A DNA stretch of 64,000 nucleotides from the NCBI GenBank assembly GCA_946965045.2, contig OX337229.1, forward strand, positions 4,774,001 through 4,838,000, in the 5' to 3' direction. Under the pieces are notes generated by a model. That model searched no databases and had not been told where the DNA came from. It saw nothing but the letters and a program-made list of their open reading frames with translations. Below are positions 1 through 64,000 of this stretch, in pieces. Each line of letters opens with the position of its first letter. Position 1 is the first letter of the stretch. The position numbers were made by a program, and so were the translations under genes. This stretch comes from Epithemia pelagica. Lineage: Eukaryota; Protista; Bacillariophyta.

Positions 1-2137
1 AGAGTTCCGCTGTCTTTACGGCCTTGGTTCCTTCTGTTCCTGGCAGTTTGTGCGTTTCCAGGGTGACGGACTGTCCGAGGAACGCATGAGGCGGCCGCAT
101 GTTGATGGTGGCCATCATCATCTCGTCCTTTGTCGTCGTCCCAGTTTGCCAGAATTCACGGCCCATGCCAGGAATGGGATTCACCACGGTGGTCGGGGAC
201 GCCGAATCATCACGCATCGTGGTATCCTCCTTCGTTCCTTTCTTCACATTGTCCGCCCGCGAATCGTCGTACTCCTTCATGCTGATCAAGGAAAAGCTTC
301 GATCTGGACCACCAGCACCAGCACCAGAAAAGGTTGATGAGTGCGGTAAGAGGTGACTGGGCAGCAGGGTTGCCACTTGAAGTTGTTGTTGTTGTTGTTG
401 TCGTGGCGGTGGTGGAAGCAACGGCCCTTCGTGTAGCATGGGCCTGTTGGTTGTGGATGAGGACAAATACAAGTCTGCCGACGACGAGGACAATAACCCG
501 CTTCCCCAGGCTGATAAATTGGGAGGGAGGGATGCCAAGATTTCATCCAAGGGATCTGCTGGTCCATGGACAATGTGGCTGTCACCAAATGCAGATTCTC
601 GTTGGTGATGTTTTGGGTGGTGCGACTCGACATGGTTTGTCTGGGCCATTTTCATCACTTTGACCTTCTTGTTGACAGCTGAATCACTGGAGGGCTTGTT
701 CTGGGGGAAAAGAGGATCAACACCATGGTCGGTCGCCACTGTCTGTTGATGGTGGAGGATCTTGGCTGGAGTTGCGTTGAATCTGCTGTGCCCAATGGAT
801 TCCTTCGGTGGTGCCAGGCCAACCTCCTCCTCGTGAGTTGAGTCAATCTCCGACACCACACGAGGCTGTTTGAAACCAAACGGAACACGATATGGATGGA
901 AGTGATACTGATGCTTTGTAGCTTTGGATTTCTTCTTGTTGCCGGATGTTGCCTCCTGGGGTGATGCCACCGTTCCAGTGAATGCCGCCCGCCCGGCCGC
1001 CACACCTGCTGCAACTGCAATTCGTTTCTTATTCGGAGTTGCATTGTGCTTGCGTTTTTTCTTCTTCTTAATGGGCGATATTGGCACAGGCACCAGAAGC
1101 GGCGATTCCTTCTTGGGGATTTGGTTCCGGCATTGGCGACGTGGTTGAACACGTGTACCCCTTGTCTTTTGCAGCGACAGAAGCAACTCTGCAGCGAGAC
1201 CTGGTTGTTCTGGTTTGAGATCTTGAGGATTCATGGTGGACACGGCGTTGTCCACGGCAATCGCTTCGTGCTTGCCTTTTTCAACGTCGCATCTGTCGTT
1301 GTGTGGAGGAACACACGCACCATGCTTGTTGACTGTCATTGTGGGTACGTCGAGTCCCCTTTCTTCAGGTGTACTCTTCTTATTAGTCTCCTTAGATCCT
1401 TGCGTTTTGTATCCTTGTGGTTTCTTTTGACTCTTTTTGTATGATTCATATCCTAGAGGTCGAATGGCTTTGCGTTCGCGAAGTGCTTGACACGTCTTTT
1501 CAATGGCCCTTGCATTCGGGACGGTCCTGTAGAGCGTTGGAGATTCCGATCCAAGAGTCTTTGGTTCATCCTCCTGCGACTTGTCGTCCATCGTTTTTGT
1601 GCCATTGTTGCCGTCTTGATTGGATGGAAGATTCTCGGCAGGAACGACTTCCAGGACACGGCCGGGTGGATCGAGGGCAGAAATCTGATGCAAAATGGAT
1701 TTGGCAATGCTCATCTTGTGCTCATTTTTCGATCTAGCATAAATCTTTCGATGATCCCACACAATGCGACGAAAATTCATATTGCCTATGAAAAAGAGAA
1801 AGAAAAACAACAAGTGGTAAGGACGAGCGCTCAAGTTGCAGTTGTTTCAGTGTAACATTAGGGAGTGTTGATTCCAACGGTATGTGGACACAACCACAAG
1901 AATGAAAAAAGACTCATTGCATCAAGAAAGCGCATCAAGAGTGTATAGGTAAACCGAAACGTTAGCATATGATTCTCACGTACCATCCAACATTGTGACG
2001 CAATGTCCTCTTCCAAACAAAACATCGTGCTTATTCAATTTCTTCACATAGAGTGGTTGATACGAACCATCATGTTGGTGGTGACGACGAGGCTTCGATG
2101 TTGCTTTGCTGCTGGAACGCTTTCTGTGTTGGACCAT
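1..2137 (-). CDS. DUF6824-domain protein (diatom-expanded putative DNA-binding family), 2 exons, 3' end runs off the left edge of the window
   Basis: Manual translation. Exon 1 (ATG 2137 to 1984) gives ...LNKHDVLFGRGHCVTMLDG. A GT-AG intron spans 1983-1786. Exon 2 gives GNMNFRRIVWDHRKIYARSKNEHKMSIAKSILHQISALDPPGRVLE...AIEKTCQALRE, the DUF6824 signature (DVLxGRG...GN..FR...PPGRFL...EKT.QALRE). The frame stays open to position 1, so it is absent from the ORF track. Confidence 0.85.
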
Positions 2138-3374
2138 GGTTTGTCTTTTTCTTCTGAACAAACCAAACAAAGCTTGCTGATGGTGTCAGCTCCAGGAAAA
2201 CAATGAGAGTAGCCAGAGTCCAACTCTTTGGATACGGGTTTTTTGTATGTGTGTGCTGCTCAGCATTGTTCTGGCGGAGGAACCAACCGGGGTTCGATCT
2301 CTGCATTTCGCAAAATGTGGGAGGAGGCGCTTGGGTTGGAGTTCGGAATCATTTCAGTCCCACTTCGACATGAGACATCTCATTTGAGGAATAGAAAAAT
2401 AAGAGTGAGTCACTATCAGACATGTCACATTGAAGTCGTCAGTCGGGACCAAGACCCCCCTCATTTTTTGTCTGTTCTCTATTTACGACCATCTCAGCTT
2501 CTATCCGCCACCAAAAGTATCTCTTTGCCTTCTCATCCTCTTTGCGGCCAACATCTGTCTATGCTCCACCACCTCACCTATAAGAAGGCAATGATTCTGC
2601 TGGTAGGAGTACTCGTGTGTTCTTCGTGTCCCGCTTTCGTCGTCTTCTCGCTTCTCACATGTAATCCAATGCTGAATGCTCAACCTTTTGCCGCCAACCA
2701 ACCAACCAACCATTTCGCCTCCATGCTGTACTATATACGGCGTTTTTCTATACTGCAGAAGCACATTTGTTTGTAGTACTCGAAGAACTACTCATACGAA
2801 TAAGATGCTGGTTTCCATTATTGAACTGTTTTCGGATTGCAGCGATCCTCGGGACTGGCAACCTTCAAAGGAATCATCGGGATGCCCCACAAGACAGGCT
2901 GGTTCACTCTATTCACTGTCAGTCAAGTGCCTGCTCTTCCTCCTGTCTGTTCGCTTTTCGCTTATCATAAAGATCATTGGCTCGTGTCTAAATGACACAC
3001 ACATGGACGAATATGAACGGACACGAAGCTTGTTTGCTTTGCTCCCGTCTGGAAGCATTTTTAGGTTTGCAAATCAAACCTTCCTCAATTGACTCACGTA
3101 TCACCACTGTCTGGTTTGCATCATGTCGGACAATTCTTCTTCTTCACTTGCATTCGCCATGCGCCCTCAACTCTGATCGAGCAACCTTGGCACTTTCCGA
3201 GAGGGGAAAGGGAAAGCAAGCCCGATGAGCTCCTCGAAAAATTGTAGGAGTATTACCTAGGCAAGGTAGCTACCCTTGCTATGTCGTTCATCATGGTGAT
3301 TGATCAGGCTTGTGTTCTTGTGGATCGTCCGGATGAGAGTCTCATGCACTGGACCATGTGCGGTATTCCGTTTG

Positions 3375-3375
<1 letters not shown>

Positions 3376-3408
<33 letters not shown>
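3376..3408. repeat. (GTT)n microsatellite, about 11 units
   Basis: Pure GTT run just downstream of the menA stop codon. Confidence 0.9.
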
Positions 3409-3409
<1 letters not shown>

Positions 3410-3420
3410 CGTGATTCTAC

Positions 3421-4431
3421 CTAGGACAGGTACAACATGCCAATGTGGACGAGTATACAAAAGACAAATTGAACGCCCGCCGCGGCACCCACATGAGGAT
3501 TCCATTGGGGACCATCGGGACATTTCCACACAGCCTTGGTTTCGAACAAGGCCAACGGCAAACTCACCGCCAGTAACAAGACCACCGTCGACCAGCAGCA
3601 TGGTTGTCCATTCATGGCTTGAGTCCCTTCATAAACAATCACCACGACAAAGCTCCCCAAGACATTGGCCGTGTATTCCCACAAGCCAAATAGTCGTCCA
3701 AATCGGACCGCTGTGGTTCGTTTGTGTACCAAGACATCGGACTGTCGATCGCGCAAATTGTTGACGACCAAAATGTTGGTAGCCAATAAACCGACAGCCG
3801 TACTGTAGAGCCATTGACGAGGCCAGTCAAGGACCACGTCGGAGGCCGAGGATTTGGACAGTAAGTAGGGCAGCATGAGGACGGCCACGTATCCAAAATA
3901 CAAGAGAACAAAGATTTCTCCCAAACCGGCATAGGCAATACTCCAATGGGGCGGCCATCCGAAAAGACCCAATGGATAGGGACCTCCTGTATAGGCAAAG
4001 GCATTGAAGACACTCGTCCCAACCAGAAACCATGCGAACCAATTGTTCCATTGATCTGCCGCAGCAACCAGGTACACACCCAGGAGAAAGGTAATGGTCA
4101 AGACTCCTGTTGCAGCCCGACATGTGGTGGTGGGAGATAACCATCCCTGTGCCGTGGCTCGTTTGTGCCCGACACGATGTTCGGGATGATCGGCACCCTG
4201 CACGTAATCGCTGTAATCATTGTGTAAATTGGTACCAATTTGAACCGTCATGCAAAAGAGCAACCAAGCCAGTTTCCACGTCGTCGGAGCATTTGGTGTC
4301 AAGGCAAAGGCCACCAAACAGGGACTCACACTGGCCGTCAAGGTATGGGGACGGGCAGCCGTCCACCATATGGAAAGAGTGGAGGGACGAGGAGTCGAGG
4401 AACGACCCGGCGGCGATTGGACCGAAGACAT
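3421..4431 (-). CDS. menA: 1,4-dihydroxy-2-naphthoate prenyltransferase (MenA, UbiA superfamily)
   Basis: 336-aa multi-TM ORF with the MenA motifs ARPHTL, GTNLHNDYSD, YTGGPYPLG..YAGLGEIFVLLYFG and LVVNNLRD...D....KRT.AVRFG. Confidence 0.9.
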   Translation of the reverse strand: MSSVQSPPGRSSTPRPSTLSIWWTAARPHTLTASVSPCLVAFALTPNAPTTWKLAWLLFCMTVQIGTNLHNDYSDYVQGADHPEHRVGHKRATAQGWLSPTTTCRAATGVLTITFLLGVYLVAAADQWNNWFAWFLVGTSVFNAFAYTGGPYPLGLFGWPPHWSIAYAGLGEIFVLLYFGYVAVLMLPYLLSKSSASDVVLDWPRQWLYSTAVGLLATNILVVNNLRDRQSDVLVHKRTTAVRFGRLFGLWEYTANVLGSFVVVIVYEGTQAMNGQPCCWSTVVLLLAVSLPLALFETKAVWKCPDGPQWNPHVGAAAGVQFVFCILVHIGMLYLS

Positions 4432-4873
4432 CTTGTTTCAAATTCTTGTTTCTTCTGTCCTCTGTCCTTGTGGAATCTTGTCTGGTCGAGTTTTGGAAGA
4501 TTGTTTCGTCTTGCGACGAAAAATCCAGGGTCAACAGAGACAACACGACAAAAAAAGGCAAATGAACAATGAACTTTGCGGGGAAGATAATATGGTGATG
4601 GTTCACATGGTCGTCCTGCGTACGTCACATCTTTTGAGTGACTCTTCAGCGATCTGACATAACCAAAGACAATGTCGACCCTAATGCGACCAGTGGACAG
4701 CCTTTTCATTTCGCCCCAAATCACCAGTGTCATTTTTCTGTTGTTGCCTCCAAGAGTCGAAAAGCGTCGAACGCAACGACAAACAAAGCAAGAGAGAGGC
4801 TCTGAAGTTCTTCTAGGTAGCAGCTTCTGGATCTTGTCGTCGATTGTGGTTTGCGTCGATCATCAGCCAAGGA

Positions 4874-7306
4874 ATGAGTCATTTATCGTCGAAATATTCT
4901 TCCATGAGTGGCATGAACAGTGGAACGTCATCCTCCATCTCACCCTCTTCGACCTATTGGAACAATGCCTCTTGGAGTGGTGGCAGCAACAGCGCTTCAG
5001 GTGCAATGGGAAATTCGTTCTTTCCTCATTCGAACAACAATAAGCATTGGACACGAGGCAATCATCATCAGAACAGCAACAACAACAACAATCCTAATTC
5101 CAGTAGTAGTTGGACGTTGAAATGTACAGATTTGCCTCAATTTGATGCGTTGCAAGCCCAAGCAGATTTGTTTCGTTCCGATGATAAATTGCATTTGCGC
5201 AATTTGTGCAACAATGCAGCTCGGTGTGCTGGATTGACTGCGACACATGCCACCACCACCACAACGACACAATCACAACAAGGTTCAAGGGATGAGGGTA
5301 TTACCACAATTGAACCACCTTCTGCCCCACGGCCATCTGACGTCGAGACAAAAAAAGAAGAAGACAATGACAATGACAGCGAGAGTCCACCTGCTACAAC
5401 ACCAACGATGGTTACTCCTTCTCCAATGGTCGTTCAACATCGTCGGATTATATTGGACTACAGTCGTCAACGAGTTCAGGGGGAGACGATGGAATTGTTG
5501 TACGATTTGGCCGATGCAGTGGGTTTGACGGATCGACGACATGGGTTGCAGCAGGGACATGACATTAATGTGACGCATACCAGCACTTCAGGGAGTAGTG
5601 GGGGTGCTGTCTTGCATTTTTTGTTACGACAACCTACTAGCAGATCCAGAAACGAGCTGGACGAGGAGGACACGAGCACGACAACAGCGGTGTCACGATC
5701 GTATTTGCCACACATTTGGGCGGAACGACAACGCATTCATGACTTTACTGAACGCGTCCGACGCGGTCTCTACCGATCCAGTGAAAGTCATGACACCAGT
5801 ACCAGCATGGCATCGATCGACACGGCCTTTGTCAATACCTTGGTGGTGTGTTCCACCCGAGGGGGGTATCAATCGGGTCCCGAATGCGTGTCGGCCGTCT
5901 TGGATCAAACCACGACGGGTCATTACTATGCTTACCAGGATGACGACGACAAGCGTCGCATTGGTCAACGAAGGTTACAGTTTGCTTCCACTGCGACACA
6001 GGTTCGACAGGCGGTTCAAGATTGGAAGGCCTCACAAACCTTGATTGTCTTGTTGCTGCTCGAAGACACGGCCTGGGAAGAATTGCAACGACCCATTCGC
6101 ACTGTACAAGCCTGGTTGCACCAAGAATTATTGCGCAACAACAACAACAACAACAACACTACGACGAATTCTGCCACTCCTGCAGAACGAGATTTGTATC
6201 GTCGTCATTTGGTCGCTGTCACGTGCCCCGACAAGTTTGCCAAGTGTCAAGCGGAATGGAATATTTCGCCAGACCACTTGTTTGCTGTATGGGATTGGGT
6301 CAATCCTCGTTATTCCCTCTTTTCGGCAGCTGGATTGTTGCCCTTGGCCTTGCAATATTCCATGGACGTGGCCAATCAGGTTCTGGAGGGTGCTCATGAC
6401 GTGGACGAACACTTTTTTCATGCCCCGTTACGGGAAAATATACCGGTCATTTTGGGCTTGTTGGGAGTTTGGAATTCCACCTTTTTGGGCTATCATGGTC
6501 GTGTCATTTTGCCCTATGGGGCACCCTCCTTGGCACTCTTTCCGGCACACGTTCAACAAGTGGATATGGAAAGCAATGGCAAGCAAGTAGCCTTGGATGG
6601 AACTCCCCTCTTGCACCGATCGGGTGAAATCAATGTCACCACGGCACCCTATGTTCAACAGCAATCCTTGTTGCAATTGTTGCATCAAGGAAGAGCCATT
6701 CCAGCCGATTTTATTGGTTTTGTCCAATGTCCCAACAATAACACCAATCATCAAGCGCTATCATCCTCCTCATCGTCGCCGTCGACTTGGACCGAGTCTC
6801 CGGAATCGGCCTTGTCGAATCACGATGCCATCATGTCTCAATTCTTTGCCGAACCAGATGCCTTGGCCTATGGCAAAACCTTGGTGGATTTGGTCCAAGA
6901 AGGCATTCCCGAACGCCTACGTCCCCACATGGTAGTTTCCGGCAATCGTCCCAGTTCGAGTTTGTTGTTGACGCAACTAGATGCCTTTAGTATGGGTCAA
7001 TTGATTGCCTTGTACGAACATCGCACGGCCGTTCAAGGCTTTGTCTGGGGCCTCAACAGTTTTGATCAATTTGGCATTGAATTGGGCCGTGTCTTGGCCA
7101 GCACCGTCCAAGCTCAATTGGTATCCTCTCGCAAAACCGGAGCCTCGGTACAAGGCTTTAATTCTTCCACCAGTGCCTTGTTGGAACAATACCTCTCTCT
7201 TTCTTCCTCGGCGGCAGCAGCAGCGGCGGCAGCAGCAGCAGCAGCCTCGAATCAAGCACCCTACAATGGGAATACCGGCAGCACCAGCGGTCCGCAATCT
7301 AGTTGA
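4874..7306 (+). CDS. GPI: Glucose-6-phosphate isomerase-like protein, probably catalytically degenerate
   Basis: Clear PGI motifs in the C-terminal half (ENIPVILGLLGVW, QQVDMESNGK, LLHQG, GNRPSSSLLL, LIALYEHRTAVQGFVWGLNSFDQFGIELG). Several active-site residues are substituted and there are low-complexity inserts. The first ATG is at 4874. Confidence 0.85.
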   Translation: MSHLSSKYSSMSGMNSGTSSSISPSSTYWNNASWSGGSNSASGAMGNSFFPHSNNNKHWTRGNHHQNSNNNNNPNSSSSWTLKCTDLPQFDALQAQADLFRSDDKLHLRNLCNNAARCAGLTATHATTTTTTQSQQGSRDEGITTIEPPSAPRPSDVETKKEEDNDNDSESPPATTPTMVTPSPMVVQHRRIILDYSRQRVQGETMELLYDLADAVGLTDRRHGLQQGHDINVTHTSTSGSSGGAVLHFLLRQPTSRSRNELDEEDTSTTTAVSRSYLPHIWAERQRIHDFTERVRRGLYRSSESHDTSTSMASIDTAFVNTLVVCSTRGGYQSGPECVSAVLDQTTTGHYYAYQDDDDKRRIGQRRLQFASTATQVRQAVQDWKASQTLIVLLLLEDTAWEELQRPIRTVQAWLHQELLRNNNNNNNTTTNSATPAERDLYRRHLVAVTCPDKFAKCQAEWNISPDHLFAVWDWVNPRYSLFSAAGLLPLALQYSMDVANQVLEGAHDVDEHFFHAPLRENIPVILGLLGVWNSTFLGYHGRVILPYGAPSLALFPAHVQQVDMESNGKQVALDGTPLLHRSGEINVTTAPYVQQQSLLQLLHQGRAIPADFIGFVQCPNNNTNHQALSSSSSSPSTWTESPESALSNHDAIMSQFFAEPDALAYGKTLVDLVQEGIPERLRPHMVVSGNRPSSSLLLTQLDAFSMGQLIALYEHRTAVQGFVWGLNSFDQFGIELGRVLASTVQAQLVSSRKTGASVQGFNSSTSALLEQYLSLSSSAAAAAAAAAAAASNQAPYNGNTGSTSGPQSS

Positions 7307-7689
7307 TGCATGATTGATGATACAAGACAACCTGTACTTTGCCATGGATTCATCTAGACTAAAGTTACACGACAAACGGCGAACCCAGACAGAAAGCCAT
7401 ACTAGGTAGGAGTAGGTAGAGACATGGTGCAAGTATTCCTCACTCTTTGCTCCGACTATGGGCTCCGCACTAGACGGAGACACACATAGACTGCATAGAA
7501 GCTTCTGGCAACAACGTGAAACGTGACCCAATTTAGCCTTTCTAAGCGCGACCAGATTCGCAGCCGTCCATTCTCCGCAAACTGTCTTTCCCATTCTTTC
7601 CAGTTGTTCGACAAACGACCAAAGATCCATTGCGGCCACCACCGAAACACAACCGCAAGCAATCAACAAGCGTATATATCATCATCATC

Positions 7690-9711
7690 ATGACAGGAGT
7701 TTCTGCCGTCGTTGCCATGCCAAGATCGTTTCGGTCATGGAAGCTGGATCCCAAAGTTGTCGTTTCACGACAGTGGTCGAGACGACCCTTTTGCACACGA
7801 ACGACGCTGACGACGACTACCACAAACGCAAGAAAGACTCCTCACAGTTTGGTCGGATGTGGGTTTCTAGGTACCACTGGAACATCCCATCTACAGGCAA
7901 GCTGTTGTTCTTTTTCTTCTTCTAGTTTTCGATGGAATAGCAGTGGTGGATCTTCTTCGGCGAAAGAAACCAAGAAGGAGAAAAAGGATGACATTCTCGA
8001 ATATCAATATCCCTTGGCCGAAGAACATCCCACCATTTTCAAATCTCTGGCCTCCACCATGACAGAAGAGGACCATGCACAATCCACCACCCTTCCGAAA
8101 GAACCAGAGGAACAAGGAGAAGAAATGCCTCCAGCTGAAAAAACAGAAGAAGAAGTCAAAGTTCTGGATCGATTGGACCGTTCCAAGCTGTCGTCGTGGG
8201 AAATTGAACAAATTCGATCCCAACAACGTGCCATGTTGCCCAAAACACTGTCCGCTTCTGTCACTTCCATGCATCAGGTTCCAAGTACCTTGTTGACTCG
8301 AGTGGTAACACCTCCTCCCAAATCACCGGAAACGCACATTTCGGAATTGGACAATGGCATTCGAATCATTTCCGAAGATGCGGAATTTACCGGACCGGCA
8401 TCGACCGTGGGCATTGTGTCCAAGGTGGGCAGTCGACGAGAAATTCATCCCACACAACGGGGTGTCACCAATGTACTGGAACTCTTGTCGTTTGGGACAC
8501 CGACTCGATCCTGCCCAGATCCAGCCGCCTATTTGGCGTTGGAAATGGGTGGTGCGGCACATTTGTGTGCCATGGGTCGCGAACAATCCATTCATTTTAT
8601 AGACTTGTTACGACCTCATGCCAATCAAGCCTTTGCCTTGTTGCAAGAAATTATGTTGGATCCCCAATGGAACGAAGAACATGTGGCGGGGGCGAAACAA
8701 GCCTTGGGATTTCAAGCAGAAGATGCACCCTTGGAAATTATACTGGGAGAAGCCTTGCAACAAGCGGCCTATGGATCGGATCAATCCTTGGGTCAACCAC
8801 ACTTGTTTTTGGAGGACAATCCGGAATTGACCGCCCAAGTCTTGCATGACTTTTGGCATGCGCATTTTATTCAAAATCCAAAAGACATTGTCATTTCCGG
8901 CGTGGGGATTGATCATGATCAATTACGACGATTGGCTCAAGATTATTTTGGTCACTTGACACAAGTGCCCAGCACGACGGACGACGCCAAAAACGCTCTG
9001 AATCACACCCAGGATTCCGCCATCCAACCACCCTTTCGTCCATCGGTGTACCGTGGTGGTCAAGTGTGTGCGGAACGAGAGGCGGACAATGGCTTTGTTC
9101 GCATGGGTTTGGGTTTGCCCGTGGATGGATGGCATTCGGACGATGTGGCAGCCATTGTGGTCTTGCAAACCTTGTTGGGGGGTGGATCGTCCTTTTCGGC
9201 CGGTGGTCCAGGAAAGGGCATGTACAGTCGCGTGTACCGACAAGTCTTGAATGCCTACGAGTGGGCCGAATCCGCCGAATGCTTTGCCACGTTCTACGAA
9301 GAAGGCGGTGTGTTTGGCTTGACCGGTTCCTGTCTGCCCCAGCACAATCGAACCATGATGGCCTTGTTGTGTGAACAAGTGCTACAGATAGCCAAGGAAG
9401 AAGTGGACCCCGTTGAGTTGGAACGGGCTCGGAACATGTTGCGAGGATTGGTGTTGACCCAATTGGAATCGCGATTGGTGTTGTGTGAAGATTTGGGACG
9501 TCAATTGAGTACCTACAATCGTCGAGAAGAAATTCCCGAAACCTTGGACAAAATTCATGCCGTGACAGCCCAGGATTTGCAACGAATTGCTCAACAAGCG
9601 GTCGAAGCGATTCGGGCCGAGGACACGCTGGCCACGACAGCGGCCGTGGGACCGGATCTCGAAACTGTTCCGTCGGGCCAAGAAATTACCAGTTGGTTTC
9701 GAAACGCATGA
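7690..9711 (+). CDS. MPPA: Mitochondrial processing peptidase alpha subunit (M16 family)
   Basis: Gly-rich loop LQTLLGGGSSFSAGGPGKGMYSRVY diagnostic of alpha-MPP. The N-terminus is R/S/T-rich and presequence-like. The C-terminus has LESRLVLCEDLGRQ. Confidence 0.92.
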   Translation: MTGVSAVVAMPRSFRSWKLDPKVVVSRQWSRRPFCTRTTLTTTTTNARKTPHSLVGCGFLGTTGTSHLQASCCSFSSSSFRWNSSGGSSSAKETKKEKKDDILEYQYPLAEEHPTIFKSLASTMTEEDHAQSTTLPKEPEEQGEEMPPAEKTEEEVKVLDRLDRSKLSSWEIEQIRSQQRAMLPKTLSASVTSMHQVPSTLLTRVVTPPPKSPETHISELDNGIRIISEDAEFTGPASTVGIVSKVGSRREIHPTQRGVTNVLELLSFGTPTRSCPDPAAYLALEMGGAAHLCAMGREQSIHFIDLLRPHANQAFALLQEIMLDPQWNEEHVAGAKQALGFQAEDAPLEIILGEALQQAAYGSDQSLGQPHLFLEDNPELTAQVLHDFWHAHFIQNPKDIVISGVGIDHDQLRRLAQDYFGHLTQVPSTTDDAKNALNHTQDSAIQPPFRPSVYRGGQVCAEREADNGFVRMGLGLPVDGWHSDDVAAIVVLQTLLGGGSSFSAGGPGKGMYSRVYRQVLNAYEWAESAECFATFYEEGGVFGLTGSCLPQHNRTMMALLCEQVLQIAKEEVDPVELERARNMLRGLVLTQLESRLVLCEDLGRQLSTYNRREEIPETLDKIHAVTAQDLQRIAQQAVEAIRAEDTLATTAAVGPDLETVPSGQEITSWFRNA

Positions 9712-9898
9712 GAGGGGGTGTAATTGGGTGCAGACTGTAAAATTGGGACGCAATAATATGTGATCCATTCTGTTTGTGGTTAAACGCCTATCTGCCGCTA
9801 CCTAGTAAAACGATTGTCTATTCAAATGGGCTGGCAATATATTGCTTAACCTCCCACAGGTATGGATTTCCTCTCTACTGTCTACCTAGGTAGTGTTG

Positions 9899-11640
9899 CT
9901 ACAAATCCGACGTCGTTGACGACATGGAGAAGGATGGCGCTCGCATAAAGGATGCGACTTGTGGATCCAATTCCGCCACAATGCTTTGCAATCGTGTCAT
10001 GATTTGAGTAAATTCCGGTCGCTGCGATACTTTGACATGCCACGCTTGTCGCAACAGCCGACACAGGTCTTGGGGCCATTGAGTGTCGAGGAGAGCGGGA
10101 CGATGATGTTGGACAAAGACCCGATCCAAAAACATATTGGTGGTATACAACCCAAAGGGAGGTTCCAATGCCAAAATGTACCACACCAGCATGGCCCAAC
10201 TGTAAACGTCAGCCTTGTGATTGTAGGGTTGGTATAAGCCCACCTCGGGTGCCATGTACCGTAGAGCACCGGTAAATCCCGTCAATAAGTAGGTATCGTC
10301 GTTCCTGTGGTCATTCTTTTTGCTGGTGTTATTGGAAGCTGTAGGAGTAGGAGTAGGATTAACATCTTCGTTTATCTCCTCACGGTCGTTGTCGTTGCCA
10401 TCCGAGGTGGTGTCGGCATTGCTGCTACTTGCCCTCGACAAAGACGACGACGACGACGGCCGATACTTGTCTTGTGGTCGTAATTCTCGAGCCAATCCAA
10501 AATCAAACAATTTGAGTTCTCCCGATGGTTTGGCAAAGCCGATATTGTCGGGTTTCAAATCTCGATAGACAATCCGTCGACTGTGCAAATACTGCAGGGC
10601 ATGGGCGACATCGTAGGCCACCAACAAGCGTTCCGTCCACAGGGCTGTGGCTTGATCTTGGGGTCGTCGACGTCGACCCAATCCAGTGACAAATCCCGTC
10701 AATCCTCGAGTGGCTCGATCCTGATGCATCCACGCTGTAAGACGGCGAGGTAAGGTTTCGTCCAAGTGTTCGACCACGACAAAGTAGGACGGCAGAAAGG
10801 TTGAGTCGTCATGAGGCATGCCATGCAACCGAATAATATGCGCATGATTCAAAGAGGCCAAGAATTTGGCTTCCAATACCAAATCCATCAACCCTCTCAA
10901 GTATGTGACACGATCGGTTTGAAACAAACTGGATTCAACTTCCTTCAAAACATACTTGGTCCCCTTGCGTGACCACACTCGTCGAGCCAACCATTCACGA
11001 GAGGCAGGGCCATTGTTGTTGTTGTTGTTACCGGAGGAACCAGTTTGGTTGTTGAGGTTGTTCGAAGAATTGTTCTGGTTGCCGGCACTACCATTTCTCC
11101 TACTGGACCGACTGGTAGAACTACTGCTGGATTGACGAAAGAACAACCGACGTTGTTTCTGGTGATTCATGTTGTTTGAATGGATTGAACCATTCTCACT
11201 GGATTCCTCATGGGTGGTTTCGATGTTGATGTCGTTTGTCTGGATGGAGGATGGTGATGCTTGCAAGTGAATGGATTGGATTTCTCGCACGACACCGTAG
11301 GTCCCCCGTCCAACGACACGACCCGTTCGAATTTCTAACCGATGCAACTTGGGAATACGACTGACGGGTGAAGAAGAAGATGACCCTGTCTCAAGGATGA
11401 TAACGATGATGATGACAGGAAATGGGATTGTTCCGTTTCCTCCGTCACCACTTGTTGGACCATTTGCAAAATGGTTTCCATGGAAGCATCTTGATAGGCT
11501 TGCGCGTCAATCTCCCAGGGACGCCGCCGACTACCAACAACCGATGTAGGATTCGTTGGATGATTGGGATCAGGTGACAAAGACGACGACGATATCAACG
11601 AGGATGACACCAAGGGCAAGGGTGGTGGAAGTGGCCCCAT
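9899..11640 (-). CDS. Ser/Thr protein kinase (diatom-expanded TKL-like type), with an apparent 1-bp frameshift near 11385
   Basis: Motifs GRGTYGVV, YVLKEV, YRDLKPDNIGF, LFDFGLAREL, TGALRYMAPEV and KADVYS are present. The kinase frame has no upstream ATG. The upstream frame (ATG 11640) supplies a plausible N-terminus if one G is added to the GGG run at 11384-11386. Confidence 0.85.
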
Positions 11641-12006
11641 GATTGGAGTCTCCCAATTGCGACTCGCAGCAATGCTCCTTGTGTCTTTCCCGCCGACTAT
11701 CTCCACCCTGAAGAAATCATTCCAGTATCGTTATCAATTATTACCAACAGCAACCAGAACGGAGAACGAGAAGGACAAACACAAACCAGACTTGAATAAA
11801 CTCTTCCCGTCCTCGTTGTCACAACAGAAATAATCCGAAGCCAGCAATGAGTGGGTCGCTCTTTTGTTAGTGGCGGATGAGTCGCTCTCTTTGTGTTCTT
11901 CGACGTCGAATCCGGGACTTACCGGTCATGAGTTCCTTGCCCAGTTTTTTCCGGTGCTGACGACGGAGCCAATCTAAATAAAAAAAGAAACACATCTTGT
12001 GAAACG

Positions 12007-14838
12007 ATGGCACCCTCGAAACGGCGTAAGGGGAAGCAAGCTGCATCGCGTGCGGCGTCGACGAGACATTCGGCTGCTGCGGCTGCCGCAGCCACAAGCA
12101 CGACGACCACCAGCCAACCAACGAGTACCACCAAGTCGTCCGAAGACCGTGGTGCCCATTCTCCCACCAGTACAACTACTACTTATCACAACAACAAGGA
12201 CCACCCGGGAGATCCAATGATTGTCCCCACGATGATTGCAGATGAAAATGATATCATCTTGACAAGTTCCAAGAGAAAAGGGGTGTACGAATGTGATGTT
12301 TGTCGTGGTGATATCAGTCAATCGCCACGAATTCGTTGTGCGGTGAACGAAGAATTTGATATTTGTTTGGATTGTTTTGTTTCCAAACTCGTCAATCCTT
12401 CTGCTTCGTCGTCGTCTTCCGCCAACAACAACAAAAAACCTACGCCCTTGAAACATGGATATCGAGTGTGTGATTCCACACGATTTCCAGTCTTTCCCAC
12501 CGCACGACAATGGTCCACCAAAGCCTTTGTTCAAAACGTGGCAGCAGCATCCACAACAACAACAACAACCGCACCACCGCTGCTTTCCCATGCTACCAGC
12601 AGCATCTCCATGGCTTCCAACAACAATGGGTCTGTATCGAATACAGAAACGGAGGGAGAGATTGTATCAACACCTCAGAAAAAGGTGACTCTGGAAACCG
12701 TAAACGAAACGACCAAAGAATCATCCATGGAGTCTTCCAGTGAAGAAGAAAAAGTAGAATCTGCACAAGAAGCTCCATCAAAAACCTCTGATACTGCTAT
12801 GGATGTGGATACTCCGATGGAAAACACACAAGAGTCATCCTCTCAAAAGGAACATCCCAAGACACTTGTTCCATCGGATCCCATGGTTGTTTCAACTCCT
12901 TCTTCCACGTCGGCTGCTGCTTCGACGACTAGTACGAGTGGAGGATATTTCTTTCGAGCCGATGATCCCAAACTTTATTGGACCGTCGAAGAAGATTTAC
13001 GGCTTTTGGAAGGCATTCAAAACCATGGATTGGGAAATTGGGTCGAAATTGCCGAAACCGTGGCGGGTCAAGGCAAAACTCCCAAGCGATGTATGGAGCG
13101 TTATCTGGACGATTACCTGGGACGGTATGGGCACATACTGCCCATGTATACATTGATTCCTCATGACGATTCCACAGAAGCGAGTGCTGCTGCTGTTGTG
13201 GAGGACTCCACCGGCACGGATGCAGCCGAAGGACAAGACAAGGACACTACTGCCGAGGAATCCAATGTCGGCGATTCCACCACCACCGCTAAGCCGTCCT
13301 CACAAGGCGGTGACACGGCGAGTGGAAAGAGCGCTACTAGTACTACGATTCCAGCAGGGAATACGATGGACGCCTCGTTGGCATCCTATATGGAGGATCT
13401 GCCACGGTCTTCCAAACGCAGGTCCACCCACTTTCGGTCGCCGGGGGGTTCCACTGTCTCGGGGTCCAATTTGGCAAGCCGCAAAAAGTACAAGGTAGTG
13501 CCCACCGAGACACTGGAAGGCTACGAGACGTATTGGCCCAATCCCTATTGTCCATCGACGCGATCGACGGTTGTTGTGCCAGGAACCGAGGTGGGTCGTG
13601 ACCAAATGTACAAAGCCGAGCAAGCCTACGTCAAGGCCATTAGTGCAGCACAATCCAAGAAGGAAGTGGATGCGATCCACAAGGAATGGGCCGAAACAAA
13701 ACTCAACAAGCCGTACGGTCCTTCTGTCTTGCCACCTCGACCCGAAGATGTGGAAACCATGTCAGGAGCGGAACTTGCGGGATTTATGCCGAGACGTGGT
13801 GACTTTGACATTGAATGGGATAATGACGCGGAAGAGACAATTGGAGATATGGAGTTCTTACCGACCGACTCGGAAGAGGACAGGCAATTAAAACTCAAAG
13901 TACTTGCAATCTACGATGCAAAACTGGACAAGAGAGAATCTCGAAAAAAGTTTATCATCAGTCGCAAACTGTGGGATTATCGGAGACTACATCAAGATTT
14001 TGAAGCTTTGCCTCGCGATGAACGGGATTTGGTTCTACGCATGCGACTTTTTGAAAGATTCCACACTCCACAGGAGCACAACATATTCATCGCTGATATT
14101 CTCAAAGCGAAGCGCCTTCGAAAGGAAATCGCCAAACTTCAAATGTACCGTCGGATTGGTATCCGGACACTTGTCGAAGCAGAAAAGTACGAGCTCGACA
14201 AACTTCGCCGACAGTTCCACAGCAAAGCGGCAAGTGCTACCAACCAAGGCAAAGAGGATTCTGGTAGTGGAACTGGAGCGAGCAATAAACCAGATGATGC
14301 AACGGCTTCCACATCGTTATGGAGACAGTATCGAACCAATGATCGGAGAGTGCGAAAAAGCGTGAATCGGGGCGTGTCGTTTGGAACCAAAGAAAAGGCG
14401 TTGACCACCGACTCAGCAGCCTTTGAAGCTGGAGCGACGACAAATGATCCCATGGATATTGACAACAATAACTCAGATCTAGTCATGAGACCGAGCGAGG
14501 ACGCTTCTACCACAACCACTGGCCCGAACCAAATTGACTTGACAAAAAAGCTGCCGTCCGCGAGGTCTGCTCTATCTCAACAAGAAATTGAACTCTGTGA
14601 AAAAGTTGGTTTGACGCACGATCAATATCGCGACATTAAAAGAGTGTTGATTCAAGAGTCACTGGAGGCTGGCTTACTCGATAAGGAAGGAGCAGGTTCA
14701 AGTCGTCGGTCCTTGATAAAAATGGATACTGTTCGAAGGGGGAATCTAATTGATTTCTTCTTGAGAGCAGGCTGGGTTTCTACCAGATTGAGCCATATTG
14801 CAAGAAGTTTGCCCCATTCCTCTCAGCCACAATCGTGA
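12007..14838 (+). CDS. ADA2: Transcriptional adaptor ADA2 (ZZ zinc finger, SANT/Myb, ADA2 middle domain, SWIRM)
   Basis: ZZ finger (CDVC...CLDC...HGYRV), SANT (WTVEEDLRLLEGIQNHGLGNWVEIAE), the ADA2 signature GFMPRRGDFDIEWDNDAE and a C-terminal SWIRM-like region (LSQQEIELC...IDFFLRAGW). Confidence 0.92.
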   Translation: MAPSKRRKGKQAASRAASTRHSAAAAAAATSTTTTSQPTSTTKSSEDRGAHSPTSTTTTYHNNKDHPGDPMIVPTMIADENDIILTSSKRKGVYECDVCRGDISQSPRIRCAVNEEFDICLDCFVSKLVNPSASSSSSANNNKKPTPLKHGYRVCDSTRFPVFPTARQWSTKAFVQNVAAASTTTTTTAPPLLSHATSSISMASNNNGSVSNTETEGEIVSTPQKKVTLETVNETTKESSMESSSEEEKVESAQEAPSKTSDTAMDVDTPMENTQESSSQKEHPKTLVPSDPMVVSTPSSTSAAASTTSTSGGYFFRADDPKLYWTVEEDLRLLEGIQNHGLGNWVEIAETVAGQGKTPKRCMERYLDDYLGRYGHILPMYTLIPHDDSTEASAAAVVEDSTGTDAAEGQDKDTTAEESNVGDSTTTAKPSSQGGDTASGKSATSTTIPAGNTMDASLASYMEDLPRSSKRRSTHFRSPGGSTVSGSNLASRKKYKVVPTETLEGYETYWPNPYCPSTRSTVVVPGTEVGRDQMYKAEQAYVKAISAAQSKKEVDAIHKEWAETKLNKPYGPSVLPPRPEDVETMSGAELAGFMPRRGDFDIEWDNDAEETIGDMEFLPTDSEEDRQLKLKVLAIYDAKLDKRESRKKFIISRKLWDYRRLHQDFEALPRDERDLVLRMRLFERFHTPQEHNIFIADILKAKRLRKEIAKLQMYRRIGIRTLVEAEKYELDKLRRQFHSKAASATNQGKEDSGSGTGASNKPDDATASTSLWRQYRTNDRRVRKSVNRGVSFGTKEKALTTDSAAFEAGATTNDPMDIDNNNSDLVMRPSEDASTTTTGPNQIDLTKKLPSARSALSQQEIELCEKVGLTHDQYRDIKRVLIQESLEAGLLDKEGAGSSRRSLIKMDTVRRGNLIDFFLRAGWVSTRLSHIARSLPHSSQPQS

Positions 14839-15135
14839 CCCTGTTAACTTCCTCTGACATTAATCTAGAAAGAAGTTTTGGGGTATTTCATAGTCGGTGT
14901 AAGAGCTAGATACTACTGCTCCTACTATCCTATCATACTCTGAAATAGGAGTACTACTCCTAGGAGTAGCTAGGTAGAGGAGATAGGGCCATACACGTGT
15001 GGGTGGTCCGCGGGAGGTCTGCCGACCAAGGACCCATCCGCCGAGCCACCCCGCAAAATCAAAAAGCCAACGTTACGGACGAAAATTGAGACGTGCTATA
15101 CACATATGAGTGTATTTGAAAAGGAAACTTGAAGA

Positions 15136-16363
15136 ATGATGTCCCCTTCGACATGGGCAACAAAGTCCTTATCGAATGGAAGAAACATATCCACGATTTT
15201 GATCCGCAGTCCGAGCGGCAGACTGCGGCAATATGGGCCAACAATAGCGCAGTTTGGAAAACACTACGGCACGGCCCGAGTCATGAAGAATTCTTCGTCG
15301 ACTTTTGTTCGTCTTTCGACATCTCACGGCAAAGAAACTGTCTTTTGCCGCTTCCAATCCGCGCATCGATCTTGTGTTCCTGGGATGTATCATCGCCAGT
15401 CAACTTCATTTCAACACCAGCATTTGGGGAGCGTTACACATCTCTCTTCGTTTTTTGGTGGCCGTTCGAACAGACCTCCATCGAACAATCGAGTGGCTCA
15501 GGGTGCGGGATTGTTAGGAGGTGCTATGCTTCTGTTTGGTAAAACCAAATATCTGTTGGCGGCCTTGAAGCTTACAAAAATGGCATCACTCGGGAGTATG
15601 GTTCTTACTATTGGTACCTATTCCATGTTTTTCGGTTGGCCCTACGCCGTTGGAATGGTAGGGTTAATTGCCGTGCATGAAGCAGGTCATGCTCTTGTTC
15701 TCCATCAAAAAGGTATTCCATTTTCTCCCGCGGTATTTGTTCCATTCGTAAGTTCGTTGTTAGATTCAATGTATCCTCAAATTACGATTACCAACTTTGC
15801 CTTTCTTTGCTGTTGAGCAGATGGGCGCTGTCATTGTGACAAAGGAGCTTCCTCGAGATGCTTGGGAGGATGCCGTAGTTGCATATGGAGGACCAGCTCT
15901 GGGATCTTTGGGAGCAGGGGTCGTCGCCATAGGAGCGCACATGACAGATTCGCAGCTTCTCTATGCGCTTGCCGATTTTGGCTTTATGATCAATTTGTTC
16001 AATCTTCTGCCACTCGGATCAATGGACGGTGGTCGAATTACAGGCGCCATCTCTCCCTATGCAGGTATAGCCGGCGTTGGGATGGGTGGTGCATTAGCGT
16101 ATACAGGTGCCATCGCAAACCCCATTTTCTATCTTGTTCTACTTTCGGGTACATACGAAACCTTCATGCGATTCTACGACAGTTCCCGTCTTCCCCCCAA
16201 CTACTACAATATTCCGTTTCAAAAAAGGGCCGCTATGACTGTTGGTTACTTTGGCTTGATTGCAGCGCTAGCCGCTGCAATGGATGCCAACAAAAGGTAC
16301 CGGAAGCCACCAGAACTCCTGATGAGAGAGCGAGAGATCGAGAAAACCTTTGATATGCGCTAG
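15136..16363 (+). CDS. Site-2-protease family (M50) zinc metalloprotease, 2 exons
   Basis: HEAGH zinc motif and NLFNLLPLGSMDGGRI (NxxPxxxxDG). A GT-AG intron at 15748-15820 joins VFVPF to MGAVI. Confidence 0.9.
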
Positions 16364-16409
16364 GAAAGATAATCATCAATATTGCCTTTATCAAATAGGT
16401 CAAATAAAT

Positions 16410-19400
16410 TCATACCCACGGCATCCATCCTGAGAACAACTGTACTAGATTCTCACTGCTGCTTGCCTCTGCGATCAGTTTGTGGACTTGGCCTTCAACA
16501 GACAAAGCCATCACTTGGGTTAGTTCCTCGTCCTCCTGGTCGGTGTGAGAATCTAACAACTGTTTCCCTGCTTTCAAGTTCTTATTCCGAAGGTTGTATA
16601 TCCCACGAAGACGCTCATCAATTACGTTGATTGAGCGCTTGGCTTCCCTAACGTGGCGGTGTTGTTCCTGACCCCATCGGGACGATTTTTGTTGTGATCG
16701 TGTTCGCTTCCACTCAATCACAGGGTCATTTATGAACGGTTCTAAAACAGAGAGCAGAGTGGTTGACTGTCTCCGTAAAGTTGACATGGCATCCTTTAGG
16801 CTTCCGGAAAATATCCCGTCGGTCCCACAAGGACCGAAAGCGTCAACGAGATTTGCGGTCAGACGAAAGGGAACAATTTCAGGCTTAGGTAGACTCAGCC
16901 CCTTGTCAAAGATGCAATCAAAATCGACATGAACAATCTCTCCAGATGATGTATCAACTAAAATGTTTCTGATGGGTGGCGAGTGAAAAAACGAAAAGGG
17001 AATCAGCAACGGAGAATGGTTGTGCGAATGTGGTAATGATAAACTTACTCTGCATGGCGATCCCCTAGCCCAATCACGTGACCAACAGCTGACCACGAGG
17101 CCGCACTTTGTGCAAAACGAGTCCTTGCTTCGTACCAGGCGTGGGGGTTAGGAAAGTTCTGGACAAACCACCAGAAAAGAAGCGGAGGATTGGGTTTCAA
17201 GCATAGATCCTCGAACAACAAAGCAGCACGTCGCAGATCACCCTGTGACACAAATACGTCTTGACATTTTTTCTCGAAGGTATGTTTCAGTGCGGGGTCT
17301 AGTCGACTAATCCGAGATCCTCGACGGCTACTGGAGGACGTCGGTGCCATGGGATTGTACGTGTCTCCTACGAGGTTTCGAAGGGATTTCGTATGTGCAA
17401 CCCATTCCAAAATACCAGTCTCTTCGGAGAGACAGGTTACTGCAAAAGTACGCAAACGGAGTCCTCTTTGAGACCGTTGACTCTGCTTTGTGCTGGACAA
17501 AAGCAATCTATTGATGACGTTGTTGAGATCTTGGACTCGTGCATCTTTCCTGAGATCTCCTGCCGCCTCTTGTTTGATGAGGAAATGCATCTCCCCGATG
17601 TCCGACTCTATCGGATCAGGGGTGGGATCAAAAACTTTAGAGGGATCCCAACTTGTCACGAAGGCTGTCACCTTTTTGGGTCTTGCTTTGGAAACCATCA
17701 CACGAATTCTTCGACACCATGCCCGCATCCGTGGAACCTGTGTAGAAAAAACGGTTGACGATTGGATCGTGCTATATTGCGTATGAGAGAGGCACAGAGC
17801 AGCTTGAACTGGCGGAATAAAAGCTGTCAGTGGAACTTCTCCTTGCCAAGGTTTCACGCTTAGTTCAGTTTTCCTCTGGTCTTTTATTTCATATCGGGCG
17901 AGGTCGTGGAGATGCTTGAAAAGTCCGACAGATGTTTGCAATAGCTTGTTCGTCACTTCGTTTTTCTGATTGATAAAGTCGTTACAGGAATCTGTAAAGA
18001 TTTTCTTTACGATTAACCTCCGTGTTTGGTCTTTTGAATGGACTTCAAAATTTTTCAACGAACAAGATGAGATAAGAACACTGCACGACAACAATATTCA
18101 GGAAAACTTACCTAACCATGCGAGGTGCCACATAGTTTGTTCAGGAAACTTTGTGAGGACTCGCCTTAGCATTTCACGAACTATATTTCTTGTATCCTGG
18201 TTCGGATGTGTTATCCGAGAAACGAGCTGAGCAATTGCAGAGTAAAACGCTTGGGCTGGGATACTTTTGAAGCTTTTCGCCATGAATTCATTCAGTGACG
18301 TCTGGGCCTCGTTACGACTTTTTTTCATGGTTCGTTTTTGGTCTTCAGTGGGAGCCTGTGTGTTCGCAGGTTCTTGGTTTTGAGGAAGGTCCTCCGTAAC
18401 GAACGTGAACTGGAACCACAGCGACAAAAGTCTTGGTAGGGCTTGGTAAAGATGCTTCAAGTCCAGCTTTAAAGCTTCTGCATAGTGCGATACAGCCAGC
18501 ACAAGGAACTTTTGGCATGTCTTGTCCAGGGATATAGTTTCATTCATAGATCCATCATCGTAGCCTGAGAAAGAATGTTTCGACGCGCGCCGCTGCAGAA
18601 GTGATGCCCGAGATCGCATTACTTCCTCTGCATATTTCGCATAGTGGAACTGCGCTTTCTCCCATTCAGGTGCTATGCAATGGATGAAACGAAAGCCACA
18701 AAGAATCTCATTTCCTCCTTTAAGCCCTGAAGCAATAGTCCATTTTAGTGATTTCAGAGCTGATCGAACGAAAACTTGGACAGCGTCATTTTCGTCGACT
18801 TTGTGTTTCCCGAAACCGATGACAGAGGCAACCCGGCGAGAGACTTCAGCCAAGGTCTCGTTCTTTTCCATTAAAGATAATTTTGCAATATCACCAAGAT
18901 CAAGAAGACGCAATGCTTCAGAGCTTTCACCTGTTTTGTGTTTCAGTTTTGCTCGTTCAAGACGGAGGGCAGAGATATCGGTTATACCGACTATGGATGT
19001 GCATGATCTAAACGCTTCATCAGCTCGAGCAAACGCATCCGCCGCAACATTGTGCGTCCCGCGATTACGCGCTCTCTTCCCAACTGAAAGAAACAATCTA
19101 CCCTCAGTTGCGGAATCCAGAGCCAGTCGGGAAAGAGCTAGCCTGACGTTAATCAGAGAAAGTGCGCTTTCAGGAGCAGCAACCTCAAGACTCCAGTTCC
19201 AGTCCTGCCGCAACGTAGAACTGATATTGTTGGAGCAGGTTCCGTCATCCAAATGACTTTGCAGGAAATCTTCCACCTCTTGAAGGCTTCGCAACCTAAC
19301 GATCTGTTCATAAGATCTTCTATAGCTGTCTCGTGACGCGACAGCCAACAGCTCTGTAACCGAATATCTTGCATCCCTTAAATGCCTCGACGCCAATGAC

Positions 19401-22400
19401 GACTGTTTGTTGTGGATTGCAACCAACGCCTTCCCGAGCGATAGATTGTAATTGCCGTCGAGATCAACCTCGTTTTCAAAGGTGAGGTCACGTACAATTT
19501 CCGACAGTTCCTCCCATTTTCCAAGTCGCCATGCCGCTTGGACAGCGTATGGTCCCAAGCTAGAGGAGGCTGACCCTTGCAGAGAAAACGCAAGTCCTTG
19601 AATCTGATTAAGAACACTCTCATATTGACCGAGTTCAAGGAGACATTGGAGTATCCCTCTTTGATGCAACGACTTCACGCAACTATCGTCTTCTGTCTGG
19701 AGTGCTCTCTCGTGTTCGTGCAAAGCGCCATTCCAATCATGTGAAGCAACTCTTTCTCTGATGATATCCGTGACATTTGTGCGCAAATGAGTTCTCGGTT
19801 TCGATGCTGTTAGGGCCGTCAACGTCTCATGGTCATCCAGAGACAAAAGCACTCCTTTCATGGGCTCATAACAGTCGTCTGGACATACACCAGCCGCTCT
19901 ACTTTCACAACCGAGCCCTTGATGTCTCGACACAGTAGGATTTCGAGATGATCCGAAAACGCTTTCAGCGACAGTGAACCTGGATGCCATTTCAAAAAGA
20001 CGCAACGACCGTGCGTTCATTCCTACCCTTGCTGCAGCGGATGCTTGCAATTTGTAAGGAATCTTCCTGAGGATATCTTCGATACGCATAGTTGACTGCT
20101 GTGGTGGCCAGGTCAACACACCATTAGTACTCTCCATCTTCGAACCGCCAGAATATCTTTCTTCGATGTCTTGTTCCAGCCAGTATTGAAAAGTCTCAAC
20201 GACAGTGAAGACAGCGCTTACGGCCATCTGCAGATCTCCACTTCTCATGCGTCCCTTATCCTCGTTGAGGGTTAGGACATCAATTATCTCACGGACTACA
20301 GTTTCGTGATCAACTGGATCACCGTAGCAAAGGCGGTCCAGGACCAGCAGAGGCAGTAAGAACTCAGCCACATTGGATGACTGAGTCCTAAACGCTGTTC
20401 GGCAGGCAAAAAATATTGCATTCCACGCATGATTTTGGCTTTTCTGTGATCTTGTCACCATGTGTCGGGACCAATTTGATATCCACGACAAATAAGAGAA
20501 AGATGTCGAGAAGAAGGGTGGTTGCTTTTGGGCATTGCTATCGCTCTGCTCATGAAATTCAGACTGCCAAAATGGGAGTACAATCTCAAGAACTCCAGCG
20601 TTAGCCAATTCATCAGAGAGCCACTTGTCCATGGAATGATCTTTCGAAGCAACTCCTTGTAACAAAACCAAAAGTTGCTGGATAGCATAGCCTATTTTGT
20701 GTTGGTCCGACGACGACGGAGCAGCACGTAGAGCCCAAACAAGCTCCGAAGTCACCAACTGTAACCCGTAGATATTCGGTTGAACTTTCCAAGGAGGCTT
20801 TTTTAATCTCCATAAATGGGAATCGTTTCCACTGTAGTCTTCAGAACCATGAGAAAGAACTGTATCGTTCAATCTATATTCAGCAATTGCTCCGATTTCT
20901 CCCAGACAAGAAGCTAACAGGAGTTTGTGGATTTGATTTGATTCCACGGCACACCTCGATAGAAGGCATTCGATAAGTTCTGTAATGATTCCACGGGATG
21001 TCTGTGCTTTTGCGACAGTCACAAATCGACTCGCCGATGTACCGGGTTCGTTCTCTATGAGCGAATAGAAAATCGCGCGGCTTTGGCGAATCACCGCAAT
21101 AAGATGCTGAAGGACTACTTGGCGGACACTTGCATCTTCATGAGAAACCAGCGCAATCATGCCGTCGAGTTGCCGGTGTAGAACATATTGCTTTTTCTGC
21201 ATATCCTTTTGAGCATCGTCTTCTGACGATATGCCATTTGTAGGTGAGGCTGTTCCTTCCGAGTCAAAACCAAGGCCGTGAGAACTGAAAGATACTTTTG
21301 CCTTTTCGAGATGTGGTAGCTGGAAAAGGAAGGATATTTCGGAAAAGAAGGGAGCCAAGCTTTTCCCTAGTTCGCCTTCTGATAGGAATCCGATGATCGA
21401 TAGTGCACGAGACTTTGTGCTCAACATGGAGTCCGTAAGTTCGGGGCGCTTCGAGTTTTTTGAGACATGAGGTTTAGGTTCGTCTTCGCTCAGAACCGGA
21501 AGTAGAGCTGCCACCATTGAAGCCAGATTCTCACCTGCGAGAGGGTTGTTAGAAAAAATGTATCTCTGAAATAAGTGGAAGTGATCCAAACGTACCAACA
21601 ATTTCAGCGTTAACTGAACTGACCAGCTTGACGAATTTTGACATGCATTGGACAGCTATTAGTCTGAGCTCTTCCAATCGCATGGACGAAACCGCCCCAA
21701 CACTCTTCTGTGCTATGGCTCCATTTACTGTGGCCATAACTTGTGGCAAGAATTGTGCAACGCCATCTGTCGCGTGTAAAAAATCGAGAATGTGGTTAAG
21801 GGAACGGAGATCCTCAATTTTTTCCCACATCTCCTTATTATGCCACCTGGACTGCACGACGTTGACCAAAAGGTACATAAAATGCGATGAAATCCAAGGG
21901 GAAGCTTCATTGTAATTGGGATTATCGGAAAGCTGGAGTTGACCAAAATGGCTCAGAAAGGATGGACTTTCCCTTGCCTTGGTCGCAAGCAGAAGCGCCC
22001 TTAATGCAAGCCGGGGATCACTCGATCGACCCAGCTCTTTGACGAAAATCTTAAGTATTAGCTGTTCTCTGCCGGACAGCATTGTTTGCAGATCTCGTTT
22101 GTCCTTCAGAACATCTTTCACGAGAAAAAGCAATTCGCGCTGGTTTGCGCGTTGAAATACGAGAGGGAGCATGCGTTCGACAATTTGCGGGGCTTGAGCT
22201 AGTAGATAGAGTTGATGATCCAATTCCTTCGTCCACAGTCGTTTTCCTTTCTTTCGCCGAAATGATCTATCACCCACATCCAAGTATGAGAGGAATGAAC
22301 TCCGTCTGGTATCTATTTTGCCGTCGACTTGCTTTTGCGCCAACTGGAAAAGTTTGAATCCCGCGACCAAACGTAATGCTTGGTAGTTCCTGTCCAGGAT

Positions 22401-25400
22401 CATTTGCCCAAGAACTATCGGCACACAATCCTCTAACGCAAGCAAGATGAAATTACTTGACGCCGCTAAAGCAACATCGCCGACAACATCAGAATCACTG
22501 TTCTGTCCACGGGAAGCGTACAGCTTCAATGGACCTGAGAGAGCTTGGTAGATGTGTTCTACTCTACCAAAATCATCTGGAGTCGTTGCGACTACGCCAT
22601 CCAGAGCGCCGATGAACACTGGAGGACCAATAAGCCCAAGGATTCTTGCCTGAGTGGCCATGTCAAGGTTAAGCCGTTCAACAAGTCGACGGGTCTCTGC
22701 GAGGAAGAGACCTGGAATTTCGAATGCATGTTGGTCGTGCAAAGCTGAACCCATTCGAGAAGCCATTAAGAGTGCTCGCGTGAACATGAATTTACCCATC
22801 TTAGTTCCCAGATCGCAAGCTTCGCCTATGGATGAAAGACAACGTAACGCAGCTCTCTTGTAGAAAAGAAGTGTTTCGAATTCTCGTCTTTCCGTCAAAG
22901 CTTTGTCATGCGAGGACTTTGCTGTAGAGCATAGCTTCACGAGAATCTTGTCCATCAGCTCGAAGAAACGAACTACACACGCTTTCTGAATTTTCACGTA
23001 AGGTTCAGAGAGTTTCTGCTGCTCCTGGTCACTCATTCTGGACAGCTCATCTTCTGTAGCCAACGCAAGTGTTACTGCGAAAGGATTACCTGCGAGCAAG
23101 AACTTTCCAATAGTCCTTGACGCATAGTCGCGAAGGCGCATGTCGCCTTCCTCCAAGGCAGACTTTACTAAAAACTCCAGAAAAAACCTTCCATCACACG
23201 TCGACCTTGTCTCGCTCCCAGAAACTGGCGGTTGTGCTGCAAAACCTGATATCTCCATCGCATCGGCTGACTTAGCGAGCAAATGAGACGCTGCGGTCAC
23301 TGCTATTGATCGAACAACAACGTCATGGGACGTGAAAGCAAACTGGAGAATATCTCGTAGACGACCCTCTTTGATCTTCGAAAGCCGATCATTTTCACAC
23401 GTTCTCTCGAGACGCATTCGAATTGCTTTGACAGAAAGTTCGACTTGGTCTTGAAGAATATGAGGCAACAAAGCAGGAATCACTTCGTTTTCCGAAATAG
23501 ATGTGTTTTTCGAGATTCCATGTTGAGCAGAAAGTATAATCTGAATACAAAGGGAAACCAAATCGCCGCACAATTTCTCTTTTTCTTCACCGAAAGAAGT
23601 GGCTAACACACGCACACGTCGTATGGCATTCACAACAAACAACGCAACAGGAACCCTTTCTTCGAGTTTTTCATGTTGCTCAACGTTCTGAGTCATCCAC
23701 GAAGTGAGGTACCTTATGCATTTTATCACCGCGTTGATGAGGGCATCTTCGTGTGAACGTCGAACGACATCCAACATCAGCTCGAGTAATACTGATACCA
23801 GATATGGTTCGGCACTGGTTGTAAGGGTTTTTCCTTCAGCAATCGCAAGGGACTCCATGATGAATTCTACAAACAACCTCTCGTAACTACTTTCAGTCCA
23901 TGTGGAAGAGTGATGAGTCTTGGCTCGCTTCTTGGTTCGTTCATTTACCTGATTTGGTTCATCCGAACTCGGAGGCAAATGCAAACGACGTTCGCTTGCT
24001 GAGCAATCAATGCCGGACTCGTGTTCGGACCCAAACATAGAAAGGCATAATGCTACTAAGGGACGCTGTCGTTCGGATATGTTCCTTCTGAAATCTGACA
24101 GGAGCATAGGCGCAACAAGGTGAACAAGTTTCGGGTCATGCATGGCACGAAAAAGGTTTTGGCAAACATCCTCACATGAGCTCGGAATATCTGCAAAATA
24201 CGTGAATTGATCAAACAGACCATCCAGGCGTTGCCTGGATATGGTACAAAGAGATTCCAGAACACAGGAAGACAGTTGTGAGTGAGTCAACATGACATCA
24301 CGTCCTTGTGTCTTGTACAAAATGCGGACACAGTCCATGAGAACTGGGAAAGTACATCTTTGAATGACCTGCAACACAGATCGGTTTTCTTCATGCACGA
24401 ATATGTGTTGCATCAATCGGGACAATCCCTCTGCAAGGGACTGCTGTACGGGGGAAGTCGTGGATTCGCCTCCAGAAGAAGCGGTCAGGAAACGGAAAAC
24501 TGACTGAGCAACCATGAGACCCAGCTTCATTTTTACAGATTCATGTAACAGCCCAGCATTGCTATCAAGTAGAAGAAAGTGCGATATCTTGACAGAAGCC
24601 ACAGCCGCACATTTTGTAGAAAAGTCCACAATTCTCTGCCCGGTATAATAGGTCCATGGTCGCGAGAAAATTTGTCCCAAAGAGTCCACCAAGTCAAAAA
24701 TGAGATCAGTGTCATTCAAAACCGCTGAAAAATATGCATTCGACTTCTCAAACCCAATGGGCAAGGATGGTACGACATCATCGGTTGGATGCAGACGGGA
24801 AGACCGTCGGCTGGAGAGGAACTGACTTAGGATACATGTCAATGTAGATTCCAGAACTACAATCACATCCAAAGACGTCAACTCGAGAATAAATTCTGTA
24901 TTTTCTGGTAGATCGCTTTCCGCTGTTGTGAATGGAAATAATATGATTTCGACAGTGTCGACCATTGCAGAGTGCTGTCGCTGTAACATGGCCAAATCTC
25001 CAATCATGTGCACCAAATCTCGTAAGATGACAATGTCAAACTGGTTTCCTGGAACGAGGTTGAGCAACCGGGCCACCGTGACTGCGATAATATCAGCAAC
25101 ACCAACTTCCACGTTTTGAAGGTATTCCTCCGTAGTGTGCCGAATGATGGATGGTGAGACGGCATGCTGCAATAGATAGAATACTCTAGGGAGAACTATA
25201 AGAAGCACGCAAGCATGAAAGCCAAAGGAAATGTTTAGAAGAGAGTCTGCTTGTCAAGCAGCGGCATGATCTGTGATTCCACAACGTACCTTCGCCGGCA
25301 CCCTTGCCCAATCGAAAGAGGTGTGGGGCATGGACACAAAACCCTCCTGCCAAGACATTGCAGTAAAAGTCACAGATATGACGTACATCCAGTGGTGTGG

Positions 25401-25782
25401 GCCCTGCAGATGACGAGGAATCAGAAGGTCCAACGGCTCGATAATGTTTCTCCACCCGTGGTAAAAGTCCTCGAAGAATCTTCAATGCGTCTCGACAAAA
25501 CTTGGGAACACTGGCTTCGTTTTCGCAGGCAATGTTGTTGGCGTCAGTGGAAGGTCTGTCCTTGTGAAAGGCAAGATGATTTTTGCAGGACTCCGAAAGC
25601 TGATGGAGAAGACGACTGGTGGAAGGACCTGACGATGCCGACTTTGAGGCGGTATCCGTGGGCGGATTGTTTCTCGTAGTAGTGGATGTCAAGGATGATG
25701 ACGTGTCCTCTGTCGTGGTAATTTCCAATCCAAGCCGACCATCTGGGGAGCTCCGAGAACGCTTTTTATCTCTTCGCACCAT
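16410..25782 (-). CDS. ATR: ATR/Mec1-like PIKK Ser/Thr kinase, 5 exons
   Basis: Exons 25782-25289, 25195-21596, 21534-18112, 18042-17049 and 16968-16410 are joined by GT-AG introns, checked by hand. There is a long HEAT/FAT region, then FLIKQEAAGDLRKDARVQ, GLGDRHAENIL, HVDFDCIFDKG..L..PE.VPFRLT, and an ATR-type FATC (ENLVQLFSGWMPWV). Confidence 0.88.
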
Positions 25783-26537
25783 TGCAAGTGATGAGCTTTC
25801 CTTCACGAGCTTGTTTGGGGAGAGTTGATGTCGTATGGTTCATGGCGATGGCCATTTGATGGAATTGATGTGAAGAGTGTCGGAATGAAAAAATGCTTCC
25901 AGTCCCGCGGGGCTTGAGTTCTTTGCGGTTGACGACAATATCTTTGCCCCCAAAACAAAGCACCCCTTATCGACGCTCCCCTCAAATTTGTTGCTCGCCG
26001 CCATTCAGATTATTCACGGAGTGACAAACAACCACAACCACCACACGCAAAACGCAAAACTCTATCTACTTTGCGCGTGTTGTGAGTTGTGAACACCCAA
26101 CAACTCAACAAACAGAGAGAGGGCAAGAAGGATCGAATCTCCGTACTGCCGTCCCGGAGAAGGCACCCTGTTCGTTCTTCTTGATTACGTTGCTTATCTC
26201 TTCTGATCGCGGAGCAAGATCTGTGGAGTTCAACAGAGTAAAAGTTGCTGAGACTACGGAGAGAGAGAGAGTAAACGAAGCACAAAAAAGAGAACTCGAA
26301 GAGGTCTCAATTATTGGTTTTGAACCACACCTCTCCGCTCGGTTGATTCGGTTGATCCATCATTGGACGTTGGTGTCTCAAATTCAAGCCTCTCTTTGTC
26401 TGCACTGGCGTGAGTTTCGAGTGCGGACCAGAAATCGATATTCATTCTTATTCGATTCATCGATCTGTCCACCGTGGTTGTTGCTTGAACTACGACTCAT
26501 AGTTTCGTCCGATCATTTTCGGTGGAATCTGGATAAC

Positions 26538-29179
26538 ATGAATCACAATCCGCAAATTCTACAACATCAAGCCCAAGATATGTATACCCAAAGCCAAGAG
26601 TATGGTGCTCGTCGAACCAGCGATTTTCATGCACTCGCCAAGGATGCCGCAGAAGTATGGTCGAACCTTCCTCCTGAGCTGCGGGTGGATAAAGAGTATA
26701 TCTTGCATGCTTTGAAACACTCTCCTACACTTCCGCCAAAGGTTGACTTTGAACGCGCTTTTCCCAAATCACTACGATTCGACAAACAAATTGTCTTGAC
26801 CTTTTGCCAACGATCTGACTTTACCCAGCTCTACAAGGATCGATTGCTCTATGTTCCTGATTGCTTGAAAAATGATCAAGAAGTTATGATAGCTTATTGT
26901 TCCAAGATTCCTCGGAGTTTGCAAGAGGCCAGCGAAGAATTACGCAACAATGTTCATGTTGTTCAAGCTGCCGTACAACTGAATGGTTTGGAATTGCAAT
27001 ATGCCAGCCCTGCCCTGCGTTCCAATCGAGAGTTGGTTGTTCAAGCATGTGAAAACAATGGCCTCGCCTTGGAATTCTGTCCTCCGGGACCATTGCGTGA
27101 TGAGTTAACGTCCGATCGTCAGTTCATGTTGTCAACCGTTTTGAAAGATCACGGCCCCATGTTTCGCTATCTTGGTCCCACATTGCAGCATGACAGGGAA
27201 TTGGTACTTCAAGCCTTGGAACATGGAATGCGCTTTCGTTACTGTCCACCGGAATATCAGAACGATACCGACCATTTTGTTGTTTCAGCACTGCAGCGAC
27301 GAGCCGACTTGTATTTGCAGTTGCCACATCCCGTACAGGCAATGCGTAACGTCACGTTGGCTGCTTTGACATCTTTGAATGTCACACCGCTTGTCCTTGA
27401 GAAGGGATTGCAGCTTTTCCCGGACATGCTTTCGCAGCGTCCAGTAGCCTTGGCGTATGTTAAAAGCGCCGAGTTGAGTCACGTTCAAGAATACATTACC
27501 GAACAAGCACCAAATGCTTTCAAGGATGATGAGGAAATTATGTTGGCTGCTATTTCCCGGCATTCCAAATTATTCACGCATGCATCGTTGCGTCTGCAGC
27601 GTCAGTATGACATTGTCTTGGCCGCCATTGATGTAGATTCGGCAGCCGATGTTCTGAGTGCTGTTGGAAACGAGATGTTGCGTGCGCATCCAATGATTGT
27701 TGTCCAAGCGATTGACGTTTACCCCAAACGTCAATTGCGACTGTTGCGAACCCATATTCCGTTGGAGCTGTGGTCGGATCGTGATGTGGCCCTGGCCTAC
27801 ATTCGCCGAAGTGGACGTGTTTTGGAAGTCCTCGAACCCTTGTTGGAACACGATGAAGAGTTGGCCTTGGAAGTGGCAGAGCACGCTAGCCCCGATTTTG
27901 GACGTGTTGGAGAAGCTTTGAGAAGCAATGTCGACTTTATGAAGCGGGCCGTCGACCGAAATGGACGCGTGTTGCGGTACGCCCTAGTTGGAGAAGACAA
28001 TCTTGACTTGGCCGTACGGGCTCTGGCGCAGCATCCTCATGCGTTACAACGAACAAGGTGGAGCAGTGGCAGCGAGGTGACATCCTATATACAATCCAAG
28101 TTAGAATTGCACAACAACTTTTTAACGTTTCTGAGCGGGATTGCCTTTGACCGCCATCTACCATCTCACCAGCGATCCGCTCTGGCGATGTTGGACAGAG
28201 GCCAAGAAACACGACAAGCGTTTATGCGATTGGTTGTAAGTACTTATCGGAAATTGTCTTGGCTCGAAAACTGCATAAGGTCTCAGTCTCACAATATGGC
28301 GGACTTGTTGGTTTCTTTATCTCTTGTTTCTTGCAGGCTGAGTTTCTGGGAGTTCCCGTCGGTGTTGAGTTGCGCCTTTTTAGGAAAGCGTCAGAGAATT
28401 TAACGGAGTCTTCTTCCGACAGTAATAATGATTTGTACAATAATACGGAAGCGGAGGAATGGGACGTTGCGGATAGACGAGCTTTTCAACGCCGTCGACA
28501 AAACGAACGGAATCTCGGTGCCGGTGGTCTCCACCATCACGATGCTGAAGATGCCCTTGAGATGCTCCTAGATTTGGAGGACATGGTCGACGGCCCCCCT
28601 TTTGAACTCTTTCCCCCACCTGGGGAAGACAATAACAACGATCGTCTCAATCGTCGACCACCTGCTCGAAGAAACCAAAATGTTGGACCTAGAGAGGGAA
28701 GAGAGGAAAATCCAGGAGGTGCTCACGCTGTCCGCAACGTTGGTTTGGCTGGACGTCGTGGTCTCGGATGGGGTGCGTGGATGATGGAAAGAAGAGACAG
28801 ACCTCGTCATCAACTTCATCGTGATCGAGAGGAAGCACCGCCGGCTGCCATGCTTGAAGATCGAGATTTACTTGCTGGTCGTGGGCACCCTCGAGAAGAC
28901 GAAGGACAACGAGAAGATGGCGATGTCATTGAAGAACGCGAGCAACGAAGATGGAATCATTTTCGTACTCATCGTCGTGCAGCTGCCGAACTTGAAGCTT
29001 TAGATGATCAGGCTGGGTTGGGCGGTAACCAAGGGAATGAAGCGTTGCTTAACGGCGAAAACGAGGATGATCGTCGCAATAGAGATCGCCGACGATGGCA
29101 TGAAGATGCACGAACTTTTCGTCGCGAACGCGGGCGGTATCGCCGTGGCTGGTTGCGTCCCAATGATCATGAAGAATAA
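26538..29179 (+). CDS. DUF4116-repeat protein, 2 exons
   Basis: Repeated ...D+E+V..AV..NG.AL.YAS..LR motifs (e.g. VQLNGLELQYASPALRSNRELVVQACENNGLALEF). Intron 28236-28336 joins RLV to AEFLGVPVGVELRLFRKASENL, a typical C-terminal motif of diatom DUF4116 proteins. An R/D/E-rich tail follows. Confidence 0.8.
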
Positions 29180-29710
29180 TGCAGCTGACAGAGGAGCTTT
29201 TGCTTGTCATGAGTCCTGTGGCTGAGCTACATTATCGGTCTTCGTACATATATTGGCATTTTGCACCCTATCGATCCTTCCTGCGCGAAGAATTTGACGT
29301 TTTTGTATTTCAATGCATTGTCAAGTGATACTATCTATCTCCAAAGCAAGCATATTAAGTCGTTCCACAGGGGTCAAAGGATAGCCGCAGCAAACCTGTA
29401 GAGGATGAGTCCACTGAAAAATTTGGCCAAGCATTTCCTCTTCGACGATCCTTCATTCGCATTATTGTTCAATGTAGTGTTCAGATTGTATTTTCCTCTT
29501 TCTTGGAACACAACGTTTTTTCTGTTCTGCAACATTGAATCTCGTCACAGAATTCACTATATTCTAACGTGAAGTAATATTTCTCTACGTAAACGTGCAC
29601 TACGTAGTCATATTCCCTATTGGTTCATACGTCAATAGGAAATCATTTAGTTTGATTACGTTTATTCCGTGGTAAACTCATACTGTCACGTATCGCATCT
29701 TTTGCTTCGA

Positions 29711-32700
29711 TTACATCAGATAGAAAAAGTGCTTTTTGATCAGAAGCATGATGGGAAACGAAAAGATGAAAAGAGGAATGGCAACTGCAGGAGCAAAGGT
29801 TGAGGTTTGGAGTTGTCACAGCTATGAAATCCTTGTTCGTTAATGTACGTACTTGTATTGATGATGTCCGTGTTAATAAGTCGATGTGAGAGAACGACAG
29901 ACAAAAGTTGCAGATCGGCAACAATTCTGGCAAGAAACCCAATAACCACAACCACTGTCCCGAGGTTGAGTACCACGCTATGCCTTAGGGGGGAAAGCTT
30001 GGATAGAAGTGACAATGTGGCGCTTTCAACAGCGACCAAACCTGCGTACGTAACAGTAACTCCAAAGAGGTACTGAAACACACCAAAACTCCAATCGTAA
30101 GTATTCGTATGTTGGTTATTTTGCGATTCAGTCAAAAGATTTGGTACCCGTTGGGCCAACGAGAAGCAACTGGTCCAATTGATCAAAATGAATGAGCCTG
30201 CAGAAGCGACGATAATCATTCGCTTCAAAAAGTGATTCATGTCAGTAACTGATTTACTTGCGTTGGGGCAGGGAATTTATTCTGCTCACCTTTAATACAA
30301 CTCGTTCTTCGAACCTCCGAGCGACACGTTCACAGAAGCAAATGACCAGCGGCACCAATAGAGTCAAGACTACAAGGACCGCCCCAGCTCGTAGTCCACT
30401 CCAATCGAAGTAATGTGTCGTTATCAGGGGAGTGGCGGTAAAGAATATCTCAATAGCGAAACTCACATAGAACACAATGAACAACAGTGCTGGGATTGCG
30501 ACATGATATGAGAGAAGTTTCCGTAGTCTTGCCGCGAGCGTCCTCGTGGCACCCCTCGAAGGTCCCCGCGGCCTCATCTCTTTGGAGGATGGATGCCGTA
30601 ATGGCACTGTTTCATCTTCTGGTTGTATTGCTCCGTTTCCGTCCGCACCAGGGATACCAGCATTGTCCTCCACCAGTTTGGACGAGGACCAAATGCTTCT
30701 GGGCGTTCCAATAGGGTCACTATCAGACGAGTCATCCCCCTGCTCTTCAGCACTTTCGCCCAAGGCCTCCCCGGTCTTCTCCTTTGCACCATGTTCCGAC
30801 TCGCCCATATGATACGGTCTCTTTCTATGAAATTGAAGTAGAAGACGTACAATGTGTGCGGCCCAAAGGAGGGCCATCAGCCAACTAGCGAATCGCATTG
30901 ACCGTACTCCAATCGTGAACCTCAAAGGGACAAGTTCAGTACAAATACCGAGAGCCAATCCCAGGAGGGTACCAATGATTCGACAGAAGACGACTTTGGC
31001 CGTTGCTGGGATAACCTGAGAAGGCCAGAAAGCTAACACCAGTTGCCGATGAAGTATCTCAGCGGAACTGAAACCAACAATGAACCTTCCGAGCAAAGCA
31101 AGGCGTATCGATTGTCTGTCGATTGCCACCCCATTTATGATATTTCCCGCAACACCAGCAAAACCAGAAAATATCAACAGTTTCCAAACTAATCTCACGT
31201 TCACAGATGCCCGCCTGCCATGAGAGGAAGAATCCCCCGAAAGGATGACGCAATGAAAGATGACAATCAATAGTGCAGCAAGGTTTGGAGCACCAATCAC
31301 AATACTTGAGTAAGCATAAGGTGCGCCTGTCGAAGCAACGAAAGTGTTTGTTGTCGCATGCGCGATGTAGTAGTTCATCTACGGCGGGATTAGAGCGGAA
31401 ATCATACACCGCAAATTTGCGAATTGATACAATCTTACCATATATAGCAAGCATCCCGCGGCGTTCAGCTGCGTGGCCACGAGTGGTATGTCTGGGAAGG
31501 AGTAATTGATACGTTCGATGGGGTCGCTCCTAGACACGAAACGTTTTATATCGAGCTCTCGAGAATCAGGATCAATGTTCAAGCACCCAACAACGTTCAG
31601 AAGATCTCGATACAACAATGTAGGAGACGGGCTAGCAGCAGAGGGTGAAGTTGATACGCCCAGTGTTGAGACCATCAAGTCAGCCAAAGACTCTTTCATC
31701 CATCGCCCCTTGCTCAGGCCTTCAAAAAGAATTCCCTGCAAGCGGACCATTTAATGAGAATCATTATACACATTTCAAGTCTTGAATTTTGTCGAACGTA
31801 CCGTGTCTAAGAGAATTGCGGCGTCGGGATTAAAAGAGACAAAGAAGTCCAAGGTCGCCCTAGAGCACCCATCGAGACCTTCCCCCATGTTTGGTCTTCC
31901 TGTAAACGTGATCATTGAACGAGAAAGATATGTGTAAAAATGATGCGTCTTGTATCGCGCTGCTTCTCCCAAGGCAAAGATGGAAGTGACTGTAAATCGC
32001 AACCGGGTCAGCGAGATACTAGAAGCAGTCGATGGAGGACCTTCGCAACGCTCATCCTCAGACAGAACATCCTGGAAAAGTCCATTTCTCTGTCCTCGTT
32101 GATGTGATGTTGACGCATTTTTTGCGGCAGGATCATTACCTCCAGATCTCCGAGGCGTTTCATTCAGTTTCGTTAGGGCATTTTGTCGCAACCGAGCGAC
32201 CTCGTATTCAGAGAGGGCCAGGGCCAAACAAGATGAAATTACTTGTACAGTCCTGGAGTTAGCCAGCTTCTGAATTTTGCGATCATACAGGCCGACCCTG
32301 TGAAAACGCCACAGAAGAAAAGAAGACATATTTGAGAGAGAGAAACAGACATCTTCTCCTTGGCAAATGAACGACTTGAACCGTGACTTACAATTTGTAC
32401 TGACTCATACTGGCTAACAGTGTAGGGCTGACAAAGATGAAAAATTGTGAGACCGAGCTACTCCTTTGCCGTTGCGACTAAGACCAAAACTCACTGTGCT
32501 TCATAGATATCACCTGAATTTCTGGCAATAAGTCCTCCCAGAGTTTGCGTATCTTCAATTGCTGCCGGTCCCTTTGTAGTACGATGGTAGTACCCTCCGA
32601 GCATACGATTCATGAGGAGTCGATCATGTTTGCCACAAATCTTTCGTACAGCAATGAGATTGACACAAATAAACCGTAGGACATGAATCAGTTCGACCCC

Positions 32701-34761
32701 TACTGCTGTGTATCCATCGACTTCTTCGACGGCAGAAATTAACAACATATCCTCCCCTAATATTTGATCGTTCCTTAGAAATATGGGTCGTCGTTTCCGC
32801 AATTCCGTGAAATGCGCAATTTGACGCAAGGCGGCCGCATTCGCGTACTCTTGAGCACGCGACTCATGCTCAGGACTGGATTCTCCCGATTTGGAGGACC
32901 CTGCAGACATTTTCTTTTGCGCCGACGTTGAGCTTTTGGATTGCGTTGCACTACTATGACCAGAACGTTTCCCTCCTCCCTGTGATGCCTGTTTGCGGCG
33001 TCTTGTCGAAGAGGAGGCTGCTTGATCGCTTCCTGTTCCACCACCCATTGCCGCAAAGACAGTGGGAATCCGTTCTCCTCCATTCGTGTCTTCTTCGGAC
33101 GAATCAGACCATATCCCCTGCCCCGCCGCCACACCTTCGTCCTCTGACGACGACGCCGAGGGATGCAATCCGGCATCCGACAGGGGATAATCAAAGGCGT
33201 CGGCCGATCGATGATCTTGACCCCCGTGATGATGGTGATGATGATGATGGTGCTGTTGACGACGATGATTACTGCTGTTATTCATGCTATTTGCATCAAA
33301 GTCATCAATATTGGAAAATCGCAGACTACCTGCTGTGTCGGCCAATTCGCCCAGACGAGATTGCGCAAACAGAATGACCTTTTCTGTTTCGGCTCGCAAC
33401 AAACCCAAGAATCGTTCAGTAATGGCCCGAGCTTTGGAATGGGCCAATCTCAAATGTCGCGGAGCTTTCTTCTCGCGTCGTTTACGCAATTCGCGCAAAC
33501 GCTTTCTTCGGCTGCGTCGTTGTCGGCGTTCTCGTTTCCGTTCTTCCAGAAACCGTCGCTTCTGGCTGTTGCTGCTCGTAATCGATGCGTGATGATGATG
33601 ATGAGTTGATGCCGCACCTGAAGCGGACAATGGATGGGACAACAAGGGAGATGCATTCAAAGAGGAGGCAGCTGTACTGGGATCACGCATAAGGTGATGT
33701 TGAGATTGAGGTTGTTGGAGTAGTGGTTGTTGTTCTCCCGTAGTGGATGCCAACAAATGGGAGGCCCCAGGTAGCAGAATGGATCCCGCGCTACTATCGA
33801 GAGAAGCACGTGTCAAATGAGTACCAGCACCACCTCCTCCATACATGGGCATGGGTGGGGTGATGCTTTCAGTGGAGAAGGTATAGAGCGATGATCCTGC
33901 CGCTGCTGCACTGGGACCATGAGACGCCACCGTGTTTGATGGGGCTCCACCAGCGGTCGTTGTTCCAGTTGTAGTCGTCGCAGTCGCCGAAGGAAGTAAG
34001 GAAGAGGTGTCTCGGCTACTTACTACCACTGGAGCATTGAGAAATGACTGCCGCAAACTGGCTGATCCTCCACCTTGACTAGTATCTTCATCCCAGAAAT
34101 TGTTCATATAGAACGCATGCGGTCCCGCCATTCCACTACTGTCCATGTAAAATGCGTCTTCTTCTGGAAGGTGCTTCATATTGCTTTTTCTAAACTTTGA
34201 CTTTTTGGCATTTGGATTGTCAGCCAAGTGATGATGTTCTCCAGCCCCAGCAAGGGACGACGAGGACTTTTCCCATCCTCCCCAAGAGGCAAAGGAGTAG
34301 GACACACCTCCACAACCCGAAGCATTTTCTTCATCTGAAGAACTAGGTTCTTTGGAATAAGAAAGCAAAAATGGTTGATTGGACTGATGATGTGAATTGT
34401 TGTGAGAATTGTTGGAATGCATTTTGTGGTCTGCTTCGACATGAATGGAACTGTTGGACGACATGCATTCTTCATTGGAATCCTCTACCGACATGTATGC
34501 TTCGTCGCTGTCTGATGCCAGAAAGAGTTCATCACGATAGTCTCGAGATTGGTCATGATTAGGCTTGCCGCCGGAATCTCCCCCTCCTGCACCCGACGAC
34601 GGGTCAAAGACGTGAGCCACAGACGTCCGTCTCCGATGCCCTTCCTCTTCGTATACGGCTTCAATTTGTGACAACAGCAGTTTTAATGTCTCGTAATCCA
34701 AATATGCACCTTCCCATCCTGGTCGACGCGCGATACGCAGCGAAGAGCCAAAACCGACCAT
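29711..34761 (-). CDS. SPX-MFS phosphate transporter (vacuolar phosphate transporter Vpt1/PHT5-like), multi-exon
   Basis: Split SPX domain (MVGFGSSL...YLDYETLK; FLGLLRAETEK; RFICVNLIAVRKICGKHD) followed by MFS helices (ALLGRFIVGFSSAE; ESATLSLLSKLSP). It includes a 36-nt micro-exon (32427-32392). The last exon reads IAIPLFIFSFPIMLLIKKHFFYLM* with the stop at 29711-29713. Confidence 0.85.
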
Positions 34762-35419
34762 GGTTACTTTGTGTCTTCCTCAATCGACGCGAGATATTGG
34801 AAACAATGACAACACTGTAAATACTAGCGAAAACGTTAGCAGTCCAACCAATTCCCAGATGGCTCAGAAAATGCAAAGAGCTGATCTCGAAGTCCAGAGG
34901 AGATACACAACAGGGTCACCCAGAAGAGCAAAAACAATGAACAAGAAATCTTCCTAGAACACACAAAAGGTGGAGGGAACATTGCGCTTCTTTTGGATGT
35001 CCTACAAGCTCTCCCGGTTGTCAGGCGTGACGCACGCGCGCCCACACTGCCTCTCGCGCAAAGATGGTCAGAGTCGCGACCAAAAAAGTCTATGGTTCTA
35101 TCTGCTGCTCCACAAATCTCCAATCATACACTCTCTAGGATACGACAAACCGAGAACTCATCTGCTCTAAAGACAACCAAAAAGGGATGGCTCAAGCTGC
35201 CAAGAAAAGCCTGCAAACCTTTTCCGTTGGGGTACAAGGTGGAGGGATTGCGCACATCAACGTCCTAGGAAAGGGACGCACCCGTAGCGATTTAGCCCGG
35301 AAGAACGATGATAACCAGACCAGTCCAAGCTTTTGAGACAAGATACCGAGCTCTCCCGTGTTGGTTTCACTCTTATGTTGGTCGAAACATCTTGACGACA
35401 CTTTGATGAACAGTGCACG

Positions 35420-36265
35420 TCATCTTGACGTAGCAGCATCCTCCATCGAACACCGTGACCGTTTAATATCAGGGGCAAAGTCCATTGTTGCCGTGGATGT
35501 ATCAGCCCGACGTTGGCTAGATTGTGTTTTTGACTGGCGCTGATACCAGTGAGCTCTGTAGTCCAATAAGATTGTCTTGTGATCAGCAAAGTATTCATAC
35601 TTTTCAATATCCTCCATATCAATAAGTTTCACTTCCTTCACATCATCTGCCGCTTTCGGATGCTCAGTACCCTCCAAGTGAATTGCATAAACAACGCTCA
35701 CTGTATGGCGTCGATTGTCCCGACGTGGATCCGAGTAGATGCCAAACAAGACAGGTTGTGGTGGTTTTCTCGTCGGAGCTAAAGACAATGGTGTTGAAAT
35801 ATCAATACCTGTTTCTTCCTTGAGTTCTCGTCGCACTGCGTCTTCGGACGTTTCTCCTATTTGAACAAATCCACCCATGGTGGCCAATTGATTGGTATCC
35901 TTACGTCGAACAAGCCACAATTGATTCGATCCAGATATAATCACCAAATCAATAGCCAAGCTGGGTGTACACATGCAGTACAAATCGTATGAACTGCAAA
36001 AACAGCTTCCTGATTGTGGTCCACTCGGATGCCCGCCGTTCCAATGTACCTGTGTGCTAGTTGGCCCGTTTCCTGGTGGTCGCAGCAAGGGCGACACAGT
36101 CGTGCTCGCCCTCAAGACCAGAAACAAAATTACAAGGGAGAAAACGACATTCAAGGCAAAGGACAAATTCGAGACATGTGCCATTGTGGTTAAGCCAGAA
36201 GTGCTCAAGTTGCTACGACGTCGTTTCGGTAGAGCCGCAGCCGCCATTGAAGAAGGAAATACCAT
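35420..36265 (-). CDS. Nudix hydrolase (ADP-ribose pyrophosphatase-like) with N-terminal TM segment
   Basis: Nudix box GGFVQIGETSEDAVRRELKEETG, plus YSDPRRDNRRHTVS and AADD motifs. Confidence 0.9.
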   Translation of the reverse strand: MVFPSSMAAAALPKRRRSNLSTSGLTTMAHVSNLSFALNVVFSLVILFLVLRASTTVSPLLRPPGNGPTSTQVHWNGGHPSGPQSGSCFCSSYDLYCMCTPSLAIDLVIISGSNQLWLVRRKDTNQLATMGGFVQIGETSEDAVRRELKEETGIDISTPLSLAPTRKPPQPVLFGIYSDPRRDNRRHTVSVVYAIHLEGTEHPKAADDVKEVKLIDMEDIEKYEYFADHKTILLDYRAHWYQRQSKTQSSQRRADTSTATMDFAPDIKRSRCSMEDAATSR

Positions 36266-36435
36266 GGTGGCTGGATGGTTCGTCGAAAGAAAAGTCTGTG
36301 CTGTGACAAAAAAATGAGATCAGTCGCTGATAACACGCACCCCAACGACCATGGAGGCGCCCATTTGTATGCCCATGACATTCTTCGAACTGAGAACGAG
36401 ATTTAGGAACGGAAAGGGCCTTGGATATAGAAACA

Positions 36436-37577
36436 ATGGTGACTGCTCAATCCCAGGCGATCATACAGCAAACGTTGTTACCTCGCATGGGGCTGGGCAT
36501 GGCAGCTTTGGGTCGACCGGGCTACATTAACTTGGATCGATCGTCCATCTTTGGGACCGAAGAAAGGACCGTCGAAACGATGCAATCGTCGGCCAATACC
36601 GTCATGGATACTCTCTTTGAAAATTGCGGAGACGAGCGACCTTGGCTGGATTGTGCCCGGTCGTACGGTTTGTCCGAGAAATTTGTGGGCGAGTACCTAC
36701 GGTCCAAGCAAATTTCTCCCAGTAGTGTCCATGTTTCATCCAAATGGGGATATAGTAAGTTGGAATCATAAGCAACCGCTCCGAGACGAGAACGAACGAT
36801 ATGAGGGCTCTTAACGATTTTATCGGCTCCGTTTTATTTTCGTCCATGATTGAATTGCTGTTAGCCTACGTTGCCGATTGGAAAGTGTCATTGGAAACTC
36901 CCGATGCGAAACATGAGGTTAAGGACCATTCCACGGAAAACTTCCTGAAACAAGTTGAGGAAAGTGCCAATCTCCTCGGAGAATACATTGATTTATACCA
37001 AATCCACTCTGCAACTTTTGATTCGGGAATTTTGGATGATACTCGAGCCCATGAAGCGTTGGCGACTTGTCGAAAGGAACGAGGGTGGCGTATTGGTCTT
37101 TCCGTTTCGGGTCCGCAACAAGATGAAATTCTTCGTACCGCACGGCAGATTCGAGTCAAGGGCGACGTAGAGGGAGGTGAAATTCCCTTGTTTGTCTCTG
37201 TACAATGCACCTTCAATTTGCTCGAACAGCGGCCAGCCGCCGCCCTGCGAGAGGCATCCAAAGCAGGCATGGATATCATTATAAAGGAGGGGCTTGCCAA
37301 TGGTCGCGTTTTGAATCATCCAGCCTTGATGGAGTATGCCAAGCAGCTCGACTGCCAAGTGGATCAATTGGCCTTGGCCTTTATACTTGCTCAAGATTTT
37401 AGCCCACGCGTTTTGTCAGGCGCCGTCACTTCGGAACAGTTGGTGTCGAACCTTCGCGCCCGAGAGGTGGCCAAGAAACTCGATGAAAATCCTGACTTGA
37501 TGTCTGAAATTGGAAAGGCATGTATCATGGAAAGTGAAGAATACTGGAAAGAACGATCGGCTCTACAGTGGAATTAA
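36436..37577 (+). CDS. Aldo/keto reductase, 2 exons
   Basis: Motifs GLGMAALGRPGYIN, DCARSYGLSEKFVG, SSKWGY|TYVADW across intron 36755-36864, IDLYQIHSAT, IGLSVSG and KEGLANGR. Confidence 0.9.
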
Positions 37578-37722
37578 CTCCTGAACCAACCAGCCATGAC
37601 TCTAAAAATCATAGATACACCTACACTCGTTCATTGATACGATACCGTGAATGAATCCCTGAATGTGGCTAGATAATTATGACACTAGCTCATCGCTGTT
37701 TGATGCGAAACTTTTTTCATGA

Positions 37723-40116
37723 CTATGACATGTACAACATGCCATCGGCGACCATGATTCGCCCTTCTTCTTCCATTCTTCGGACAACATCCTGAACATC
37801 ATCTTCGTTCTCATTTTCAATCTCAGTAATGTGCATGGACCCATCATTTTCTTGAAGCTTTTGCCATATTTCGGAAACCAAATCGGTTTGGCCGTCACCA
37901 GAGTTCTCGTTCAATCGTCGACGTTGTTTCGGACGATCATCAGACTCGTCGACCGACTCGTCCGAAACCACAGATGCACTTGTCGAGACTTCTGTTTCCT
38001 TGCTGTCGTCATGATACAGGGCAAAACTGAGAATGTCCATTGCATGTTCGCAGTCTGGTTTGGGTTCGACAGTATCCGAAAGACGCGCCTTGGCGTGGGC
38101 GGTTGCCAAACGAATCACTGTTTCCAAGCTACGTGCCGTAATCGGGAGAGTGCGTTCGTCTTGTAGCGCTCTCATTTCGGCGTACCGATTGGCAATAAAA
38201 TCTCGAGCGGCCTCTGTCAACACTGGTTGTTTTCGAGCTTTGGCATAATGCAAGAACTTTCGTAAAAATTCATGCTGTAGGATATCGTTGGAATGAGGAT
38301 CCGTTTCATCCCCCGTGTGTACACTGTGACGATTGCGTTGCCATACGGAGTGGACCTTATCTTTGGGACCGTCGTCAAAATCTTCGTCATCTGACGCATC
38401 GTCGTAATCACTGTCGTAACCAGCCTGATGGTGAGCCGATCTGTAACTGTGTCCGGTGATGACATGACTTGCTATCCTTCGATCGAGTTCGGGGTCCAAC
38501 TGATCTAGGACCACAAACAAGAGATCAAAACGACTGAGGAGCGAATCGGGCAAGCCAATATTTTCTTGGATACGCCGTCGGCGATCGTACTGTCCATACA
38601 CGGGGTTGGCAGCAGCTAGAACAGAGCATCGAGCATTCAGACTCGCATGAATCCCTGCTTTTGCAATGGTGACTGTCTGTTGCTCCATGGCCTCGTGAAT
38701 TGCAACTCGATCGTTTTCTCCCATTTTATCAAACTCATCCACACAGACGATTCCCCTATCTGCAAGCACCATGGCACCAGCTTCGAGACGTCGTTCCCTC
38801 GTCTCTGGATCCGAAGTGACTGCGGCAGTCAAACCAACACCAGAGGACCCCTTTCCGGTTGTAGACACTGCCAAAGGAGCGATAGACATGATTGAACGAA
38901 GGAGCTGACTTTTTGCCGTAGAAGGATCACCAACCATCAATATGTTAATGTCTCCACGTAAATGGGTTCCATTCTCTAGATTTTTCTCAACTCCAGACAG
39001 AAGCTGGAGAATCAACGCCTTCTTGATGATTGAGTGGCCGTGTATTGAAGGGGCGACACTTCGAGCAAGGACATTGAGAATATCCTTACGTTCGGACAAG
39101 GACCGAATGGATTCGACATCAGTCGGAGAGAAGCCGAGATGAGCCACATCCCTGCCCAAGATTTGTACGTTATTGACCAAGACAACGGTACGAAATACAC
39201 CCGATGTTGATTTTTGCCCCTGCGCCGACGTTGTGAGTGCGCGATAAACTCCATTGACCATGACTCTGTCCCCTGGTTTGATACGATCCACCAAATCATG
39301 GTCAAGAATAAGCTCCACAGATCGCGGGAGCTGCCCCATGGGAGCCCGTTCCGGCATCTCCTGAAGTGTTATCGTTTGGTGGTCTTTGAATGTACTAAGA
39401 CCAAATTCTGTTTCCAAAGGTCTCCCCTCATCGTCTTTGGTAGGATAGACGGATGTTGTAATGTTGATGATTTGATCGGGAAGCTCCGTCCCCGTTCGAT
39501 CAAACTTTCGGAGACCAAGATTGGGGTCTGTCGCATCGACGTATTCACGATATTGGTGTTTCTTAGTTTCTGGGCAGTAGTGCGCCGATTTGACCACTTT
39601 GGGTTTGACCGTAGATACTTTGGTGGCCACTCCCTCCACACAAACCAAATGTCGGAGGGAAGAAGAATTGAGATCGCGAGGACTGGAAGCCTGCGATCCA
39701 ATGACACCGTTGATTCCGACTTTGATGGACCCATCTAGTTTGTCATATCCCGGCCGTTCCTGATCGGCAACGTTGTGGCAAGCGCTTTCCAAGGCTCGGA
39801 TATGGCGAAAGGGATCGCGTTGCAATTGATGCGACAAGGTCGCATCCTGCGATCGAAGTTCGGCGATTGTAAAGGTAACACGAGGGCATCCAACACCACC
39901 CAAGGAAGAGTTTTGTTGCTTTCTGTGGTGACTAAAATCATCTAGAGTTGTGGTGATTCGATCAGTGAAGACCTGTAATTGGGACGGAACGAAAAAACAG
40001 ATGAGATTCATTAGTATCATCATGGAGCCTCCTCAAGCCAGGAGCATCTATTGACATACCGGCTGCTCCACAAACATTTGATAGCGGTCTCTCAGATTTG
40101 AAAAGTTGTCCGTCAT
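37723..40116 (-). CDS. MCM3: DNA replication licensing factor MCM3, 2 exons
   Basis: Walker A GDPSTAKSQLLR, Walker B VDEFDKM and Arg finger SLLSRFDL. The HYCPET degenerate Zn region and QEMPERAPMGQLPRS are typical of MCM3. Exon 1 (40116-40060, MTDNFSNLRDRYQMFVEQP) is followed by intron 40059-39973. Confidence 0.93.
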
Positions 40117-40659
40117 CTTGAACAACTCGGTGCTCTTCACTCCAGAAGCCAGAAGAGGGATGTGTCTACCAAAGGGAAACCAAAGCAACCGAGATGTGAA
40201 TGCAAAAGGGAACGGCAAAAAGGCGCATGTCTCTCTGAAGAGAGAGAGGAGAACGTCAACCGACTCGCATTCGAGCAGGCTTGGCGCGCGGGTCTACCTG
40301 TCACTCCTCCAAGCAACGGACGTCGCTCTATGGACAAAAGTGTACAAACCACACGGAACGTCCCTCCCGTGCGCGCTCGAACTGTGGGAGGGGAGTGCGC
40401 GAATAGGTAGATAAGGCAATTTAAATGCGCTCTCTGCGCATGTCGAGGCAACCCCCACGCCATCGTCGCCTGGTTCCGAACCGGGAGACGAACAGAAGGA
40501 CTGACGCATTTCGGACAGACCCTTCATTGCGCGTGAATTGTGATGGGGCGATGTGGATCTTCTTTGTTGCTGCCAACGCGTCATCGACGAACCATCCAAG
40601 GGTTTGCTGTTGAAACTTGTGCAACCACACGTCAAATTCCATTTCATTGATCCAACACA

Positions 40660-42660
40660 ATGGCGTCCTGGACGTTCAGGGCACTCCTCCCATGCATTGC
40701 CATTGGACACGTAGCATGGGGATTTCCGTTGCCCTTGTCCAAGATTCACCCTGGTATCTCACGTGTTCGCTCTACATCAACCGCCCCCCGTGCAAGTGTC
40801 TCCGATGAACCCGAATTGCAGGAGCAGGGAGTCAATCAAGAGAACGATATGCCTGACATGAAGGCCTATGCCCGCGGCTACACTACAGTGTTTGAAGAAG
40901 TCCCATTTCGTTTGTGCCAACCCTCGACTGGATCCATCCCCAACGATTTACGAGGATCGTATTTTCGGGCTGGACCGGCCATGTTTAGTGCTGGATCGAT
41001 TGTCCCTCCGAAAACAGCCATTATCCAACCCAAACAACCGCCCGTGGCCGATGGAGTAGATCCATCCCGCATGGTGTTACACCCGTTTGAAGGCGATGGT
41101 GGTGTAGTGGCAATCACATTTGGCACGGTGGACGACGACGACGACGACCAATCCAACCAAGAACAAGAATCGAAAGACAAGGAGGATGAGGAACCAAAGG
41201 CAGTCTTTCGGTTTCGTTATGTTCGAACCAATGCCTTGTTCAATGAACGAAAAAAGGGTGAAAAGTGTTATACGGCAATGGAATCGACACGAGAAATGGG
41301 TCCGGATTGTGCTCTAGGACTCGGCAACGATTGGCATTTACCCTTGTACCGACACCATCTTCAACCCGGTCTCAATAAGAATCGCAAAAATACTTCCAAT
41401 ACACGAACCATCTACTGGGGCAAACGTCTCTTGACATTGTGGGAAGGCGGCCAACCGTACAAACTGGACTCCCTGGCCTTGTCCACCGAAGGACGGTCGC
41501 AACTGGGCGGTGCCATTAAGCGAGAAGAAGATCCCTTTGGCGGCAAGATGGTGATTGACTCCAAAACAGATCGAGCACTTTTTTATGGTCTGGATCAAGA
41601 CGTGAGACAATCCGAAGTGACAATCTACGAGTTTGGAAACGATTTTCGATTGGTTCCCAATGGGGGACGTCGGTTCTTTTCACTCCCAGGTTTGGCTGTT
41701 TTGAATGACTTTTGTGCCACGGAAAACTATGCAGTTTTTATTCAACCTGCCATGAATACCAATGGGATGCAGTTTGTCTTCAACAAGGAACCTGGAAAGG
41801 TAGCAAGCCTTGACAAGGAAGGCCCGGCCCTTCTTCACTTGATTCCCAGACCAAGCAGCTCCAAACGACAACAAACAGTTCCCGTCCCGATAAGTGAGGG
41901 CATGGTGGACGCCAATCTTCACTTTGTCAATGCCTACGACGATGGCCCGGATAAGGTAGTAATCGATGCTATCCGAACGGCTGCTCCATCGATCCAACCA
42001 GGAGTTGAAACTACGGCATGGCCATGGGTCGATACCATTGACAAGTATCGAACTGGAAGCGGGGCCCGGTCTCTCTGGCGATATACAGTCGACACAAAAT
42101 CTGGCAAGATTTCCAAGGACTGTTTGGTAAAGTCCAACTGTGCCTTTGGTGTTGTGAGCCCTGCTGTTAGCACGCAAAGACATCAATTCATATACATGAA
42201 TGTGGGTGCTGGAGATTCCGCTGCCTTTCCGCCACAAGGGATTGCCAGATATGATGCGGATTCTGGAAAAGTCGATACATGGATGCCTCAAAAACATGAA
42301 TTTTGTGGTGAACCCGTGTTTGCCCCCAAAGTTGGTTCCTCTGGCCCAGACGATGGATACCTATTGAGTATTCTTCTTGATGGGGAACGACAAAAAAGCG
42401 ATTTGATCATTCTGGATTCGCACAAGATAAGTTCAGGTCCCGTCTCACGTATTCCATTGGGAATACTGATTCCCCATGGCTTATTTGGATGTTTTGCACA
42501 AGATGCCGTGTGGTCGGCGGATGCTATTGAAAGACGAGCGAGGTTATTTGACAAAATGGAATCGAGGGGCAACATGTGGAATGAAGTCAAGAGTGATTTC
42601 TCGGGACTAGGACTGCGTTTGGATGATATTGATGAATACTTTCCTGGTCTGTTTGGCTGA
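40660..42660 (+). CDS. Carotenoid cleavage oxygenase (RPE65/CCD)-fold protein with a predicted plastid presequence; iron ligands largely missing
   Basis: Motifs G.IP.DLRGSYFRAGP, HPFEGDG, NT..IYWGKRLLTLWEGG.PY.LD, GEPVFAP and EDDGYL-like DDGYLL are present. The N-terminus is a signal peptide followed by F at +1 (AWG-FP), which resembles the ASAFAP motif. Confidence 0.85.
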   Translation: MASWTFRALLPCIAIGHVAWGFPLPLSKIHPGISRVRSTSTAPRASVSDEPELQEQGVNQENDMPDMKAYARGYTTVFEEVPFRLCQPSTGSIPNDLRGSYFRAGPAMFSAGSIVPPKTAIIQPKQPPVADGVDPSRMVLHPFEGDGGVVAITFGTVDDDDDDQSNQEQESKDKEDEEPKAVFRFRYVRTNALFNERKKGEKCYTAMESTREMGPDCALGLGNDWHLPLYRHHLQPGLNKNRKNTSNTRTIYWGKRLLTLWEGGQPYKLDSLALSTEGRSQLGGAIKREEDPFGGKMVIDSKTDRALFYGLDQDVRQSEVTIYEFGNDFRLVPNGGRRFFSLPGLAVLNDFCATENYAVFIQPAMNTNGMQFVFNKEPGKVASLDKEGPALLHLIPRPSSSKRQQTVPVPISEGMVDANLHFVNAYDDGPDKVVIDAIRTAAPSIQPGVETTAWPWVDTIDKYRTGSGARSLWRYTVDTKSGKISKDCLVKSNCAFGVVSPAVSTQRHQFIYMNVGAGDSAAFPPQGIARYDADSGKVDTWMPQKHEFCGEPVFAPKVGSSGPDDGYLLSILLDGERQKSDLIILDSHKISSGPVSRIPLGILIPHGLFGCFAQDAVWSADAIERRARLFDKMESRGNMWNEVKSDFSGLGLRLDDIDEYFPGLFG

Positions 42661-42952
42661 ATGACGGGACTCTAGCGTCGGCGTAGTAGTTGCTCGTTTG
42701 ATTCTAAGGCCTTATTCCTTATAGATCGCACTCTTCTTTTATCGACGTTTCAATTTGTAACGATAGAAGTCGGTGGGTTACCCCCAGCTTAGGTAGGAGT
42801 ACTCGATCTGTCCTATTGTAAGGTTACCATAGATCCCCCGGTCGCAGAAAATGGAGGGTAGCAACGGCATCAAATTTTCGTGATAGAGATCCAACCACTC
42901 CGGCAATGACATTGCCTAAAAGTCAAGGCGGCGACTGGAGACGAGCGTCGAC

Positions 42953-43978
42953 ATGATTGGGCAATTCCTCATAGAAAATCCAACGGAGATCGACGTCGGG
43001 AAAGGTCTTGAGGACACGAGCGATGACACCGGAGCTCGTGATTTCGATCAATCCATGGCGTTACTCAGTGGTGGTAGCAGATGCAAAACTGAGTTCGACA
43101 AGTTATTGAAGTCGGTAATGGAACAAGAAAACAATTCTGTTGAAAAGTCTTCTTTGGCCAGGAATATGTTGAACAAAGAGTCTGATCAACTTAACAACAA
43201 ATGCGTCCGTTGCTTCATTCAGGGACCAACAAGCTCTGGGAAGACGTCGCTCGTATTGGATTGGGCGTTGACACTGGCAATGGAATGTGCCACATCACAT
43301 CAGTGTTGTGAACAATGTCAATCTCATCCTGAAACATGCCGCTGCAATGACGTTGAAGTGATTCTATGTCGTCCTGGATCAGATCCTCCCAACGAACAGT
43401 TCCCCCCGATTCTTCTACAAAAAATATCCTCCCCTCAACAAGTTTTGGCGCTCCACCGAATACGCATTCATACAGTGCGGACAAGACGGCACTTTCTTGC
43501 TCTTCTGCTTGAGCTTCAAGGTCGTCCAATAACAGAACGACCACGGAGAGCGATTCTTGTGGATGATATTCACCGACTTGTCTGCGAAAACTATGCAACG
43601 CTTGACAACCCCTTATTAAAGTACGAACACGATATGATCCTCTCTCAACTCGGTAAGTTCAGTTCACTGCTGCGTGAAGTCTCGAGTTTATTTTCATGGC
43701 TGTTATATGAACCTTTGCTATTCTTATCGATTGTCCTTTGCACACTTGCTATCGAAAATGCCATAGGTGCTCTTTTGATCGATACTGCCCGTTTTATGGC
43801 AACAACACATCCCATACCGGCGCCAGTTCAAAATCAGAGGGTTGCAAGTTCTGGTTTTCTTCCTCGGTCCTCGATACCATTTCTGGTGACAGCGACGAAA
43901 TCCGCGCAAGAGCCTAGACGATATGATTGCCCAACTTTGTTTTCACATTGGATAAACCTCGACGGCCGTCCTAGGTAG
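42953..43978 (+). CDS. RecA/RAD51-paralog-like P-loop protein, SWSAP1-like
   Basis: Walker A GPTSSGKTSL and Walker B-like RAILVDDI are present. LHRIRI, RHFLALLLEL and GALLIDTARF resemble SWSAP1 segments as I recall them. A probable in-frame intron lies at 43653-43766. The start codon is uncertain. Confidence 0.55.
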   Translation: MIGQFLIENPTEIDVGKGLEDTSDDTGARDFDQSMALLSGGSRCKTEFDKLLKSVMEQENNSVEKSSLARNMLNKESDQLNNKCVRCFIQGPTSSGKTSLVLDWALTLAMECATSHQCCEQCQSHPETCRCNDVEVILCRPGSDPPNEQFPPILLQKISSPQQVLALHRIRIHTVRTRRHFLALLLELQGRPITERPRRAILVDDIHRLVCENYATLDNPLLKYEHDMILSQLGKFSSLLREVSSLFSWLLYEPLLFLSIVLCTLAIENAIGALLIDTARFMATTHPIPAPVQNQRVASSGFLPRSSIPFLVTATKSAQEPRRYDCPTLFSHWINLDGRPR

Positions 43979-44397
43979 TTAGGACCCTGTTCCCGACAAT
44001 GGATAGTGTTGAGCCATTCAGGTTCAATGGGACGAGGGAATGCGTTGGAATAGAGCCAGGTCAGTGCTCTTGTTCATCATTCATCATATTCCATCTCTTC
44101 TCGGAACAACGACTACCTACCTAGACGCAGGCTAAAGTTTTGGCGAGAACACGGGATAGTAGCTAGCCATGCTGTTTCTGCGACACATGCGGACTCCGAC
44201 GTGGACCTGCGTGGACGATGTTCTGTGTGCGTTGTGCGTGGATTTCCTGCTTGCGTGGAAGCGCAGCGACCAAACCCCCCAACACAACCCCCAAAACCTT
44301 TCTTCCACATGATCTTTTGGAAGTCTCCTGATCGCCCAACGGAAAAGAAGCGAGAGAAACATCACAATTCACAATCATTCATCACAACCCATTGACC

Positions 44398-46801
44398 ATG
44401 AACCGATTCAACGGCGTTGTCGAAGACCGCTCAAGTCGATCTAATCCGCATGAAGTCGCTGTTACTCACCTTCAGTGGGAATTGGAGGTGGACTTTGACA
44501 GGCGTGTCGTCCGGGGTGAAGCGAGGTACACCATTCGATGTATGGACAATACCAGTGCATGGTTGTCGTTGGACACCGCCAAGCTAGACATTGAACACGT
44601 AGCGGACCAAGATGGGAATGATCTGGATTGGTCTCTGCACCGAGAGGAGCCTGGGAAAGAGTTCCTTGGATCACAGCTCGATATTGAATTGAACTCAGAC
44701 TCGATAACACAGGTCGTTATTTCATATGAGACTTCTCCTGAGTCAACGGCCTTGCAGTGGCTTGATCCCTCTCAAACGGTTGGAAAAGCCTATCCTTATC
44801 TCTTTTCCCAGTGTCAAGCAATTCATGCTCGGTCAATGTTACCATGTCAAGATCGACCGGGAGTCAAGTTTACCTTCCGAGCCAAAGTCAGAGTGCCCAC
44901 ATGGGCGGTGTGCGTCATGAGTGCTGTGCAAATACATTCGTTTGAAGACGATCACAAATTGGGAAAGGTCTCAGTGTGGATGCAAGATATTCCTGTATCA
45001 TCGTATCTGATTGCACTTGCTGTTGGCCAACTGGAACGAAAGGAAATATCACCCCGGTGTGCTTTGTGGAGTGAACCAGCCATTGTCAATATTGCAGCCC
45101 GAGAATTCTCCGACACGGAACATATTCTACAGACAGCCGAAGCATTTTCTGGTTTGCCGTACGTCTGGGGTAGATATGATATACTGTGTCTGCCTCCTAG
45201 CTTTCCGTATGGTGGTATGGAAAATCCTTGTCTTTCTTTTATTACGCCGGTGAGTACGACGTCGCTTTGAATACCAGAATTCACAACCTTGTTCTCACTG
45301 TTGAGTTGGTACTCTGCGCCTTTACTCGCAGACCATTCTAGCGGGGGATAAAAGTTTGGTTTCAGTGATTGCACACGAAATAGCGCATTCATGGACTGGA
45401 AACCTTGTGACCAACGCGACATGGGATCATTTCTGGCTAAATGAAGGATGGACACGGTGGTTTGAGCGAAAGATCATGGCACAACTTTTCAACGACGAAC
45501 GATATGTTGACTTTGATGCAATTCAAGGCTATAAGGCGCTTCGTGATAAGGTCGAAGACAAACAGATGCCTGTAGAGTGGACTAAGCTCGTCGTTGAAGT
45601 TGGAGACCATGATCCTGACGCGGCCTTATCGATAGTGGCTTATGAGAAAGGATTTGCACTGTTGCGAGCACTTGAAAAACAAGTAGGATCAGAAGACTTT
45701 ATGTTCTTCTTCCAGGACTATCTTGAGCACTTTGCCAACGATGTGCTCGTGTCCGATAACTTTCGAGATTTTTTCATGGCCTACTTTGCTGACAAGGACA
45801 ATCTACACAACTTCGAATGGGAGAAATGGTTCCATGAACCAGGAATGCCATTGGAGGATCCCGAGTTTAACAGAGATTGGTCAGAACAGGCAGAGGCCCT
45901 TGCGAATCAGTGGTTTCAAACAGATAGACAAGGGGAACCAGAACCAGACGTGGATCTGGAATCATGGTCATCAAATCAAAAAGTGTGCTTTCTTGACAAT
46001 TTGCAAGATCTTTCTCGTGACAAGCCACTCAAGAAGACTACAGTAGACTCCTTGCATAAGGACTATGGGTTTGGTGGGAGCCATAACGCCGAAGTCTTGT
46101 ATCGTTTTTGCCAACTCGCCTTGGCTGCAGAAGACGAGAACATTCTACTTGTCGTTATTCGTTTTGTTACGTCTCAAGGGAGGATAAAGTTTACGCGTCC
46201 TCTGTACAAGGCAATGTTTGCTTCACGAAAATTCCGCCAAGTCGCGAAATCTGCCTTTCTAGAACACAAAACGTTCTATCACCCAACTTGTGCCAAACTA
46301 ATTCAGCATGATCTACAGCAGATTGAACAAAACGAGTCTGGAATCTCGTTTTTGTTTGATGAAGCAAAGATGTTATGGGAAAAAACTTCAGCGCATGCTT
46401 CAACTCTTATCGCTCAAACGGAAGTACACTACGAATCTGCCTTTACAAGCGCTACAGAATGGATAAGCTCAAAGGCGAACAATCCCATGTTAACCTTTGC
46501 GATGCACGAAGCAAAGGAGTCCTTGGCCAAGGCCCGATCCACGTCCTCTGCCTTGGTGACAAGGACCGGCTCCGTCTATGACATGGTCTACGCAAGTGCA
46601 TCAAACTGGATGGAAACGACGAAATCGTCCATTCTGCCCGTACTGATGGAGGAGGCCAAATCAAAGTACGAGAAAGCTTCGGCTAGTGCTGCTGCGCTGG
46701 TGACCGAGGAGGAAGCATCTATGGAAACATCGCTAGCAGCTGCTGCCCTGATTGCGGTTGCCGTGGGATTGACGGTTTCCAGCCATAGAGAAATCTACTG
46801 A
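44398..46801 (+). CDS. LTA4H: Leukotriene A4 hydrolase-like M1 aminopeptidase with a C-terminal repeat extension, 2 exons
   Basis: Motifs FSQCQAIHARS..PCQD.P, YGGMENP, HEIAHSWTGNLVTN..W..FWLNEG and AYEKG. Intron 45250-45331 joins FITP to TILAGDKSL. Confidence 0.92.
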
Positions 46802-46969
46802 GAGTTGATTGGAATCGAAAATTGCCCACAATTGTATCGTGAACAAGGTTTGTCAGAATATTAATAGTACACTATATTCCCATTCGGTCTGATTTTCATA
46901 GGTATCGATGAAATGGAGGTTCTTTGCGTCAGAACCCGTTTCTATAAAAACTTTTGAGTCAGCTCCCAA

Positions 46970-47980
46970 TTATATGAAGCAACTTTCTGGCCTTTCTCGT
47001 TTCAATTCAATTTTGGCCGAGGTGAGAAAGAATTCTCCATGCCGTCGCCAATGAGCTTGAACATGGCCAAATCGCTCATGTTCCCCAGACTTCAAATTCA
47101 ATGAAACGTCAAAGGTTCCATCATCCCTTGGTTGGGCTTCAGCTTCTCGAAATCCGACATATTGACAGATCAAGGGGTGCATAGCCTTGTATAAAGCCTC
47201 TTTGACACTGAACCGAAGCATGACTTCTTCATTGGGGTCCAGATTTTCCACTTGTCCCAGATCCATACGTTCCTGAGGTGTCAGAATACGTTTCGCAATG
47301 TTTCTCCTTTCATGGCTAGATCGTTCAAGATCCACACCAATAGCACGTAGGGGAGATTTGTCTGTTCCCATTTCTATCGACGATCCAACCAATCCAACGG
47401 CAAGATTTCCTTTGTGACTAATGGATCCAAGGAATCCTGGTGGCATGGTAGGTCTCCCATATTCGTCTTTCAGCAAAACCGCACTCTGGGGGTCAAAACG
47501 ACGGTCCGAGCCGTCAATTTGTAGATTTTGTTGCTGTTCTTGTTGATGTTTACGGAAGGTCTCCAAAGACTGACGAAGAGCTATTCTTCCCAGCAAGAAG
47601 GATTTACGAGATGAGTCAGACTTCATTTCCATGGCATACTTGACTTCGTCTGGATGCAAATACTGACGAACCCAATGATTCTCTTTCGACAAAGATGGTA
47701 CAGTCAACCATGTTTCGTTCTCGTCCTTATCCGATTCTTCCGCCGCATTAAGTTCGACGCCAATGCACTGGCCCTCAGGAATCACCAAATCAATAATTTT
47801 TCGGACACAGGATGTTGTCGTAATATCATGATCCACAACATTTCCTCGAGATGTCGCAAAGTAGCGGTTGGACGGTCTGTACCCAAAATATCTTGAAAAG
47901 GGGACTATTCTCGGCCCTCTCTTCCAGTGTCGTATTCTGCAAGAGGCGAAGCCTTCACTCAAGAGCTGGTGTGATGCCAT
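46970..47980 (-). CDS. 4'-phosphopantetheinyl transferase (EntD/Sfp type)
   Basis: Motifs FLLGRIALRQSL, GRPTMPPGFLGSISHK, IGVDLE and FSVKEALYKAM. The start is taken at ATG 47980, but an upstream ATG is possible. Confidence 0.88.
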   Translation of the reverse strand: MASHQLLSEGFASCRIRHWKRGPRIVPFSRYFGYRPSNRYFATSRGNVVDHDITTTSCVRKIIDLVIPEGQCIGVELNAAEESDKDENETWLTVPSLSKENHWVRQYLHPDEVKYAMEMKSDSSRKSFLLGRIALRQSLETFRKHQQEQQQNLQIDGSDRRFDPQSAVLLKDEYGRPTMPPGFLGSISHKGNLAVGLVGSSIEMGTDKSPLRAIGVDLERSSHERRNIAKRILTPQERMDLGQVENLDPNEEVMLRFSVKEALYKAMHPLICQYVGFREAEAQPRDDGTFDVSLNLKSGEHERFGHVQAHWRRHGEFFLTSAKIELKRERPESCFI

Positions 47981-48291
47981 GATTAAACAAAAGATCAGAA
48001 AGGGAACCTTCTTTGAATGACAAACACAGCGTGATAAACCGGGTCCGTCATTCAACGACATCTCGTGTGGTGTTGATATTTCAGGAGATGACCAACGTGA
48101 GGAAAACAATGTGGCAAGGCGAAAATGTCATGCATTAGCAATTAGAAGAATAGAATCGCTCGTTTTGTAGCAAAAGTAGGAGAGATAATGAGACTGCAGA
48201 CCGCCATTGCATCCATGGCACTTCATTTCGTCTTCGTCAACAAAATTACATCACCTCGGTTTTGTTGGCCAAGTCGCGGTAAAATCGCGCC

Positions 48292-48417
48292 TTCTGATGG
48301 CCATTTGGCCGACAATTTTGCGATGACTAGAAATAGTCGACGTCGGTAGCTCCGTAGTAGGAGTAATTGACAATGATCCGCGTCTTGAAAGTTATGTTGG
48401 CCGAATGGCCATCAGAA
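48292..48417. repeat. 23-bp imperfect inverted repeat enclosing 80 bp (MITE-like or hairpin)
   Basis: TTCTGATGGCCATTTGGCCGACA (48292-48314) matches the reverse complement of 48395-48417 (TTCTGATGGCCATTCGGCCAACA) with 2 mismatches. Confidence 0.7.
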
Positions 48418-49851
48418 TTTCTGGTAGGTTAGCTACGTACAGACCAGATTCGAAAATGGAATCATACTAACTGCAACAGACCTACTAGCTAGAGCAATGC
48501 AATAGAAGTAGATACAAAAGGTTACTGGCAATAGAGTAACTTGCCGTAGATGATACGGACTGTTGCTACATTTTGTAGAACAGAAAAGGGAAAGGATGAA
48601 AAAGCAGAGCACATTCCATGTAGGTCGATTTGGGGATGCCCCAGGAAAGAGGCAAGTCCGGCAGGATCCCTTGCCAGCACCACCCATGCCACCAGTGGAT
48701 CAACAACCAACCATGGAGATGTATGGGGTATGGGGTAAGTGTCGAATGATACAACAGTGCAGTCCAATTTAGAACTGTTCTACGGTTAGCCGGACTCCTT
48801 GCTTCCCTGTAGGGTTTAAACTAGCCAGGTTGATTGATGAGGATTCATCTACTGGCAACCGATGGAAATAGCAATACATGAACAAGGCAGACACTATAGC
48901 TATACATTACACTGGGAGTAGGCAGAGAAGGTTGATACCTCTCATACATTAGCTACCAGAAACACTCTTGTTTCTCGTCGGGTGCAAGGATCTCCCATTA
49001 CTCAAAGTATATGGATTGCCACCACGGAATGGAAAAGTGGGAGGTAAAAATGATGGATTTGGTCCCAGTGGTTTTGAGTCAAAGATAATTGACCATGCAA
49101 AAGAAAACAAACACATGAGTCATCCCACGATTCCACCATTGTATCGGAAGGTGAGCAGTAGCTATTGTAGACATTCTGGCTCGAAAGTACAGAAACCAGA
49201 GGCTGCGATGAACAGGAGACCTTTCACTGTATCCACAACCTTTGCTATGTTGGTTTTATTGTATAGCCATGATCGGAATACTGGTCCTTGAGCCAAATCG
49301 AACCAAGCCCAAGCCAATGGAATACTTTGTTTCACTCAAAAACTTGATATCTCCTTTGTGACGACGGGTAGTTTTCGCAACTAAGCCATAGTCTTCCTAT
49401 ATCGGAAATCGGAAGTCCTCTAAGATTCCAAATTCCATGCCCTACATACGTAGTTGGTACATTTCTCTACATACGTAAATGTACGTAGACTAGTACTGGA
49501 TGGTCGCTGTGGCCATCAAAAAGCAGTTAGTCGGTCGCGCGGGATCGTACCTGTTTTACCTCCTACCACGTTACTTTTTTTGCGTTGGCTATATGCCTGT
49601 CCGCGACATCTTCGACTGATCTCGCCAAGCTGATTGTTGGCTGTACGAGGAACGTGTTGTAAGTCCATCAACAATCTTTTCAATAGCTCTTGGACTGCCT
49701 TAAAATCAGTGCAGGGAACGAGCTCGGATCCTTGTCATCATCGAAAATTACATCGGACTTGTCGCTCACAGCTTTCTTTGCGACCTTGCGGTTTGCCTCC
49801 TTTTTGTTATTGTTGACCCATTTCAAATATCTCAACTCCACGAGGTAGAAA

Positions 49852-50364
49852 ATGACGCTAAAGAACGCTGCCCGTATTCCTAAGGTTTACTCAGAATGTG
49901 ACCAAACGGAGAAGGCGTACCAAAAGCAGGACGCCATTTTTGTGGCACGGAAACGCGCCATTGGTAGCCAGAAAGATAAGCCGATGCGCTTTGTGAAGAG
50001 CATCGGTCTCGGTATCAAAACACCATCTACGGCTATCGAAGGAAACTATGTTGACAAGAAATGCCCCTTTACTGGCAATGTGTCAATCCGTGGCTCCATC
50101 TTGAAGGGCATTGTCATCTCCACAAAGATGAAGCGTACAATTGTTGTGCGACGAGACTATTTGCACTACATTTCCAAATACCGTCGATTTGAGAAACGTC
50201 ACACGAATACAGCCGTACACTGTTCCCCTGCCTTTCCGGTCAAGGAGGGAGATATTGTGACTATTGGTCAATGTCGCCCCCTGTCCAAGACCGTGCGATT
50301 CAACGTTGTTGCTCATGAACCACAACGTGTAATTCATGGAAAGAAGTCATTCCGTGTTTTCTAA
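49852..50364 (+). CDS. RPS11: 40S ribosomal protein S11 (uS17)
   Basis: Motifs [63 protein letters not shown] and [14 protein letters not shown]. Confidence 0.97.
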
Positions 50365-50760
50365 AATAGAGATGCAGAAACAGATGAGCATTATTTAATC
50401 TCAAAATACTAAATAGCATTATTTGTCCCTGCCCTTGTAGCGACCACACCGTACGGATACAGTTACAGGTAAACCTTGGATTTGTTATCGGTTGTAGGTT
50501 TGTATCAAGAAAACGAAAGCTTCTACTACTACTGGCGAGTGAAACAGGCGTAGGAGTATTATTAGTTGAGTTATGATCGTTATGATTTAAGTTCTTGCTT
50601 CTCCATAGTACAGCATTCAACTTTGTGCTGGAGATATGTTCAGATGGTTACTGGTTACCCAGCTCAACGAGATTGAATTGAACCCCTTTATTTTGTCGCG
50701 GGTTGATTAAACAAATTCCCCTGTATCGTCGGTCTTTTAGTCGTATTCATGCAGTGCCTC

Positions 50761-51893
50761 TTAGGACGTGGCGGATGCCATCAAATAGTCCGTTACTGCT
50801 TTAGAGGGTCCCTGTCCCCGACTCATGTGGAACTTACTGACCAAGTAAACCCCCATGCTTTTGACTTGAACGTATGTCCTGAAACAGAAGGAAGATAGAA
50901 CTGTTAGTCGGCAAACTTTACCAGAATCACCCATTCCACGCGCTGCACTACCTACCTTCCTGGAATAATTTTATGAATCGATTTCCAGTTTCCAGCGCCC
51001 CATCGCTCCAAACCCTGTAGGAAGAGCTTTCGCTCTGCTGTAGTCCAGCGCATTCCACGTTTCGGGTTCGAGATTTTGGCTCGTTTCGCTTTGGATTCCT
51101 CCACAAGTTTGATCGGAGGCTCCACAGACGGCAATCGCCGCGCAACTGCCGAAGGAGTTTCATGGTATGTGACACGGCGGAGATTCGTGCGACTGCTGTT
51201 CCAGTTGTCTTCCATAGTCGTTCCAATGGTTCCAATATTGTCGGGAAAGTCAACTTCATCTTCTAAAAAGTCAAGCTGCAACAAGTCTCCTTCTCCCAAA
51301 TCATCCAGCTTTTGATGGGAAAGGATATCCCGAGGCCGTCTAAGGGGAGTAATGAGCATCAAAAGATCACTTTTCCTTGCTGATATCACTCCTGTACGCC
51401 TGTTACGAGGCAAAAGTCGAGCTCCCCATAGCTCCAACAGTTTTTCCATAAACCGAACCAAATCGCTGTTGTCTCTCAGGGGTTGGAAACGTTTCCGAAG
51501 ATGCTGTCTCATCTTGCGTCTAGTCTCGGGTTCTGTTTGTGGGAGATCCGGGAGAAGTGGATAGTTGAGAACGTCTGGGGTTCCTTGCGTCAAAACCTCT
51601 TCTAAAAGGCAGATAACATATGGTTGCAAACGAGAGCTCTTTCCAGGAACTATCCGATAGATCGATTTATGATTCTTCGGACGAATAGAAGACTTCTCAC
51701 GTTGTCTCTTCTTGGTACTGGGCGTACTAGCAAGTGGTGTTGAAGACGAGGAAGTGAGAGGAGTGTGCATCACAGGGGCCCTCAAGGACTTCAGGAAAGA
51801 GGGAGTTTCATCGGGCGACAACAAAGTGGCACCGATCTTCAATGATCCAGGAGGGGAAAGAATCCCGTTGAAGAATGGGCTTGCTTCCGTCAT
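50761..51893 (-). CDS. Single-repeat Myb/SANT (SHAQKYF-like) transcription factor, at least 2 exons
   Basis: WTTAERKLFLQGLERWGAGNWKSIHKIIPGR is joined across an intron starting at 50955 to TYVQVKSMG. The 3' end is tentative. Confidence 0.7.
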
Positions 51894-52357
51894 TGTTCAA
51901 CGAGTGATATCATCAACCAGTGAAGGCACGAAGTTGTTTTGTTGGGGTTCTGTGGCTGTCGATGAGAAGATTGGTTGTGGTTTCTCACAGCTTCGATCCC
52001 ATCACTCTATGAAGAAATGAGGCCGATCAAGACTGAAGACACGCACAACTTTGGAGAAGTGTCACAGTCACAAAAATGTGTAGGGGGCTCGCTTATCGCG
52101 CGTGGATGCGTGAGCGCGAAACTCGGTTCCTAATTATTTGTTCTTGCTTGATCGCGGATAATACTCAGATGCAGTGTCACACCGCAGTCACATAAGGTGT
52201 ACACGTCAGCCGATACCTCGTCACTCATAAATTGCAGTTCATCAAAATTTCCCGGGGGCAAAAAAGAATTTTTCTTTTGAAAATCTCGCTGTCCCCTCCC
52301 TTTAGAATTGTGGTGCTTTCCATCAAATAAAGGTTCTCTTGACAACTTCTCGACGCA

Positions 52358-55300
52358 ATGGGGAAATCATCTAGAACAGTGGAGTCCATAGAAACAGGGG
52401 GGACAGCCTCCAGAAACCAAAGCCTCTACACAGTCGGATCCTCAACAAATGAGGGCAATAGCTACGACGACAGTCCGACAGATTCGAAATTCGTTTCCAC
52501 CTCCATTCGAAGCGACTTTTATTCAGCTCGTGGCGATGAATGTTTATCGGCAGACTCGACTGGTGAGACTTCCAGCAAAGAATCGGAAGCCTCGCTCTCA
52601 GAAACACATGGTGACTCGGTTGATTCTGATGGAACAATGATAGATTCTCGCCCCATCAACGCTTCTGCTACAGAATCCGTCTTTCGACGACGCTCTCCAG
52701 CGAATCATAAAGGTGAGCGAGGCAGCGGTGGATGGTGGACTAGGTCTCCCAGGAATGTGCTTCCAATGGGACATCGATTCCATCGCTTTGGTGACGAAGA
52801 GAAAAGACCCAGTGGTATTCTTCATGACATTCCATCAGAGGATGACGCATCTGTACTTGCAACGATAGAACATCGCAACGAAGTTGACGACAAACAAGAA
52901 GTGCCGAACGAAAAAGCAAACTTTCTTCATCAACTTTGTTGTTCGGCATCTGGTCCAGAAGAGCTCTGGAGGAACATATCGCTTGTCACGCCATCAAACT
53001 CGAGAGTTAAAGACATACAGGGACGACATCCTCTGCATTGCATATCATACAATTCGGTTTTGATGGACAATGTGATCTATGGAGAACACGGACTATTCGA
53101 AACAGGCGAGAGCATGAACATTCATCGATCTATGACAATCGATCCATTCCGCGTTTTGAATTCATCGACAGATCGGTTAAGAGATTATGTTACGCAGGGT
53201 CTCTTGCGCTCCTACCCATCATCGATGACATCTAAAGACAAAATTGGACGCATTCCATTTGAAGGATCTTTGATCGAATGGATCGAGCATATGCCACTTC
53301 TGTCAAAAGGCTTGATCCAGGGTGAACCGTCCTTGGCGAGTGAGCGATTTGCTTCACTATGGACTAAGTCCATCAAGCGAGCGGGAAGGCGCTTGAATAG
53401 TGGGCGATCAATGCAACAAAACCATATCAAGCAACATCCTCTTTCAATGCGTTCTGATAGTAAAAGTGTGCTACGTATGGCGTCAGAAAGTACGAATCTT
53501 AGTCACAAAATGAATGACTGCAAGTTTCGGTTGACAGCGGCATCCTTCCTGTCTTTTCAATTGCTGTCTGATATCTTAGACTACCTGGAAGACAACTGTG
53601 GAATAGATTCCGCTTCAAAACGACAATCGACTCATCAGTTCTCTCCGACACAGGTCTGTGCTCAAGTATCGGCTGAAATTGTTCGGACGATAGCTTCCAT
53701 TCCTAAGCTCGTCTGCGCGGTGTTGCTCATTGATCATACTGACCAACGGCAGTTCGCGATATCGACAAAAATTATTAAGCACGTTCTGGCCTCACAGCAC
53801 TCTGTTGGTCCATGGGTCACAGAGATGCTGCAATCCAGAGACAAGAGAACAGTAGACCGTGGGATCGAATATCTTCAATTGGTGTCTGATACCGTTTACG
53901 AACACGAGGATTTTGCGGGCTCACGCTGCAATGAGCACATGGCTCCACGTGAAGATGTGGCAGAGGCGATAAGCAAACTGGAAGGTTTTGTGCCTTCTCT
54001 TCTTTCCCTCAGCGAACGGCATGTTGAAGAAGCGGCGACAACAAAAGTTGTTCAACGCGTCCTTGACAAAATAATGTCGCGAAGATTCTGTATTACAATA
54101 GTTTTCTGTGATGCGCTTTTCTTGGCCACTCAGATAACAGGGTTTCGGTTGGCCGTAAACAGTCTTGTCGTTGGAGCACAGCCAAGTGTTGTTCTTTTGT
54201 ATATTTACATTACCAACATTGGACTGTTCTATTTTCTTATTCGAGAGATGGGCAAAGGTAAGTTGGAATCGCGAGAAACGAAACACATCTATCCAAAGAT
54301 CTCAATACTCATGCTTCGATCACAGCGGCCAGTCTCCTTTCCATCACTAAGAAGGCTCGGGTTTACATCGTGAGTTTCTGGAATGTAACGGACCTATTGT
54401 CAACCATTTTGACAGTAGCAAGTGTTATCAGCATTCGTCGAGGTTTAAACCGTGATGAAGAGACGACGGACTTATCGGGTATACGCAACCTTCTGGCTGT
54501 TACAACTGGGTTTATGTGGTTGCGCTGTCTGAGCTTCTTGAAGGGCATCAATATGCAACTGGCCACATTCATTTTGGCCATTCTTCAGATTGCAAAGGAT
54601 GTTCTTTGGTTTTGCTTTATTGTGTTGATACTTGTCATTGCCTTTTCTCAGATGTTCTTCACTGTCCTAGCTCCCGATTCGTGCTCGTACTCTGATAGCA
54701 CCAATACCACAAATGAAGAAGACTCGACGAGGGTCTGTGAGCAGTCCGAGTACTTTTTGAGAACGTACTTGCTTCTTATTTTCCAAGAATTTGAAAGAGA
54801 CTACTTCACAACTTCATTTTCTGTGTTGCTGGTGGTGGTGTATTCCTTCGTGGTCGTTCTTGTCATGTTAAATGTTCTTATAGCCGTCGCCTCCGACAGC
54901 TACGAGAAGTGTTTGGTTCGGAGCAATAGTTTGTTTGGACGAGCGAGGGTTATGATGATTGCTGAGCTGGTTTGTTTTCAGCACTTACTCCATCGCATGC
55001 CTATTGACGGAGATGGACAGCAAGGCTCCGCTCAGTTATACAGAGCCTGGTGGAACGCAAACTGGAGAGTGAGCAGATGGAGTCGTGCTTCCATTTTGTT
55101 TTTCGGACTTTCCTTGCTGGTCTTGGTAGCTTGGGTCGCTGCCGAGCTGATAGTGGTTCTCACCGGACCACGATATGGTGTCCTTCCCATGAGTTTGGTT
55201 TCCATCGCAACAACGATTGTGATCTTCTTTGGCATATTCTTTTTCCTTTCTTCCGAGGCCCACAAGCAACACCAGATCAGAAGTTCCTCTGGAGATGAGG

Positions 55301-55653
55301 AGCAAGGGATTCAACACAGTATGAAGGCTTTCGGTCAAAGAGGATGGTTCCAGAGTGCAATGCTCCATGTCTTGCTGGGTAATTCTGGAGACGGGGCCTC
55401 CACGAGTGCCATGGCAGACTGGAGGGGCAGGATAGTGTATTTACAGAACGAAATGAATCGTTTGTCTGAAGAGACACAGTTGCATATGAACGAGAAGGCA
55501 AGAACATTGGAATTGGCCTTGCAACAAGAAATGAGCGATGTCCGAACAGAAGTCTCCGACATACGAGACGCAATGAGCATGAATCACAAGATGATGCAAG
55601 ACACCTTGATCCAAATCAATCGTTCCCTGCAGCAGTTCGGGCCAAAGGCTTAG
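52358..55653 (+). CDS. TRP/polycystin-like ion-transport channel, 2 exons
   Basis: Intron 54258-54325. Six-TM pattern with SFWNVTDL, WLRCLSFLKGINMQLATFILAILQIAKD, a pore region, the S6 motif LVMLNVLIAVASDSYEK and a C-terminal coiled coil. Confidence 0.8.
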
Positions 55654-55913
55654 ATGAAGGCACCAATGAAGTTCTAATGAATCATCTGACAAAATAACTG
55701 AACTAGTGATGTACAAGTAAAAGGATTTTCTGTACTGATGATTTCTCTAGAGAAGAGAGCTCGAGCGTACGACCCTGGACGCGAGCACCACCTTCTTTGT
55801 TTCTAGTTCGCCATCGTGCCAGGCAAAAGCGTTCTTTAGTGACGGATTGGGATTGAAGGTTGTGTACACTGTTTCGATCGTTTCCCCTGGCCAGCAAGCA
55901 GAAGCGTTTACTG

Positions 55914-56792
55914 TTATTTGTTCGTTTTCTGTTCGTCCTTATTCCCCCTGCGGACACCGCTTCCTTCATCTGATGCTGGTTTCGAACCACTACTCCGGTC
56001 CTTGCGGCTGACCGAGATGGCACCCCCGACGACGACGGCACGTTCTATTATGGTTGGTTGAATCGCTTCTTGTACGAGGAAACGAGCACAATCCATTTTG
56101 GCCAGATGACTCGTTGGATGATCATGATGTTTACGTTGTTGGACACACCACTCCCCCGTTGGTTTATCTGTTTCATTCAGCAAGACGGCTCGTACCACGA
56201 GACTTCGTATGTTTCTGGTGGGGTTCGTTAAGGAGTTGCTACTTTCTCGAAGGAAGTTGGTGAGGAGCATCTCGGCTGCTGATAGGTCTTGGTATTGCAT
56301 CCAACCAATGGTTCGAAAGTGACCTTGCAACCGTTTACCTTCATCGAGGGACCACTCGAGGGGTGGCCAGTCTTCTGATATGCCCACAGACGATAGCATC
56401 AAAATATGCTGGATGGGTAAAGAAGTCATGCTCTTCAATATGTTGGCCGTTCCCAGCTTGGCCGCAAAATCAGAGTTAAATGGGTTTCGATTGCCTAAAC
56501 AAGAAATGATTACATCGACTCCAGCCAAATGTGGTGTTAGGGAGTCCTTGCAGACATCAATTTTCCGAAGAACGAGGCGTTGTCGTTGTATATGCATAGG
56601 AATATCATCATCGGGACAGAGCAGTCCATGTTTGTTGGGGCATCCACAGGACCAGTTGGCCTCATTCAACTTTTCAATGTTTTTGGAAAAGACTCGAATC
56701 TCTCCGAGCACCTCTACAGGCATTGCCAGAGCTGCCTCCACTACATGTCTTCCAACGTCTCCCAAGTCGCCCGTGCTAAAAAAGATGGCCAT
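55914..56792 (-). CDS. Atypical SDR / NAD(P)H-binding protein (flavin reductase-like)
   Basis: N-terminal Rossmann motif STGDLGDVGRHVV, then AGVDVIISCLG, LSSVGI..., YQDLSAAE and LVVRAVLL...D.ARFLV. Confidence 0.75.
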   Translation of the reverse strand: MAIFFSTGDLGDVGRHVVEAALAMPVEVLGEIRVFSKNIEKLNEANWSCGCPNKHGLLCPDDDIPMHIQRQRLVLRKIDVCKDSLTPHLAGVDVIISCLGNRNPFNSDFAAKLGTANILKSMTSLPIQHILMLSSVGISEDWPPLEWSLDEGKRLQGHFRTIGWMQYQDLSAAEMLLTNFLRESSNSLTNPTRNIRSLVVRAVLLNETDKPTGEWCVQQRKHHDHPTSHLAKMDCARFLVQEAIQPTIIERAVVVGGAISVSRKDRSSGSKPASDEGSGVRRGNKDEQKTNK

Positions 56793-57170
56793 GATTATGC
56801 TATTGGGATCCCTATCGAAGCCATGACCTCCACTACCAAATTCACGATGGCCTACAACTGTGCCTTCATCATGATGGTGATGATAAGTCATGATGGCATG
56901 TTATGACGGTTCCTAAACACTCTGCGACTGGGTTGGTTGTTTTTGAGATTGTGTTCTCGATTCCCTTTGCGAGGTTCTCGTTATTTGTTATGAGTAATTG
57001 GCGCCTTTCGTTGTTTGTTGTTTGTAGACGAAGTTTGCTGCAACTTCCGGTAAATACACGTCAGTCGCATATTCTGTACCAATACCCAACGGACGAAACC
57101 AAAAAGTAGGATCGATATTATTACAAAGCACGTATTATGATTCCATAGAATATGGTTGGAACAAACGGGA

Positions 57171-57255
57171 ATGTCGCTTGGTATGTCGTTTGGTATGTCG
57201 TTTGATGTCGTTTGATGTCGTTTGGTATGTCGTTTGATGTCGTTTGATGTCGTTT
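57171..57255 (+). repeat. Tandem array of 8 ATGTCG-core units (10-12 bp period; GATGTCGTTT / GTATGTCGTTTG)
   Basis: Cores read directly at about 57171, 57183, 57195, 57205, 57215, 57227, 57237 and 57247. Confidence 0.92.
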
Positions 57256-57410
57256 CGGGCTCGCGCGGAAACATGGTTTGATTCAAAATCCAGCGGTGCT
57301 CTTTCAGTAGATGGGCCTACTGTCTACTGTCAATCATTGACTTGTGACCGTGTGATTTCTCTTGATGGCCTGCAACTGCTGGAGAGTAAAGAATTTTTTT
57401 GGCGATAAAA

Positions 57411-57502
57411 ACATCCGACATCCTCCGACATCATCCGACATCCTCCGACATCATCCGACATCCTCCGACATCATCCGACATCTCCCAAATCCTCCGACAT
57501 CC
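57411..57502 (-). repeat. Tandem array of 8 CGACAT-core decamers (alternating TCCTCCGACA/TCATCCGACA), inverted relative to the first array
   Basis: CGACAT occurs at 57416, 57426, 57436, 57446, 57456, 57466, 57476 and 57495, and is the reverse complement of ATGTCG. Confidence 0.92.
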
Positions 57503-58358
57503 GTGACTCCGTGTGCTTACCTCATATTTAAGGAATCTTAGTCTAGTATGATCATATCAGAGGTACTACTGTATGATAATGAAGAAGTTATATCGTGAGG
57601 ATACTCTGAGTAGTAGAAAGATTACCCACGTTTTGAGTCCATTACCGGAAGTTGCTGGAGTAACACGTTCGTTCATGATGATGTGCGGTATTGGACTGGT
57701 TCGGTAGTTTGTAGTTTGGGCTTTGCTGTCATCCGATTCGTCGAAATCAAAGCAACGAGAATCCTTTGCGAATGTTCAAGCAATCAGAAACTGCATTGAA
57801 CGTGATCATTTATGCCAAGTCATTTCTCTTAAATCTTAGACTCGAATCGGATAGATGGTGGATGTCCTTGCATTAAACGCAACTTTTGTAGGAGAACAGC
57901 CAGTCATAACAGAGCACGGGGCACTTATGCGGGACACAAGTGTGTAAAAATTCCAAATTCTAGAGGTGGCCCCTCGGTAAGCGGACGCGCAGCTCCAGCG
58001 CTGGAGAAACTCCAGCAGAGATTTTCTGTTGCTGGAAAGGTAAGCACGTAAGCGCTACATTGGCTGCGACTGCAACTTCCGGTAACTTCACGTGAGTCGC
58101 ATATTCTATCCCAATACCCAACGGACGAAACCAAAACGAAGGATCGATATTAAAGCAAAGTACGAACTATGATACCATAGAATATGATTTGCCATTCTCT
58201 AGTACGGAACAACCTTTGATTGCCCACCCGAAGGGTGGGTCACTGGCGATCACCGAAACCGCGACCTATGAGACACCGATGTATTTTCAAAACCCCCCCA
58301 CTTTTTCAGAATTTTTCCACTATAGGTATATTTGTACTAATGTATGTGTCAGTGACGC

Positions 58359-58823
58359 TTATTCTTTTTCCAGTTGGGCGAGACGTTCTTCCAACCAATC
58401 CATCCTCACACTCATCTTTTTCAGAGCAGTCGCCAATTCCTCTACTTCACCACTCGGAAGTTCGCTGTCCTTGGTCTCCTTGGTCTTGTTTGTAGTTTTC
58501 GTCGTACGCGTCCATTCCGAGCTCGGCACTCTTTCCGACGGGTCCCTAACAAACTGATTCCGATAGCCCGCAATCCGACACACTCCATTCCGTTCGGCCC
58601 ACAACTGATACTGTAGGTCGTTTTTGAGATGTTCAGGAGCGTCTTGTTCGTCGTAATGCTTGAGGTTCTTAGGTAGGAATGAACCATGCGCGTTCTTCGG
58701 GAACGTGACTGTAACTCTTGGCCAGGTCCTCTGTGGGTCTTGTACCTTAGTGACATACCCACACAGTCCTTTTCTAATCCCCGTGAGTGGTACGACGAGA
58801 TCTCCTAATGCGAATTGCACCAT
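58359..58823 (-). CDS. Element-borne orphan protein: KOW/SH3-like N-terminus plus C-terminal coiled coil
   Basis: Intact 154-aa ORF starting at ATG. FALGDLVVPLTGIRKGLCGYVTKV fits the KOW pattern (GDxVxVxxGxxKGxxGxV). EVEELATALKKMSVRMDWLEERLAQLEKE shows heptad periodicity. Confidence 0.6.
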   Translation of the reverse strand: MVQFALGDLVVPLTGIRKGLCGYVTKVQDPQRTWPRVTVTFPKNAHGSFLPKNLKHYDEQDAPEHLKNDLQYQLWAERNGVCRIAGYRNQFVRDPSERVPSSEWTRTTKTTNKTKETKDSELPSGEVEELATALKKMSVRMDWLEERLAQLEKE

Positions 58824-59083
58824 TGTTTCGTTGCGTTGCGTTTTGTTTGTTTGTTGTGTGTCCGATTGCCTCTTTTCCTTCTACTCCCTACACCTACTTC
58901 CTATTCATACATATAGATACATAGGATACAACAACGCCAGTAGTGCCGCGCCATGAATTCAAATCAGTGCAAACCGTTTTGAAACATGGCGCGACTTGCC
59001 GACTTTTTTGCTTTTGTTATAGTCGTTCTCAGTTTTTTTGTTGGATTGTTGTGTTGTTGTAGTTGTTATTCCTACTTTAAGCA

Positions 59084-59863
59084 ATGGCCTATCCGCATCA
59101 CCCCAACCCCGATGGCGATACGGCTGTGTTCCGTGTCGACGTTTCCGGCACAGGCGAAAACATTGTCCGAATCCGTGCCGCCATGGACATCATCCTGCCG
59201 AAGTGTGGTGTTGCACCAAGAGATTTGGTCAAAATCTCCTACCGCCATACTCCTCTTCTTTCCGGTTTCAAGTATGACAGTACCATTGACTGCAAGGCCC
59301 CGGTTTACAATGGGTTGGTCCTACAAGGTGCTGTTTTGCGCTCGGTAGCACCGCCAGGGTTCTGGCAAGTGGAACTTCCCCCCGAAAAAAGGTTTTTGGA
59401 TCGTTGTATTACTGTCACACTTTACTATCTAACGTACATTGGCGGTTTCAAAATTTCGTCGCAGAAGGTGCAGTGTGGCTATTTATTTATTATCGAGAAT
59501 GGATGGACGGAAGACTGGGATGACGTGGGCGTATCCACGATCTCCATCACCCAACCAGTCCCTGGTCTGACATCATCGGAACTCCGACAAATTCCTAACG
59601 CGACTGCACGCAACCAGATGGAAATGGTTACGGAAGAAGATGGGTACGACGTAGACTCCGATGGAGAACCTGCCGCTCAGGAGCTCGTACTACGGTACAC
59701 ATGGGCCAACTCTACTCCCGAACGCCGCCCAACCCAGATGCAGTTGCTGGAACATACCCTTACTAAGCCTCGTCCGCAGGGGTATGTTCCCAAACGTCTT
59801 ATGATTGTGGAAAGGAAGCCTAAGAACGACGACAATGACAACAAGAACAATAATGCAGCGTAA
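59084..59863 (+). CDS. Element-borne hypothetical protein (259 aa, beta-rich), no recognised family
   Basis: Intact ATG-to-TAA ORF with protein-like composition. It is divergent from the KOW ORF and convergent with the recombinase. Confidence 0.6.
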   Translation: MAYPHHPNPDGDTAVFRVDVSGTGENIVRIRAAMDIILPKCGVAPRDLVKISYRHTPLLSGFKYDSTIDCKAPVYNGLVLQGAVLRSVAPPGFWQVELPPEKRFLDRCITVTLYYLTYIGGFKISSQKVQCGYLFIIENGWTEDWDDVGVSTISITQPVPGLTSSELRQIPNATARNQMEMVTEEDGYDVDSDGEPAAQELVLRYTWANSTPERRPTQMQLLEHTLTKPRPQGYVPKRLMIVERKPKNDDNDNKNNNAA

Positions 59864-60036
59864 CCTATTCTAGAAATGAGTTGAGAGTTCCAAATTTCAA
59901 TTGTAAACTAGTAGTTAATATAGAAAAAAGACTGGCCCACCACCACCCACCCAGCACTGGACCATTCCCCAGTGTCATCACTCACCAGGGCCATGTCCAG
60001 AACCAGGCGCCCAGCCTTGGTATTGTTGCGTCTTCT

Positions 60037-62445
60037 TTATCTTTTGCATATGCATTTGTATGACACTCTGTTAATTTTCTCCATTGAACCAAAGAAAGCC
60101 ACCCTATCACCATTGTAACACTCGCCAATACACTTTTCCACTCGTCCCACGCTCGTCCTGATTCTCTTGAGCCACTGGTAATCTCTTGGAACGAACCCCT
60201 TATTCTTGCCCTTGTACTTCGACACCACCTCCTTCATCTTCTCATAGACATCCTCATTTGAACCATCAAACCCAGTCAGTTCCACACGGTCATCATCCAA
60301 TGCCACTTGGTGCTCCACAGGTCCAGCTCGTTGCTCTTCTCTTGTCAAGTTCCTTTGTTTCTTCTTTTGTCGTTGTCTTTCTGCGTCGTCTTCTTCGTCC
60401 CTTCCACGTACCTTTTCCGGTGTCACTAAGGCCATTCCATTATTTGTTGTTGTCTGCTGCTGTAGCTCCACTGCCTCTGCTGCCTCTGCCGCTTCCAGGT
60501 CCAAACTCTTTTTGAAGCACTCGGAAAATAGACGAGATGCTTCCAACCTTGTTTGGTCGTCTGGAAATCGGTGAAATAGATGGCGAAGTTGTTCGAATGG
60601 TGTTTCGTCTCCTTTTTTACCAAGGGAAAGTTGGTAAATTTCCGACCAATGATAATCGGATTGACAATCTAGCGCGTCCCTTACGTACCAATCAGCCAAC
60701 TCCGTTATAGATAAGGACGTCCGAGTGCTGGCATTTTGATTTTTTCTGTTGAATTTTCCAGACGAATAAAAAACCGATTTCCATGGCGAGACTTTGTATT
60801 CCGGCCAACATTGTGGGCGATGGAATCCAGAGTCTTCCCATTGGCTGAGACAATTTTGATAATACAGTGAAGCTTGTTGTAGTGTCCCATGCCTCGCTGA
60901 TTTATTCAGGGCGTCATCTTCTAGAGGCTGTAGTCCCAATCCTGGTTGGCCCATGTCTGTGCGACGTCTTCCAGTACTCTCATATCGATACAGAATGCCA
61001 AAAATAGCATACATGTATCCAGTTTTGCGAAGAGTATGCGTCCCAACAGTACATTGGGAAGGGTCAAAATCCGAATTCGATCCAGAAAATTGAAAGACTA
61101 AAACTTTCTGTGAAAAAAAACAGTACGGTAAGCGATGTCTCACTGGTAAGTTTATTCGCAGGTGAATAAACTTACCTTAATTTCTTTTAATAACCTGCGA
61201 TACGGATATTCTTTGGTTGACCAGTTATCCGGTAGGGATTTACCATCGACATGTGCCTGGAGTAATTCGGGTCGGGGGAAAAGATAGGGCCCAGGAAGTT
61301 TCGCGGCTGCAAGATAGACCAAAAGGGCGCGAACCGGGCAAAACTCTGGGTTTTCGTCATCCCGATATAAAGACAAGCACTGTTCCACTTTGTCGGCCTT
61401 GCCCAATACCCAGAGTACTATTTGGTCCACACGTTTCTCTTTCCGAAGCACAACGAAACATTCCTTCCGGAACTGGGATAGACGAAGCGAACAAACTTCT
61501 TGTGCCCTTAGGAAAAGGTGAATACCGACCAACATCATGCACCATAATTGCATATTCATGATGTCGTTCGATCTAGAAAGTAGATGTGCCCTTACCTGAC
61601 GAAGCTGTTTCGTTGTTATATGTAACGCACCACGGATGTAATGGTTCGCGCGCAAATGGTTCTGGACCCGGTTAAACATTGAAATGCAGAGTTTGTGGTA
61701 CGTTGGACAGCCACGTGGACGTAAGCGAGGATACATACATCCCCCACAGTTGAGGAACTCCCTGTCTTCCGAACAGGCCCAGTTAATTTGACCTTTTGCT
61801 TCATTTTTTTTATGCACTTTTCACACGTGCCGATATAGGCGAGTGACATGTCTTCCAAGCAAAAGGAGTTATGTAGTGTACGAATAGCAACGCGACATTT
61901 TTGTACATTTGTTGGGTCGGACCAACCGTTTTTCTTGACAATACGCCCGTTACGCTCCACACTGTCACACGAACCGGTAACAATCTTGCCAGCACGAGTG
62001 CCGTGCACGTACACGACACAATTATTATTGAAATCAACGACGTTGGTCAAACGGTCGAATGATTTATACTGGTAGAATAACGCCAGTGTCACAGGATTCG
62101 CAGGTAGGGGATTCTTCGGACGAAGCTTGTCATTGCAGATGGTCGCAGTTCGCATGTCATCCAACAAATACGCAAATCGACCCAATTCACGCCAATAACG
62201 CGGATACTCACGGAGTGATTTATCTTCGCCATTGGACGAACCGCGAAGTTGGAAGCGGACTGTGTATTGGAAGTCGATCTCTGGAGGAGTCATGGCCTCC
62301 TCTGCTATATAGCTTTAATTAGACTCTCCATTTCGATTTCCTCCTCTTTCGATAGCTTCGTAGCCACCACTTCGCCTTCCTTGCGAGGACGAAAGTGAGT
62401 TTCCACGAGTTCAACTGTTGTTGCTGCGGTTGCTTCGCTAGTCAT
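60037..62445 (-). pseudogene. Tyrosine recombinase (Crypton-type), one intron, two frame disruptions
   Basis: The catalytic set is intact: R (LFLRAQE, 61508), K (LGKAD), HxxR (GTHTLRKTG, 61038-61027), H (SARH, 60891) and Y (LYY, 60864-60859). A GT-AG intron spans 61175-61108 (phase 0, EIK|KVL). The frame breaks at the A8 run (about 61804-61811) and at a TATATA near 62308. The probable original start is ATG 62445. Confidence 0.85.
61145..61176. other. Perfect 13-6-13 palindrome overlapping the recombinase intron 5' splice site
   Basis: GGTAAGTTTATTC-GCAGGT-GAATAAACTTACC; the two arms are exact reverse complements. Confidence 0.9.
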
Positions 62446-62780
62446 TGTCTTTTCTAGTTTTGATAGGATGTAGATAGGATCAAATGACTTTTTATGATTG
62501 TTACAACTCATTAGAAGTGTTTGATTGTTGAAAAGGAGATCTTTTTGCCATGGATGTGTCAGAGGTCGTCTACAAGACGATCATTGGGAAGTTCGGAAGT
62601 GGTGGGGCTATAAATTCATGCCAAGGATGGCACGGTATCCGCGATTCAACGGAGATTAAATCGTGTTGGGTCACTGGTTGGTTCACTGTTGGGTCAGTGT
62701 TGGGTTATAGGTATTTTTATAGCGTCAACTGTAGTGTCTTACGCGATATTTTACTATATATACTAAGAGAACAAACGGGA

Positions 62781-62863
62781 ATGTCGAAAGGTATGTCGTT
62801 CGATGTCGAAAGGTATGTCGTTTGATGTCGTTTGATGTTGTTTGATGTCGTTTGATGTCGTTT
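62781..62863 (+). repeat. Second copy of the ATGTCG array (8 units, one degenerate ATGTTG) in element B
   Basis: Cores at about 62781, 62793, 62803, 62815, 62825, 62835 (variant), 62845 and 62855. Confidence 0.9.
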
Positions 62864-63429
62864 CGGGCTCGCGCGCAAACATGGTTTGCCTCAAAATCCA
62901 GCGGTTTTCATTCAGTTGATGGGTCAACCGTCAATGATTGACTCGTAACGTTGTGATTTCTCTTAAAGAACTTCAACTGCTGGAGAGTACATATTCTTTT
63001 GGCGATAAAAACATCCGACATCCTACTTCCCATTAGACGTCCACAAAATACTGTACAGACACACAGACTAATCCCGAACTCTAATACATCTTGTGTGTGA
63101 CACGTGTAGATCTAGGCTGGCTTGACCTGAGTGATCAACCGTCACAAGTTGAAGGCTTGAGCGTTAGATCGTTGTACTCCCAAGATTCTTTTTTCATGAA
63201 AAACTCACCCACGAAACACAGCAGAACAGAGTCCACATGGCCACTCAATATCAGTAGTTGAAATCACCCAAAACTGTTCTCCAACTACCAATTCTTTGAC
63301 TAGCCATAACTTTTGAACGGTACGTACCCAGACTTGCGGTCCTGGCCCATTCGAAAGTTCGTGACGAGACGGTTCTAACGAGCTATTGGATTCTTCTCTC
63401 GCACATTCAGAACGAAAGTTATTGTCACC

Positions 63430-64000
63430 TCAACATTGGGTGTCCTGAATTCTGCCTGGCGAGTTTTCAATTCTTTGACTAGTCTTTATATCTGTTAGGA
63501 AACGTTGAATTTTCCATCGTAATTCTCTTGAAAGAAACTTGCAAACATTTCTGGAATGAATATAGGCCAGTAGTAATGACTTTGATGTAATCAATTCGTC
63601 TTGAGTCTCGCAATACCTGGGGTACATGAAAGTATAACACCACTGTTTGACAGTGTAGCAAAAGAGTTTGTACTCCCGACTATAGTTTGTATCAATTGCA
63701 TTACCAAAAGAGCAATGCCGTGACCAACCTTTATGGATGATGTGCCATCCACATTGAAGACGAACACAATTTGGCATGAATCGTCTACAAGCTTCTTCAA
63801 CTTCGGTGATTTCATGCGAATCTCCATCAGTGATTATTGCTTTTATCTCATTAACCCATTCCCCACCAAGAAGCTTTGGCAAAGCCCAGGAGAAAACCCA
63901 TCAAAATGTTGCTTGTTTTTGATCACGCAAGAACATTCGTAGTATAATGATGTATTTTCCAAAGGATGTGCGAATTGAGGCCGTTAGAAGAGGTCTAGAT
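63430..64000 (-). pseudogene. Decayed Mutator-like (MULE) transposase fragment, continuing past the right edge of the window
   Basis: Reads RPLLTASIRTSFGKYIIILRMFLRDQKQATF*WVFSWALPKLLG...IITDGD...CGWHIIHKGW, giving the MULE D and CxxH motifs. There is an in-frame TGA at 63903-63901 and similarity is lost after RFLTD. Confidence 0.75.

Follow-up and report, generated by a model that had tools for sequence, protein, structure and literature searches.

How should a tyrosine recombinase (YR) gene flanked by the inverted termini of an apparent TIR transposon be read? The question arises in a 64-kb window of the Epithemia pelagica genome (the whole stretch of DNA analyzed here), where two neighboring elements, A and B, share inverted termini and internal repeat arrays and the interior of B encodes a YR. 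An earlier note on this DNA proposed a new family of YR transposons with TIR-like ends, a Crypton relative accompanied by a mini-derivative, and gave as its alternative an ordinary Crypton sitting within a TIR element unrelated to it. The locus is very probably of the latter kind, a stack of three independent transposons (a MITE, a Crypton and a MULE-like element) in which the Crypton is nested in an unrelated TIR element. The inverted termini and arrays are a property of the old MITE, into which a young, separately mobile Crypton-type YR element jumped; these are two ordinary kinds of mobile DNA, one inside the other, and no new kind of transposon.

Two copies of a MITE with inverted termini and arrays

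Element A (57041-57654, plus strand) is a complete, uninterrupted non-autonomous TIR element (MITE) of ~614 bp. Its inverted termini CAACTTCCGGTAA and TTACCGGAAGTTG are perfect over 13 bp, or 14 bp counting the flanking G, and CTG stands on either side (57038-57040 and 57655-57657). The interior holds a left array of 10-12-bp units, (GGT)ATGTCGTTTG, at 57173-57255 (plus strand) and a right array of 10-bp units, CATCCGACAT / CCTCCGACAT, at 57411-57500 (plus strand), the core GATGTCG of the right array being inverted relative to the left one. The shell of B is a second, interrupted copy of the same family. Its left part (58073-58206, plus strand, ~88% identity to A) starts with the left TIR (58073-58085) next to CTG at 58070-58072, and its middle part (62774-63024, plus strand), homologous to A 57162-57424, spans the left array and runs into the right one. 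B does not end at position 63024; a ~2.4-kb insertion lies there, and the right part with the right TIR and its CTG flank was recovered past it at window-equivalent 65470-65685, placing the TIR outside the window, ~1.7 kb past its end. Within the 64-kb window, the exact 13-mer CAACTTCCGGTAA is found three times, at both ends of A and at the left end of B.

The homology between A and B and the 13-bp inverted terminus described in the earlier note are real, but the shared blocks, which it had called equal, are not identical. Identity amounts to 87% between the left ~117 bp of A and B 58073-58189, to 84% between A 119-384 and B 62769-63024 (BLAST E 1e-75), and to ~88% overall (517/585 ungapped columns). 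The 4 nt reported between the blocks are present in A as GTTG, whereas B has 20 nt there (ATTTGCCATTCTCTAGTACG); GAACA follows in both, and A contains one GAACA at the position matching the Crypton insertion point. The difference between 20 nt (B) and 4 nt (A) adjoining the insertion site is a point against reading the locus as a Crypton inserted in a MITE.

The insertion in the right half of the shell is a MULE-like DNA transposon (63025-64000, minus strand, continuing to window-equivalent ~65469). It has ~56-bp imperfect TIRs beginning TCCCATTA and encodes a 450-aa ORF with a borderline ZSWIM1-3_RNaseH-like match. The B copy of the MITE thereby holds two nested insertions, the Crypton and this ~2.4-kb element.

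A and the B shell are most likely PIF/Harbinger-type MITEs that, by analogy, would be mobilized in trans by a DDE transposase. Like Tourist-like or PIF/Harbinger MITEs, they have short TIRs, are non-coding and measure ~600 bp, and both copies combine 13-bp TIRs with CTG on each side, which we infer to be a 3-bp target-site duplication, the hallmark of PIF/Harbinger (PMC2213677); the usual duplication of such elements is TWA, however. Membership of another superfamily (e.g., hAT or Mutator), with the CTG flanks element-internal or coincidental, is unlikely but carries some weight, since the flanks of B agree at eight of nine positions (CTGCGACTG / CTGTGACTG) and can be read as a 9-bp duplication, and since no autonomous partner with CAACTTCCGGTAA ends was found for the two available MITE copies. 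The flanks of A, however, agree over CTG only, and the same genome contains a bona fide DDE_Tnp_4 (Harbinger) element (locus L006) with CTG/CTG flanks, an inferable original insertion-site sequence and 10-bp subterminal arrays. Its 12-bp TIR, GGACACCCAGGA, differs from that of A and B, whereas the CTG flanks and the 10-bp build of the arrays are the same, and the short subterminal repeats of the MITEs resemble those of this element.

Boundaries and integration of the Crypton

The interior of B is a 4567-bp Crypton-type YR transposon (58207-62773, minus strand) with the 5-bp direct repeat GAACA at 58207-58211 and 62769-62773; in YR-sense orientation its ends read TGTTCTCTTAG...AAGGTTGTTC. The same diatom assembly contains four further copies of this 4.57-kb interior, with identities of 98.6-99.7%, and the segment common to all five is exactly 58207-62773, with nucleotide-precise boundaries that leave the TIRs of the earlier note outside. 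GAACA is found at both ends in four of the five copies, the target-side copy in L004 being GAGCA. Around the other four YR copies, the CAACTTCCGGTAA ends and the arrays are absent in every case, and the flanks are unrelated.

An empty allele of the L004 insertion is present on the sister haplotig L008. The empty site reads CAGACAGAGAGCAA|AGAGGAC, and the filled junctions read ...AGAGAGCAA|CCTTTG and ...AAGAGAACAA|AGAGGAC. The alleles differ by exactly the element, with no other gain or loss, i.e., integration was precise and conservative. The integration point AGAGAGCAA occurs once in the empty allele and resembles the element's own AGAGAACAA junction. The empty-site comparison proposed in the earlier note has thereby been supplied by a natural allele pair, and five-copy boundaries together with an empty allele at a GAACA-type core bear out the nested Crypton that it had offered as the alternative. 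The Crypton appears active in the diatom genome, as the heterozygous insertion points to recent or current activity.

At the Crypton ends, no inverted repeats were detected: aligned with the reverse-complemented last 150 bp, the first 150 bp score 8, compared with a shuffle mean of 9.3. Searches with Pfam, NCBIfam and PHROGs returned no RT, RNase H, DDE, polB or capsid domain in any ORF of 58207-62773, in agreement with the earlier reading that RT, DDE, polB and capsid genes are missing. Cryptons are described as lacking TIRs and ending in direct repeats of 4-6 bp (PMC3212892), and here, too, the short terminal direct repeat mirrors a microhomology of the target and is not a true duplication. 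Given the GAACA direct repeats, the lack of inverted repeats, the R-E-K-HxxR-H-Y motifs and a homologue model with a Cre/Xer/Ndc10-like fold, the interior is a Crypton in the standard sense. The proposed Crypton relative accordingly keeps its YR-only character and its extra ORFs and loses its inverted termini and arrays.

The ~800-aa tyrosine recombinase of the Crypton most likely cuts the element out in circular form; the presumed circle junction (...AAGGT-TGTTC-TCTTAG...) would recombine with a genomic site that has the same or a near-identical 5-bp core. The inserted Crypton is flanked by one element-derived and one target-derived core and has neither a true target duplication nor inverted repeats. 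Natural pairs of empty and filled alleles are rare among Crypton families, and L008/L004 adds one whose sequences directly support the Goodwin model, in which integration proceeds by site-specific recombination at a 5-bp core. At the locus itself, the ~600-bp non-autonomous TIR MITE, with A and the B shell as its two copies, is the old layer, the 4567-bp Crypton entered the B copy at a GAACA site, and the MULE-like element hit the same copy at 63024/63025, before or after the Crypton.

A Crypton captured in a TIR element could also propagate as a composite that a DDE transposase moves as a unit. MarCry-1_FO of Fusarium oxysporum, a fusion of Crypton and Mariner-type element bearing 16-bp TIRs and TA duplications (PMC3212892), sets a precedent, as it likewise places a Crypton between the TIRs of a DDE-type element, and in B both TIRs and the CTG flanks are intact. 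Yet MarCry-1_FO is known from several composite copies that are >97% identical, whereas here one of the five Crypton copies lies in a TIR element, which argues for chance nesting. With a size of ~7.6 kb including the MULE-like element and no second composite copy on record, such a unit is highly improbable.

Hardly tenable is the reading of B as the autonomous member of a new YR family, with 13-bp inverted termini and arrays as att-like sites and A as its internally deleted MITE-like derivative. Ends and arrays are indeed common to A and the B shell, and the interior does encode a YR, but the co-occurrence of ends, arrays and YR expected from this reading breaks down: these ends and arrays are absent from four of the five YR copies and from all three copies of a distant relative, which are precisely bounded by TGTTC/GAACA, and this is an outcome that the earlier note had itself named as refuting its proposal. 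The boundaries of the YR element are, moreover, set by the empty allele. Shell copies have diverged by ~12% and YR copies by <1.5%, so that the ages of shell and YR are mismatched, and the shell is also interrupted by the MULE-like element, as expected of passive old DNA. A belongs to the MITE and is no mini-partner of the YR element, and what looks like a TIR-bearing YR transposon accompanied by a MITE is an artefact of nesting that calls for no new-class entry in the annotation. There is scarcely any likelihood that the interior, instead of being a DNA transposon, is a YR retroelement remnant (DIRS/Ngaro/PAT-like) or a segmental duplication. DIRS-like elements with a different YR do exist in the same genome (L007 11441-14855) and speak for such a reading, but the interior lacks RT, RNase H and split or inverted long repeats, has identical nucleotide-precise boundaries in all copies, is by itself the difference between empty and filled alleles, and keeps an intron in its YR gene, a poor fit with copying via spliced RNA.

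Recombinase and accessory genes

The YR gene lies on the minus strand. Exon 1 (61176-62511) encodes an N-terminal Cys-rich region, LFLRAQE with the catalytic R and E, and the VLGK lysine; exon 2 (60037-61107) contributes HxxR (GTHTLRKT), ARH, the catalytic Y (ASLYY), a conserved NKVSxW block and a C-terminal Cys/His motif. The intervening 68-nt GT..AG intron (61108-61175) splits the catalytic domain; once it is removed, the translation aligns colinearly with homologues in UniRef and in an annotated genome. Throughout the family, LFLRAQE, V(L/K)GK, GTHTLRKT, ARH and ASLYY are kept, with R-E and H-Y spacings that we take to agree with those of Cre (R173/E176, W315/Y324). Of the intron-containing YR gene with intact catalytic motifs described earlier, the intron and the catalytic residues stand, but comparison with L002 and L004, whose YR genes are intact, shows the window copy to be broken by two 1-nt homopolymer deletions: 8 A instead of 9 A at 61804-61811 and 3 A instead of 4 A at 62314-62316. 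Both frameshifts lie upstream of the catalytic domain, whose catalytic residues are all there. If they are real, the window Crypton could be moved solely by recombinase from intact copies elsewhere in the genome.

In Pfam, the recombinase is unrecognized, the sole match being a sub-threshold NDC10_II hit in one member. An AF2 model was made of residues 1-345 of the homologue P0026, which is 49-55% identical to the window-family YR (pLDDT 85.7). Its top 50 Foldseek matches in the PDB are all YR or topo IB structures, with XerH (E 1.9e-3, probability 1.00) and Ndc10 (probability 0.98) as the best and Flp, Tn1549 Int, Cre and lambda Int among the further ones; the E-values are modest. The predicted fold of this homologue is that of a Cre/Xer/Ndc10-like YR.

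All three interior ORFs of the earlier reading (YR, KOW and 259-aa) are confirmed. The 154-aa ORF (58359-58823, minus strand) is KOW-like at its N-terminus and predicted to be helical at its C-terminus, the 259-aa ORF (59084-59863, plus strand) has no relatives outside the diatom genome, and each is intact in five of five copies. A sister element at L006 carries a 43-48% identical homologue of the former and a 38-42% identical, broken counterpart of the latter. Between near-identical copies, non-synonymous differences outnumber synonymous ones (7:2 and 6:3), and the case for function comes mainly from conservation in this diverged sister element. We regard both ORFs as putative element-borne accessory genes. 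The conserved subterminal motif CAGTGACCCACC is present in a single copy 28 bp from the element end (58234-58245, minus strand), overlapping the palindrome CCCACCCGAAGGGTGGG (58223-58239), and the motif CAGTGACCCAAC is repeated three times in tandem 75-109 bp from the YR-proximal end (62665-62699, minus strand) and occupies the same places in the sister element. The CAGTGACCCAAC motifs have one and the same orientation near the two ends and probably serve to bind the recombinase or an accessory protein. Together, conserved accessory ORFs and subterminal motifs are candidates for directionality control in eukaryotic YR transposons.

Relatives and comparison with known Cryptons

A phmmer search against 1.84 billion representatives returned 33 relatives, and the few with nameable sources in this library without names are from diatoms or metagenomes. 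One distant relative in metagenomes, a 3235-bp element with a 31% identical YR, occurs in three different flanks; it has TGTTC...TGTTC ends (one 3' copy is TGGTC) and no TIR. The core and the adjoining terminus are retained across very distant family members.

Like Cryptons generally (Goodwin et al. 2003; Kojima & Jurka 2011, PMC3212892), the element is YR-only, without TIRs or LTRs, and shows low copy number and conservative integration. The best-documented Crypton, the active CryptonF-1_cRei of Chlamydomonas, has CACCG ends and CAYCG targets (PMC9977147), a 5-bp direct repeat mirroring a near-identical target just as GAACA mirrors GARCA here; for the diatom element, excision is a prediction. 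Unlike in known Cryptons, the recombinase falls outside Pfam models and carries a long Cys-rich region at the N-terminus and a Cys/His motif at the C-terminus, and the two extra ORFs are unrelated to the Crypton accessory genes reported so far (C48 peptidase, HTH, and DDE in MarCry). CryptonS-1_PTri of Phaeodactylum tricornutum (PMC3212892, Additional files 1 and 4) shares the diatom host, short terminal direct repeats and a similar scale (4671 versus 4567 bp, four versus five copies), but has CTGTAAG termini (7 bp) instead of GAACA and, comparing printed motifs, HSxKRS ... RAGW ... Y instead of GTHTLRKT ... ARH ... ASLYY. By eye, the printed motifs of CryS1_PTri and oomycete CryptonS (HSxRRG ... 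RGGW ... Y) are unlike those of the diatom YR family, and the terminal repeat fits CryptonS in its length of 5 bp but not in sequence, GAACA/TGTTC standing against the TATGG of most CryptonS families.

By its sequence features, the element appears mildly new, as a divergent and seemingly diatom-restricted Crypton lineage that was recently active and has two putative accessory ORFs and a subterminal motif, all of them conserved. More tentatively, and with more doubt than conviction on our part, it may belong to an undescribed Crypton superfamily of diatoms and their relatives, in which the TGTTC crossover core and 5' terminus are retained over ~30% YR identity, the recombinase bears extra Cys-rich N- and C-terminal modules, and one sub-lineage combines KOW-like and orphan proteins with same-orientation CAGTGACCCAAC sites; if true, a eukaryotic transposon would contain a recombination module that resembles, on a small scale, that of lambda. 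Starships and Enterprise, the giant YR transposons of fungi (PMC10104507, PMC8092012), encode a DUF3435 YR, may have TIRs and span tens to hundreds of kb, whereas the diatom Crypton has no TIRs, belongs to a different YR lineage and measures 4.6 kb.

Boundaries of the recombinase element and its copies elsewhere

The repeat structure that the earlier note described is present in the window. Element A (57041-57654) is bounded by perfect 13-bp inverted repeats (CAACTTCCGGTAA / TTACCGGAAGTTG). Across the 64 kb, the exact 13-mer is confined to both ends of A and to 58073, where B, the partner of A, begins. B matches A in two blocks, with 58073-58189 corresponding to A's left ~117 bp (87% identity) and 62769-63024 to A 119-384 (84% identity, E 1e-75, BLAST). 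Between them lie a split minus-strand tyrosine recombinase (YR) gene, a 154-aa ORF, and a 259-aa ORF, and scans of this interior yielded no reverse transcriptase, DDE, polymerase, or capsid domain.

The proposal drawn from this arrangement, a class of TIR-bearing YR transposons with a MITE partner, fails on four other YR copies, which carry neither the ends nor the arrays. By exact look-ups, the 259-aa, 154-aa, and YR products are present on four other contigs of assembly ERZ21939226. BLASTN showed that these loci have only 58206/7-62773/81 in common with the window, at 98.6-99.7% identity, and that their flanks are dissimilar to one another and to the window. The 13-bp terminus, at one mismatch or fewer, is absent from all four; two-mismatch matches in all fetched loci number two (L002 2776 and L004 20295, both in YR loci), each far from the elements. 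Arrays of the 10-bp units were likewise not found in the four loci, which contain isolated single matches only. Every YR copy starts GAACAACCTTTGATTGCCC and finishes CTAAGAGAACA, which constitutes a 5-bp terminal direct repeat, and A contains a single GAACA at the corresponding point (GGTTGGAACAAACGGG). Because copies elsewhere share these ends and lack the TIRs and arrays, and because A holds a single GAACA, the 4567-bp interior (58207-62773) is, judged by its boundaries, a separate mobile element inserted at the GAACA site of a second A-type copy. The alternative raised in the same note, a plain Crypton nested in an unrelated TIR element, is thus the one borne out.

Where A has the 4 nt GTTG (57153-57156), the B shell carries 20 nt next to the insertion site (ATTTGCCATTCTCTAGTACG, 58187-58206), a difference that could stem from an old indel between the two MITEs or from filler DNA added at insertion. 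At L003, another YR locus, the Crypton copy is itself split by a Copia-type retrotransposon of ~8.4 kb (11639-20025) with a 1895-aa ORF containing an RVT_2 domain.

The recombinase, accessory ORFs, and subterminal motifs

The YR gene lies on the minus strand and comprises exon 1 (62511-61176), a 68-nt GT..AG intron (61175-61108), and exon 2 (61107-60037). Its spliced product of ~800 aa aligns colinearly with P0026, an annotated protein of Epithemia clementina, and with P0040, a UniRef entry from Grammatophora oceanica. The host's ribosomal protein S11e shares a 90%-identity cluster with its Epithemia clementina counterpart. As assembled, the window copy is frameshifted, since two homopolymer runs, 61804-61811 and 62314-62316, are each one base short; one of these deletions is also present in L001, and the exon-1 frame is uninterrupted over 453 aa in L002 and L004. 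A programmed -1 frameshift at the A-run was considered and rejected, as other copies have an open frame with one more A.

The recombinase family is, as far as database sequences go, small: a word-indexed search returned 9 related proteins and 33 were found among 1.84 billion representatives, the few with a nameable source coming from diatoms or metagenomes. Neither the ORFs nor the 33 family members gave a significant family in Pfam, NCBIfam, or PHROGs, one member having a sub-threshold Pfam match to NDC10_II. Profiles from the YR alignments matched no PDB sequence, and narrow peptide patterns, a weak negative, recovered no relatives from viral, metagenome, or prokaryotic genome collections. 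Conserved across the YRs are the motifs LFLRAQE, VxGK, GTHTLRKT, ARH, and ASLYY. P0026 and the window-family YR share 49-55% identity, and we modeled the catalytic region of the former with AF2 (pLDDT 85.7, pTM 0.83). The top 50 PDB matches comprised tyrosine recombinases and type IB topoisomerases only, with XerH (E 1.9e-3, probability 1.00) and Ndc10 (probability 0.98) followed by Flp, Tn1549 Int, Cre, and lambda Int. A full-length model of P0045, a more distant homologue, had a poor catalytic half (pLDDT 67.7) and gave matches that were non-significant though YR-enriched. By its motifs and the predicted fold of its homologue, the interior's enzyme is a tyrosine recombinase despite going unrecognized by Pfam.

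Homologues of both accessory ORFs occur in unchanged order and orientation at L006, a locus with a sister element; there the counterpart of the 154-aa ORF is 43-48% identical and that of the 259-aa ORF, a broken one, 38-42%. The label 'KOW' given earlier to the shorter ORF stands tentatively, the best PDB match of its family profile being the KOW protein ribosomal protein L24 (E 0.043). The 259-aa ORF has no relatives outside its own cluster and is an orphan. At L007, where a third Crypton relative resides (YR 51% identical), a 256-aa ORF in the corresponding position was considered as a counterpart of the 259-aa ORF and proved unrelated; it belongs to a DIRS-like element.

Near the YR-proximal end, at a distance of 75-109 bp, stand three tandem copies of the motif CAGTGACCCAAC; a fourth lies 28 bp from the opposite end, and all four point the same way (4 observed versus 0.34 expected). 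L006 keeps the motif at the same places. The Crypton thus has iterated subterminal sites of its own, which differ from the arrays on which the earlier idea of such sites had been based. A second short sequence, TATAGGTAT(A/T)TTT(G/A)TA, is found near both ends in direct orientation (58321-58336 and 62706-62721) and may be another cis site or a chance occurrence. Rfam gave no match anywhere in the window.

Integration, relatives, and classification

The assembly includes allelic haplotigs, and one insertion of the Crypton is heterozygous: ctg1342l (L004/L009) carries it and ctg1269l (L008) lacks it. In their flanks the two alleles show 99.4-99.5% identity, with a 9-bp overlap between the two alignments. 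At the empty site the sequence is ...CAGACAGAGAGCAA, then AGAGGAC..., and the junctions of the filled allele read ...AGAGAGCAA then CCTTTG... and ...AAGAGAACAA then AGAGGAC.... The target AGAGAGCAA and the element junction AGAGAACAA are alike at 8/9 positions. Apart from the element nothing is duplicated or lost, and the single mismatch is kept on its parental side; the junctions thus bear the signature of conservative site-specific recombination, in which a circularized element would recombine with a genomic site resembling its own junction. Recombination of a circle with a look-alike target was proposed in Goodwin's Crypton model, and the same integration has been seen for CryptonF-1_cRei, an active element with CACCG ends and CAYCG targets (PMC9977147; see also PMC3212892 and PMC13465315). 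No inverted repeat was found at the element's own ends. Given the heterozygous insertion and copies differing by <1.5%, the family was recently active.

Within the same genome, the YR of the L006 sister element is 66-68% identical to that of the window family. Database records place a more distant relative, P0045 (intronless, 795 aa, 31% identity to the window-family YR), on 23 contigs from several metagenome assemblies. Its single-gene, 3235-bp Crypton lies at ~100% identity in three differing metagenomic flanks (L013 520-3754, L014 3960-7194, and L015 44-3278) and ends in TGTTCTCTACTATAGATAG...GCTGTTC, that is, in TGTTC terminal repeats, with one 3' copy reading TGGTC. The window element reads TGTTCTCTTAGTATATATAG...GGTTGTTC in YR orientation, so the two have their core in common and resemble each other at the 5' terminus; the P0045 element is independent support for a TGTTC-bounded element.

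All testable defining features of Cryptons were found. The termini of CryptonS elements (TATGG or CTGTAAG rather than GAACA) and their printed motifs are unlike those of the window family. The likeness of the composite to MarCry-1_FO (PMC3212892) is superficial, since one of five copies here is nested. The interior represents a new and divergent Crypton family of diatoms that is apparently active and carries accessory ORFs.

Directly downstream of the Crypton relative at L007, positions 11441-14855 look like a DIRS-like retroelement, with a 522-aa ORF carrying different YR-like motifs (ALRGEE, HSFRRG, RW, ERY) beside a 666-aa ORF with an RNase H-like motif by eye; Pfam yielded no match at E 0.01.

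The MITE shell and neighboring transposons

B breaks at 63024 at a ~2.4-kb insertion in its right array, with ~56-bp imperfect TIRs starting TCCCATTA. This element occupies 63025-64000 and continues on the extended contig L005 (coordinate = window coordinate minus 49083) to 16386, window-equivalent ~65469. Its flanks form an imperfect repeat of roughly 8-9 bp (ATCCTACT / ATTCCTCT), a ZSWIM1-3_RNaseH-like match in the 450-aa ORF is borderline (27.0 bits versus a 27.2 cut-off), and the element looks like a MULE-type element. Beyond it, the counterpart of A 401-614 follows at window-equivalent 65470-65685 (88% identical), terminating in TTACCGGAAGTTG and then CTG. The reconstituted B shell is, by this alignment, a complete MITE with two passengers, the Crypton and the MULE-type element; at 88% identity to each other, A and the shell are old copies.

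CTG flanks both A and B on either side, and a 3-bp duplication is a PIF/Harbinger hallmark (PMC2213677). A bona fide PIF/Harbinger element of the same design was met by chance at L006 (~2204-7797, ~5.6 kb, ctg1353l, same genome), where it interrupts the sister Crypton within the latter's motif CCCAACACTGACCCAAC. It encodes a minus-strand DDE_Tnp_4 ORF (3627-4529) and has a 12-bp TIR (GGACACCCAGGA), arrays of 10-bp GTGGA(T/C)GTTT units close to both ends, and CTG on both sides, the pre-insertion site CCCAACACTGACCCAAC being inferable from the interrupted repeated motif. Given the CTG flanks and this shared design, A and the B shell are probably Harbinger-type MITEs. A 9-bp duplication, suggested by B flanks matching at 8/9 positions, was rejected, as A's flanks do not match. 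The composite is a Crypton nested by chance in this probable Harbinger-type MITE, which also hosts the MULE-type element.

Just downstream, small ORFs on L005 (18936-19386, window-equivalent ~68019-68469), one with a hAT dimerization domain (Dimer_Tnp_hAT), suggest a further degraded DNA transposon, making the locus a transposon-rich patch. On the other side, a host gene on the minus strand (55914-56891), whose product is an NAD(P)H-binding protein (NAD_binding_10), ends ~150 bp upstream of A, placing this MITE in gene-proximal intergenic DNA.
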